Shown in pieces: positions 1 through 64,000 of a stretch of DNA of 64,000 nucleotides; positions within the stretch are counted from its first letter, which is position 1; each line of letters opens with the position of its first letter. A program made the position numbers and the translations under genes. The notes under the pieces are model-generated. The model did no database searches. It saw nothing but the letters and a program-made list of their open reading frames with translations, and had not been told where the DNA came from. Location: assembly GCF_001194135.2 (NCBI RefSeq), contig NC_069007.1, forward strand, positions 10,709,536 to 10,773,535, in the 5' to 3' direction. The DNA is from Octopus bimaculoides (taxonomy: Eukaryota).

Positions 1-104
1 GTGTAATGGGGGCTTTTACATGCCACCAGCATGGGTGCCGGTTGCGTGACACCAATATCTGCAATGACGACAATTTTCCTTGGCTTGATGGCTCTTCTAT
101 TCAA

Positions 105-290
105 GGACAACATATTCTTTTTTTGGGGAGGGGACCAGTCGATTAGATTGACCCAGTACGCAACTAGTACTTAATTTATTGACCCCGAAAGGACGAAAAG
201 CAAAGTCAACTTTGGTAGAATTTGAACTCAGAATGTAAAGACATGAAATACCGCTAAGTATTTCGCCCAGCGTGCTAACGATTCTGCCAC
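105..290 (-). mobile_element. tRNA-derived SINE, family A (head GAGCTGGCAGAA..GTTAGCACGCCGGGCGAAATGCTTAGCGGTATTTC)
   Basis: Matches the copies at 6490-6660, 15091-15310, 22615-22808, 53441-53672 and 59476-59908, with a B-box-like GAGTTCAAATT on the minus strand. Confidence 0.8.
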
Positions 291-751
291 CTTTCAAGCA
301 CTGCATATTGCCAAAGGCCTCAGTCATTTGTCGTTGCCTCTGTGAGGCCCCAAATCTTGAAAGGTGCTCTTTACATGCCACCAGTATGGGTGTTAGCTAT
401 GCAACACCAGCATCAGTGTGGCCCAATACTTGAAACGTGATCGTTACATTCCACTGGCATGGATACCAGTTACATGACACTGACAATGGCCACAACTATG
501 ATTTCACTTGGTTGTTGTTGGTGAATAATTGAAAGGACACAATTGATCCCTTCAAGAAAAAACCATCATTCCTAATTGCCCGTGACCAGGTGAAGCGGAA
601 AAAGTGGAGAAACTGGAGGCACAGGCAGTTATGTTCATTGATTGTTTTCGTTTCTGAAAGTGTTGCTGCTGCTTATTTAATACAGGTAGCAGTGAAATGA
701 TCAGAGAATAGAAGATGGCTTCAGAGAGCTGTGAAAGAAGGAAATGCAGAT

Positions 752-1063
752 ATGCAGATGTGGGAATTAGCAACCAGCTTAGAATTTAGAAGACAGTACT
801 CCCACTGTCTTCTTGACACTGGAAGGAAAAGCTATAGAAGTTGTGCAAGAAATAGATATCGCTATTATAAATACTGATGATTAAATGGGATAACTATACC
901 AGAAATTGGATACACCTTTCCATAGATTGAAACCAATTATTGTTTATCGTGTATGAACCATTTGAACAATATGAACAACCAAAGGAAATGACAGGGAGTG
1001 ACTATTTCATCCAGTGTAATCAACGTGTTGCAGGACATGGAAACAACAAAATAATTTACCTGA
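752..1063 (+). pseudogene. Degenerate LTR-retrotransposon Gag relic
   Basis: Hand translation across a frameshift and stops gives MQMWELATSLEFRRQ/..VFLTLEGKAIEVVQEIDIAIINTDD*MG*LYQKLD, which resembles the N-terminus of invertebrate LTR-element Gag. Confidence 0.45.
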
Positions 1064-1080
1064 CACTTGTAATTGTGTGT

Positions 1081-1347
1081 ATCATCATCATCATCGTTGT
1101 CGTTTAACGTCCGATTTCCATGCTAGCATGGGTTGGACGGTTCAACCAGGGTCTGCACCAGGCTCCAGTCTGATCTGGCAGTGTTTCTACAGCTGGATGC
1201 CCTTCCTAACGGTAACCGCTCCAAGAGTGTAGTGGGTGCTTTTTACGTGCCACCAGCACAGGGGCCAGAGGAGGCTGGCAACGGCCACGATCAGTTGGTG
1301 CTTTTTATGTGCCACCGATACGGAAGCCAGTCAAGGTGGCACTGGCA
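1081..1347 (-). mobile_element. SINE/LINE-tail family C ending in (GAT)n
   Basis: CATCATCATCGTTTAACGTCCG..CTACAGCTGGATGCCCTTCCTAAC recurs at 27997-28333, 42680-42890, 47015-47318, 51240-51352 and 60507-60657. Confidence 0.75.
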
Positions 1348-1436
1348 GACATAGAAAAGCACAAATCTGACATCAGGAAAATGGGTAACTGATGAAAGCT
1401 ATGATGTGTGTGCTAATTCCGTCTGCTATGTCAAAG

Positions 1437-1851
1437 CAGATAAAATACGTTTTGTGTGACTACACACCCAATGCTTCATCAGAAACCAACTCCTGTTGCA
1501 GTGAAAATAAAATATAAAAAAAGGTTGGATGTTATTTATAACAAAAGAAAAGTGTGGACTTGAAATAAAGTGCATTATGATCATACAAAGATTCAATCAT
1601 AGACATATTTCTTGGAGGTCTTATCATCAGATCTTATCTGGTGTCCTTTTTTATAACACCTCCCACTACTTCAACAGCTTGAATGTTGGAAAAGATGCCT
1701 ACATGACCAGTGATCGGAGTACAATTTATTTCAAGTTCCCTGTTTGGTTTGGTTGTAAGAAACATCCAACCTTTTTTTTATTGTTATTGCAATTGGAGGA
1801 GTGCTGGTTTCTGATGAAGAGTTGGGTGTGTGTCCACACATATTTTATCTG
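1437..1851. repeat. Old inverted repeat pair (arms about 1437-1585 and 1710-1851) with Penelope-like CTGATGAAG..AAACG ends
   Basis: The arms align as reverse complements (CACACCCAA..CTTCATCAGAAACCA; AAAAAAAGGTTGGATGTT; ACTTGAAATAAA). Confidence 0.6.
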
Positions 1852-2041
1852 TGACAAACGTTGTGTTGATGAATCAACAACAAAGGAGATGATGATTTCA
1901 TGTTTTTCAGAGAGACAATTGGTTCTGTAGTCATGGGTAGTGATGCTTCTGGAACTGTATATGGCACAAAGCAGAATGTGTTTTGGAAACACTATCAGAT
2001 CAAATAAGATAGGAGATCTGGGAAGGAAAAAAATACGTTTG

Positions 2042-2480
2042 CACTGGTGTAGCTAGAGTGTGTGCCACTTGGGGCGGCCCTTTCGTTTGCCATCCCCGGA
2101 CCCCACAGAATACACATATTGCCTACAGCAGACCCAAAAGTGCTGCCCAGGCAAAATTTACAGAGCTGTGATTGAGCATTCCTTTCCCATCAGTAGCAGA
2201 GAAACACAGCTGTTCTGTATGTATTTGTCCACTGTCTTGGCATTGCCAACTGGTGGAGTTATGTTGAACAGCTGTTGTTGTGCGTGAACATTTGACTCTT
2301 ATAAGCCAAGTCCATAGTAACGGTTGCCCAGCCACCTTCTTTTAATCAGGCAGGTAAGGCAGTTTTTCTTTGTCCAGTGGGTATGGTAAAAGAGATTGTC
2401 AAGTGGATGAGGTTGAGAGGTTTGAGGACAGAGACATTCCTCTTTGGTACTGTCTTCACTGGGTTAACTTACTGAGGTTT
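2042..2480. mobile_element. Possible hAT-type DNA transposon end relic
   Basis: The start CACTGGTGTAGCTAG..GGGGCGGCCC resembles CAGTGGCGTAGCT-type termini. There is no intact ORF. Confidence 0.3.
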
Positions 2481-3039
2481 AGGTTTATTTTTTCTATTAA
2501 TTTCTTTAAGAGAAAAAAAACATTAATTTGAAAAAGATGCAACTCAAAATGACATAAGTTGAGATATGCCTGTATATATATATATATATATAAATATATA
2601 TGTTGTTGTATTTGGGGATGGTCATGTTGCCAGTTTAGCTAATAAAAACACACGCACTGTATATTTGGTGTTAATTTGCTTCAGCTTTATATTACATTAC
2701 ATTAATCCTATTTCGGCCAGAGTTCTTTCGTCACACTTCTGTGACCTCATCAGTGGTCCTTTGCTCTCTTCTTTGATGTAAAAATAGATTTTTTTGCACA
2801 CACACACACACACAAAATTGGTACTATTCAAGAAGAGTGGTCCTGGTGCGCGCACTCGCTAGTCGATCCTACAACGATTATCTAACGTGAATGCGCAAAA
2901 CATGTATGAGGGTTCTTTTAAAACAAAGTAAATAAAACACACTGTTTGTAAACATGTCAAGTAAATAAACACGTAGAATCATAACAATGCCTTCAGTGAG
3001 TTGTTTATTATCCCATCAAGAACAAAATAATACATAACA

Positions 3040-3049
3040 TGGTGGCAGC
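3040..3049 (+). promoter_or_regulatory. Primer-binding site TGGTGGCAGC
   Basis: Lies immediately after the LTR end and is complementary to the 3' end (..GCUGCCACCA) of eukaryotic tRNA-Leu(AAG/UAG)-type tRNAs. Confidence 0.75.
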
Positions 3050-3165
3050 AATAAATACTAATCGAAAACAGTGCCTTTACAACAAAACAGGAAAACAACA
3101 AACCTAAAATTTAACAAACTGAATATTGCTTCGTCTTCGGGGACACACACACGAGGATCAAAAAA

Positions 3166-3960
3166 ATGGCAGCCTCCGTCGCCGTACAGATGAATCTACA
3201 TCCGACCATGAACTGGTACGTGGATGATATCGTGGAAGCGTTCAAGAAATTTAAACAGAAAACTCAACTGGCTTTCAAAAGCTTCCTTAAAGGTACAACT
3301 GCCGATGAAAAGGGAAGCTACATCCTTTTATGGACGGGAGAGAAGGGTCTAGACCTATTCAATAGTTGGGATATGTCAGAATCGGATTGCAATAATCCAG
3401 ACATACTTTTAGAGAAATTTGAAAGGCACCTAGAGCCCAGATCAAACCATAGAATTCATAGGTATGAATTCCAGGGCCTGAAACAAGACCCACAAGAAAC
3501 AACTGACAACTTCCTGTCCAGACTAAAGAATGTTGCCGAGAAGTGCAAATTCAAAGAAAAGGACGAAAGGATTGCTGATCAACTTCTATGGGGGTGTGCT
3601 CATAAAGAAGTCCAGAAATCTCTCATCGGTAAGGATGCTCTCCAGCTGGCAGAGGCAGTAGATACTGCAAGAGCATTCGAAGCCACTACCAAACAAATGG
3701 CATCACTTACTTTACAAACAAACACAGTAGGCAGCAGTGTAGATATTGTATCTAGACATAAGACGAAACATACCCACAAACAGAGAACATGCCAGTACTG
3801 TGGTACAGAGCATGAGTTCAATGACCTGAGGAAATGTCCTGCATTCGGTACACACTGCAAAGCATGTGGAAAACCCAACCACTGGGGAAAAATGTGTAGA
3901 CTAGCAAAATCTCAAAAATATAAGCCCCAATTTTCAAAGTGGAGTGGTAAGAGAAGATAA
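3166..3960 (+). CDS. Gypsy Gag (264 aa) with CCHC zinc knuckle
   Basis: The ORF contains CKACGKPNHWGKMC (CX2CX4HX4C) and a typical Gypsy capsid region (FLSRLKNVAEKCKF..IADQLLWG). Confidence 0.9.
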   Translation: MAASVAVQMNLHPTMNWYVDDIVEAFKKFKQKTQLAFKSFLKGTTADEKGSYILLWTGEKGLDLFNSWDMSESDCNNPDILLEKFERHLEPRSNHRIHRYEFQGLKQDPQETTDNFLSRLKNVAEKCKFKEKDERIADQLLWGCAHKEVQKSLIGKDALQLAEAVDTARAFEATTKQMASLTLQTNTVGSSVDIVSRHKTKHTHKQRTCQYCGTEHEFNDLRKCPAFGTHCKACGKPNHWGKMCRLAKSQKYKPQFSKWSGKRR

Positions 3961-4011
3961 AGAGATGTACATGCCCAACATCTGGAAGAAAACACCTCAG
4001 AGGAGTAATTC

Positions 4012-5480
4012 TTGGCAGTCGGCACAATAAATGTGCATGAGATGGGAAATGACAACCAGAAAAAAAATGAGGCATATACAACAATACAAATTCAAAGGAA
4101 GTCAGGCAAGAAACGAATTATCATTGACTTAAAGCTGAAGATTGACACTGGAGCCCAGAGTAATATCTTACCTATCAACCTCTACAAAAAGATGTTCCCA
4201 GAACACATGATACAAGAGGATAAAGTCAAAGAAGGAATCATCACTGCATAAGGAGGTACCAGGATTCCACAACTGGCCAAAGCAACCATTACAGGGACAC
4301 ACAAAGGAAAAATAATCAAGTGTTCTTTTTATGTCGCAAGAACAGGACCTGCAATTCTTGGACTTGATACCTGTCAAAAGCTTAATATTGTGTCAGTCAA
4401 CGGTGAAGTGAAGGCAGCTCCAAGCAGGATTGACAGAAATATGCCTATCAAAAACCTCACAAAATCACCAGCCAGACTATCCTCACATGATAAACAGGAG
4501 ATGGAAGGACTAAGTGTCAAGGTCCACCACATTGTAAATGTGACAAACACAAAGCTGGAACAAATCAAAGAGACCAGCAAAGACGAAGAACTCCAGCTCC
4601 TTACTCAGATGGTGATTCAGGGGTGGCCAGAGAAGAGACATCAGGTGCAGCCCCTCATTCGTGAATATTGGGCCATCCACGATGACATAGCAGTGGAAAA
4701 TGGAATCCTGATGGCTGGATCCCGAATAATTATACCCAAATCAATGCAAAAAGAAATTCTAGAAAAGATCCACCAAGGGCATCTGGGAATGGAAAAATGC
4801 AAACTCTGAGCCAAGTCAGCTGTATATTGGGTAGGCATGTACAAAGATATAGAAAAGATGGTTTCTGCATGCCACATCTGTCAAAAGTACAGGAACACAC
4901 AACGAAAGGAGGAAATGATATCCAGTGACATTCCAAGAAGGCCATGGCAAACTATTGGAGTAGATCTGTTCACAACGAACCAAGAATTGTACTTGATTAT
5001 GGTCTGCTACTACTCCAAATTCCCATTTGTGAGAAAAGTGAAAGACCTGAGAGCCAAAACAATAACTACAGTGGCTCGAAGACTTGTAGCAGAGCAAGGA
5101 ATACCAGAGCAGATCATTTGTGACAATGGAACCCAGTTCACATCTCAAGAATTCAAAAAGCCAGCCAATGAGTATGGGTTCAACATTGTAACCTCATCTC
5201 CACACTACCCCAAAGGTCATGGATTCATTGAAAGACAGGTGCAGACCGTCGAGAGAACATTTGTCAAATGCTGAGAAACCAAGGAAGATTCACACCTGGC
5301 TCTTTTGTCCCTACGAGCAGACATGAAATGCCCAGCAGAAATGCTGAATGGTAGGAAATATAAGACCACCCTGCCAACTAAGATCCAACCTCCTATTGAC
5401 CAGGAAGAGACAAGGGCAAAGCTAGCAGCCACTCAAGAACAAGCACACAAATATTGCAACATGCACAATATTTACCTGGA
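4012..5480 (+). pseudogene. Gypsy pol relic (protease, RNase H stub, integrase) with in-frame stops
   Basis: ORFs starting at 4012, 4390, 4837 and 5305 share the gag frame and are separated by point stops at 4249, 4807 and 5272. No RT motifs (no YxDD) are present. Confidence 0.88.
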
Positions 5481-5553
5481 TCAACTTTCTAAATGCGAAT
5501 TACCAACAAAGAAAAAAAATTTTTATGTAAAAATAGATTTTTTTTGCACACAC

Positions 5554-6427
5554 ACTGAAGACATGATTATGATTGTACGTGTTTTACTTGACATGTTTAC
5601 AAACAGTATCTATAGCGGAGTGATACACACTGTGCGTATCTGCCCTAGACACAGTTCATACAGCTTAGTAGATGCGCTTAACAAAATAGTACTACTAGTG
5701 GGGATGTATTCATACATACGTATACCTACGCATGCACATAGATATGAAAGTGTAACATCCCTTCTTGAAAAAAAAAAGGATATTTTGGCAATGAAAAAAT
5801 AGAAGTAATCTCCCTTATACTAATGGATTGTCAGCGCAAGGGTGGCAATCCTGCAGCAGAAACCGTGGGATTATTCTGCCCACACACATGGTTTTCTGCT
5901 TCCTAATCCAGCAGAAGTAGTTGTTTTATTATTTTTCTCTTTTAACGGTATCGAATCGGTGGATCTTGTTCTCTGCACTGGTGTCTGAGGTGTGTCGTTG
6001 GGCTGCTGATGGGTGGTTGGTGTCCGTTGGGGTGATGATTCTGTGGAAACACGGATTCTGTTTGTGCCGTCATCTGCTGTGCATGTTGTGGTTCTTGTTG
6101 GTGTTGTCACTGATGCTGCAGGTGTTGCGCGTGTTATTCTCGATAGCTTTGGTGTTGGGCGGATGTGGGCCCGTTTACGTCTCAGCTGCCTACCAGATTC
6201 AGTTTCTATAATGTACGATCTTGGAGTTTCAGCTCTACTGACAACTTGTGCTGGGATCCATGTTTTAGTTATAGGATCTTGAGTATGCACATGTTGTCCT
6301 CCAAGTATCTCAGGTAAATATTGTGCATGTTTGTTGTAATATTTCTGCGCTTGTTCTTGAGTGGCTGCAAGCTTTGCCCTTGTCTCTTCCTGTTCAATAG
6401 GAGGTTGGATCTTAGTAGGCAGGGTGG
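5554..6427 (-). mobile_element. Second Gypsy fragment in opposite orientation: integrase C-terminus, PPT and partial 3' LTR
   Basis: ORF 5871-6452 repeats TTLPTKIQPPI(D/E)QEETRAKLAATQEQA and continues through the integrase C-terminal region. The PPT AAGAAGGGA (5758-5766) is followed by the LTR start TGTTACA at 5757. About 55 bp at 5554-5608 is the reverse complement of the 5' LTR segment 2941-2998. Confidence 0.88.
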
Positions 6428-6660
6428 TCAAGAACGAAAGAATACATAACATTCACATATTTCACAGCAAAATGGTTTTCCTATGGTGTATATTCTTTTC
6501 TACTCGAGGCACAAGGCCCGAAATTTTGGAGAATGGGATCAGTCGATTAGATCGACCCTAGTACGCAACTGATACTTAATTTATCGACCCCGAAAGGATG
6601 AAAGGCAAAGTGAAGCTCGGCGGAGTTTGAACTCAGAACGTAAAGACAGACGAAATACCG

Positions 6661-8335
6661 ATTTCTTTATTACCCATAAAGGGTTATACAAAGAATTTTT
6701 AAGACATCACAAAACATAAAGACAATACAAAACGCAACAAACATAAAATCGGGGAACTAAAAATTACAAAAGCGAATGATAATAGTAGAAGAAAAATTAA
6801 AATAAAATGATAATATGCAAGAATGAAAAAATGAGGCGCAATGTCCACTCGGGTGGTTACATTTATCCAGTTTTTCACTTTTACGTTCAACATCATGTAA
6901 ACATTTTAACAGTTTTGCAACTCAAAAAATTGAAATACTCGCGTTATTTTTCTCCCATTAATCACTGTTACTTCCGTCCTTATCAACTGTAAGTAATCAG
7001 TTCTAGGGGGTGGTGTCTCCACCAACCATACCCTTTTCGTTATTATATCTTCACCAAGTTCTTTTATGTAATCCCAGTAGTTTTCCTCACGTATCAAAAT
7101 GCATTTCTCAGCACATTTCTCTGGCATCTTCACTCTTATTATTTCCTCCAATCTCTCGACTTTACTCTCCATCTGCTCACAATTCTCATACTTTATCAAA
7201 ACCCCCTTGTATTGGACATCTTTATCCGTTCTCTCCTCCTCTTCTTGTACATTATTAGTTTCTGGCTTTTCTATCTCTTTTTTGTTTTCTGTTGACCGTT
7301 CCTTTGACTTATTTTTCTTTTGCTTTTTCAGGTTAGTAGCTCCATTTTCGTTCTTCTCCTTTGTTTTCTCTGTTTCACACTTTTGTCTCTCTTTCAATTC
7401 CTCAGTATGATCTACAATGTTTTCCTCCTCTGCTTGTGCTTTCTCTTGCTGTGGCTGTGTGAACTCATATAGGGGGCATTTGGTCTTCATATGACCTCTT
7501 TCCCCGCATATGTAGCAATTTGGTTTCCTTCCCTCGACTACAACATTTAACGTTCCCTCATCCTCCACTTCTATCTGGTAGGGAATTCTTTCTATGTCCT
7601 CGAATGTGGCAAAAAGCCACATTTCGAGTTCAAATCCCCACCATTTGTGCACTTTTGATTTCGCCACTGGTCCCACTTCCAGCTCCTCCATGGTTGCAGC
7701 CAGCACTGTTGCAACCAGCCACTCTGGTTTAATTTCTGGTGTAACTCTGGGAATACGTATTTTCACACTACTTCTTCCTCTATAACTTGGTAGTAATGCT
7801 ATTTTTTCATTTCTTAAAATGTTGGTTGCATGCTTGGTTGCCTCTTCTATAGTGGCGAACCTCACCTCTACCGTACCGAACTTTCTTCCTCTGTTGATGT
7901 ACGTGGCTTCATTCACAATTCCACCCAGGCACTCCTCGATTTCCTCTTCCGTCACCATTTCAATTTTACAGGTTTCGACAGCCTGGGTACGATAAACAAC
8001 TGTCCTCAGAATTTTGTCTTCTTTAGTCTCTTTTGGGGGGCACAATTTGTATGAGTCTCCCTCTACTTCTATCAAATTCCTGCTTCTGGTCACCTCCTCC
8101 ATATCCAACTCGATCAATTTGGTTTCCAGCGGCACTGGCTTCCTCGCCGCAGTGGCCTTGGCGTAGCTCTCCATACTGGAGACACTACTACTTGCCATAG
8201 CTGCGGAAAAATGCAGCGGCTCGCATGAAACGTAACAGCAATAATTCCACAAAAATCACAATTATTTACAGAGACAACTTCACATAGTTTTCACAAAGTA
8301 ACACAACAGTATTCACAATAAATCACAGAGCCGTT
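6661..8335 (-). mobile_element. ORF1-only non-LTR retroelement, 1675 bp (Tx1/L1-like ORF1, no RT)
   Basis: A 6-bp TSD ATACCG lies at 6655-6660 and 8336-8341. The element has a single ORF, a T-rich 3' UTR and a 3' end ..GGGTAATAAAGAAAT. Confidence 0.85.
6906..8252 (-). CDS. LINE ORF1-like nucleic-acid-binding protein (448 aa; 430 aa from MASSS at 8198): probable RRM-like region, CCHC knuckle and K/E-rich tail
   Basis: Intact ORF with N-terminal SYAKAT, an RRM-like GTVEVRFATIEEA, and VVVEGRKPNCYICGERGHMKTKC (CX2CX4HX4C). Confidence 0.85.
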   Translation of the reverse strand: MWNYCCYVSCEPLHFSAAMASSSVSSMESYAKATAARKPVPLETKLIELDMEEVTRSRNLIEVEGDSYKLCPPKETKEDKILRTVVYRTQAVETCKIEMVTEEEIEECLGGIVNEATYINRGRKFGTVEVRFATIEEATKHATNILRNEKIALLPSYRGRSSVKIRIPRVTPEIKPEWLVATVLAATMEELEVGPVAKSKVHKWWGFELEMWLFATFEDIERIPYQIEVEDEGTLNVVVEGRKPNCYICGERGHMKTKCPLYEFTQPQQEKAQAEEENIVDHTEELKERQKCETEKTKEKNENGATNLKKQKKNKSKERSTENKKEIEKPETNNVQEEEERTDKDVQYKGVLIKYENCEQMESKVERLEEIIRVKMPEKCAEKCILIREENYWDYIKELGEDIITKRVWLVETPPPRTDYLQLIRTEVTVINGRKITRVFQFFELQNC

Positions 8336-8394
8336 ATACCGCTAAGCATTTCGCCCGGCGTGCAAACGTTTCTGTCCTACAGTATATATTAATT

Positions 8395-8525
8395 TGTGTG
8401 TTATTATGTCACTGTTAGAAGTGAATAATCTTCCACATTTTTCATAATAAAAGGGTTTCTCTCCAGTGTGAATACGTTTTTGAACTGCAAGACAGAAAGA
8501 TTTGCCACAGATATCACAGTAATAT
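8395..8525 (-). pseudogene. Degenerate C2H2 zinc-finger relic (about two fingers)
   Basis: Minus-strand translation gives YYCDICGKSFCLAVQKRIHTGEKPFYYEKCGRLFTSNSDIITHK. The first finger has an internal deletion and lost His; the second has lost a Cys. Confidence 0.75.
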
Positions 8526-9078
8526 GTTTTTATTATTATTTTTTTAAATAGTATATTTGATTGGTGAGTGTGTAAGAAGGCTTCCAGTAATGTATATATG
8601 TTTTATATGAATGTAAAAATAAATATCCGAAGGCAATATTCTTTCGTTAATAAACATAATTTATTCCTTGACCACACACGTGGTAGTAGGAAGCACATGC
8701 CAAGGTAATTAAGGGTGTAGTGAGAGACATGAGATAATTTCTTCATAACATCCGAGGTAGTTAGATTTGGTACTTAATAGCTGCAAGATGTAAATATCCA
8801 ATGCGTTGCGTAGTTGTGAAGCGAGGTAGAAATCCCATGGCAGTAAACGCGTTTTTTAATTGGCGTTAAATCAGCAACGTGTTTTGTCAAATGGACGATC
8901 TATCAGCGACGGATGTTCACATCGCAACGGTCAAATGGTAACAGAAATTTTACCATTCAAAACTGGCGCACTTTACCGCTGGGCAGAAGTAGTCACATGT
9001 ATCCTTCCGCAACCAGCAGTAATTGGATGTTTTGAGCGTAGCACGACTGTGCTCTGCCGTCACAACAAAATAGTCTCG

Positions 9079-10048
9079 CTAACATGTCTCACTGCAGTTT
9101 CTCTCGTGTTTCGTTAAATCGCTGTTTGTAATAAATGATTTCCCACATATATCACAATGAAAAGGTTCTTCTCCAGTGTGACTACGCTTGTGAACTACAA
9201 GCCAAGAATTCTTAGAGAAGGATTTCCCACAAATATCACAATGAAAGGCTTTTTCTCGAGTGTGTATTTGTTTGTGTATTTTTAAGTCACAGTTGGTGTT
9301 GAAATATTTCCCACAAATTCCACACTGGTAGGGTTTTTCTCCAGTGTGAATTTTCTTGTGTTTCGTTAAATCACTATCAGTGAAACAGGATTTCCCACAA
9401 ATTTCACAATGGAAAGGTTTCTCTCCCGTGTGGCTACGTTTGTGAATTGTAACATGAGAACTATTAGAAAAGGATTTCCCGCAGATGTCACAATGGAAAG
9501 GTTTTTCTCCCGTGTGACGACGTTCATGAACTACAAGATGAGAACTATGTGAGAAAGATTTCCCACAGAGGTCACAACGATAAGGTTTTTCTCCAGTATG
9601 ACTACGTTTGTGGAGAATGAAACAAAAATTCTGAGCGAAGGATTTCCCACATACGTCACAGTGAAACGGTTTTTCTCCAGTGTGTATCCTTTTGTGTGTT
9701 ACTAGGTGGTCGTTAGTGATAAAAGATTTTCCACATATTTCGCAGTGGTACGGTTTTTCTCCGGTGTGTTGTCTTTTGTGAACTATAAGATTAGATTTAT
9801 CAGAGAAAGATGTCCCACATATATCACAATGATACGGTTTTTCCCCAGTGTGTATTCTTTTGTGTCTTGCTAAATTACTGTTAGAGATGAAATATTTTCC
9901 ACACGTTTCGCAGAGGAATGGTTTTTCTCCAGTGTGTGTTCTTTTGTGTCTTGTTAATGTACCGTTAGAGACAAAAGATCGCTCACATATTTCACAGTGG
10001 AAAAGTCTTTTCGTTTCGTGCATTCTTTTGTGTGTGAAGACTTCATGT
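9079..10048 (-). CDS. Tandem C2H2 zinc-finger protein, 5' part lost in the gap; 10 complete C2H2 fingers, a terminal C2HC-like finger and the tail of a further finger
   Basis: Repeated CxxC-x12-HxxxH units with TGEKP[FY] linkers. The frame stays open upstream of the listed ATG (HEVFTHKRMH) up to the N gap at 10049. Confidence 0.95.
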
Positions 10049-11487
10049 NNNNNNNNNNNNNNNNNNNNNNNNNNNNNNNNNNNNNNNNNNNNNNNNNNNN
10101 NNNNNNNNNNNNNNNNNNNNNNNNNNNNNNNNNNNNNNNNNNNNNNNNNNNNNNNNNNNNNNNNNNNNNNNNNNNNNNNNNNNNNNNNNNNNNNNNNNNN
10201 NNNNNNNNNNNNNNNNNNNNNNNNNNNNNNNNNNNNNNNNNNNNNNNNNNNNNNNNNNNNNNNNNNNNNNNNNNNNNNNNNNNNNNNNNNNNNNNNNNNN
10301 NNNNNNNNNNNNNNNNNNNNNNNNNNNNNNNNNNNNNNNNNNNNNNNNNNNNNNNNNNNNNNNNNNNNNNNNNNNNNNNNNNNNNNNNNNNNNNNNNNNN
10401 NNNNNNNNNNNNNNNNNNNNNNNNNNNNNNNNNNNNNNNNNNNNNNNNNNNNNNNNNNNNNNNNNNNNNNNNNNNNNNNNNNNNNNNNNNNNNNNNNNNN
10501 NNNNNNNNNNNNNNNNNNTATATATATATATATATGGATCTATATATTAATCCACTCTTTCGGGTGAAATCGGCATTTTTCTACTGTAAGTTGAGATGGA
10601 ACACTCAGTTCGCAGTTGTGAAGCAGGAAAATATAACAAGGCTATTCTCTGATGTTAGAGAAAGAAAATGGTGTGTGTGTGTGTGTGTTAATTGGTTATT
10701 AAAACTTATTTACCTTGTCCTGTTAGGGAACAACCGATTGACAATGTAACGTAGTTTGTGGTGAAATATTTAATCATGCAGGCGATGGAACAACGACCTG
10801 AAATATATTGGATATAATATATTATGCACAAATATATTATTTGTGTATAATAATAGTAACATGATATAATTACTGCACAGTTAAATTAATCGAGGTCAAG
10901 AAGAAACTGGACGGTGTAATTAATAATTTTTCCCTCGTTTCATTAGTGCCGGTGTCATTAATAAGTTTTCCCTCGTCGCATTGGCGCCGGTGTCGTAAGT
11001 TAAGTTGTCCCTAACGTAATTTAATACTGAGAGAAACGCGTTTAGTTTTATCAATATCATGATAAAATTGTTTTGCAAGGTTTGGTGATGGAGAAAGAAT
11101 ACCATCATACTATAGAAACTACACTTCATACTATACAAACGATGGTAACCAATTCTTTCTTTACTACCCCCTCCATTTTCTTTTAAACTTTACAGAAATT
11201 TAACAGGAGTGGCTGTGTGGTAAGACGCTTGCTTCCCAACCATATGGTTCTGGGTTCAGTCCTACTGTATTTTGCTTTATTTAATAAAGAGGCAGGGGCA
11301 AAAAAATTTGCCAAATATTTTGGTTTGAGTAGAGCAAGATGAACTGTGCTGAGCCATTCATTATTTTATTGGATGTCATTAAACTGAAAGCTGATAAGAT
11401 GTTAAAGGTGTGTTATTTGAGAGAGATTTGGGTGTTATTACAAGTGATCACATTGAGGCCTTCCTCAGACGGTTGCCAATTTTCTTC

Positions 11488-11886
11488 TTACTCTTTTACA
11501 CGTTTCAGTCATTTGACTGTGACCATGCTGGAGCACCACTTTTAGTCAAAGAAATCAACCCCAGGACTTATTCTTTGTAAGCCTCATATTTATTCTATCA
11601 GTTTCTTTTGCCAAACCGCTAAGTTTCAGGACCATAAACACACCAACATCGGTTGTCAAGCGATGGTGGTGTGACAAACTCAGACATAAAGAAACACACA
11701 TATAAATAAATGTGCATATATACGACGGTCTTCTTTCAGTTTCTGTCTACCAAATCCACTCATAAGGCTTTGGTCAGCCCAAGGCTACAGTAGAAGACAC
11801 TTGCCCAAGGTGTCACACAGTGGGACTGAACCCGGAACCGTGTGATTGGTAAGCAAGCTTGTTACCACACAGGTATGCATGCGCCT
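11488..11886 (-). mobile_element. CORE-type tRNA SINE, family B
   Basis: tRNA-like head plus the CORE-like ACCTTGGGCAAGTGTCTTCTAC and an internal (TA)/(CA) tract. Other copies lie at 23002-23389, 26920-27340, 33660-33913, 39079-39484(+), 43617-43955(+), 46470-46797, 62955-63330 and 63355-63600. Confidence 0.8.
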
Positions 11887-12926
11887 TTTTAGATATATAT
11901 ATATTTTAGATACACTTCAAAATACAGCAATTATCCAGCAAACTTGGTGTCAGAAGTGGCCCGGAATTCTAGACTTTCTGGTTTTCTGGAGACAGCTTAA
12001 ATAGATGCTTAAAATAATAAAGATCTGAATTGTATCTAACAGATTCAAGTAAATACATTCCCAAAACAGGGTTTGTTTGATATTTATTACTCCACCTAAA
12101 ATATGCAACTGCATTTGTGGCTTTAATCAGCATGTTGAATTACGAGAATTTTTTTATTTCGAATGTACCTTCAACTGCTTTTAGCTTTCTGCTTGTCCCA
12201 CTTTCTCAGGATTGGTATGAAGAGTCACATTACCAAGAACTCCAATAACAGCATAAAAAGCTCCCATGATTGAAAGAAGAAGAGTGATTTTAGTAGATGT
12301 GTTGAGAGGAATAGATTTATTGTTATGAGAGGGTAGAGAGAATAGGAGACAGCATGGAAGGGACACTGGATCACCACTGATGAGAACATAGTTTAAGTTG
12401 TTGTTTAGAACTAGTAGGGCCCTGATTTAGCAAACCTTTAATTAAAAGTGTTGCAGTTGAGACCATTCCAACAACTCCTTAAGCATAAGATACATTTAAC
12501 TACAGCCAATGCATAAAAGGCCACTCTCTGCAGTTCACACAGTCCATGTTAAATGGGTTGAACCATCCTATTTTTATCAGGGGTATGTAAGGCTTATTTC
12601 AGAAGGTAGGGCGGTATTTGAGGGTTATTTGGCTTCTATTTCTAGAAAACTGAGTATCCTTGTTGGCTTGACATAGACTAAGCTGATGTTTAGTGAAAGG
12701 TCTGATCCAGCCGGCTTATAATCAAAAGCATTTTTTTAGCCTTGACTGTCATATATTTTTAGTAAGATTGCAGGAGTACTTAAGTATGACGAAGCTGCTA
12801 TACTTTGTCAACTTGGAGAAAGACTTCAACAGAGTCCTTCACTCTGATCTGAGATGATGAAAAGTTTATCAATACTATACTCATGCAAGCCATGTTCGAT
12901 GTTGCTATCAGCGAAGTGAAAGGCAA

Positions 12927-13600
12927 CCATTTCTTATCTACAGGCCCCTTTCATTACTATTTTATTCTGGTGGATCCCTATAGCTATTCAATGTTTAAAA
13001 ACTAGTCTTATAGAAACCACTTTCAAAATTCCTATTTTGTTATATCTGAAAAAGAAGCAAGTTCTAAAGCAGGGATTCACTACCATTTCTTATCTAGAGG
13101 CCCCTTTGATTACTGTTTTATTCTGGTGGACCCCTCATAGCCATTNNNNNNNNNNNNNNNNNNNNNNNNNNNNNNNNNNNNNNNNNNNNNNNNNNNNNNN
13201 NNNNNNNNNNNNNNNNNNNNNNNNNNNNNNNNNNNNNNNNNNNNNNNNNNNNNNNNNNNNNNNNNNNNNNNNNNNNNNNNNNNNNNNNNNNNNNNNNNNN
13301 NNNNNNNNNNNNNNNNNNNNNNNNNNNNNNNNNNNNNNNNNNNNNNNNNNNNNNNNNNNNNNNNNNTATTCTGGTGGACCCCTCATAGCCATTCAATGTT
13401 TAAAAACTAGTCTTACAGAAACTTCTTTCAAAATTCCTATTTTGTTATATCTGAAAAAGAAGCAAGTTCTAAAGCAGGGATTCACTACCATTTCTTATCT
13501 ATGGACCCCTTTGATTACTATTTTATTCTGGTGGACCCCTCATAGCTATTCGATGTTTAAAAACTAGTCTTATAGAAACTGCTTTCAAAATTCCTATTCT
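12927..13600. repeat. Tandem repeat with a 156-157-bp unit, collapsed across a gap
   Basis: CTGGTGGA recurs at 12967/13123 and 13371/13528. CCATTTCTTATCTA recurs at 12927, 13083 and 13488. Confidence 0.9.
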
Positions 13601-14395
13601 GTTTTTCACACATTAACTTGTGTAGGTTGAACTATGTAAAATGTTAGAGAAAGAAACCAAGCTATTCCTTGTAATACATAACCAATACATACATCTTAAG
13701 AATTTTTCATGGGCCCTTAAAATACTGTTGTAGACAATTTACTTTTTGGTTGCATGGACCCCAGTTGAGGACCACTGACCCAGCCCCTCCCCTGACCACT
13801 GCACCTAAGCAGAGTACCATCTTTCTTGATGACAGATGCTGCTTTTCACATTGACAGTAGATCCAATCACCTTATTTTTACACTTTTATCTTCCATCTCT
13901 AATTTTTATTCGAGGTTTTATTTTCAACCTTGAGGAAGTTCTCAGAAAATGTCAATAAGTTCAATAGTTAAGAGTGAAGTAATTAACATAGCAGGAATTG
14001 GTCCTTCATTTGAGAATGAAAGAGAGAGAATTAGTATTAGATTCATCAGTCTTCATTATGGCAATTAAACTAATCAAATTCTGGCCACAGACTTATTATT
14101 GCTGGTGTGGACAAGTTTCTGCAGATTCAGGATATTTTAGAACTAAATTTCTAATTTACAATAATACACATATTGAAGACCTTAACTGGGAGATGAGGGC
14201 CATCAATATTCTTGAACAGCACTGCTCCAAATAATGGCCAGACCAATTTTTTGCCAGTGTCACCAGTAAATCAAACATTTTCATCAAGGACATCAAGAGC
14301 AAAAGTAATCAAATTACAACATGTGAGTAACTTATTTCATGGTTGTGCCAACAATTTGTTTTAGCAACTGTTTGTGGTTTATAAAATTGAAAGTA

Positions 14396-14803
14396 CCATA
14401 AATCCTCAAGTATAATACACAGGGGATTTTTAGGGGGCTGTACCGCTGAAAAACCAAAAAACCTTGTGTATAATACTCACCCCTTCTCTAACTTGAGTCA
14501 AGGAGGTCTATACAACGTCCTTGGTTTGTAAACATATATATGGTAACATCCTTTATTATTATTGTATATATAACAATGTAAACGTGTAGCTTTTTTGTGC
14601 ACTTTGTTTGCAGAAAATAAAGAAATAACAGTAATAACGTCAGTGAAAAATAAATATTAAGTAAATTGCCTTTACATATTTATCACTTAGAAAATTTTGC
14701 TTAGAAAATATTTAAAATTTTTAACCTCGTATATAGTACGCACTAGAAATTTTCACCTTTAAATTTTGGGAAAAAAGTGCGTATTATACTCAAGGATTTA
14801 TGG
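14396..14803. mobile_element. Tc1/pogo-like MITE with TA TSD
   Basis: TIRs TA|CCATAAATCCTCAAGTATAATACAC and GCGTATTATACTCAAGGATTTATGG|TA. Confidence 0.8.
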
Positions 14804-15090
14804 TATTTTCTAAACAAAAAGCATACTTTAATAATTGCATTAGCCTAAAACAGGGGTTGCCAAAAAGAGGTCGGCGAGGAATTACAGGAGATCGATAATA
14901 GCCAAGGGATTGACATGCGAAAGAGCAGCTCACTCATATGAACTGCTTGAGACACTGAGTCAGCGCCATGCCCCTCCTTCACATTGATGTTATCACTTTC
15001 GATAAAAGATATTCCAGCAATATGATGCGTTTTACACATTTTCTAACCGTGAAAACAATTTCATAAAAATTGAAAGTTTAATGATGGATA

Positions 15091-15310
15091 CTTTTTCTAC
15101 TCTAGGTACAAGGCCTGAAATTTTGGGGGAGGAGAGGGTGGCAGTCAATTAGATCAACGCCAGTACGCAACTGGTACTTAATTTATCGACCCCGAAAGGA
15201 TGAAAGGCAACGTCAACCTTGGTGGAATTTGAACTCAGAACGTAAAGACAGACGAAATACCGCTAAGCATTTCACCCGGCGTGCTAACGATTCTGGCAGC
15301 TCGCCGCCTT
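15091..15310 (-). mobile_element. Family A SINE, near full length
   Basis: Head GGCGGCGAGCTGCCAGAATCGTTAGCACGCC on the minus strand, with a tail of type ..GCCTTGTACCTAGAGTAGAAAAAG. Confidence 0.85.
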
Positions 15311-15488
15311 TAATAATGTATACTTGTACACAAAGTTTTAAATGTAAAAAAGTGTGTCATCTTCAATAGATTTTCTTGATTTGTCATACATGTATATTTT
15401 AGCTAGCTTTTTAATTGCCAATATCAGTACCCAGTACGCATTTACGATATGGTACAGTAAGGTAGGGTATTAAGATATTTTAAATGAG

Positions 15489-15605
15489 GAAGGTGAAGTG
15501 GTTAAAGGGGGTCAATGTTGAAGGAGAATTGGCTAAAAGGGATCAATGCAGAAGGAGAAGTAGCTAAAAGGGTACAATGTGGAAGGAGAAATGGTTAAGG
15601 GAGGG
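15489..15605. repeat. 31-bp purine-rich minisatellite (about 3.8 copies)
   Basis: GAAGG(T/A)GAA..GG(T/C)TAAA.GGG..CAATG starts at 15489, 15520, 15551 and 15582. Confidence 0.85.
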
Positions 15606-16486
15606 TGACGGTCCAAAACGTTTGGTGACTCCTAGTGTAAAATATCAAACTGAAATACAAAAAGAATTTCCAACTGCAAAAAAAAACCCATATTGACTTG
15701 ATAGGTCAATATTATATTGGTTTGTTTAGCCAGATACTGCTTCTTATCAAAGGTTTGGTTGTCTGAGTCTCAGTGGGTTTCCCAACACTCTGGTACATTT
15801 CATCACTGTATCTACTCCACACAACTGTAAACAGCTATTTATTCATAGCAATGTGGACTTGTGTATAGGTTAAATTGACAATCTGTTTGGATGCAAGGAC
15901 AATGCAATATCTATGAGGCCAAACTGAAGCTGGAATACCCGTCCATAACTGTTCCTCACCTCTGAAACAGATATTCATTAGATTGTTCCATTTTTCTAAG
16001 TACGTTAATTCAGTTTTGAAATTATTATTTCTAGAGATTATCTCCCTTCTTTATTAAGATGACCTCAATCTAACCCTTCAATCGTCGAAGTATTTTTTGT
16101 TTTCTTCCGTTTGCAAAGGAAATTTTCATTTCTTTTTCAGTCAAGAAGCAACGCCCATGTGGACAGAAGAGTCGAAGATATGCTCAAACCAAAAATCTTG
16201 TTTAAATGTTTGCAACAAAGTGAACTTCACTAAAGGGACAAAAGTTTTCAGGTAGGTTAAGGTTAGGGTTAAAACAGGTAACAGAATAAGTGCCAGAGAA
16301 GTAGGCCATGATAGGATTGGAGTTCAGAATGCAAGGGAGCTGCAACAAATATTGTAAGGCAAATGGATTGCTATCATTTTGGTCAAATCCAAAAGGATGA
16401 AAAGTAAAGCTGACCACAGCTAAATTTGAACTCAGTGTACAGTGAGTCGAAACAGTAAATTAAGGATCTATGTGTGGCATTCAGTA

Positions 16487-17030
16487 CAGGGTGGTCCAAA
16501 AGACTTGTCACCACCAGTAAACGTTTTAACCCATATATGTCCATAAAAAAATGAAGTCTTAAAATTTCACTGTATTTAAACGTTATGGTAAGCTTTCGCA
16601 ATCTGGAAGAGAAGAGCAGTATGCAACTGTTAGCTACAGGTTTCGACTACCTACTGAGCATTTCATATGCTCAGTCAGATGGTGCTTCCTGGCTAGTTCA
16701 AGTCCAAACAAGTAGGAGCAGGTTTTTCACTGTGAAAATGCAACCACGGGTATATACGGGTCAATTTCCTATTATCAAGGAGAGAGTTTCACAAGAGTGA
16801 TACCAGGAAACTCAACAGGTGAAGGACGCTGTTTTGGCAACTTTTGCAACAATCACTAAAGCACAGCTTTGTAAAATATTACGCAGGACATGGTGCCGCA
16901 TCATTTTGTGCCATGAAAATGGTGTTCATACAGACCTCGATGTGCGACAGTGTCAATGAAAGCGAATATACTAGAACCAGTATTGTTCTTATTACTTTCC
17001 AGAAGTGAGTGACAAGACTTTGGAACCACA
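16487..17030 (+). mobile_element. Internally deleted Tc1/mariner element
   Basis: TA|CAGGGTGGTCCAAAAGACTTGTCAC pairs with GTGACAAGACTTTGGAACC. The transposase C-terminal relic reads ..LCHENGVHTD. Confidence 0.65.
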
Positions 17031-17595
17031 TTTAGCATTGCTTTGTCATCTAGATTTATGCCACAAGTATTTTTGAGTTATTTTCTCTGAGCTCCCTCAT
17101 TTACCCTGCTGTCACCACCACCATGCACTATGTCCATATTAGCACAGTCAACACAGAAATAGACTAAAGCACACCAACCGTCACAGGGGACAAGTAATCA
17201 GAATTAAATATGCTTCAATTCTAGAAGATCCTTACTAGTTTATGTTGGCAACAGTCAACACAATGACGTTCTTTTAGTCTTCAGACTGTAGCCATAAGTG
17301 GGGTACCACCATCACTGAGGGTATTTAGTGGATTACATTGACTGAATAGTTGGAAGACAGAAATCGTCAAGTGGATTTGAACTCAGAATGAAATCAAACA
17401 AAATACCACAAAGCATTTTATTTTACATGCTGCCATTCTGTTAATTACTGTTCTAAGAAAAAAACAAAAACACCATTTGAAGACATGAAATTTGCAGACG
17501 TGAAGGGCTTCAGTAGATCGGCAGACAGTGGTACAGAGCTCTGGTTAAATATTTTCTTTCATAACAAAAACGTGAATCAGCCTTTAGTTATTTTA

Positions 17596-18959
17596 GATCT
17601 GTTCAGTTTGGCTCACAGATTTTTTAAAATTAATTTCTTTTAACTAAACAGTTTGAAACTTCATATACTGGTGTAATTTCTCATGCAGAACAGGCTTTAC
17701 TTTGAACATTTTTGACAAAATTTCATATTCTAGAAGTTATTTCATGTTAAAGTTGTTGTATTTGGGTAATTTTGACCAATCAACAATGTATTCAGTTGAG
17801 GAAAGCTACTGCTGTTTGCGATAATAATAAAAAAGGAACAACTTTCAGGTCATCTCTACTAAATGTCACCAATCTGTTCTCATGCAATCCTTACTCTTTC
17901 CCTCTCTACTGGCAAACAGTCACTTCTACACTATCAACTACCAACCAGCGAGCGAACTTGTTACTGTCACTACAATTACCATATTTTCCACTGTATAGCC
18001 GCTGTTTTTACCTGGGGAATTTAGCGTGTGGCTTATAGAAAGGTGCGCCTAATATGTGTACTTTTTTATAAGTTTCAGGAGGAAAATAATTTGTGTATGG
18101 AGATTGACTGATTCCACTGAATTTTTCAGAGGAAAGGTTGGGTGGTGAACAATGTGAAAGACTACAGCTACAGTACATTGATGCCCAGAAGAAAACAAAG
18201 TATATTTTTGTTTAGTTTACCTTCATGTTTTGATAATGTTATTTTTAATCTAATGAAGACTTTAATATTGATGAAATGTGTTTGTTGTTGATTATAGTAA
18301 GATAAAATCATAACAATAACATCTCATAGTTGTAAAATAAGGCATTTTGAAACTACATACATGTCAACAACAAAAGAGCTAGCTGCGGACCCATAGCTCT
18401 ATAGATNNNNNNNNNNNNNNNNNNNNNNNNNNNNNNNNNNNNNNNNNNNNNNNNNNNNNNNNNNNNNNNNNNNNNNNNNNNNNNNNNNNNNNNNNNTTTC
18501 CCTCAAATTTGGCCTTGTGGCTTAAATACCACTGTTGGGCAAACAAATAAATATATGTAAATAATATTTCTTCCTTCTCAGTGTTGATTCTTCGATGTTT
18601 ACTGGTTACTCCGATGTGAGAACAAAAAAAAAGTGCGTAATAGGCAACACAGGCAGGAAACAAAAAATAAAATAGAACTGAATGGTGATATTTAGTAGAT
18701 ATGACCCATAAGTTGTTCCTCTTCGATTACTATTGCAAACAGTAGTAGCTTTCTGCAACTGAATACATGTCGTTGATTGGTTAAAATTGCCCAAATACGA
18801 CAACCTTAACACAAAATAACTTCTAAAATACGAAATTTTGTCAAAAATGTTCAAAGTGAACTCTGTTCTGCATGAGAAATTACACCAGTATACGAAGTTT
18901 CAAACTGTTTAGTTAAAAACAATTAATTAAAAAAGTCTATGAGCCAAACTGAACAGATC
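17596..18959. mobile_element. Non-autonomous element with long TIRs (about 290 bp)
   Basis: 17596-17880 is the reverse complement of 18675-18959 (GATCTGTTCAGTTTGGCTCA..AAACAGTTTGAAACTTC..). It contains a pogo-like relic and a gap. Confidence 0.8.
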
Positions 18960-19975
18960 CATTATTTTTTTAAAAATCAAATTAAAAGAGCAATTATGAC
19001 AAAGAAGGACTGTGGTGAACTACACAGCTCCTGGTTTCAAATTGAGTTCTGAAGTAGCATTTTCTCACTTGAGAGAGATACTGTATGCAGCATGCCACTT
19101 CAATTATACAGATGAAAATTTTAAAAAATAAGAAATTGTGATACTAAAATGGAGATAGATAGAAAAAAAACAAATAATTTTTAAAACTTTTTATTATATT
19201 TTGAGTGTGTACATATACACATGCACACACATATTTGTATGTAGATTATCATTATTTTTACATTAAATGTTATGTTATACATCTGTGTGGGTGTCTCTAT
19301 ATATACACACACACACACACACACAACCAAATAATACTAGGTGAAAATTCATATATACATAGATTAGGTAACAACTGTCATGTAAGACAAGATTTAAAAT
19401 ACACACATGGATGTGTGGGTGTTTGTGTGTGTGTGAGTGTGTATGAGTGTGTGCGCGCACACGCAAGTCCTACCTGTGCCTTCTAAATTTGCCACACCAC
19501 GTATCACTTATATAAAATCACCCTCCCACCCCAAAGCCTCATTCTTTTCTTTCCCTTCCCACCACTCCCAGAGGAATCAGTTAGCACAGAAGGTGTGGGA
19601 GAGGACAGTGCAGGATGAGACAGCTGGAAAAAATGTGATAGTGGAAAGAAAGACAGAATGCAAAAAAAAAAAAAAAAAAAAAAATGTTCTTTACAACCTG
19701 TTGGTGGTAGCGAGGAGGAAGAGGGGAAAAAACAGTTTAAAAAGAAAAATACATTTTGCCCACCCAACCAATAAGATGCCATCATCCACATTTTTAATAA
19801 GCACACCTCTTCATCTATTTGTTACTGTTAAGTATCTGGAGGTGGTGTTAATAATAGGTTTAGGGTGAGTGAGTGGAGTGGTGCGAGCTGGAAGAAGTTG
19901 GTTTAGCTCCACCCTACCAGCTTTTTTTTTCTTTTTTTTTCATTCCTCCCCACTTCTTTTTTTGCTTCTTCTTCT

Positions 19976-20111
19976 TCAGTACTTGTTGATGCCAAACAAC
20001 CGTACACCATGGAACTGGGGTAATTTTGGAATAAGGTTCAGTGCAAGAACAAATGCATTGACAAGAAAATGGTAAGTGTCGTATTTTGTATAAAAACTGG
20101 CCAGGAAAAAT
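19976..20111 (-). CDS. ORMDL: ORMDL coding exon 3 (last exon; [25 protein letters not shown])
   Basis: A pyrimidine tract and ttctag acceptor precede the exon. It encodes the diagnostic ORMDL C-terminus, ends in TGA at 19976-19978, and its phase matches the previous exon (TT+A = Leu). Confidence 0.97.
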
Positions 20112-21789
20112 CTAGAAATGGAAAGAGAAAGAAATTAATGGAAGCTTACAACAACAGGAATAGTTTCTAACATAAGAAACATGGCCAAAATATTTTAGCA
20201 GGGAAATGGATGGGTAGTTGATTAAACTGATCATTCTCCACTTAAACCATTTTAGTAGAAGGAGAAAAATCATATACCTTAGCAAAAAGGGGAGAAAGAA
20301 AAAAAAAAAACATATGGCCAAGACAAAGACGGTATCTTTTTGGTAGCTTATCTTCTGAAAGGGTTTCTGCCATCCTCAATGGAAGAATCTGAAAGAGCTT
20401 GATCAATACAAGAACCTTGGTGCTACCTTCACTGTTACAGACCAGCATAAAGATGAAATAGAGGTCTGCATCAACCAGGCATTATAGTCTATTCTTTCAC
20501 CTTCAATGGTGGCTCTGGAGATGACAGGATGCACAACATGTATGGCTGGGGATGAAGATAGCCACAAAAATTTATCCACTGAGCACTTGTTTATACCATC
20601 CTCTTGTAGGGCCATCAACAGATGTCAAATTCTCAATGATACAGAATTGCCAGTGTAACGTAGCTAGCAAAGACAGAGAACTTATACAAAATGGAAGTAT
20701 TTAATCACTTTTATCTTTGCCAAATTTTCTTTGTTCATACTTTGACATTTGTGTCAAACTCTGTAAGAGTGATTCTTTTTAATAACTCAAGCCATTTCTG
20801 TTGATTTGATCAGCATTCCACCATCCACAGAGTGAACTCATCTGCTTTGATATTGTGCAAGAGACTCTCCTGCTCTAGTATAAATGGCAGGGCAGAGAGT
20901 AGAAAATGTGAATTAGTATGACTCAGTCAGATCTTGACATATCTGGTCCTTGTCTGTAAAGCATCTGCTGATGGAATGCTTCAATTTCACTGGTTGGAGA
21001 TGGTTCAGCTCTTACAAGCTGGATGCTGACAGAAGTACAAAATATTGACAGTGAAAATACATCAAATATCAAACAACTTGGTCAGAAAACATATTAGATA
21101 TAAAAAATAACAACAATCTCTAATGTAGGCACAAAGTCAAATATTTAAAGGAAGGGAACAATTATAAAACCAAGACTTGGCTGGTACTCTATCTTATTAT
21201 CTCTGAAAGGATGGAAGGGCAACTTTGTTTTCCATTGCTCTGAGACCGAAAAATAATTACTGGTCAAGAGTGGAGGTGAGCTTGATATAATTTCACTGTT
21301 TCCTTTCCACTAAATTTCAGGTTTCTACCTATGTTGAAAAGAACAATTTTTAATTTCAGCACAAGGCCAGCAGCTTTGAGGCGAGAGGGTTAGCCCATTA
21401 CACTGAACCCAATATTAACTGGTACTTTATTTTTATCAACCTCACCACCAGAAATATAAAACAAAGTTAACTGGCAAGATTTGAACACAACTGTCAAGGG
21501 GCATAACTTAGTGGCTGATGTCATTTTACTTCCGACAGCCTATAATTAAGATCTGTAGTGAACAGGATGGTTGCAGCGAGAACTGTTTTGATCACAAATT
21601 GTGGAATTAGGTAAATGGAAACTGTGCAGAAACCCATCTTGTATATTATAGGTTTTGCTTTCCATGCCTACACGGGTTGGTCAAGTTCTAACATTTGCAT
21701 TCTTTGGTTATTTTCTTCAACGAAGTTCAACATCCTGAAATTTGCTTTCACCACATCATCTCTCTTACATACCACATCTGATTCCTCTT

Positions 21790-21915
21790 ATACCCAGTTT
21801 ATCCCTCAGTTCATCTGTATTAAGTCGCTTGTGCACACCATCCAACAGCAGAACCCGTCTGCTTCATTTCTCTCCGACGTTTACACATCTACATTCAATG
21901 CTTATGCAACATAGA
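21790..21915 (-). mobile_element. RTE-clade LINE 3' relic, adjacent to a mariner-type end at about 21563-21790
   Basis: Translation ..VHKRLNTDELRDKLGIRGIRCG matches the relic at 30480-30960. Confidence 0.55.
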
Positions 21916-22021
21916 ATCTAATCTCAACCTAAAACAGAATCCTTTTATTGCCAGCAGGGATAATAACTCTGAATTTTCTGCTTTCTTCTTATTCTGGGAG
22001 CAAACAGAGAAAGATAAAGTA

Positions 22022-22180
22022 CCGCATTTTAACGTGTATAAGGAACCCCTAATTTATGGGGCTTAAAATTTGGAATAAAGGTTTTGTAAGGGGTTATAAT
22101 ACTATCCATGTATAAACTCCCATATTTTTTTTAACGTAACTTTTGACAAAAAGCAGTTCCTTATACACGTTAAAATACAG
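22022..22180. mobile_element. 159-bp Tc1/pogo-like MITE with TA TSD
   Basis: The 25-bp TIRs CCGCATTTTAACGTGTATAAGGAAC and GTTCCTTATACACGTTAAAATACAG match at 23/25 and are flanked by TA. Confidence 0.85.
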
Positions 22181-23189
22181 TATGTACCAAACTGAAATAA
22201 GTATTGGGTTGATATGATCATCTTACTACAAAATTATGAATGTAGTGCTCAGCATAATCCAGTCCGATGACTGAAACAAAAACGATTATATGATTATGTG
22301 GTCAAGAAGTTTGCTTCACAACCACGTGCTTTCTATTTCACCCCCACTGCATGGCACTTTGGGTAAGTATCTCCAACTATTGCTCTAGACCATGCCTGCA
22401 CCTACATATGCATATATAATGATGATAACAATATATGTAATTGGATGGCTATTTGACTTTCCTCAGTTCGTCTACCTTTGACAAGTCATGTTTTTCCTCT
22501 TGCAGAATGTCCACCCATCCTCCAGTCTCACTCACCAAGCAGGCTGATAGTCTGACCAATTCATGTTGAATTCTCACGCTCACACAATGCAGTGTATAAC
22601 ATTCTTTCTTTTATACACACAAGACCTGAAATTTGGGGGGAGGGGGCTAGTCGATTACATTGATCCCAGTGCATAACTGGTACTTATTTCGTCGACCCTG
22701 AAGGGATGGAAGATAGAGTCAACCTCAGCGGAATTTAAACTCAGAATGTAGCAAAGGAGTGAAATACCGCTAAACATTTCATTCAGCATGCTAACGATTC
22801 TGCCAGTGGCATAAATAGAGAGTGAAGACATAACATGGTAACAAAAGCCATATATTGTTGAAATAAACACAAAACAAGTTAATGTTATAGCAAAAATGTT
22901 ACTGTGCTTGTTTCAATAATCTTTTGCGGATTAAGGTATGTTTATCTTCTGCACTCATCTGAAACATCATTGCGGTTCGGATGGTGACATTTTACTCTTT
23001 TTTTACTCTTTTACTTGTTTCAGACTGTGGCCATGCTGGAGCACCGCCTTTAGTTGAGCAAATCGACCCCAGGACTTATTCTTTGGAAGCCTAGTACTTA
23101 TTCTATCGGTCTCTTTTACCAAACCGCTAAGTTACGGGGACGTAAACACACCAGCATCAGTTGTCAAGCGATGTTGGGGGGACAAACAG

Positions 23190-23232
<43 letters not shown>

Positions 23233-23740
23233 TACGACGGGCTTCTTCCAGTTTCCCTCTACCAAATCCACTCACAAGGCTTGGTCAGCCCGAGGCTATA
23301 GCAGAAGACACTTGCCCAAGGTGCCACGCAGTGGGACTGAACCCGGAGCCATGTGGTTTGTAAGCAAGCTACTTGCCACGCCTGCGCCTATTTGATAACA
23401 TTTTCCAGTCAACAAACTATCTGGTGGCTCTGTATTTTCAAAGATGAATGGAATGAAAACTCGCTTATGTAAGTAGGTGGGGGTGGCAAGAAGGGCCATC
23501 CAACAGTAAGAGCAATGTCTCAATAATATCTAATCACCGAACCCATGCTTACATGGTAAAACAGAAGCAAAAACAAACAAATGAATCTATGCACATCCAT
23601 CTATACAATTTTTAGAACTGTATTTGTTCAGCAAGGACTTCATCTGAGATTGCATATTGAAAGAGAAACAACTGTTTCCTGTAGCTATTTGAAATATACA
23701 GACAGGTACCACTAGCTTCACAACTGGCGGAATCATTAGT

Positions 23741-24204
23741 CAATACTGTTCTCTATTTTAGAGATGAGGAATTCTGTACATTATTTACATTGGACAGATA
23801 TGTGTCCCCATCTTGTTTGTTGTTACCACATTTTGGCTGATTTACTCTCCAGCCTTCATCAGGTGTCCTGGTAGAATTTTGAACCCAACCTTGGGTTCTC
23901 ATTCCTAAGGTATTTTTTGGTGGTGGTGATATTTATTCAAGGCACTGCCTGAAATTGAACTTGGAATCTTGGGGTTAGTAGCCCGCACTCTTAACCATTA
24001 CGCTATATGGCAGTTCAATTCCAGGCAGTGCCTTGAATAAATAATAATAATATCACCAAAAAATACCTTAGGAATAAAAACCCAAGATTGAGTTTAAAAT
24101 TCTACCAGGACACCTGATGAAGGCTGGAGAGTAAATCAGCCGAAATGTTGTGGTAACAACAAACAAGATGAGGACATATATCTGTCCAATGTAAATAATG
24201 TACA
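23741..24204. mobile_element. Inverted dimer of a tRNA-headed SINE with a hammerhead-like tail, inserted into a family A SINE head
   Basis: Arms 23770-23960 and 24013-24208 are reverse complements. The A box TAGCGTAATGG lies at 24005-23995 (-) and B boxes lie at 23960 (-) and 24013 (+). The 11-bp TSD GAATCATTAGT lies at 23730-23740 and 24205-24215. Confidence 0.85.
24110..24153 (+). ncRNA. Minimal Penelope-type hammerhead ribozyme motif, probably degraded in this copy
   Basis: ACAC-CTGATGA-A-GGCTG..CAGCC-GAAA-TGTT-GTG. The core is intact, with a 5-bp stem II and a stem I of CAC/GTG. The usual GAAAC reads GAAAT here. Confidence 0.65.
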
Positions 24205-24465
24205 GAATCATTAGTGTCGGACAAAATGCCTTACAGTATTTCTTCTGCTTCTTTACATCCTGAGTTCAAATCCTACCAAAGTCAACTTTGCTTCTCATGT
24301 CTCCATTGCTGATAAGATAAAGGGCCAAACAAATACTGTAGTTGAAGGCATTAACTAACCCCCCTCGTCAAAGAAGCTGGCCTTGTGCCTAAACAAGAAA
24401 CATGTAATAGCAAATTCTTACAAATTAGTTTGAACCAAAAACAAAAAAAGGTAACAAACACTCAC

Positions 24466-24617
24466 AAAAGAATAGGGACAGTGGTTAGAAACTTTTTCGT
24501 AGCAGTGAACTGTTGACCATAGTCGATTTGCTCCCATTGTGTTTGCATTCGGGCCTTACCTTGGTCAGCAGGTTCCCATGGAGTACCTTTGGTCACATGT
24601 AATATCATAAACATCAG
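24466..24617 (-). CDS. ORMDL: ORMDL coding exon 2 ([38 protein letters not shown])
   Basis: 152 bp with a tttacag acceptor and gtgagt donor. It contains the ORMDL KGTP..DQGKAR..WEQ.DYG motif. Confidence 0.97.
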
Positions 24618-24979
24618 CTGTAAAGATATATTGGAAGACACATTTTTATGATTGTTACATTTATTTCTCACAAAACCCTTCACATCATGGGACCACCTGC
24701 AGGCTTAACAACACACTGTTTCTACTGAGGGAGCACAGGTATGGGCTGAATGGTTATGAAATGTGCATTGCAATTATGAGACCCTGTCCGGAGTTCAACT
24801 ATACTGCATGGCAACTTCAGAAGGTAAATGGTTTCTAGAATAGTTTCAGGTTGTCTCAAGTTGTGTGAGTAAAATAGAAACTTGATGAATAAACTGTACC
24901 TGTAGTTCAGGATTACATTAAGTGCACAGGTGAATAGTCACTCTCTCTGTAACGAGCATGTTGTAGTAGTAGTAGTGTG

Positions 24980-25308
24980 AAGGCACGTGGCTGAGTGGTT
25001 AGAGTATTCGGCTCACGATTGTAAGGTCGTGAGTTCAATTCCCGGTGACATGTTGTGTCCTTGAGCAAGACACTTTATTTTACATTGCTCCAGTTCGCTC
25101 AGCTGGCAAAAATGAGTAGCACCTGTATTTTAAAGGGCCAGCCTTGTCACACACTGTGTCATGCTGAATCTCCCTGTGAACTACGTTAAGGGTACATGTG
25201 TCTATGGAGTGCTCAGCCACTTAAATGTTAATTTCATGAGTAAGCTGTTTCATCGATTGTATCAGCTAGGACCCTCATCGTCGTAACCGATGGAGTGCTA
25301 CTGCGTTG
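24980..25308 (+). mobile_element. tRNA-derived SINE, family D (central GTGCTCAGCCACTT..TTAATTTCA domain)
   Basis: Head GGCTGAGTGGTTAGAG..GAGTTCAATTCC. Related copies lie at 32290-32765, 50508-50734, 51499-51600, 53706-54066 and 54277-54596. Confidence 0.75.
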
Positions 25309-25590
25309 CTTGAACAACTGGTAGAGTCATTGCCCAATCCAAATTAAAGGACCTCGTTATTATCTCACCAATATCAAAGTGAAATTTAATCAGCAATAGA
25401 AATGGGGTCTCCTTCCCATTGAAATTTTAATCAAAACAATGAAAGTAACAACAGAGGATGGACAAAGGAATATTGAAATAAAAGAGGGGGAGAAAAAGAT
25501 GAGAAAAGAGAGAGAGAAGAAATGTGAGACAGAGAAGTTGAGATGAAAGAGCAGAGAAAACAAGCTAAGTAGATGAATGTGAGTACTTAC

Positions 25591-25764
25591 GACATCATGG
25601 ACGACATTGGTGAGTGTCCAGGCTATGGGCACTGAGAAAAAAGGAACACTTAACAGCATGAAGTGGACCAGAGAGATCATAATTATATAAGTGAGCCATA
25701 TTCCTTTACTGTTCAGGTAGAAATGGGTTGGGTTCCCATCACTATGGGCTGTGCCCACATTCAT
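25591..25764 (-). CDS. ORMDL: ORMDL coding exon 1 (MNVGTAHSDGNP..WTLTNVVHDV)
   Basis: 174 bp (58 codons) followed by a gtaagt donor. The three coding exons join into a 153-aa protein, the canonical ORMDL length. The probable acceptor for this exon is at about 25788. Confidence 0.97.
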
Positions 25765-27126
25765 CTTCGATGAAACTACAGATGGTCACTACATAAAGAA
25801 ACAAAAAAAAAAAACATTGATTAATAAGTTATTTGGAATTCGTCATCGACACATTTGACATCTCTCCTTTATAGTCTACCTTTTCCATAATCTAACAGTA
25901 AAAACCTGAAACACCCTAAAACAAAAAATTTCCCACACATGCAGTATTGCAGCTAAAGAAAGGACTAGTGAAATTAATGCACAATATTTTTTTTACAAAT
26001 GGTTTGGCCCAGAGGAAGTGATTGTGCTTAAGGCTTTTAAAGAACTGGCTCTGAAGATGAAGAACCATTTCTGTGATGCAGTCTTTGCTATGTTGAGGAC
26101 ATTTGTAATGACTAGATGCCTTTTGTTGTATGTTCTTCATTTTTCATGTTTAGTGTGGCACAATTAACACCAAATACTCAGGCCTCAATACAAACAGTAA
26201 GAAACAAGTTTATTGAATAGCGGTATGTACATTGTGCATGTATATATACATTCATACACATATATAAATTTAATTTAATATAATTTTAATTTCACTAATT
26301 GGATATGGAAGCAACATCATAAAAATTGTCCTTTTGTTCATCCAGCAGTCTCAGGTAAGAGGCATAGAAATAGATAAAAGTCACTGTCTAATTTTCCAAG
26401 ACTAATCTAAGATTAAACATCGTGTCACACACTCTGACTACCTCAATTACTTCACCCACTCATTTCTCTACTAAAAATACATTCTCTAACACATACTACC
26501 ACTATTACCTTCCCAGAAGATTTTCTACCTATGTTCTTTGCCTGTGAGGTATGTCTGAGGCTTACCTACATCTTACATATTGCACACAACACACATCTAT
26601 ATGCCCTCATTCTAGCATTTCTACAACCTCACCAGATCAACCTTTCAATGTGCCTAGATTGACTGTAGCAGCCCCAGGAAAGTGGACTGGGTGGAAAGAG
26701 TAAGTAGGGAGTTGGGGAAACAGTTTCCAGGTTTGTGGGAAGATTTGCCTTTAGGTAGACTACTCTTGCACACTACAAGCCACACAAATTTTCCCATGGA
26801 CCCTAAGCTTCTGAAAGGTCCATCTATTCAGTTTTTGAGCTGCTGTTGTATATAGTCACTTGCTGACATCTCTCCTTCATATTATGCCCAGCTAAAATTT
26901 TATGTAATCATGATTATACTCTTTATTCTTTTACTTGTTTCAGTCATTTGACTGTGGTCATGCTGGAGCACCACCTTTTTAGTTGAGCTAATCGATCCCA
27001 GGACTTATTCTTTGTAAGCCTAGTACTTATTCTATCGGTCTCTTTTGCCGAGCCGCTAAGTTACAGGGACGTAAACACACCAGCATCGGTTGTCAAGCGA
27101 TGTTGGGGGGACAAACACAGACACAT

Positions 27127-27177
<51 letters not shown>

Positions 27178-28479
27178 ACGGGCTTCTTTCAGTTTCCGTC
27201 TACCAAATCCACTCACAAGGCTTTGATCAGCCCGAGGCTATAGTAGAAGACACTTGCCCAAGGTGCCACGCAGTGAGACTGAACCCAGAACCATGTGGAT
27301 CGTAAGCATGCTACTTACCACACAGCCACTCCTACGCCTATATTACGATAACAATATTGTTAAAATACACACTATACCTCTTGAAGCAGATATCTGACCA
27401 CGAAATCCAGATAATGTATTCAAAACTACATTACAACAACCTCCCTCTTAAGTACGCAACTTGAACCTAACCACATGTGTGTACTTAGCCGGTACGTTGC
27501 AACAGCAGTAGCAAATCAGTTGCATGAATGTATGCGTGCAGCTAATCACAGAAAGGCTCATGTATGCACACAGTTTTAGATCACATTTATTATCTTTTCT
27601 GTCAGGTTTCTGATATCACATACCTTGAGCCATTTATTACCTGTTTAGATGTCCAATGTTGCTGGAGAATAAATCGTTGATAAATTTAAACCTGAGATTC
27701 TTGAAGGTTTTGCATGTACTTATCTGTGATGCATACTTAACCAGGTTACAGTATTGTCCTTCCTATTTCAAAATAGTAGGGCTGTGAGATGAGGAAAATA
27801 TGCTGCTATTTCTAGCAGATCAAGTGACAGTGTAAATGTTCCCTTATAAACTCGTTAATGATGTATCACACTGGCTCAAACACACATATCTGTAAGATAA
27901 AGGGATGGTGGTACAATCGATTAAATTGATGACCCTTGTATATAACTGGAAGTCCTTTGATTGATATAAGAAAGATAAAAATCAAGACATACAGTCATCA
28001 TCATCATCGTTTAAAGTCTGCTTTCCAAGCTAGCATGGGTTGGATGATTTGACTGAGGATTGGCGAGCTGGATGGCTGCACCAGGCTCCAATCTGATCTG
28101 GCAGAGTTTCTACAGCTGGATGCTTTTTCTAACCCCAACCATTCCTAGAGTGTAGTGGGTGCTTTTATGTGCCATCGGCACAAGGGCCAGTCAGGCGGTA
28201 CTGGCAACGGCCACACTCAAATGGTTTTTTACGTGCCACCTGCACAGGAGCCAGGCCAGCGGCACTGGCAACGACCTTGTTCGAATGTTTTCTAATGTGC
28301 CACCGGCACAAGTGCCAGTAAGATGACGCTGGTATAGCATGGCTGTCAGAGTTCAGGAATAAAAATGTATAAAACCTTTATCTTTTAAGAAATATTGAAA
28401 ATTCAAGATACACAAAGTTGCTGGATCTGTATACTACATAATCATTCAATATAACCCCTACCAACTTTAATAACATCCT

Positions 28480-28700
28480 TGAGGCAACAGTGGAATCAGG
28501 AACAGAGATGTTTCATGGTCGCAGCTGACTCATCTTGGAATGCTTCCTGGCAGATGTGCTACTTCAGCACTTCCTTGGTGTTGCAGGGAGTCTTGTTGCT
28601 GACTCTCTCGATCGTACCCCGGTAAAAATATATCCAGATAACTGCAGTCTGGGGAGTTAGGAGACCACAGCCGAGTGGTTTGAACACAGAAAGTAAAAGG
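28480..28700 (-). pseudogene. Mariner-type transposase C-terminal relic
   Basis: LWSPNSPDCSYLD followed by GTIERVSNKTPCNTKEVLK, matching the WPPNSPD-NPLDY motif. Confidence 0.7.
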
Positions 28701-29279
28701 AACATATAATAATTTTTGAAAAGTATTTTGTCCTGTATGCTACCATTCGAGCCAAGTCTCCAGATACCAACTGCCTCATCTAGATCACACTACCTGCTAG
28801 AAAAAGCATCCAAATCTCACTCAAATCACATCCTACCATCATTCACACTTAGAGACACTGGATATTATAATTCTCAATACTGTAAACAAAAGATGGAATT
28901 GGTGCAACATATTTTGGGTGTATTTGAAGGCAATTGAGCTATTATTTCTAGTAGATGAAGTGACTGCTCAGTACATAGGAGAGGAACCCTTAACCTTTAT
29001 TTTTAAAAAATCCCTATGACTAAAACAGTAATTTCATACATATTACATACCTATGAATTTATTAAAGATTTTAAAAAATTCTTAGCAAAAGCCCTTTATT
29101 CTTTGTTACACACTTGCAATTTGCCCCTGGTATTAAAGAGGTCCCCCAGAGCCAATATTGTGGCTACTTGATTAACTCAGTAAAAAGTTATATACATAAA
29201 CTAAAAAAATAAACTATAGCTGTTACTTGTATGACCTGGTAGCATGTCCCATGGTTTTACTAATTGTTTAAGGTTCTAC

Positions 29280-29800
29280 TGTAATGAAGGACAGATACAG
29301 ATACCTTCTCAACCCTACCACTAATGACATCCAGGACGTAGTAATTGGAGGTGGGGCAGGGGGGGGGCACAGCATCAGCCTCAGTGGTTGCCATGTAGAC
29401 TGGGGCAACATGACATGTACAAAGCACAAGGACATAATACACTGAATTGAACTCGTAATCTTGGGAACATTATGTGGGCTAACTGCTCTTCTGCTTGCTG
29501 GGTGCCTTGTTCTGGTAAAAGTTTTTTCATCTGAGAAAACCCACATGTTTGATACGAAGGGATGCTTCTACTTGTTCAACAGTGTCTTGGCCCTTTTCAC
29601 ACAGTTTTTCTTGGACTTTTAAGTGAGCAGTTGTCCTGAGTGCATCTTGTAAGACTTATGACAAAGGTCTTCAGGCAATCTCACATACTCAATAAACTGC
29701 TTGAATTTCTAGATGAAATTAGCATTTCTCACCTTTTGTTTACAGTGATTATTCGTTTTCCAAGCAACCACAGTGTCAACCTCAAAGTTACTGTCCTTTC
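29280..29800 (-). pseudogene. Mariner-type transposase relic (catalytic N-part)
   Basis: WVFSDEKTFT (first catalytic Asp) and HVMLP-like segments, frameshifted. Confidence 0.7.
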
Positions 29801-30479
29801 ACTCCTTTCTCACCCTCAGGATTGTGTACAGTGGGAGTTTTAAGTTTTCGACAATAGCCTTGTTATTCGCACTGGTACAGAATGAGTACACCACCACCTT
29901 CCTTTCCCACTCCTCAGGGAACACAGTGCAAGCAGGTAGAGGTTGTAGGAATGTACAAGAGAGTGGAGATATGGTTAGAGATGGAAGATGGATAGGCAGG
30001 TGAATATAATGAAGAACAGATGCTGAAGGATGAAGGAGGAGATAACTGTAGAAACTGAGTAGGGTTGAGGTGGGGTATAATGGATAAAGGTTGACCAAAT
30101 GATATATATGAGGTGAGAGAGAGAGTAAGAAATAAACAGACAGAGCCAGAAAAGGAGAGGTGAAGTGCAGCAGAATAGTAATAATGGTAGAGCAGATAGG
30201 AAAAAGGGTAACAGAGAGTGAGTGAGTGAGAGTATTCAATGTAGAAAGTAGGTGGAGAGGACAGTATTAAGAATGAAAGACGAAGAACAAATGAAATAGT
30301 TGTTGGTAATGAAAAGGATAATGGTACCAGGAAGAAACCAGTGAAGTATGCAGTTCTGCTCACATTTAATTACAACAGCAGAATACTGTAATTAGAGAAA
30401 TGATGGCTGGTGGAAATGTCATGAGGAGGAAACTGAGCAGGGGAGTGCATAAGTTCCAGAACTTCAGTTTCACCAAGGT

Positions 30480-30960
30480 GGGCAGGTCTTCTCAAGAACT
30501 ATATACGCCCAGTCATCCTGGTCCTTTGTCATCTCTTCTGTGAGGTTCAAATTCCTGAGATCAGCCTTCACCACTTCCAGGGTCTCCATCTGCCACATCT
30601 ATTGGCACTTCTTTATACAGCTGTCCTCATCCATATACACATACCCAAACCAGTGCAGTCTTTTTTCTTGCACACATCTGATTCCTCTCATACCCAATTC
30701 TTTTTCCTCAACTCATTTGTACTTTGTTGTTAATCTACACTTACACATCCAACAGAGCAGGCTAGCTTCATTCCTTTCCAGTATCCTCATCACACAAGGA
30801 CCATATCTCATTAGCCTGCAGCATCACTGTTCTAAAAAAAGGATCATACGATCTACCCTTTAAGAGAAAAGACCATCGTTGCCAGCAGCATTAGAATCTC
30901 CCTGAACATTTTTCAACCAGTTATTACCCTGGCTACTATACTTTCAGAGCAACAACCCCA
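30480..30960 (-). mobile_element. RTE-clade LINE 3' relic
   Basis: Frameshifted translation gives ..FREILMLLATMVFSL.GRSYD..RTVMLQANEIWSL..RNEASLLCWMC..LGMRGIRCVQEKRLHWFGYV. Confidence 0.7.
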
Positions 30961-33269
30961 CCTGCTAAACAGATCTAGTTAACAAAAGCTAGTGACCATT
31001 TTTAGTAATCCATATATGGACAAGAGAATCCATTTCTGGTGAGCTCTCAGTATGTTTTATTCCAGTGCATCTGCCACATGTGAAGCCTGCTAGCTCTGCA
31101 AGCAGTATTTTGTTTCAATGCTATTTTCTATTACAAACTAAATCTAGAGCTTAACCAACACTTTGTAACAGCTATAAATGTCATGTCTCTATATTCAACA
31201 TCTTTGTGGAGGCACACACAGTCAGTGTTATGTCAGTTCATTTATTCATTTTTACATGTTCTTCCATGTTCCCATGGGTTAGGAGAATAGAGGCACTGTT
31301 TTACATTCGAACACCCTTCAGTCACTAACAATTACCAGTTTTTCAAGAATTCTCTTATTGCACATATCTTCAAAGGACACAAAACCAGCAAATGATTTGC
31401 TGATGGTGGAAAGATCAACATTACTGCTTGTCGGTGAACTTGTCTTGAAGAAGCACAAATGTAAACACACACACACGTACATACAAGAGACTTCTTTCAG
31501 CTTCCATCTACCAAATCCCCAATCAATGCTTTGGTTGTGGGGGTCTATAGTAGGAAACACTTGCCCAAGATACTGCACAGTAATGAACCCTAAACCCAGT
31601 GGTTAAGAAGCTAATTTCTTAACCACATAGTTATGCTACCATTTATGTATGTCTGTCTGTTTATCAATCCATCTATCTATTTACATACACACAACATTCT
31701 TTAACTTGTGCTAGCCTGCAGGCTGCTGGGATACCACCACTGCTGAAGTAAAAAAAGACAAGGTGATTGCAGTAAGACAATAACACAAACACACTGAATT
31801 CAGCTAGCCTTGATTATTACCTTCACTTATCTATACATACACGCATCATCATTTTCTAACGTCCATCCTCAGAGCTGGTCATGGACTCAACAGGTTGACA
31901 AGATCCCAGGGACCCGAGAGGAAGGGTTGATTAAATAAACCCCACATTTCATCGGCCCTGAAAGGATGGAGAAGAGCTGAAGTGAATACATGATATTTTA
32001 GCTGATACTAATGATTCTCCTAAGGCTCCACCACCCTCACCTCCACACTAATATTGATTTTTAACATTAATAGTACAAGGACACATATTTAGGGTGAGCT
32101 GGCAGTGGGGGGGGGGGCATCGATTTAATCTTGCCAATCTGTAATATTATTTTAATAATTAATATTATTTGTTTTATCAATACTCAGAAAAACGTGAGGA
32201 TAATTTGACCCAGATCGTCTTTGACCTCACTAAACGAACTTAAGACGCTATATATTTCTATTACTACTTTAGTAAAGGAAAGGCAAAGGTTACCTTCTTG
32301 AATCATGCTGACTCATAAGGGCCAGTTTTCTGGTTTCCATGGCATATAAATTCCCTAGAACGAAACACTGGTCAGTTGCAGGGTTACTCTTTTTTGCCAG
32401 CTGAGTGGACTGGAGCAACGTGAAATAAAGTGTCTTGCTCAAGAATGCATTCACTGCCCAGTCTAGGAACATCTATGTGGTCATTCGGACTGCTAGAAAC
32501 AGCAGCAAAAATCATCTAAGTTCGAGGAAGTATAGGGCCGGTTACTCAGTTTCCATAGTGACTGAGTGACCGAGATCGTAACATTCCTCCCTGACCGGAA
32601 CACCGATCCCTTGCAGGGTTACTAATTTTTGCCAGCTGAGTGGACTGGAACAACATGAAATGAAGTGTCTTGTTCAAGAACACAATGCGTCGCCCAGTCC
32701 TGAAACTGGAACCACAATTTTATGACCATGCGTCCAACACCCTGACCACTAAGCCATGCACCTCCACACTACTTTAGATTTAATTAGTTCAACTACAAGT
32801 ATGCTTTCTAAATCATACACAAGCCATGTCATGACTACACTTGTTTGATTAGGTTGGAAGGTTAATAACAATAATACATAACATAGACTCAAACATCCAT
32901 GTGGTCATTCGGACTGCTAGAAATAGCAGCAAAAGAAGCAACTTATTTCTTTCCTTCTTTCTATGCGTAAGTATATTCTACTTGCGGTATTGCCCCCTTG
33001 GGTGCAGAGGGTGTTGAAGAAAAGTGGGGTGATAATTCATGTAAAAACAACAAAATAATGGGTTCATTAGGTTAAGTTTTATTTGTGAAATACAATTGCT
33101 TTGAATTTGCTTCAGAAAGGGGTCTATGTTTGTGATGGTGAGGGTGCTAGGGATGTGGCCAGGATGTCAAGGGGGGGCAGCAGCCTGAAAAAGTTTGGGA
33201 ACCACTGAACTAGGTTATGACTAGGAGATAACAGTTTACTCAGGGTAGCTGCCTTCAGCTTCCACCATG

Positions 33270-33640
33270 GCATCAAGATGGCTCCGGAGCCTGGCACCGG
33301 TATTCTTCACTATGTCCCTGAGAACATCTTCAGATACCTTCTAGATCTTGACCATCAGCTCGGCCTTAGTGTTACAGGCAGAGTGGCCGGTTTCTTTCTC
33401 AGCCTCACTCCACACATAGTAACCCATGGAATTACAATTGGGGTAATTCAAAGGCAAGAAACTTGGTCTAGTGAAATCACAGAAATTCTCCAACAAACAC
33501 TTCTCACTTTTTCTAGAGTGCCATGAATATGGCCTTTCAACAGCAACCCTCTCCAGCAACTTCACAGAGCCATCTGAACTGAGCCTAAGGTGGCAGGACA
33601 TCACGCTGACCATGGCTTTGTAGTCTCCACTGCAGCTGTT
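33270..33640 (-). pseudogene. Mariner-type transposase C-terminal relic
   Basis: PLNYPNCNSMGYYVWSEAEKETGHSACNTKAELMVKI, the same family as 28480-28700. Confidence 0.75.
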
Positions 33641-34859
33641 CATGACAGGTCTTAAAGACTAGAACTTATTCTATCAGTCTCTTTTACCAAATTGCTAAGG
33701 GGATGTAAACATACCAACAGCGGTTGTCAAGTAGTGCTGGGAGACAAACACAAACATACACACATATATATATATACGACGGGCTTCTTTCAGTTTCCAT
33801 CTATCAAATCCACCCACAAGGCCTTCGTCGGCCCAAGGCTATAGTAGAAGACACCTGCCCAGGGTGTTATGTAGTGGGACTGAACCTGGAACCATGTGGC
33901 TGGGAAGCAAACTTCTTACCACACAGCCATGCCTATATACGCTCTTTTTGTGTTGTGATCTCTATTTCTCCGGTTTGTAAAGCCAATTTTTCCGAAAATT
34001 TTCCCTGATCATTGTTTAATCTAAGCCCTGATCGAACAAATCTATGACCAAAGGCGTTTCAGTTGTGACCATCCCCTCTATCAATATATCCAGAGGTGGT
34101 GTCTGATATGTCCTTTAAAAAATGTGGAATTTAAAGGAGACTTAACAGCTATTTCTTAAAGTTCAAGTGAACATGCAAACGCTACCCAGTTTTGTTTAGT
34201 TCTAGCTTAGCGGCAACGTTAGGTTAGAGGAGCTCCACCCGCGACCACGCCCTCAATTTGTATCTCTTCGATTACATTGTCCATTGTGACTTTGCTTCTT
34301 TTTTTCAGTTTTAAAGAGAAAAATAGACAGTAGGGAATAAAATGGGGGGAGAATTAGTTGTTATTTCCAGCTGGGCCACCTACGTGTTAATTGTGCTATG
34401 AGAAACACCGACTTGTAATTCGAGAGATCTTCCCTGCCGTGTCGGTGCTTGAGGATCAAAATTTAAAAATTATCCTAACATATGTCAACAACACATCTTC
34501 ACATACAGAGTACTTAACTGTTTAGAAAGACAAAACACCCACCAATGACGGACAAGGTACATTATTATTCACGCGCGCATATATATATAAAAATCGGGCA
34601 GTAATCCAGAGTTGCCTATTTAGCTAAATGTAATAGTAGACATGAAACCAATGATAACTTTCTGTCCGGCCATAACCAACATATACTACTCCAGTACATT
34701 ATATATATACACACACACACCTGTATACAAAGGTCATGAACAATGCTTCTTCCTCCAGAACATACATAAACACACAGCTGTATGTACTCATACACATGTA
34801 TATATTTAATATAATTATACACGTATCAATACGTATGTGTATGGCATATGCGTTCATGT

Positions 34860-34870
34860 GTGTGTATGTG

Positions 34871-34907
<37 letters not shown>

Positions 34908-35081
34908 ACATGTAGATTTGTTACATAAAGCCATAAACACATCAGTATACAGAAATATTGATATCTACCTATCTATATATCTATATATATATATAGTCAT
35001 ACACACAGCAGTGTGTACGTTGTATGACTCTGTGTGTATATATATGCAGACATATACAGTAAATACACATGTGTCTATGTA

Positions 35082-35148
<67 letters not shown>
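34860..35148. repeat. (TA)n/(TG)n microsatellite cluster
   Basis: Directly visible; it is the source of the spurious IYIY ORFs. Confidence 0.95.
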
Positions 35149-35149
<1 letters not shown>

Positions 35150-35359
35150 AACATACAGGCATCTGTGTTTGCTGCTGCAAACATCACAGCTGAAATCAAA
35201 GAAAAACACGAAACTGGAGTAAAAATACATTAACGAAGTCTACATTTAAAAAAATAATTATTACAGCAAATATTGCCATTAACTAATTTAACTGTCCCTC
35301 GATATAATTGATATTATTATAATTATAATTAGTTAAAATGTCCCAAAGAGTTGACTCAC

Positions 35360-35470
35360 CTGAAATTGTTGATAATTGTTTAATTAACAAGTTGGACAGA
35401 TGAGTATGAGCATGCGCCGATCGTTACTTCCTTTTTCCGATTGAAAACGTGGAGTGACGGAAGTGGGAGG
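35360..35470 (-). promoter_or_regulatory. ORMDL: Probable ORMDL non-coding exon 1 and promoter
   Basis: A strong donor CAG|GTGAGT lies at 35360/35359. The region is locally CpG-rich with an ETS motif CGGAAGTG (about 35458-35465) and an NRF1-like GCATGCGC (about 35410-35417), next to a (GA)n tract. The TSS is unknown. Confidence 0.6.
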
Positions 35471-36824
35471 GAGAGAGAGAGAGAGAGAGAGAGCGAACGA
35501 TAGGAAGTAGTTACAGAGGGAGAGAGAGAAAAAGAGAAGAAGGTAGTTGGCGAGAAGATATTGGGACGACAGAGAGAAGAGAATAAGGGGGAGGAAAAGA
35601 GAAACAGAAGAAAGACAAATAGAGAGGGAGAGGAGAAGGCAGTGATTAATAGACAAGAACGAAGAGAGGAAAGTGTGTTGTGTAGAAAAAGTACCTCTGC
35701 CCCAGAAATGAGGAGGAGGAATTAGCTTGATAGAAAGTAGGAGAAAAGTGCGTCATGGAATAAGTAGAAAGGAGAATCTTGGTTAATAGAATAAATGACA
35801 AGACTCCCTTTGATTCAATATACATGTTCTGAATAAGTTGACACCCTTTAAGTAAATACGTTTGTAAAATAACAAATTACTTTGGATTCCATTATTTGAC
35901 TGGTGGTTCGTATATATTCAATCCAACCAGTGAGACACTATCTAGTTTCTCGACCTGCTAGAAATGGTGACCAAATCTTTACATGCTAGCAATAGTGTTG
36001 CCAGTTAAATACATTTACAATGGTGGTGGTAAACTTGACAACGTATTTAAAATGGTCCCTCCAGTAAGTTTCCTCTACACAGTTTCTGTCTAATAAACTT
36101 CACCCATAAAGCCATAGATGACCTTATTCTATGGTAGATGTTACCTGATGTACAAACGATGGGATTAAACCTTGAAGAGAAATTGTAGACTTAAAGATGC
36201 TTTTTTTTTTTTAACAACGTGAGGTGTTGGTGAGTGATCCTTGGCGTTTTGTGAGGACTGGCTACAAATGTAACTGCATTTGTTGTTTAGCCCCTGGTCA
36301 ATTCTGATAAAGAAAGCTCACAATTTGAGCTCACGTTCCTACCATAACCAGTCCATATTTTTACTTATGGACCTTTGGCATCCATATGTATTGTGAAATC
36401 ATGGATCAAAACTTGAAAAGTCTTATTTCAGTTTGTGTCAGTAGAATATAGAGAAGCATCATTGGAATATTGTCTCCGGGACATAGGGGTTGGTCAAGTT
36501 GTATGGAAGAGCAACGATTACCCTTAACACCTTACCTGGCAAGGACGAGTTAACTTGTCTTCACCCAGTTTGTCTCTTTCAGAGTGTGACAGGTGAACTT
36601 GTCCAAAACATAATTTCAAAAACAGCCACAAACGAGTTTATACGTCAATTCACCGGCATTTCTCAGTTTTTATCTGTCGAATGTAGCTGCAGTTATAAAT
36701 ATATATGTATTTAGAAACCTATCTATAATGACTACTGGAAACAGCTGTAAGCCAAATTTGCTATAATAAAGGAATTATGTGTAAAGACCATTATTTTAAC
36801 CTATCTATTATATATATATATATA

Positions 36825-37056
36825 TATCTGTAAATAATATGTGACAATTATTCGGTAGCCATGATAAAACTGAGTTTCGGATGTTGGGGCGGAAACCCAT
36901 GCCACCATCTCTTCAATTATCTGGCCATCGAAAAAATGCTATGAAAATGATGGCCAGATAACTGAAGAGATGGCAGGGTGGGTTTCCGCACCGACATCCG
37001 AAACTCAGAGTTTTATCATGGCTACCGAATAATTTGTGACATATTATTTACAGATA
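36825..37056. mobile_element. 232-bp foldback (palindromic) MITE
   Basis: Arms of about 105 bp are near-perfect reverse complements around a short loop. It sits at the edge of a (TA)n tract. Confidence 0.85.
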
Positions 37057-37119
37057 AATTCCTCTATTTACATAATATCGAGGTCTCTTTCTTTCTTTTG
37101 TTGTCTTACCTTTTCTATC

Positions 37120-37153
<34 letters not shown>

Positions 37154-37340
37154 ATTCACAAAAAAAAAAACAAAAGACAAAGACAGGTGGTGTAGAAAAC
37201 AAACAGATGTATTAGTATAACTGTCAGGAATTGAAAAAGTTTTTAACATTTCGAGCCTATGCTCTTCCACAGACAGGAACACAGAAAGAAACAAAGAGAG
37301 AAACAAGCAGAGAAAAAAAATGTGTGTAGTGGTTAGCGAT
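37057..37340. repeat. Interspersed repeat; second copy at 41070-41205
   Basis: Both copies share AGAGAATTCACAAAAAAAAAA..GACAGGTGGTGTA..AAACAGATGTATTAGTATAA..GAGCCTA(T/C)GCTCTTCCACAGA. Confidence 0.8.
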
Positions 37341-37353
37341 CTATCTATGTATA

Positions 37354-37698
37354 AGTTGAATAAAGTTACAACATGGTCTGGTTTTCATGTTTTTTATTAT
37401 TGTATTTAAAAAAATTTTTTTTACAATGTTGAAGTGGGTTAAACATTAAAAAAAAAATATTTAGTAATGTTCATGAAGTTCAATTAGCACTTTCATACTT
37501 TTGCAGTAATCAAATTTCAAAAGGTGTTAACTCACAGTTGGGTCAAGTGCTTGGTCAAGCATTCAACTCAACTGTCAGTTAAATAAATTTAGAAATCTGA
37601 TGATTACTGCACACTTCAACATTGTAAAAAATTTTTTTTTTTAAATACAATAATAAAAAAAACAGGAAAACCAAACCATGTTGTAACTTTATTCAACT
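37354..37698. mobile_element. MITE with TIRs of about 85 bp
   Basis: AGTTGAATAAAGTTACAACATGG..ACAATGTTGAAGTG pairs with CACTTCAACATTGT..CCATGTTGTAACTTTATTCAACT. Confidence 0.8.
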
Positions 37699-37801
37699 GA
37701 TATGTTATTCTATACACATTTACACAAATTCAGAATAGCGTCCAATAACACTATCCGTATCACGTCCTCACTTTGTTGTTTTTTTGTTATTGTTTTTTTT
37801 T

Positions 37802-37862
<61 letters not shown>

Positions 37863-40800
37863 GTGTGTATGGAGGATTAGCATTTGTAGTGAACAGAGCT
37901 CAACAGAATCCTCATTCTTCTTTAGAGGAGCTCTTGGCTCTGTGATGCAGTTGTAGTAATATTACACATTGTTCTTTCTTTTTAAATATTCAATTGCAAT
38001 ACCTAATCAACTATGTACATTCTTATTGCCAACATTAGAACCTATTTCAGTTGCCACACTGCCTTGCAGTCTGAAATATCTTATGTCTTTGACCCTCATT
38101 TCTTAGAACCTTGGTAAATTTTTTATTCTGGGTTTCTTTTCTTGCTAGAATTACCTGACATCTCACTTTTCTTCTCAAAGTTTGGAATTACATTTTCCAA
38201 GCCTGCCTCTTAGCCTTACTAGCTCTATGTACAACGCTATTCCAGCACAATGTCACCCTCTTTTTGGCTGGGATCTGGTACCAGCCACATTTTTGGTCAT
38301 CTGGTTCTATCCATTGTTATTTTTTTTTTCCTGCACTATCATGTGTCAATTAATATGTCTCTAAGCTTGTTACTAGTCATTTGTTCTCTCAGTTTCCATT
38401 TTCTCTTTCTCCAGATTATCTTCTGTCTTGGTATCCATCTAGTTCTTACTCTGAAGTCACTAACCACTAGTCTATGTTAGATCGTGCATTCTTTCCCATA
38501 GATTTAACATTCAAAACAAACTGTTCATCTCTCTTTCTAGTGACCACATAGTCTCCCTAGCTTCTGTACTCAGGGAATTGATAGGAGATCAGGTTGCTGG
38601 CCAATTTGTTCCATTATATTTATTTTCACTTCAGATAAGATTGCAAATTGTGTTTGAAGGTTGAGTGAAATGCTTTGTAGAACTTATTTCAGCTTTTTCA
38701 GTTCTGAGTTCAATTTATAACAAAGTCAAGTTTGGTTTTCTCTATTTTTGGGTTAAAAAAATGAGATACTGATCTAGTGTGGTGGATTGGTTGAATGGTT
38801 ATAGTATCAAACCACATTCTTGTGGTATTTGTTGCAGCTCTTTGTGTTCTGGGTTCAGTCTCATTGTAGCTTACTTGGGTAATCGATTTAATCTGGATTA
38901 ACTTCATCAGCTGGTCCTTGAGTACGTTTAGCAGAGTGTACTCTCTTATATGCATTAAGGCTGTGTTTCTGGTTTGAAGATATCTGCCTCCCTTCCTCTT
39001 ACCAATCTCACAGGACCTGAAATAGCATCATGGCTACTGCCTTTGTCTCTAAATGATAAAAAATATAAAATGAACATAAGGCATAGGAGTGGCAGTATGA
39101 TAAGTAGCTTGCTTACCAACCACATGGCTCCAGGTTCAGTCCCACTGCATGGCACCTTGGGCAAGTGTCTTCTACTATAGCCTCAGGCCGACCAAAGCCT
39201 TGTGAGTGGATTTGGTAGACGGAAACTGAAAGAAGTCCGTCGTATATATGTATATATATATATATGTATGTGTGTGTATATGTTTGTGTGTCTGTGTTTG
39301 TCCCCCCAACATCGCTTGACAACCGATGCTGGTGTGGTTACGTCCCTGTAACTTAGCGGTTTGGTAAAAGAGACCGATAGAATAAGTACTAGGCTTACAA
39401 AGAATAAGTCCTGGGGTTGATTTGCTTTACTAAAGGCGGTGCTCCAGCATGGTCACAGTCAAATGACTGAAACAAGTAAAAGAGTATAAGTATTTCTCTG
39501 CCTAAATTTGGCAGCTTAGGTGTTTGTTTGAATCCAGATCAGTTCTGATTAGACAGATTTATAGACATTCCAGCTATGACCATCTTGTCATTTTTTTTCC
39601 CCCAGATGAAGTGTTTAAAGGAGAACATTATTCATTATCTCCTTCTTTTTTAAAGATGGTAGGATGTGATTTGAGGAAGACTTAGTTGCTACTTCTTGCA
39701 GGATGGTCAAGCAGATGCTCTTTCATTGACTTGTGCCTGACTCATTTGTTTTGTTGTGTAATTCCATAGGAATGACTGGCCACTCCTATGGCATATTGAC
39801 ATGCTATAAATGATAGTCAAACATTCTTCAACTATTACACTACAATATTAAAAATAAACACTTGAATGTATTCGTCCTCAAATCATACCCTATTTTTATA
39901 TGAATGCATGCACACAGGTATGAGCCAACATAGGAACTTCTACATGCCATTGCAACCTGGTAGAGATAGTTGGTAGAAGGTTAATAATCAGAACTGATTA
40001 CCTGCATTCCCAAATGGATCACTTGAAGATTATGGAGATCTTTTCCACATGAAATCATTGATTGCCTTTTTAATTCACAAATAAAAGATATTTAGCCACC
40101 AAATGCAGTGTTGAGAACTCATTTTCACTGTCTGATACTGTTATATATATATATATATGTGTGTGTGTGTGCATGTATATACAAGCCAGTAAGTAAGACA
40201 TATAAATGGGTGCTATATGTGATAGAAAAAAAACAGCCAAATCTTTCTCTAACCTCATCCGAGATTCTCTGAAAATTTTCAGTCAAATAATGCAGCGCTA
40301 TCAAAAACAAAATGCCTTATGACCTGGAAGTTTCAATCATGTCCTGAAAATTTAATGGCTACAATTGTTTCATTTCTCCAGACTGTCTCTGAAACCAACT
40401 GCTTTTCCATTTGAATTAAAAATATTTTGATTTTCTTTTCTGATTCAGCTTTACCATGAACATAAATCTCAAAAAATCACTGAACATTTTTAAATTGAAA
40501 TTTGTGGATATTGTCTTTTTAATGGTCAGGTTTATGTTAAGACATTAAAAGACCCTGGTAGACTCTTCATCCCAGCATCACAAGTCCAAACCCAAAATAT
40601 TCATCCCAAGGGTTTATATTTTTGTATTTTATATGTATANNNNNNNNNNNNNNNNNNNNNNNNNNNNNNNNNNNNNNNNNNNNNNNNNNNNNNNNNNNNN
40701 NNNNNNNNNNNNNNNNNNNNNNNNNNNNNNNNNNNNNNNNNNNNNNNNNNCATAATTAAGGGATCAGCAAGCATTTGCTTCACCATATACCGAAGTTCAG

Positions 40801-41365
40801 AAATAGCAGCTAAAAAAGCTGAGACTCCAACAGATAGCATTACTTGTAACTCACAAAGGCAAAAACAAGAAGAAAAAACAATGAAAACTAACCATTTAAA
40901 GTTAATCATAGACGCGTTTCTGGATTATGAATGATAAAATTCAATTTCCGTCATCGGTATGATATTCCAGTAGTACATTCGACTATGCTAACAAACCGCG
41001 CAAGTATGAATGAGTGAACATCATGCCTCGACACAATCTGAAAGCATAACCGAACTTACCTCGGCCATAGAGAGAATTCACAAAAAAAAAAACAACAGAT
41101 GAAGACAGGTGGTGTAAAAAGCAAACAGATGTATTAGTATAATGATCGGGAATTGAAAAAGTCTTTAACGTTTTGAGCCTACGCTCTTCCACAGAAAGAA
41201 ACCAGGAGAGAATGATAATAATAAAGGTTTTACATAAAGTTTAAAGGCTTCAGATGTCGTGGTGTATTGGAGCAATTTCTCATCAACAAATGGGTCCAGA
41301 GTAATCCATAGGCAGGAGAGGTGCAGCTGGAGTGTAGAAAGGTAACATATGTGTTTGTGTTTATA

Positions 41366-41735
41366 TACAAGGTGGTATCAAAAGGTTCCTTGACTAGTTA
41401 TGCTTAATAAAAAAGAACTTATTTACCTAAATTCTAACATCATCTTCTTTGAAACAGTCACCTTGTACAGCAATGCACCGGTTCTAGCGTTTCTGCCTCT
41501 TTTGGAATGGGAGCTGAAATTTGTTTTCGGTAAACAAGTCAAGGACCCCTGTGATTTGCTTTGGATCTTGACAACAGTGTTAGATAATGACCTTTGAGCT
41601 GCATTTTCATCTTGGGAAAGAGATGGAAGTCTGCAGGTACTAAATATGGCAAATAGGGTGGGTGCAGATGTGATGCCATGTTATTTTTGGTAAGAAAATC
41701 ATGAGTGAGGAGAGCTTAGTGACAAGGTGCATTCA
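41366..41735 (-). mobile_element. Mariner-like relic
   Basis: Starts TACAAGGTGGTATCAAAAGGTTCC and carries antisense mariner-like wording (TCACCTTGTACAGCAATGCACCGG..). Confidence 0.45.
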
Positions 41736-42431
41736 TAATTCCCTTTGCATCAATTAAATTCATAATATTTCTTTGCAATTAAATATTAACCTCATTTAAT
41801 TTAGTGAAAATATCATAAGAATATGCAACATCAACTCTTTAATTGCTTAGTTCTTAATTCATTGTATGAATTAAGAAATTCTAAAGCAGTACAATTGAGA
41901 TCATAAAAACGCTTTAAACATTTTCTATTCACAAGCCATTGTATCTCAGCATGAAGCAGCAGGCATTTAAAATTTACTTCTTTCTCATGGCAAAGCTTCC
42001 AAAAGATATTATCATTCAGTGACTAGGCCTCAGTTTTATTTACCTGTTTTAATTACCTCATTCAACATGTTATGTAGCCTAGCGCTAAGACGTTTTGCAG
42101 CCAAGTGTTCTTGATGAATAACGCAGTAAACTTCAAATATATGTAGAACTGTTTCTTTTAAATGTGCTATAAATTCACAATAATGGCCTATCACAGCTGG
42201 TGCAACATCTGTTGCACAACAATATTTGTGAGAAGAATATTCTTAGCACTAAAAAGATCTTTAACAACCTTAAAAATTGTAGAAACTTTTGTGTCAAATT
42301 CCATCTTTCAGCAAATAGAAACTCTTCAATAATTTCCTAATTTGAATTGACGTAATGGACATAGTCCATTCATAAAAATTCATTGTCGTGTAAAGTTGAC
42401 TCATCAAGTTGTAAAGAAAATTCTTTGATTT

Positions 42432-42657
42432 TTAATCCTTTAGAATTCAGATTTCTCTGTCAAATGTAATGCTTATTTATTCACAGTGTCTTGAATGAAT
42501 TCTGCATTATCTCAGACTCTGATGTTTTGATGAAGTGATTGTTTATTTTTAGAATGACATTGTAGGGTAAGTAAGAGAGGCTGGATTAGGTTAGTTTTGA
42601 CATACAACTGATAGAATATTTGGACAGGATATGGCCAGTAAAATGCTAAAGGGTTAA
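42432..42657. mobile_element. piggyBac-like MITE (TTAA TSD)
   Basis: TTAA-TCCTTTAGAATT..AATGCTAAAGGG-TTAA, the same family as 61415-61642 and 61814-62042. Confidence 0.7.
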
Positions 42658-43713
42658 GCATCACACTTTACATTCGCCAGAACCGCCTGACTGGCCTTCG
42701 TGCCGGTGGCACGTAAAAGCACCCACTATACTCTCGGAGTGGTTGGTGTTAGGAAGGGCATCCAGCTGTAGAAACTCTGCCAAATCAGATTGGAGCCTGG
42801 TGTAACCACCTGGTCCACCAGTCCTCAGTCAAATCGTCCAACCCATGCTAGCATAGAAAGCGGATGTTAAACGACGATGATGATGATGATCTTTTGCCAT
42901 TCTTGCTGCTACTTGTACTATTACTAAAAGGAATTGACACAGTTATAGCATTTTTACCTGTACAAACCATAGTATCCAAAACTTGCATTTATAGCTGGTA
43001 AGAGTAGAGTTTCAACAATAGTATGTGGTTTTCCGCATTTCACAATTAAATTTTGAAAGTTTATAAGACATAACCAACCCCTTCTCAATTTGCTTCATTT
43101 GTTTGGTAAAAACAACCCTTTAAGATGGTTTTTTAAATAATTTTTCATTTGGTGAAGCAGTCTTCACCTTTTCCTGCTTTATCTGGATTCATTTTTTGTT
43201 AATGTTCAATTATTCTTGAAGGCTTCCGTGCTTCCTTTGAGAAGATTTTTTCACATATTAAACACAGCAGCAACTGTTCATTATTTAAAGAGGGAATAAA
43301 TCCATATTTCAAATATTCACTCGAATATCTATCTATATCTATCTGTCTATCTATGGCACTTTCTTTTCACACTCACGCTAAATTTTTAAAAGAATAACTT
43401 ACACATTTAATTATATCATTAAGCAAAATATAATGGAGATCATAACATACAAAGAAAACAAACAAGATTGCACGCCTAAAAAAATACTATTCAAGACAAA
43501 AGTACAAGATTAAAAATGAATTATTCTTGTACAAACATGTCTTTTAGCAACAATATTTACTTATCTCTCATTTTATTTTAATTGTTTCATCATGTATAAT
43601 ATAATTACTACTGTAGCACCTTGGGCAAGTGTCTTCTACTATAGCCTCGGGCTGACCAAAGCCCTGTGAGTGGATTTGATAGACGGAAACTGAAAGAAGC
43701 CCGTCGTATATAT

Positions 43714-43749
<36 letters not shown>

Positions 43750-44526
43750 ATATGTTTGTGTCTGCGTTTGTCCCCCCAGCTTCACTTGACGACCGGTGCT
43801 GGTGTGTTTGCGTCCCCGTAACTTAGCGGTTCGACAAAAAGTAACCGATAGAATAAGTACTAGGCTTACAAAAAATAGGTCCTGGGGTCGAGTTGCTTGA
43901 CTAGAGGCGGTGCCCCAGCATGGCAGCAGTCAAATGACTGAAACAAGTAAAAGAGTATAGGTAAAATTTAGTATGTTAATTACGTTTTTTTTTTTATCGC
44001 TCCACAAAAGCCTAACACGCTTTCGACATGCCCTGCTCCCGCTGACGAAGACATGGCAAGGGAGGTAACTCATTAATTGACGCTGGCAAGAGTTACCTCT
44101 ATTTATCATTTGAAGGTTAAGAACGGACAACACAAACTACAGCTGCTACAGGTCAGTTATTTCACGATTCTTTCTCCATGTTCCTTGCTTTTTGTTGGTC
44201 AATTCGTATGTTTTAAAATACGATAATTAATTAATAGATGTTAATTAGAGATCGTTATATTTAACGCCCTAAATAAATACCATTTAAGACTTCTACATGC
44301 CGAAGTACCGTTTTGAAAAACAAAAAAAAAGTTTCTTTCCACATCAAATACTCCGAAATTAGCGGCATTGGTTACACATAGACACATGTGTATCTGTAGT
44401 TCTTATATCCGAAGAAGAAGCACACTCGAACATTAGAGCAGGAGTATATATTTTTTAGGTAGTTGTTATGGCCGGCCTTTGAGTGACCATTGGTTTCACA
44501 CCTATAAAGCGCTTGGCAGTATAGGC

Positions 44527-44828
44527 CAGGGGTTTTCAAACTGTGGTCCCAGGACCACAGGGGATCCGCAAGGACAAGACAGGGGGGGGGGTCCGTGGAC
44601 AGCAAATACTTTTTATGGGCAATTTGATTTTATATATGTTTTTTAATCGAAATCTTTTAATTGACAATAAACCTATTTGTTAAATACTGTTAAATAAATA
44701 AATGTAAAAATATATGTTATTTTAAGCAAATATTTATGTGTAAATTTCATAAGCGTTTATAAGGGGGTCCCTAAAGTAAAGCCTGAAATATAAAGGGGTC
44801 CGCAAGTCAAAAAGCTTGAAAACCCCTG
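44527..44828. mobile_element. hAT (Charlie-type) MITE, 302 bp
   Basis: TIRs CAGGGGTTTTCAAACT and AGCTTGAAAACCCCTG, with a perfect 8-bp TSD GTATAGGC at 44519-44526 and 44829-44836. Confidence 0.92.
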
Positions 44829-47800
44829 GTATAGGCGACCTGTCAAGACTCAAATGGCCTATACTGCTAAGCGATTTATAATTGCAAAGCCAATAGTAAC
44901 TCTATGACCGGCCGTAACAGTTAACTTCATGTGTATGAGTTTATATACACATATATATGTATACATACACACATGTAACTATGTCAGCAAGATACGGTTG
45001 GATAGACGTTTGCTTATTTTTATTTATCTCTGTAGGAGTTTAACTTGAACACAAGAAAATAGAAAACTGGAATTTCAAATATTAGAGAAAGAAGAAAATG
45101 TTTACTTAAATGTTAAATCGAAAAAACAAAAAAGATTTAAAGACGCTAAACGTTAGGATTGCCTACCATGCGTTACATAAATATTTCTGATGTACTTTTA
45201 CAATTTATTATAACAACTATTGTTGCTTGAATACCTTCTTTGAGAATCTTTGAGAAGCCAAATCCAAGATCAAATAATTTAACTTCGTTTTTTTCTTTTC
45301 GTATTACATGAACTGAGACAGTCTGTAGATTTTGGCTGCTATTTCTGAGGTCGTACGAGACTCTGTAGAAAGGAAACGGTTCTTGGCATGTTAAATTATT
45401 TAAAAGAAAGGTGTAAGCAGGTCAAATTTAAGTAATATTAAAATAACCCGGTTTATATATATATATAAATAAGTCGTCTAACAGTCCATAAGTCAGGAAA
45501 AAGATGCACTCGTATATGTGTCAATAGAGTGGGTATATTATCCATCCGAAGTGTACAACATTATATATCCATCACAGCTGGTCTTATCAATCGGGTTCGC
45601 TCTAGGTTCTCACCAATCGATTGTTATTTAACATTCCATTGTACCCCTAGTGCGAAACCGATTGATAAGATCAACCACAATGGATATATGATACTGTACA
45701 CATCGGATAACATATTTATAGATAGATAGATCGATAGATATGTCCACACACATATACATAATATGTTTTTGTTCAGCTGTTCTAGACATGACCACCCCCT
45801 CTTATTTATTCTGTTAACTATATTTTGAATCTCGAACTATAATTATACAACGTGTCTATTCCTATTTATTAATTGTAGGGTCTTTCAGTTCTCGGTGAAC
45901 AGGGGATAGCTGTGATTCTGACTAGGAACAATAGTCGCAGAAAAATGCACCATTTCATTTATAATGGTTTAAGTAATTAGGTATAATAATTCAATTAGTT
46001 TATTAATGAACAATCATAGACACAATGAACAACATTATATATTTCGCATATGTGAAAAACAAAAACAAAAACGTGCTATTCAATGTCTTCAATAAAATAA
46101 AAAAGATATATTAAATCAGTCATTTATTGAAGTTTTTCTGCGACTTCCTTTTTTTCTCTGGATTCTTTCTAATTTGGTCGGGATTTAACTGCTATTTATA
46201 GCATGTCGAACACACTGGGAGTCATCGGTTGTTGGTGTTATTGGACGCTGCTTGTCACACGACGATGAGTTCGAAACCAGAAAATAGCGTCGCAGCATCG
46301 TAAAAAAAAAAGCCGGTAAATGTATTCCTGTAGAATAGAGTCGGAAATTATCCAGTTCTTCAAGGAAAGCTGCAGAAAAAGTTTCCGTTTTGACTTTTTT
46401 CGGATTTACGCAAAAACCACAATTTTGAAGAATCTCGAGTGTTTGAAACAAATATTCTTTTATTGTTTTTCTTTCATTTGTTTCAGTCATGTGACTGCGG
46501 CCATGCTGGAGCACTGCCTTTAGTCAAACAAATCGACCCCAGGACTTATTCTTTGTAAGCCGAGTACTTATTCAACCGGTCGACGTAAACACACCTGCAT
46601 CAGTTGTCAAGCGATGGTGGGGGTACAAACACACACACACACACACACACATGTATGTATACAACGGGTTTCCACTCACAAGGCTTTGGTTGGCCCGAGG
46701 CTATAGTAGAAGACACTCACCCAAGGTGCCATGCAGTGGGACTGAACCTGGAACCATGTTGTTGGTGAGCATGCTACTTACTACGCAGCCACTCCTGCAC
46801 CGATGGGGGGGGGGGGAATTCAAAACGAAGTTAATAATACTAAAACATTATGGAAAAGGAGAAGCACCGCACCACTGCCTTTTTTTTCCTTCAGTTTTCT
46901 TTTTCTGACTTACGTCGTATGCTACTTAAAACAGAGATCCACAGAAATTACAGTTTTTGGTGGACTAGATAATTTCCAACAGAAGTATTTATTGTCATAC
47001 TGTGCCGGTGGCACATAAAAAATACCATTCAAACGTGATCAATGCCAGTGCTGCCTGAATGGTCCCGTGCCGGTGGTATGTAAAAAGCACCATTCAAGCA
47101 TGGTCGATGCTAGTGCTAGCAGACTGGTTCTGTGCTGGTGGCACATAAAAAGCACTCACTACACTCTCGGAATGGTTGGTGTTAGGAAGGGCATCCAGCT
47201 GTAGAAACTTTGCCAGGTCGGATTGGAGCCCGGTGCCGCCTTCTGGTTTGCCAGCCCTCAGTCAAACTGTCCAACCCATGCCAGCATGGAAAGTGGACGT
47301 TAAACGATGATGATGATCAAGATAATTAGCATTGGTCATTTACAGTTGACATCAGCAATAATTACTGACTGAGAGAGAGAGATACTGCTCTGAAGTTACA
47401 GAAAGCTATTAGTATGGCAACATGTGGTTGGCCCAAGGTGTCTGAAAACAAGTATGCTACATTCATGGCTACAGAGGTTTGATGTGCTAGAAAATGCACC
47501 CAAATCTCCCACTTTAACATTAGTGAATAAATGCTCTGATTCAATTACATACTCTCTTATCAAACAACAACAACACAAACATGAACAGCAGTAACATAGA
47601 GAGTTAAGCCAAAGACTGGGAATCCTGGATGTTTAAAACCAAAATCCAAAATGTTGTTTGAAGAAAAATGTTGGCATGAAAATTTACTACCGTTTTTCAG
47701 AAAACAAAAGTTGATAGGAAGTACTCATTGCAATGAATATAGCATTATTAGATTTATTGGAACAAGAATGGCAGCCACATTGGAGCCTTTTAAATGTAAA

Positions 47801-49179
47801 ATAAGCAATAAAAATGAAATTTCATGAAGATCTATTCAAATTGGAATCCAGATTTATTTCATACCAAACAAGATGGTCCTCAGGTTTTGGTTACACAAAA
47901 ACACAAGGCCAAACCTCGTGCTGGCTTATGAGATTCGTTTACTATGGTCTTGGCAGATATCTATGACAATTGGCAGCATTCGCAGGGCTGTTAGCTGGAG
48001 AATTTGTATATCTGTAACAACAGATCTATGAGTCACACCTCCTCGTACAACTTGTGGCTACTGGAATACCATAGGTTCGTTAGTCAGAGCTGACGTCAGG
48101 TTACACAATACCAACAATAAGTGATGAAAACAAGGGAGACGCTTTGTAGGCACAGGGTCTGCTAGAGACAGCAGCCAAATCTCCATCCAATCACACTCTA
48201 GCAGCTTAAATATTAAAAGCCCCATTGGCTAATGACTGAATAAAAAAAATGATCCTCACAACTGACTTGAGGCTACATAACAACACTGCCCTACACCTCT
48301 TTACATTCCTCTTTGGATAAAATAGTCCAGGACAGAGAACGCTTGAAGGAAGGTCATGTTTAAGTTACCTCTGAATAATTTTTTGGTTTTTCTGCGTATG
48401 TGAGGAAGAAACTTATTCTTTTCATAAGGATCAGAAATGTAAGTATTTGGGGTTTTTTTTTTTGGTACTAATTTACTTGTTCTTTTAATTCTCCTTTTAA
48501 AATCTGTTATTTTTTTCTTCTTTCAGATGTTAAGCTTAAGAACTTAAAAATGAAGGAAGAAGCCTCAACCAATCGTGTTTGCTCCAAGGCACATTGAATT
48601 CTAATACCAGTCACTAGAATTGTATTCAATTTAGGGATCATTTATTTTTTTTTAAAGTTTAATAACACTCTTTATATTCCTTGCACTATTTTCCAGACTT
48701 TGACATTAAACTACAGCAGTATTATGCAAATTTATGGTCCATTCTGACACAACTATTTTATTAATCAAGAATTCATTACTTACACATCACTCTCTTTCAT
48801 AATTAATTGAATTAGCTGTTAATCTCTGATCTCAGAATTGAGTTGAATTCTTGATCAAACCGTTGATATAAACAGAAAAAACAAACAAAAACTTTTTAAA
48901 AACTGTTATCAGTGCTCCAATGAATATTATTCAGTACCTAAAATTAGAATAGTGATTTGACAGAGAACACAGAGTATCAACCAGTTTAATATTATGCAAT
49001 ATTTTAGTTCAGTCGCTCTATAGAAAACAAATATTTTGCCGTATACTAAAGGGTGATTCAGTTGTTCATTTGCTCATACTGTTGCAGAAATTGACTTTTT
49101 TTTGCTTAATCAAAAAAAAAAAAAAAATAATAAATATATTAATTAATTGTAATTGAGCCATTTGTAGAGGTGTCCAAAA

Positions 49180-50031
49180 ATGTTGGCGTCCAGCGCTGGT
49201 CATGCTTGGAAATTTATGCTTCCTTTGTTAACCACATGTCGTTATCATCATTGTTTGGTATTGCCTAAACCTTTGTCCAGAATTGGCAAGCCTTCCATCA
49301 CTGACAAATGCCTGGTCAGAATTAAAACGTTTTTTAATCCACTGTCAGAAAATTTTAGAAAAACTTCTACCTCTGCTTCCAACTGTAGTCTTTTAAAATG
49401 TTCCTCAGGACCGTTGTCTTGTCAGCTGTCTCCTGCGTATACGTCATCACCTGTTATGTCCTGGAAATCCCTTGAATGTCGACATGCATCCACTGATTCT
49501 ACAAAAAATGAAGACAAATTTAAGATTATAATGGCAACATCTATATTAAAAGAACTCAGACATGCTCCTACACCTGCTCTAGTTCTCGGAATCTCAGGAC
49601 TTATACCTTTTGTGTCGTTCCCCGTTTATATGTTTATGTCCGATGTTTACATGCCTGAAATGGCTTTAGCTCAAGCTACGTATGGTGCTGTGATTTTGTC
49701 ATTTCTTGGAGGTGTCAGGTGGGGCACTGCTATTTCGTATAGCAGCATCATCAAACCAGACTGGAATAACTTAGGCCAGGCTGTGGTGCCTTCCCTGGCT
49801 GGTTGGTCAGCAATTCAGCTATCTTGCCCTGCTTCAACAATGATACTGGCTGGTGGCTTTGCTTGCCTTGCCTACTATGACATGGCTTTTACACCATATC
49901 TACCTTGGTTCAGAGCCTTGCGGTTGTTTCTCAGTGGCATCGCTGTGTTGGCACTGTGCAGTGACCTACTGTGTTACTTGATTCTGCTTTCAAGTGCTGA
50001 CAAAGCAAAGCGAGAAAGCCAAACTTGCTAG
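49180..50031 (+). CDS. TMEM69: Transmembrane protein 69 (DUF3429 family), 283 aa, single coding exon
   Basis: Contains the family motifs PTPALVLGISGLIPF and YGAVILSFLGGVRWG and several hydrophobic helices. The acceptor tttgtag at 49161-49167 lies just upstream of the ATG. Confidence 0.9.
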   Translation: MLASSAGHAWKFMLPLLTTCRYHHCLVLPKPLSRIGKPSITDKCLVRIKTFFNPLSENFRKTSTSASNCSLLKCSSGPLSCQLSPAYTSSPVMSWKSLECRHASTDSTKNEDKFKIIMATSILKELRHAPTPALVLGISGLIPFVSFPVYMFMSDVYMPEMALAQATYGAVILSFLGGVRWGTAISYSSIIKPDWNNLGQAVVPSLAGWSAIQLSCPASTMILAGGFACLAYYDMAFTPYLPWFRALRLFLSGIAVLALCSDLLCYLILLSSADKAKRESQTC

Positions 50032-51186
50032 TGAATGTGAAAATGATTCCTCCCACCCATTTAGGAGCCACTCCCTAAATGTTTAACTGAATTTTGTTTT
50101 GGGTCAAGATTATCATCTGTGATGGTGCCTTTACTGAGTTGAGTCCATGTTGTGTTCTTCCCCATTTCTTAAATAATGTGTTATGTTTGTGTATAGATGT
50201 GAACAGCAAATTGCTCAGGTGTAAGGGAAGCCTTTACTACTTTTCCTTGTGTGTGTGTGTGTGTGTGTATGTATCTTATTTTCCAAGCGTTATCTCTGTA
50301 TTTATATGTGTGTATACACTCAATTATTTGAAATTGAGACTTCTCTCTCACTACTCTGAGTTTTTTGAATAAATGATTAAACTCTGGCATATTGAGTCTT
50401 TTTCCTCCATCATCTGGAAATTTAAATGCTTGCACACACACACACACACACACACACACAGATCCCTGTATATAATATATGTAGATGTAGGTATTTTCTT
50501 TTTAAAGGAGCACTCCGTCGGTTATGGCAAGGGTTCCATTTGATCCGATCAACGGAACAGCCTGCTCGTGAAATTAACGTGCAAGTGGCTGAGCATTCCA
50601 CAGACATGTGTACCCTTAACGTAGTTCTTGGGGATATTCAGCGTGACACAGTGTGACAAGGTTGGCCTTTTGAAATACAGGTACTACTCATTTTTGCCAG
50701 CTGAGTGGACTGGAGCAACATGAAATAAAGTGTCNNNNNNNNNNNNNNNNNNNNNNNNNNNNNNNNNNNNNNNNNNNNNNNNNNNNNNNNNNNNNNNNNN
50801 NNNNNNNNNNNNNNNNNNNNNNNNNNNNNNNNNNNNNNNNNNNNNNNNNNNNNNNNNNNNNNNNNNNNNNNNNNNNNNNNNNNNNNNNNNNNNNNNNNNN
50901 NNNNNNNNNNNNNNNNNNNNNNNNNNNNNNNNNNNNNNNNNNNNNNNNNNNNNNNNNNNNNNNNNNNNNNNNNNNNNNNNNNNNNNNNNNNNNNNNNNNN
51001 NNNNNNNNNNNNNNNNNNNNNNNNNNNNNNNNNNNNNNNNNNNNNNNNNNNNNNNNNNNNNNNNNNNNNNNNNNNNNNNNNNNNNNNNNNNNNNNNNNNN
51101 NNTATTTGGTTGATTAAAAATGTAATGGCAAGTATTTATTGACCTTTTTCTTTCCTTTAAAAATCAGCATGAACTTTCCGGATAAC

Positions 51187-51224
<38 letters not shown>

Positions 51225-51627
51225 GCATGTGTGTAAAATGGTTGATGTTAGGAAGGGCATCCAGCCGTAGAAACCAAATTAAATCAGACTGAAACCAGCT
51301 CTGGTCAAACTGTCCAACCCATGCCAGCATGGAAAATGGATGATGATGATGATAGTGACGATGATATAGGTATATATGCGAGTATCAAAATGGTATAGGT
51401 GACTCTATTTCAACCAGCTTTAACAGGCTTAGGGGTGCGAGGGGATCTATTTTAAAACGGGGGCCACATTTTTCATTAATGTTTTACGNNNNNNNNNNAA
51501 TAAAGTGTCTTGCTCAAGGACACAATGCGTCACCAGGAATTGAACTCACGGCCTTACAATTGTGAGCTAAATGCCCTAACCACTAAGCCATGTGCCTTCA
51601 CATGTTGTGTGTGTGTGTATGTATGTA

Positions 51628-51829
51628 TATTAGGTTGTCTGGAAAGTTTGTGCCGATTTATTTGCTATGAAACCACCCCAATTCTGGGAAGAGGGTATTT
51701 TCAAGTTAAAGGAAAGATGGAGACGCATTGTGCAACAAAATGGTTCATATTTGGTTGATTTAAAATGTAATGGCAAGTATTTATTGACCTTTTTCTTTCC
51801 TTTAAAAATCAGCATGAACTTTCCGGATA
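51628..51829 (+). mobile_element. Short mariner derivative; a duplicate 3' end lies at 51103-51192
   Basis: The TIR TATTAGGTTGTCTGGAAAGTT pairs with AACTTTCCGGATAACCCAATA. It encodes the mariner C-terminus KPPQFWEEGIFKLKERWRRIVQQNGSYLVD. Confidence 0.75.
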
Positions 51830-52549
51830 NNNNNNNNNNNNNNNNNNNNNNNNNNNNNNNNNNNNNNNNNNNNNNNNNNNNNNNNNNNNNNNNNNNNNNN
51901 NNNNNNNNNNNNNNNNNNNNNNNNNNNNNNNNNNNNNNNNNNNNNNNNNNNNNNNNNNNNNNNNNNNNNNNNNNNNNNNNNNNNNNNNNNNNNNNNNNNN
52001 NNNNNNNNNNNNNNNNNNNNNNNNNNNNNNNNNNNNNNNNNNNNNNNNNNNNNNNNNNNNNNNNNNNNNNNNNNNNNNNNNNNNNNNNNNNNNNNNNNNN
52101 NNNNNNNNNNNNNNNNNNNNNNNNNNNNNNNNNNNNNNNNNNNNNNNNNNNNNNNNNNNNNNNNNNNNNNNNNNNNNNNNNNNNNNNNNNNNNNNNNNNN
52201 NNNNNNNNNNNNNNNNNNNNNNNNNNNNNNNNNNNNNNNNNNNNNNNNNNNNNNNNNNNNNNNNNNNNNNNNNNNNNNNNNNNNNNNNNNNNNNNNNNNN
52301 NNNNNNNNNNNNNNNNNNNNNNNNNNNNNNNNNNNNNNNNNNNNNNNNNNNNNNNNNNNNNNNNNNNNNNNNNNNNNNNNNNNNNNNNNNNNNNNNNNNN
52401 NNNNNAAATTGTCTTATTTCGATAATTTCAACCAATCACTGACAAGTATTCAGTTGTTTACATTTACTCCTTTGGCTGATTAAGTGATGTAAAGCGTATT
52501 TAATCTCCATACCTTCGTTTTATTTGCTTTTTTCATTTTAAATTTGCTT

Positions 52550-52592
52550 TAACCCTAACCCTAACCCTAATCCTAACCCTAGGGTTAGGGTT
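52550..52592. repeat. Interstitial telomere-type repeats, (TAACCC)5 then (AGGGTT)2, inside a TIR element at about 52407-52700
   Basis: Directly visible. The flanks TTCAACCAATCACTGAC and GTCAGTGATTGGTTAAA are inverted repeats. Confidence 0.8.
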
Positions 52593-53440
52593 AATTGTTT
52601 CAGAATCGTTTGTTTATGTAGTCGGCACTTAATGTATATCGGCTGAATGGACGTCAGTGATTGGTTAAAATTACAGAAATACGACAACTTTAACATGGAA
52701 TAAGTTATGGATTTCTTTTTTTTTAAAGAAGACTAAGAGAAAAAGATGTTTTATATGACACATTCTACCAGTGTTCCAAGTTTCAAAGTGTTTCGTTAAT
52801 GAAAAATGTGGCCCCCGTTTTAAAAAAGATCCGTGTGAGGCAAAGAAGAAAAACAGTTGGAAATATACTGCTTGCAATGACCTGTAATCCTTAGACTTGC
52901 AATGTCTGCATGCGTCTTGACAAATCATAGGCGGGACTCAAATGTCACACTTGACATAAGCATTGGGACTAACAAAGAATGTTAATACAACATTATCAAG
53001 GTTATCCAAAATGGCAAAAGTCCAACAGAACATTTGAAAAAATTTAGCAGTTCATAAACGCTAACAAAACATAAAGGCTGAAATTAAAATCAACCTAAGA
53101 CATTTCTTCATTCAACTAATAGTGATGTCATTGAATAATGAAATTGTTTTACACGAACACACTTGTACTTTCACATAAACACATTTCCCAGTCATCACAA
53201 TAGTATTTATCCTACTTCTTCAAATTATGGGATTCTGCAGCTCTTGGTGAGCCAAATCAGAGATGCAGTTTATGTGGGTATCTTTTCAATACATTGTCTG
53301 GTTTAAAAAGCCACATCAGACTCCATGATGGATCTAAGGTGTAAAGGTACAGGAGGTGGTCAAACTCTGCATAAGGAGTAGACAACCACCATATATATAT
53401 ATATGTATGTATGAAATATAATAGTATGAGTGTGTAGGTA

Positions 53441-53672
53441 GAGGTGAGCTGGCAGAATTGTTAGCACGCTGGGTAAAATGCTTAGTGGTATTTCGTCTGT
53501 CTTTGCGTTCTGAGTTCAAATTCCACTGAGATCGACTTCGCCTTTCATCCTTTCAGGGTCGATAAATTAAGTACCAGTTATGTACTGGGGTTGATGTTAT
53601 CGACTTAATCCCTTTGTCCTTGTTTGTCCCCTCTATATTTAGCTCCTTGTGGGCAATAAAAAAATAAGAAAC
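53441..53672 (+). mobile_element. Family A SINE, full length, tail ..CCTTGTGGGCAATAAAAAAATAAGAAAC
   Basis: Complete head, body and tail in sense orientation. Confidence 0.88.
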
Positions 53673-56600
53673 TGTGTTGTGATTGATGAGGTGGAAATAT
53701 TCGTGGCACTCTGTCGGTTATGCTGATGAGGGTTCCAGTTGACCCGATCAGCAAAACAGTCTGCTTGTGAAATTAATGTGTAAGTGGCTGAGCACTCCAC
53801 AGACACGTGTACCCTTAATGTAGTTCTCAGGGCGATTCAGTGATAAGGCTGGCCCTTTTAAATACAGGTACAACAGAAACAAGAAAAAAGAGTGAGAGAA
53901 AGTTGTGGTAAAAGAGTACAGCAGGGTTCGTCACCCTCCCCTGCTGGAGTCTCGTGGAGCTTTAGATGTTTTCACTCAATAAACACTCACAAAGCCTGGT
54001 CTGGGAATCGAAACTGCAATCCTACGACTGTGAGTCTGCTGCCCTAACCACTGGGCCATTGCACCTTCACCGTGGTGGCAGAAATATACATAGGAGAATA
54101 AATGTGTTGACAATGAATTTACTGACCCCAATGGAATGGGAGGATAGAAATTTTTTGTGAATTGTTGGAAATGTCTTTAATTTAGAGAAGAGTTGTTTAC
54201 AAATTCTTTTGAGTGAGTGTCAGGTGTGAACAAAAGTTGTTTCTCTTTTTTTGCAGTAATGAATTTCTGTAAAGGTACATGGCTCAGTGGTTAGAGCGTC
54301 GAGCTTACGATCATGAGGTTGTGAGTTCAAATCCCGGACCAGGCTGCGTGTTGTGTTCTTGAGTTCACTCAGCTGTAGAAATGAGTTGCAACGTCGCNNN
54401 NNNNNNNGCAACGTCGCAGGTGCCAAGCTGTATCAGCCTTTGCCTTTCCCTTGGATAACATCAGTGGCATGGAGAGGGGAGGCCGGTATGCATGGGTGAC
54501 TGCTGGTCTTCCATAAACAACCTTGCCCAGACTTGTGCTTGGGAGGGTAACTTTCTAGGTGCAATCCCATGGTCAGTCATGACCAAAGGGGGTCTCAGCA
54601 ATGAATTTCTATGTGTTTAGAATCTTCAGACACATAGGCAGTCTACAAAATGACCAAGTGAAGTAAAATGTTGGGTTACAGATCCGTCCTGCAGTGGAGA
54701 ATATTATGATATCCATAAAAACTATCACTAAATAGTGTTCAGTTTTACCTACATACACTGCATTGCAAAGTTTGCATGTAATGCAGTCGAAGAGGTTGGT
54801 AGAAGTACAGCTAGAATTGTGACTGATTTGTTAATAGGCTCGTTAATTGGCTTGTTAATTAGAAATTATGGACAAGTGCTAGTTTTAATGGGAGAGTGAC
54901 CAAACAAAAGAAGAAATTTAGTGTGCAGATATATGTGTACCTTGTAGCTGATAGCTATGACTTTCTAAAATGCATTGGTATCAACTGTGGTTACTAATGA
55001 TTAAAGAATGAGATTGTCTCTCATTGGATTTGGTGTAGAATTTGAAGAACTTGCTGCAGAATCAGTAGGGATCAGAGGACTTGGAAAGATGGTAGATTTG
55101 GTAATGATGGAGTGATAGGAAGGATAGTTGAGAGAGGATGGGAATCAGTGAACTTAGAGTAGAGATGGATAAGAAGATATTAAAAGCAAAAGAGAGATCT
55201 AGAAAACTGACGAAAATACATTTACATATCCAAACTCACATGTGTAATTCTTGAAGAAGTAGACCACAACTAGTTAATAGCTGCATGTACACATGAGCGC
55301 ACACACAAACACGCCCGCATGCATGTTTCCTTTGTACAACACTCAAAAATGCATGGCTTAGTGGTTTGCTTCGGTATCTTGAATACTTGGGTTCAATTAC
55401 ACAATGTGGAATTTTGGGTAAGTGATTTTTACTGTTGTGTCAGTTCGACCCAAACCCTGTAAATGAAATTGGATGGACAGAAAATGTGTGAAACCTAACG
55501 GAAGGATTGCACTTGTAACTGAAAAGTTCAGCCTTGTCACATTGTTTGGTCTGAGAATTACATTAAGAGTATATATATTTGTAGAAATCCTACCCGTTTA
55601 CACATTAGTTAGTGAATAATTCAGTTAAATGAACAACTGGAATACTCATCGTTGGAACTGACTGAGATCCATTTGTTACATAGCTATGTACTTGTAATAA
55701 AATATTTATTAAATGGCTTTTCGCCGACAGCAACTTTCACTAGTTCACTAGGTGTACATATAACGGTTAGGTTTAGTTTTAAGGTAGACAACTCCACGAT
55801 TTCATTGTTATGACAACTGAGTTATTTACCTCGAGTAAAAAAATTTTTTAAAAATTGATGTGGAAAATTTCCAGGCACAACACCCCAAATTTGGACGAAA
55901 GGGGACAGTTTATTATCTTGATCCTGGACAGATGGAAGGTGAAGTTTATCTGAGTGGGATTTTAACTCAGAATGTAACCAGTCTTAACAAATATTGTCTG
56001 ATGCTCTAAGGATTCTACCAATATACTGTTATGATACATGCTATTGTGCTCCCGGTCAACTCTGGCCAAGTGGACCTCTTATGATAAAAGACATTCTAAT
56101 CAGCCCTCGCCATTCTATATTTTTCAACAGAGTCAAGGCTCAGTGCATTTTCACAATACTTTCTAATGTGTCCAAAATGTTTTAAAGATAGAATAGGTAT
56201 GAATGTTGCACAGTCCAAATTTTGGAGTGGCTGGATGGCTTTTTACTCCCTTCTGCAAAAAGATCAAGTTCCTGTATACTGGATACTTTTGATATTGTGT
56301 CCAAAACTAACAATTTTTCTAAGTATCAAAGTAGCACTGGAAACTGTTTTTTGGTAATCATGGATGTTTCTTCTTGACCATGACAAGAGGGAGGAAGCAT
56401 GCATGAATGCTTTTGAAAAACAGTAAAGCAAAAGTATTCTATCTAATTTTCTCCATAAATTATTGAAGTTTGTGTTACAAAGAAACACAAAATTTGGCTA
56501 AAAAATTTTACCCACAGACGAGGTGATGCCCAAAGGGTAACTCTATGCTGTTAATTTCACTAACATCTTCATGACAAAATTTGATTCACAGTTAATGGAG

Positions 56601-56859
56601 ACATTCAAATTCCTGCAAGGTAATGAACCAACACTCTGATTATGGTCCATTGGTGATGTCTTTTTTGTTCAAGAAGGCTCACAGGATAGTTAACTTCTTG
56701 CATTTCCATAACTGTTTTGCAAAAATTCTCATCTAGTTTTTTCAAAAACTAGCATCAAATTTTTGGACACAGAAGTTTTCTGAAGGCCAAATAATGACAG
56801 TTATTTTGCAAACCCGTGTCATCTCACATTTACTTTTACCACCACTTTGATCATCTACA

Positions 56860-57374
56860 TCCGGTGTCACCAAACTTTTTCCAGGGTGCGCCAGATAACT
56901 GAGAGAATGATGTGTGCAGGCCGCTTAACCATTTTGTTCAATAGAATACAGTGAATACACAAAAATAAAGACAACCAACATATTTATTTACCAAACATTT
57001 ATCAAAGAAGGCGACATTAGCAATAAGATGGATATATCACACCCAGTGTACACAAACTAAGCAGCAAAAAAGGTTAGTGAGGTTTGTGAAATTGATGTTT
57101 AGCTTTTAAGATATCATCAATATTTGTTTTGGAATTGCTGCATCCAACCAAGGGAATTGCTTTCAAATGTTCATCAGTTGACCTCGTTCAATGTGCTGAC
57201 TTCACTTCACACTCTTCATTATTGAAAATGTTTGCTCACAGACATAAGTTGTTCCAAACACTGATGCCATACCAGAGGCAAATGAACTCTCATTGAAGAT
57301 ACTTACACAAAAGGTACAGTGTGGTGGCGGGCTGGGTGAACTGACCTCGCAGGCTGTAGTTCGGTGACCCCATG
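56860..57374 (-). mobile_element. hAT (Buster/Charlie-type) relic with dimerisation-domain remnant
   Basis: Termini GTGTCACCAAACT and AGTTCGGTGACCCC. Minus-strand translation gives ASVFGTTYVCEQTFSIMKSVK. Confidence 0.7.
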
Positions 57375-59475
57375 ATCAACATCATACAATTAAGTCAAAA
57401 CTGAAATCCAAGTTTTTGAGAATAAAACTGGAAACATACAAATGCTTATGTAAGCTGTTATGTAAAATGCAGTTATAGTGAATCATGATTAAAGGAAATC
57501 ACAATGACAGCTAAAATTAGCAAAGAAAGGCAAACTTCCACACATAATTTTAGCAGCCAAAATAAAAATGGTGATCCAGCTTCTTTAGTGCTTAAATGGC
57601 AATGGAATTTCACTGGAATTTCAAAAGTTTTGCATAAACGTTACCAGCCTATTTCAGAAAAATGTCCTCATTTCAAATAAATATTCCCTCATCTGCCTAT
57701 TGCAGCCTTTAGATGGAATAAAAATATAAAAGAACCATTAACCCCCTACTTCTAATCCCAATAAAAGTACCATTGGAGTTTCTTAATATTGTATCCCAAA
57801 AAGCAGCTGCAAGAGAGGTAAGTCCTGTCCCTTGTGCAAGAACATGAGTGAAGCAAACTCCATCATAAATTATAGCAGAAATGATATGACTTATACAATT
57901 TGATTTGTACAACAGAACAATAAAATAAAAGATTCCATGGGCATAGATATGACATCAGGCCCAATAACAGAAGTTTGATGGAACCTGCCAAACATTTTAC
58001 ATGAAATGGCTGTAATTTTGTGGAACACCTGAAAGTACACATTCTCAGAAAATATATTTGTGAATTGCTAACATCACACCCTGGAGGAATGAATAAAATT
58101 ATTGGAGAATTCCATTTTATTGACACAAAACTTTTCGACTAAGTGTTCTCTTTCCTGTTCATTTTTCTCTTCTTTCTTTCTTTTTCTAATTATGTTACTA
58201 ATTATGGAAAAGGGAAAACTGATGATGTCATTTTTTTTAAAAACAGAATGTAGGATATTCCCCTTCATACTTTNNNNNNNNNNNNNNNNNNNNNNNNNNN
58301 NNNNNNNNTGACAGACACAAACATTGTCCACTTAACCCATTACCTCACATAATTCTATTAACTGCAATTTTTTTATGAAACTTTGATTTCTAGCATAAAA
58401 CAGCCTTAGAAACACGCTGGAATGATCAAAATAACATTTCAAAATAACATTCTAAATAGAAATAAGCGAGATATTGGGTGAAAAATTAGCAAACCTCATT
58501 TGAACATCAGAGAAATATACCTAGTAGATATAGCAAAAAGGTTAGATATGTGTAAATATTGATAGATAATTACGAAATTTGTAATTTTTAAGTGATCTCA
58601 TATGAGATCACTGGGAGGTAATGGGTTAAATAAACAGAGTCAATCTCTGTTTATTACAAACCCTATTGTGCTCTTCTTATTGTTTATTTACCTTTGTGAA
58701 GAGTTACATGGGTCTTCATAGATTAATAATGGTTTAGAATTTTGGCATAAAGCCAGCATGTTTGGAGGAGGGGCGAAGATCCTTGTGACTTTCTCCCTGC
58801 TTTATGAACTTTATGTCACTTCCTGCATCTTCCTCTCTTGCCCTTCTTCCTCATAAATGTATACTTTCTTCTCCAGGCCATCTTACATATATCTTGTATC
58901 TAATAGGTACCTTAAGTCTGCAAGGATTTAAAATATGGAAACTTTATGATAGTTACAGAAATCCACCACTGTAAGAATGCATGTAAGTTCAAAGTTTAGA
59001 CATCAGTTACAGGTGACTTTTGTGGTTCACCAACATTATCAAAGTGGCACACTAAAAAACTGTTCCTGACATTGAACTGGTGGTCACCTTCAGTAATCTT
59101 GACCACATACATGCACGCAACACCAAATCAATGTTTGCATACCAATGCTATCGGAGACCAAATAGATTCAGTGTGCAGGGGCTGACCAGATATGTTTTAC
59201 ATAGTTATACTAGAACACAATAAATATAACATTACTCCAACCACATTGTGTTGTTATGCCTTTGTGGCTTTGTTACTCTATAGCTTCTTTGCAGTTCCAC
59301 ACCTCAATAAGTTAGCATGATCGGAAGTATGAGACATGAATATTCGCTGTTGTAGGAGTTGGGGAAATCGATGATATTGATCTGTTATAATTATTATCAT
59401 CAAGGACTTCATGATCAAATGGTGGCTCAACAAGGGATGGAGAAGCTGGTGGTATTGACCTATTGATAACATTAT

Positions 59476-59908
59476 TCATTCCTACTCTAGGCACAAAGCC
59501 CGAAATTTCAGGGGAGTGGGCCAGTCAATTAGATCGACCCCAGTATGCAACTGGTACTTAATTTATCAACCCCGAAAGGATGAAAGGTAAAGTCGATCTC
59601 GGTAGAATTTGAACTCAGTACATAAAGACAGATGAAATACCGCTAAGCATTTCACCTGGCATGCTATTGTTTCTTATTTCTTTATTGCCCACAAGGGGCT
59701 AAACATAGAGGGGACAAACAAGGTCAGGCAAAAGGGATTAAGTCGATTACATCAGCCCCAGTGCCTAACTGGTACTTAATTTATCGGCCCTGAAAGGATG
59801 AAAGGCAAAGTCAACCTTGGCGGAATTTGAACTCAGAATGTAACGGCAGACGAAATACCGTTAAGCATTTCGCCTGGCATGCTAATGTTTCTGCCAGCTC
59901 GCTGCCTT
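59476..59908 (-). mobile_element. Two family A SINEs in tandem or nested, inside one 16-bp TSD
   Basis: The TSD CTATTGATAACATTAT lies at 59460-59475 and 59909-59924. The two SINEs carry different tail types. Confidence 0.88.
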
Positions 59909-61414
59909 CTATTGATAACATTATCATTAGCAGATGTGCTTGACAAAGGATATTTAGGAACTGCTTGGTCAAATGATGCTAAACTTTTTAATTTTCTCAT
60001 TTAATTCAGTTGTATTTCTGCAAGCATGAATCTAACAACATGTAACATCAGAAAATTTTATTACTCTGTTCTAGCTATGAATTATTGGTTAAACTTGATA
60101 AAAAGGGGTTTACTGCTACTTTTAATTATCTGTCAAGTAATTTCTCATCTGGATATAATTTGCGAGCACCACATGCACTTCACTGGTTGAAAAGAACCTT
60201 TAGCAAATAGCCATCAAATTTTCCAGTTGATTGACTGTAACCTTTAAGTGCCAATTTGATTGTTTGCCCAGCCCTTTCGTCTGCACCATTACATTTTGGA
60301 CAGAAGGTAGGACTTTCAGTTTTCTTGTAACCAAGTCAGTTTAACCAATGAATTCAGATTCATTAGCTGACACAACTGTTACAGGCACTAAAATCTCAAA
60401 AAATAGATATTTTCTTAAATTTTCAAATTTTTTTTTGAGCATTAAATAGGTTTCCAATCAATTAGTGACCATGTTATCTAGATCAACACATTCCCAGCAT
60501 TTTGTACATCATCATCATCATCGTTTAACGTCCGCTTTCCATGCTAGCATGGATTGGATGGTTTGACTGAGGACTGGTGGACCAGGTGGCTACGCCAGGC
60601 TCCAATCTAATTTGGCAGAGTTTCTACAGCTGGATGCCCTTCCTAACACCAACCACTGCTTTACTTTTATAGAGTTCAGCCAGAGGTTGTGGCCATGCTA
60701 AGGCACCACTTTTAGAGCATATATAATTTTTCAGAGGGCTGTGATATAGGTTATTTATTAGTTGTACAAATAAGCCTTTTGATATGATCTTGGCACACAG
60801 TATCAAAAGATTTGACAAATTCATCAGTATCTATACTGAGGTTAGGTTACTAAACACAGTCCAAGCTTTCTTTAATATTTGTAATATATCCATGTGTGTG
60901 TGTGTGTACTGTATAGATAATAACTAGCTTGAATTCTGAACTATATCAAATTAAATGTTTATCAGTAAATTTAATCATTAATATAAACTTTGTTAACAAC
61001 AAAACTAAAATGATGGAGGACACTGCACCAGTATCCTATTGCATATGAAGTGGGTCTTTGGTCGGTTTACAATTAAGTGTGGAAAGATATTTTGCATAAG
61101 ATTCTGGAATAAACAACTAGTTTTTATGAGATTATTGTCTATTGTCAGTTCAGAGAAATATTAAGTAAATTGTTATTAAAAATAACAAACACAAAAGAGT
61201 TGGTGAAAACCAATATATTCAATAAAGTGATTTCTAAATCAGATGTGAAGGTTATAAGTGTTAAAATGATATTTAATGTCTTTAACTAATTAAGCATCAT
61301 CAAATATTAATTATCATTATATTTGTCAGAATGTAATGTAATTGTAAAGAATACTGTACCAAAATGTTCTGAGTCATATTTTAGTCTAAGAGTATGAATG
61401 TCTTAACCAGAAAT

Positions 61415-62042
61415 TTAACCCTTTAGCATTTAAACTGGTCATACCTGGCCCAAATTAAATGACCATTTTATGTTCAAACCAGCCAGATCTGGCCTCTTAC
61501 ACCTTGCAATCAATATCATTCTAAAAATATACTATCAGATCATCAAAATCTTGATGCTATGAGACAATGCATGATTACTTAAAAGCAATGTGAATAAATA
61601 AGTATTAAATTTGATTGAGTAATCTGAATGCTGAAGAGTTAAACAGTTTGAAAAACATATGAGGGGCCACTTGGCAATCTGCTGAGAAACATTGAGTTTC
61701 TTTGATAAAACGTATTCTGAAGACCATTCCCTGATAAAAAAAAAATGTTCAATCTTTCATCATAACATACCACTGCTACATAGACTGCACATTTGCTATT
61801 ACTCAAATATCTCTTAACCCTTTAGCATTTAAACCGGCCATATCTGGCTGAAATGTCCTACTTTTTTTATGTTCAAATTGGTCAGATCCAGCCTCTCACA
61901 CAGACCCTATAATGTCATTCTTACAAATAAGCAATTGCATCATTGAAATCTTGGAGCTATATGAAAATGCATGTTTAATTCAAAACAATATAAGTTAATA
62001 AGCATTACATTTGACAGAACAATCTGAATGCTAAAGGGTTAA
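61415..62042. mobile_element. Two piggyBac-like MITE copies (61415-61642 and 61814-62042)
   Basis: Each reads TTAA-CCCTTTAGCATT..AATGCT(G/A)AAG(A/G)G-TTAA. Confidence 0.8.
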
Positions 62043-64000
62043 AGGGCTGTTCTTGATGTGTTGCTCATTCTCTTAAAGGGCTGTTCTTGATGTGTTGCTC
62101 ATGTAATGACATTCTTTTTCTGCTGCAAGAGACTCTTAGGTATAAACTGAAAATAATAGTCTATCAACCCCAAAATATTTTCCAATTTCTTCTTTCAATT
62201 TAAGAACACTAATCTGCTTGACTATGTGATGGTCTGATCCTATCCTTTGAAATATTAATTCCTGAAAAATCTATAGAAGATGCATGATTAATACATTTAC
62301 TTAGGTTAATCAATACATTGGCTCCTTTCAGTCCAGCGATAACTGAATTTCTTGATTCTTCAATTAATTCTGGGTTGCTGAAAAATGAGCATGTCTTCTT
62401 GATAAATAATTATGTTAGTAAATTCTTTCATTATAGACTGTTCAATGAAGGAAAACGTTGTTGCTATTTTTTGAGATCTATTCCATATCTTTTGGCAAAG
62501 TAAAGATCATTTTCTTTTAATCAATTGAGGTAAAAGACAGTTGGCTGTATATGAGTGAACATTGTTTCAAACCAAAGACTTGGATAAGGAAATATTAAAT
62601 TGAAGAAAAAGTTTGTGCTGTGAGTCACCATTGAACATGACATGAACTGAATGGACACACACACCACAAAAATATATATAAAGAGCATTATTTTAACATG
62701 GCACACAAACTTTTTCTCAACCTAATATTTAAGTTTTGTCATTCAAATGTACTTTGTATTGGCACAAGTTTTTAATTTACCATTTCGCAAACCCAAACAG
62801 TTGGTTGTACGTCGTTGACACCTTCATACAGACATAGAATTTTGATTCTCATAAGTTCAAGACTGTGAAATTTATTTTCTCTTCCTTTTTTAAATGTACT
62901 GGAATTAGGCAAACACCAAACACATTTCATTTCTATATTGACCTTGTATCTTTGTCTTGTTTCAATCATTAGACTGTGGCCATGCTGGGGCACCCCCCTT
63001 GAAGAATTTTTAGTTGAATGAATTAACCCCAGAACTTATTTTCCTCCTTTTCTTTACACCAGGCAATTATTCTATCAGTTTCTCTTGCCAAACCACTAAG
63101 TTATGGAGACATAAACACACCAACACTGATTCTCAAGTGGTGATGGGGCACAAACACTGATATAAAGACATAGTTATATAAATATGATGGGCTTCTTTCA
63201 GTTTTCGTCTACCAAATCCACTCATAAGGCTTTGGTTGGCCTGGGGCTATAATAGAAGATGCTTGTCCAAAGTGTCAAGCAGTGGGACTGAACCCAGAAC
63301 TATGTGGTTGGGAAGCCATGTCTGTGCCTATAATAAGTTATTTTTTTAATCTTTTATCTTTTACGTATTTCAGTCATTAGACTGTGGCCATGCTGGGACA
63401 CCACCTTGAATTTTTAGTTGAATGTATTGACCCCAGGACTTATTTTTTAAGCCTGGTACTTATTCTATTGGTCTCTTATGCCAAACCGCTAAGTTATGGG
63501 GGACATAAACACACCAACACCGGCTGTCAAGTGATGATGGGAGACAAACACCGACACCCATACATAGATATATATACACGTATATATATAAGCTTTCATA
63601 GAATAAGCCCTGGGGTCGATTTGTTCGACTAAAGGTGGTGCTCCAGCATGGTCACAGTCAAATGACTGAAATAAATAAAAGAATATTAATAATATGGCAA
63701 ATATAACAGACTAAGTCTATATACTTCTCTTCCTCTTTTTCACCTCTCTGCCTCTGCTATTTTCTCATCTTCCTTTTCATTCTTCCCTTTTGATATTTCA
63801 TCATTTTTCCCTTTCTTTTTTTTTTTCAGCTTCCAATAATAAAATTGAATAATAAAAGAAATGATACAATTTTAGCGCATAACGTTTTTATTGGTGGTAA
63901 TCGCAAAAAAAATATTATAACATGGAGTATCTTTCAGAATGTTGACACTGAATAATCTACAAATCCACAGATAAAAAGGTTAGTAACCACAAAGATGAAG

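What the first reader, a model, noticed from the sequence alone, without database searches (positions are those of the whole stretch)
6661..8335. Intact ORF1-only retroelement, a candidate third member of a LINE-SINE system
Seen: an exactly delimited 1675-bp insert with a 6-bp TSD ATACCG, a 137-nt leader, an uninterrupted 430-448-codon ORF with a CCHC knuckle, and a 245-nt 3' UTR ending AATAAAGAAAT. There is no endonuclease or RT, and both ends look complete. Established: ORF1 proteins with RRM plus CCHC occur in Tx1/L1-clade LINEs, several Tx1 families are target-specific, and ORF1-only derivatives (HAL1) are known in mammals. Inference: this is a non-autonomous, protein-coding element mobilised by an unseen LINE that also mobilises a local SINE subfamily. 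I do not know of a description of it in cephalopods. The 100-aa C-terminal domain after the K/E-rich tract is unassigned.
Basis: partly seen in the sequence, partly recalled or inferred. Interest (0 to 1): 0.9.

Follow-up and report, generated by a model that had tools for sequence, protein, structure and literature searches.

The report
Octopus ORF1-only non-autonomous LINE element
This is a real 1.7-kb octopus retrotransposon that keeps only the RNA-binding "ORF1" gene of a LINE and carries the same 3' tail as a full LINE and a SINE, so it most likely borrows their reverse transcriptase; elements of this kind are known (HAL1, HeT-A), but I found none described in cephalopods.

Summary
Window 6661-8335 (minus strand) is a 1675-bp insert in a tRNA-derived SINE. 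It has a perfect 6-bp duplication (ATACCG), a 137-nt leader, an intact 430-codon ORF and a 245-nt 3' UTR. It has no LTRs, no TIRs, no poly(A), and no endonuclease or RT.

The ORF product is a LINE ORF1 protein. It is modelled as two RRM-like folds, a CCHC knuckle, a long helix and a C-terminal domain.

It is 31-37% identical to ORF1s that lie directly upstream of APE-RT ORF2s in Octopus vulgaris, O. sinensis and Argonauta hians. Those LINEs are L1/Tx1-like.

The LINEs, ORF1-only relatives in O. vulgaris, and two SINE copies in the window share a 3' module: a covarying 4-bp hairpin followed by AATAAAGAAAT.

ORF1-only sequences from two species form their own clade with 100% bootstrap. O. vulgaris copies show dN/dS of about 0.2. 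This argues against a one-off deletion or a gene retrocopy.

In O. vulgaris the family forms head-to-tail arrays next to the LINE.

Not shown: copy number and the partner LINE in the window's own genome, 5' completeness, expression, and trans-mobilisation.

This is a new variant of the HAL1/HeT-A kind, of moderate interest.

The parts
6661..8335 (-). Whole ORF1-only retroelement (1675 bp)
   Evidence: Delimited by the rebuilt empty site in the host SINE and the 6-bp duplication. No LTR or TIR.
6655..6660 (.). Target-site duplication ATACCG, copy next to the element's 3' end
8336..8341 (.). Target-site duplication ATACCG, copy next to the element's 5' end
8199..8335 (-). 137-nt 5' leader. Presumed internal promoter and 5' UTR; completeness not established.
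   Evidence: O. vulgaris units have about 25-30 extra 5' nt. No alignable similarity otherwise.
6906..8198 (-). Intact ORF, 430 codons plus stop: an ORF1 protein
   Evidence: There are 473 homologues at E<=1e-3. It is 31-37% identical to ORF1s that lie upstream of APE-RT ORF2s.
7533..8021 (-). Two tandem RRM-like folds (aa ~60-222)
   Evidence: AlphaFold2 with a 149-sequence alignment gives pLDDT >90 over aa 20-245. Foldseek best matches are tandem-RRM proteins (NONO/SFPQ, IMP3 RRM12, hnRNP A1 UP1) at E ~1e-4, probability 1.0.
7473..7520 (-). CCHC zinc knuckle (aa 227-242, CYICGERGHMKTKC)
   Evidence: Pfam PF00098, E 1.2e-4, above the gathering score. The only sequence matches to solved structures (weak, E 0.33-7.9) are retroviral nucleocapsid knuckles and one unrelated chain.
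7182..7469 (-). K/E-rich linker. aa 244-285 is modelled as one long helix; the rest is disordered.
   Evidence: pLDDT 80-85 for the helix and <50 for aa 286-339.
6909..7181 (-). C-terminal domain (aa ~340-430), fold unresolved
   Evidence: hhalign against the C-terminal domains of other octopod ORF1-family proteins (P0092, P0018, P0064): E 3.9e-8. Those against the C-terminal domains of ORF1s of autonomous LINEs: E 1.1e-3. No solved relative. Low pLDDT.
6661..6905 (-). 245-nt 3' UTR
   Evidence: It is 71% identical over about 150 nt to the 3' UTR of an O. vulgaris ORF1-only element, L008:10742-10886.
6672..6684 (-). Tail hairpin ACCC-UUUAU-GGGU
   Evidence: The same 4-bp hairpin is present in 14 tails from LINEs, SINEs and ORF1-only elements. 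55 of 56 cells pair; no shuffle in 500 reaches the observed pairing or covariation score; slid controls give 25-48%. RNAalifold predicts it independently.
6661..6671 (-). Terminal AAUAAAGAAAU shared with the LINE and SINE tails
6491..6660 (-). Host SINE, 3' part (tail type '...GCCTCGAGTAGAAAAG')
8336..8378 (-). Host SINE, 5' (tRNA-like) part
59676..59908 (-). SINE copy whose tail (...GTCCCCTCTATGTTTAGCCCCTTGTGGGCAATAAAGAAAT) matches the element and the LINE
53441..53665 (+). Second SINE copy of the same tail subfamily

Best explanation
The insert is a non-autonomous, protein-coding non-LTR retrotransposon. It belongs to an ORF1-only lineage within an octopod L1/Tx1-like LINE clade.

Shown:
- It was inserted as a discrete unit with a 6-bp target duplication.
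- It encodes a complete ORF1-type protein: two RRM-like folds, a CCHC knuckle, a helical linker and a C-terminal domain.
- It has no endonuclease or RT.
- Its 3' end carries the hairpin + AAUAAAGAAAU module. The same module ends autonomous LINEs of this clade in O. vulgaris, O. sinensis and Argonauta, and ends a SINE subfamily in the window.

Inferred:
- It is transcribed from its own leader.
- Its ORF1p coats its own RNA in cis.
- The 3' module is bound by the ORF2 protein (APE + RT) of a partner LINE acting in trans. That protein nicks the target and copies the RNA by target-primed reverse transcription.
- The SINE subfamily uses the same tail, giving a three-tier LINE / ORF1-only / SINE system.
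For: - Insertion: the rebuilt empty site and the TSD; no LTR or TIR; no poly(A).
- ORF1 identity: there are 473 homologues, and every one of the looked-up hits that carries a source name is octopod. Homologues lie directly upstream of APE-RT ORF2s in L002, L006, L004 and L005. The model shows tandem RRM folds and Pfam finds CCHC.
- Partner LINE class: RVT_1 at E 1.5e-31 plus Exo_endo_phos. The best solved relative is human L1 ORF2p at E 1.4e-60. Relatives carry zf-RVT.
- Shared tail. Hairpin covariation. The Argonauta LINE is full length, ends ...AATAAAGAAAT and has a 16-bp TSD.
- An independent, lasting lineage: the ORF1-only sequences from the window, from O. bimaculoides and from two O. vulgaris families form a 100% clade, apart from the LINE ORF1s. 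At least six other O. bimaculoides or MetaClust fragments are 81-91% identical.
- Selection: among 19 O. vulgaris units the pooled pN/pS is about 0.2-0.34 in all three protein regions, with no substitution stops.
Against: - No LINE with this tail was found in the window, and none could be searched for in the window's own genome. The partnership is inferred from sister species.
- Only one copy with a TSD was seen directly. O. bimaculoides copy number rests on partial gene models.
- The upstream conserved box of the tail (TGTCCCCTCTATG) is degenerate in the window copy.
- 18 of 19 O. vulgaris array units carry frameshifting indels. Half are in homopolymer runs and could be assembly errors.
- The dN/dS pairs are not independent.
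- There are no expression or mobility data.
Confidence: 0.8

Rival explanations
1. It is a cooperative 'gag-only' partner rather than a parasite. On this view the ORF1-only lineage is kept because its ORF1p supplies packaging or targeting to the LINE, as HeT-A Gag does for TART. Its C-terminal domain is one that the tail-sharing LINE's ORF1 lacks.
For: - It is a separate, old ORF1 clade under purifying selection.
- The O. vulgaris LINE that shares the tail has a short ORF1 with no C-terminal domain.
- ORF1-only units and LINEs lie together in head-to-tail chains at four loci on three O. vulgaris chromosomes (L001, L002, L003, L008).
- HeT-A is a precedent (PMC5537684).
Against: - Other autonomous LINEs of the clade (L004, L005) carry their own full ORF1 with a C-terminal domain.
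- Purifying selection is equally expected for a cis-acting parasite.
- There are no functional data.
Confidence: 0.15
2. It is a domesticated ORF1-derived host gene family, tandemly arrayed in O. vulgaris, and the window copy is a retrocopy of one such gene.
For: - The O. vulgaris units are in tandem arrays with dN/dS of about 0.2.
- L1TD1 shows that ORF1 can be domesticated (PMC4161310, title and abstract listed).
Against: - The units carry the LINE/SINE 3' tail and a LINE-like 5' start, and they abut LINEs head to tail.
- Arrays occur on three chromosomes with 4, 8 and at least 7 units.
- The window copy has no poly(A) and ends exactly at the LINE-type terminus.
- Most array units carry frameshifts.
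Confidence: 0.04
3. It is a one-off internal deletion of a full LINE, dead on arrival or deleted after insertion.
For: Internal-deletion derivatives of LINEs are common. TRE5-A.2 is one example (PMC5633606).
Against: - The same ORF1-only architecture, with homologous 3' UTRs, recurs in O. vulgaris (L008: 71% over 150 nt).
- The ORF1 is only 31-35% identical to the ORF1 of the tail-sharing LINE and lies in a separate 100% clade.
- No ORF2 remnant is present.
Confidence: 0.01

Closest known systems
HAL1 ('half-L1') of mammals
   Same: A non-autonomous LINE derivative that encodes only ORF1p and depends on the LINE's ORF2p. It lasted as lineages of its own, with several origins (PMC5753468).
   Different: From established knowledge: HAL1 has the mammalian Type II ORF1 (coiled coil-RRM-CTD) and relies on poly(A).

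Here the ORF1 is Type I-like (RRMs + CCHC). The 3' end is a specific hairpin-bearing tail shared with a SINE, with no poly(A). The ORF1 forms a clade far from the partner LINE's ORF1.
HeT-A / TART / TAHRE of Drosophila telomeres
   Same: HeT-A is a Gag(ORF1)-only non-LTR element with CCHC knuckles and no pol. It lives with an RT-encoding partner in head-to-tail, same-orientation arrays, and its gag is under negative selection (PMC5537684). In O. vulgaris, ORF1-only units and LINEs form such chains.
   Different: The octopus arrays are chromosome-internal: 64 Mb of 226 Mb, 86 of 182, 100 of 129. The window copy is a dispersed insertion with a TSD. The partner is L1/Tx1-like, not jockey-clade.
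TRE5-A.2 of Dictyostelium
   Same: It lacks ORF2 and is mobilised in trans by the ORF2p of the full element (PMC5633606).
   Different: From my own knowledge, TRE5-A.2 is a recent deletion variant of TRE5-A.1 with the same ORF1. The octopus lineage has its own diverged ORF1.
LINE-SINE pairs that share a 3' tail ('stringent' recognition, e.g. UnaL2/UnaSINE1)
   Same: The SINE and the LINE share a 3' tail, which the LINE machinery recognises (PMC5786205, abstract listed). Here a covarying hairpin lies 11 nt from the end.
   Different: A third, protein-coding passenger uses the same tail. Recognition itself has not been tested.
Type I ORF1p of L1/Tx1 elements (Khazina & Weichenrieder classification)
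   Same: At least one RRM plus a CCHC knuckle (PMC5203782). Both are met here.
   Different: There is an extra long helix and a C-terminal domain of about 90 aa with no Pfam or PDB relative.

Membership tests
Non-LTR retroposon inserted by target-primed reverse transcription | A discrete insert flanked by a target-site duplication, with a recoverable empty site | tested here: met
   6-bp ATACCG on both sides. The joined flanks rebuild an intact SINE.
Non-LTR retroposon inserted by target-primed reverse transcription | No LTRs or TIRs | tested here: met
   No terminal direct or inverted repeats.
ORF1-only non-autonomous LINE derivative (HAL1-like) | Its ORF is homologous to the ORF1 of autonomous LINEs | tested here: met
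   tblastn 31-37% identity, E 1e-31 to 1e-42, to ORFs directly upstream of APE-RT ORF2s.
ORF1-only non-autonomous LINE derivative (HAL1-like) | No endonuclease or RT | tested here: met
   Pfam finds only zf-CCHC. No ORF2 similarity in the window.
ORF1-only non-autonomous LINE derivative (HAL1-like) | A 3' end shared with an autonomous LINE | tested here: met
   The hairpin + AATAAAGAAAT tail is on LINEs in L002, L006, L008, L004 and L005. These are sister species; the same genome was not testable.
ORF1-only non-autonomous LINE derivative (HAL1-like) | Many dispersed copies, each with its own TSD | tested here: inconclusive
   At least 6 other O. bimaculoides or MetaClust fragments at 81-91% identity, but their DNA was not on record. 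The O. vulgaris copies seen are in chains or arrays.
ORF1-only non-autonomous LINE derivative (HAL1-like) | Mobilised in trans by the LINE's ORF2p | not testable with these tools
   Needs a retrotransposition assay.
Type I ORF1p | RRM fold | tested here: met
   The AF2 N-domain has pLDDT >90. Foldseek matches tandem-RRM proteins. Pfam RRM models do not hit.
Type I ORF1p | CCHC zinc knuckle | tested here: met
   PF00098 above the gathering score.
L1/Tx1 superfamily (partner LINE) | APE + RT + C-terminal zf-RVT, and closest to L1 ORF2p | tested here: met
Tx1 clade specifically | RT groups with Tx1 reference elements in a phylogeny | not tested
Tx1 clade specifically | Sequence-specific target | tested here: inconclusive
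   The same SINE position is the 3' junction in the window and at L008:13536/7. Other copies have unrelated targets: a 16-bp TSD in unique DNA, and an (ATT)n repeat.
HeT-A/TART-type telomeric elements | Confined to chromosome ends | tested here: not met
   The arrays are tens of Mb from the contig ends. The window copy lies inside a SINE.
Processed retrocopy of a host gene | Poly(A) tail and a single intron-containing parent | tested here: not met
   No poly(A). The family is multi-copy and carries the LINE tail. The existence of a parent gene could not be searched genome-wide.
Penelope-like element / retrozyme | Hammerhead ribozyme, GIY-YIG nuclease | tested here: not met
   No Rfam hit at E<=1 in the element or in O. 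vulgaris units.

The most novel reading that the evidence does not exclude
The ORF1-only lineage may be a long-lived, selected partner in a bipartite retrotransposon. Its own diverged ORF1p, with a C-terminal domain that the tail-sharing LINE lacks, would provide packaging or targeting. The LINE would provide APE-RT. Together they would build same-orientation head-to-tail chains, making this a chromosome-internal analogue of HeT-A/TART, possibly with preferred insertion at the anticodon-like loop of the SINE.
Probability: 0.15. Interest if true: 0.75.

Novelty: new variant of a known kind. Interest (0 to 1): 0.55.

Why it matters
ORF1-only LINE derivatives are known from mammals (HAL1), Drosophila (HeT-A) and Dictyostelium (TRE5-A.2). 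Two full-text searches of the held library found no description of one in cephalopods.

This one has its own ORF1 clade, which shows signs of purifying selection. It shares only a short structured 3' module with its presumed LINE and with a SINE. That gives a natural three-tier system in which to ask three questions:
- What does ORF1p contribute in cis versus in trans?
- How small a tail is enough to recruit ORF2p?
- How do head-to-tail LINE arrays arise?

It is also practical. Octopus genomes are about 25% LINE + SINE (PMC13282606). These ORFs are at present annotated as 'uncharacterized' or 'CCHC-type domain-containing' host proteins.

Tried and rejected
1. Penelope-like element or retrozyme reading of the tandem units: no hammerhead or other Rfam family.
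2. First AlphaFold run with 9 sequences: pLDDT 33, unusable. It was redone with 149 sequences.
3. Direct profile comparison of the window and O. vulgaris C-terminal domains with a mixed set of five other C-terminal domains (four from the group that includes autonomous-LINE ORF1s, plus P0018): E 0.51, not significant. The link becomes significant only through intermediates P0092, P0018 and P0064 (E 3.9e-8), and from those to the LINE C-terminal domains only weakly (E 1.1e-3).
4. PDB sequence and profile searches for the ORF and for the C-terminal domain: only zinc knuckles or chance hits.
5. Look-ups of the window protein and of O. bimaculoides models P0001, P0002 and P0092: not on record. So no O. 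bimaculoides copies could be examined at DNA level, and no dN/dS could be computed for the window's own subfamily.
6. L007 (O. bimaculoides, P0026) held only fragments of another subfamily.
7. The SINE array at L008:17440-18340 looked like site-specific stacking. It is a local tandem duplication that includes flanking DNA, so it was not counted as evidence for targeting.
8. TSDs of the two tail-sharing SINE copies in the window could not be read unambiguously.
9. Search with the C-terminal 105 aa: one fragment only.
Full report
**What is in the window**

Window 6661-8335 is a 1675-bp insert inside a tRNA-derived SINE.
- ATACCG occurs at 6655-6660 and again at 8336-8341.
- Joining the two flanks with one ATACCG removed gives a continuous SINE with no gap at the junction. 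It is colinear with intact copies elsewhere in the window (83% identity to 15090-15312).
- The element reads on the minus strand. It has a 137-nt leader, an ORF from 8198 to 6906 (430 codons from ATG, 448 from an upstream TTG), and a 245-nt 3' UTR ending AATAAAGAAAT with no poly(A).
- It has no terminal direct or inverted repeats and no second copy in the window.
- Pfam finds only a CCHC knuckle at aa 227-242.
- Nothing in the insert or in the whole window resembles an endonuclease or RT of the related LINE.

**What the protein is**

- The ORF has close relatives in Octopus bimaculoides (81-91% identity, partial gene models) and more distant ones in O. vulgaris (about 50%).
- A full HMMER scan with aa 1-250 found 473 proteins at E<=1e-3. 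Every one of the looked-up hits that carries a source name is from octopods: O. bimaculoides, O. vulgaris, O. sinensis and Argonauta hians.
- With a 149-sequence alignment, AlphaFold2 models aa 20-245 at pLDDT >90. The model shows two beta-alpha-beta-beta-alpha-beta units followed by the knuckle and a long helix at aa 244-285.
- Foldseek's best matches are tandem-RRM proteins: NONO/SFPQ, IMP3 RRM12 and hnRNP A1 UP1, at E about 1e-4 and probability 1.0. TM-scores are low because the whole 430-aa model was the query.
- RRM(s) plus CCHC is the 'Type I' ORF1p architecture of L1/Tx1-type LINEs (PMC5203782).

**The LINE exists**

- In O. vulgaris locus L002, a 229-aa homologue of the N-domain lies immediately upstream of an 850-aa ORF. 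The homologue is 31-37% identical by tblastn (E 1e-31 to 1e-42). The 850-aa ORF has Exo_endo_phos and RVT_1 (E 1.5e-31).
- The best solved relative of that ORF2 is human L1 ORF2p (E 1.4e-60, across APE and RT). Its database relatives carry APE + RT + zf-RVT.
- O. sinensis (L004) and A. hians (L005) have full LINEs. Their ORF1 (at least 601 and 527 aa, each contiguous) has the same layout as the window ORF: N-domain, CCHC, low-complexity linker, C-terminal domain. An ORF2 follows.
- The Argonauta copy is flanked by a 16-bp TSD. The O. sinensis copy lies in an (ATT)n tract.

**The shared 3' module**

The following all end in one module: a conserved box, then a 4-bp hairpin with a 5-nt loop, then AAUAA(A/U)(G/A)AAAU.
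- The O. vulgaris ORF1-only units.
- The O. vulgaris LINEs (L002, L006, L008).
- The Argonauta and O. sinensis LINEs.
- Two SINE copies in the window (59676-59908 minus strand; 53441-53665 plus strand).
- O. vulgaris SINEs.
- The window element.

These are documented.

Statistics for the module:
- The pattern GGGYAATAAAGAAAT occurs 5 times in the window with up to 2 mismatches, against 0.57 expected.
- Over 14 tails, 55 of 56 hairpin cells pair.
- No shuffle in 500 reaches the observed pairing (98.2% against 87.6%) or the observed covariation score (0.456 against 0.225).
- Sliding the partner by 1-3 columns gives 25-48% pairing.
- Pair 2 occurs as C-G, G-C and U-A. In the window element the closing pair is A-U rather than G-C or G-U.
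- In the window copy the upstream box is degenerate, but the hairpin and the terminal 11 nt are kept.

A tail shared by a LINE and a SINE is the classical sign that the LINE's RT recognises that tail (PMC5786205). Here a protein-coding passenger carries it too. Recognition itself is inferred, not shown.

**It is a lineage, not an accident**

- A neighbour-joining tree of the N-domain puts four sequences in one clade with 100% bootstrap. They are the window ORF, O. bimaculoides P0001, the O. vulgaris array unit, and a second O. vulgaris ORF1-only element (L008:9455-10929). The L008 element has an open ~385-aa frame in which about 35 residues look out of register (probably two compensating frameshifts), and its 3' UTR is 71% identical to the window's.
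- That clade is separate from the ORF1s of the autonomous LINEs, to which these sequences are 29-35% identical.
- Within the clade the sequences group by species. This suggests an ORF1-only lineage older than the O. bimaculoides / O. vulgaris split, dated at 13-33 Myr in PMC13282606.
- Among 19 O. vulgaris units, pooled pN/pS is 0.20 for the N-domain, 0.17 for the linker and 0.34 for the C-domain. No substitution creates a stop.
- Two caveats apply. The pairs are not independent. Also, 18 of the 19 units carry frameshifting indels; half of these lie in homopolymer runs, and the commonest (15 units) is in a C7 run. They may be assembly errors or real lesions.

**The C-terminal domain**

- The window and O. 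vulgaris C-terminal domains match those of three other octopod family members (P0092, P0018, P0064) at hhalign E 3.9e-8.
- That group matches the C-terminal domains of a group that includes ORF1s of autonomous LINEs (P0016, P0036; P0073 and P0121 have no genomic context on hand) only weakly, at E 1.1e-3 and probability 20%. The match is in register over the motif 'Y..LK..FP.DVG'.
- A direct comparison was not significant (E 0.51).
- There is no Pfam or PDB relative, and the model is of low confidence there.
- My reading is that this is a fast-evolving, clade-specific ORF1 C-terminal domain whose fold and role are unknown.
- The O. vulgaris LINE that shares the tail has no such domain.

**Head-to-tail chains in O. 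vulgaris**

- The ORF1-only units form arrays with a period of about 1780 bp. There are 8, 4 and at least 7 units on three chromosomes. Each array is followed directly by the LINE.
- The LINE itself forms a tandem of three copies with a 5.28-kb period. The junctions carry variable 6-10-nt linkers, which argues for separate events rather than simple duplication.
- L008 reads: LINE fragment | ORF1-only element | 5'-truncated LINE | SINE.
- Possible causes are repeated insertion at existing tails, RT template jumps from one RNA to the 3' end of another, or double insertion followed by unequal exchange (PMC5932611). I could not decide between them.
- None of the arrays is near a contig end, so they are not telomeric, unlike HeT-A/TART arrays.

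**Comparison and verdict**

The element works like HAL1, TRE5-A.2 and HeT-A: an ORF1/gag-only non-LTR element that must borrow an RT. It differs from them in four ways:
- a Type I-like ORF1 with an extra C-terminal domain;
- a structured, non-poly(A) tail shared with a SINE;
- its own deep ORF1 clade;
- chromosome-internal chains.

Full-text searches found no description of such an element in cephalopods. Repbase and Dfam could not be consulted.

I rate it a new variant of a known kind. Confidence in the main explanation is 0.8, and interest is 0.55.

**Limits**

- The source species is inferred from the best hits; O. bimaculoides or a close relative is most likely.
- The following remain untested: the partner LINE in that genome, genome-wide copy number, 5' completeness, expression and mobility.

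Noticed in passing
L001:4268-18525, L002:7787-14868, L003:1-12860 (O. vulgaris chromosomes OX597814, OX597816, OX597820): ORF1-only units form head-to-tail arrays with a period of about 1780 bp (8, 4 and at least 7 units, 94-98% identical). Each array is followed directly by a full LINE. About 250 nt on the left and about 490 nt beyond the LINE are also shared between loci, so the composite is itself repeated.
   Followed up: partly
L006:2432-17026 (O. vulgaris OX597840): Three full LINE copies lie in head-to-tail tandem with a period of about 5.28 kb. Each tail-to-head junction has a different 6-10-nt linker, which suggests separate events rather than duplication.
   Followed up: partly
window 6660/6661 and L008:13536/13537: The 3' junction 'AATAAAGAAAT|CGGTATTTCGTC' in the window and 'AATAAAGAAAT|TCGTATTTCGTC' after a 5'-truncated LINE in O. 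vulgaris fall at the same SINE position. That position is the loop of the anticodon-like stem GAAAT/ATTTC. It could reflect a site preference, or a template switch at an RT pause site. Unexplained.
   Followed up: partly
L002:14527-16088 versus L001 and L003: The LINE copies are mosaic. The 5' UTR + ORF1 part is only 85-86% identical between loci, while the ORF2 part is 98-99% identical. This points to recombination or template switching between subfamilies.
   Followed up: no
L008:17440-18340: Four tandem copies of a 5'-truncated tail-A SINE, together with its AT-rich flank. This is a local tandem duplication, not stacked insertions.
   Followed up: yes
window 59460-59924: A composite of two SINE copies is flanked by a 16-bp TSD, ATAATGTTATCAATAG (59460-59475 and 59909-59924). 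A tail-A SINE sits in the head of a tail-B SINE. The inner boundary is ambiguous because the two are homologous.
   Followed up: partly
window 9079-10023 (-), plus 8381-8473: A C2H2 zinc-finger array with 84-bp periodicity, with an open 314-aa ORF (zf-H2C2_2 E 3e-87), and a stray finger remnant just beside the element. This is typical of the octopus ZNF expansion.
   Followed up: partly
window 49180-50031 (+): A 283-aa ORF with a DUF3429 domain (E 1.3e-31). It is probably a host gene exon.
   Followed up: no
window 3166-3960 (+), 5305-5802 (+), 5871-6452 (-): A gag-like ORF with Cys/His knuckle-like motifs, and two oppositely oriented ORFs that share the motif 'TTLPTKIQPPI.QEETRAKLAATQEQA'. 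None has a Pfam hit. They are probably remnants of another retroelement.
   Followed up: no
window 11488-11908, 22996-23399, 26923-27358, 33655-33959, 46466-46804, 62945-63540; inverted at 39057-39486 and 43612-43968: A second abundant repeat family of about 400 nt, unrelated to the tRNA-like SINE, often containing a (TA)n or (CA)n tract.
   Followed up: no
P0001 (O. bimaculoides A0A0L8FKL1): This gene model repeats the linker and the start of the C-terminal domain twice (about 110 aa). It is either an internal duplication in that copy or a model spanning adjacent copies.
   Followed up: no
public annotations of P0015, P0016, P0036, P0001-P0003: ORF1 proteins of this LINE clade are annotated as host proteins, for example 'EPM2A-interacting 1-like', 'CCHC-type domain-containing protein' and 'uncharacterized protein LOC...'.
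   Followed up: no
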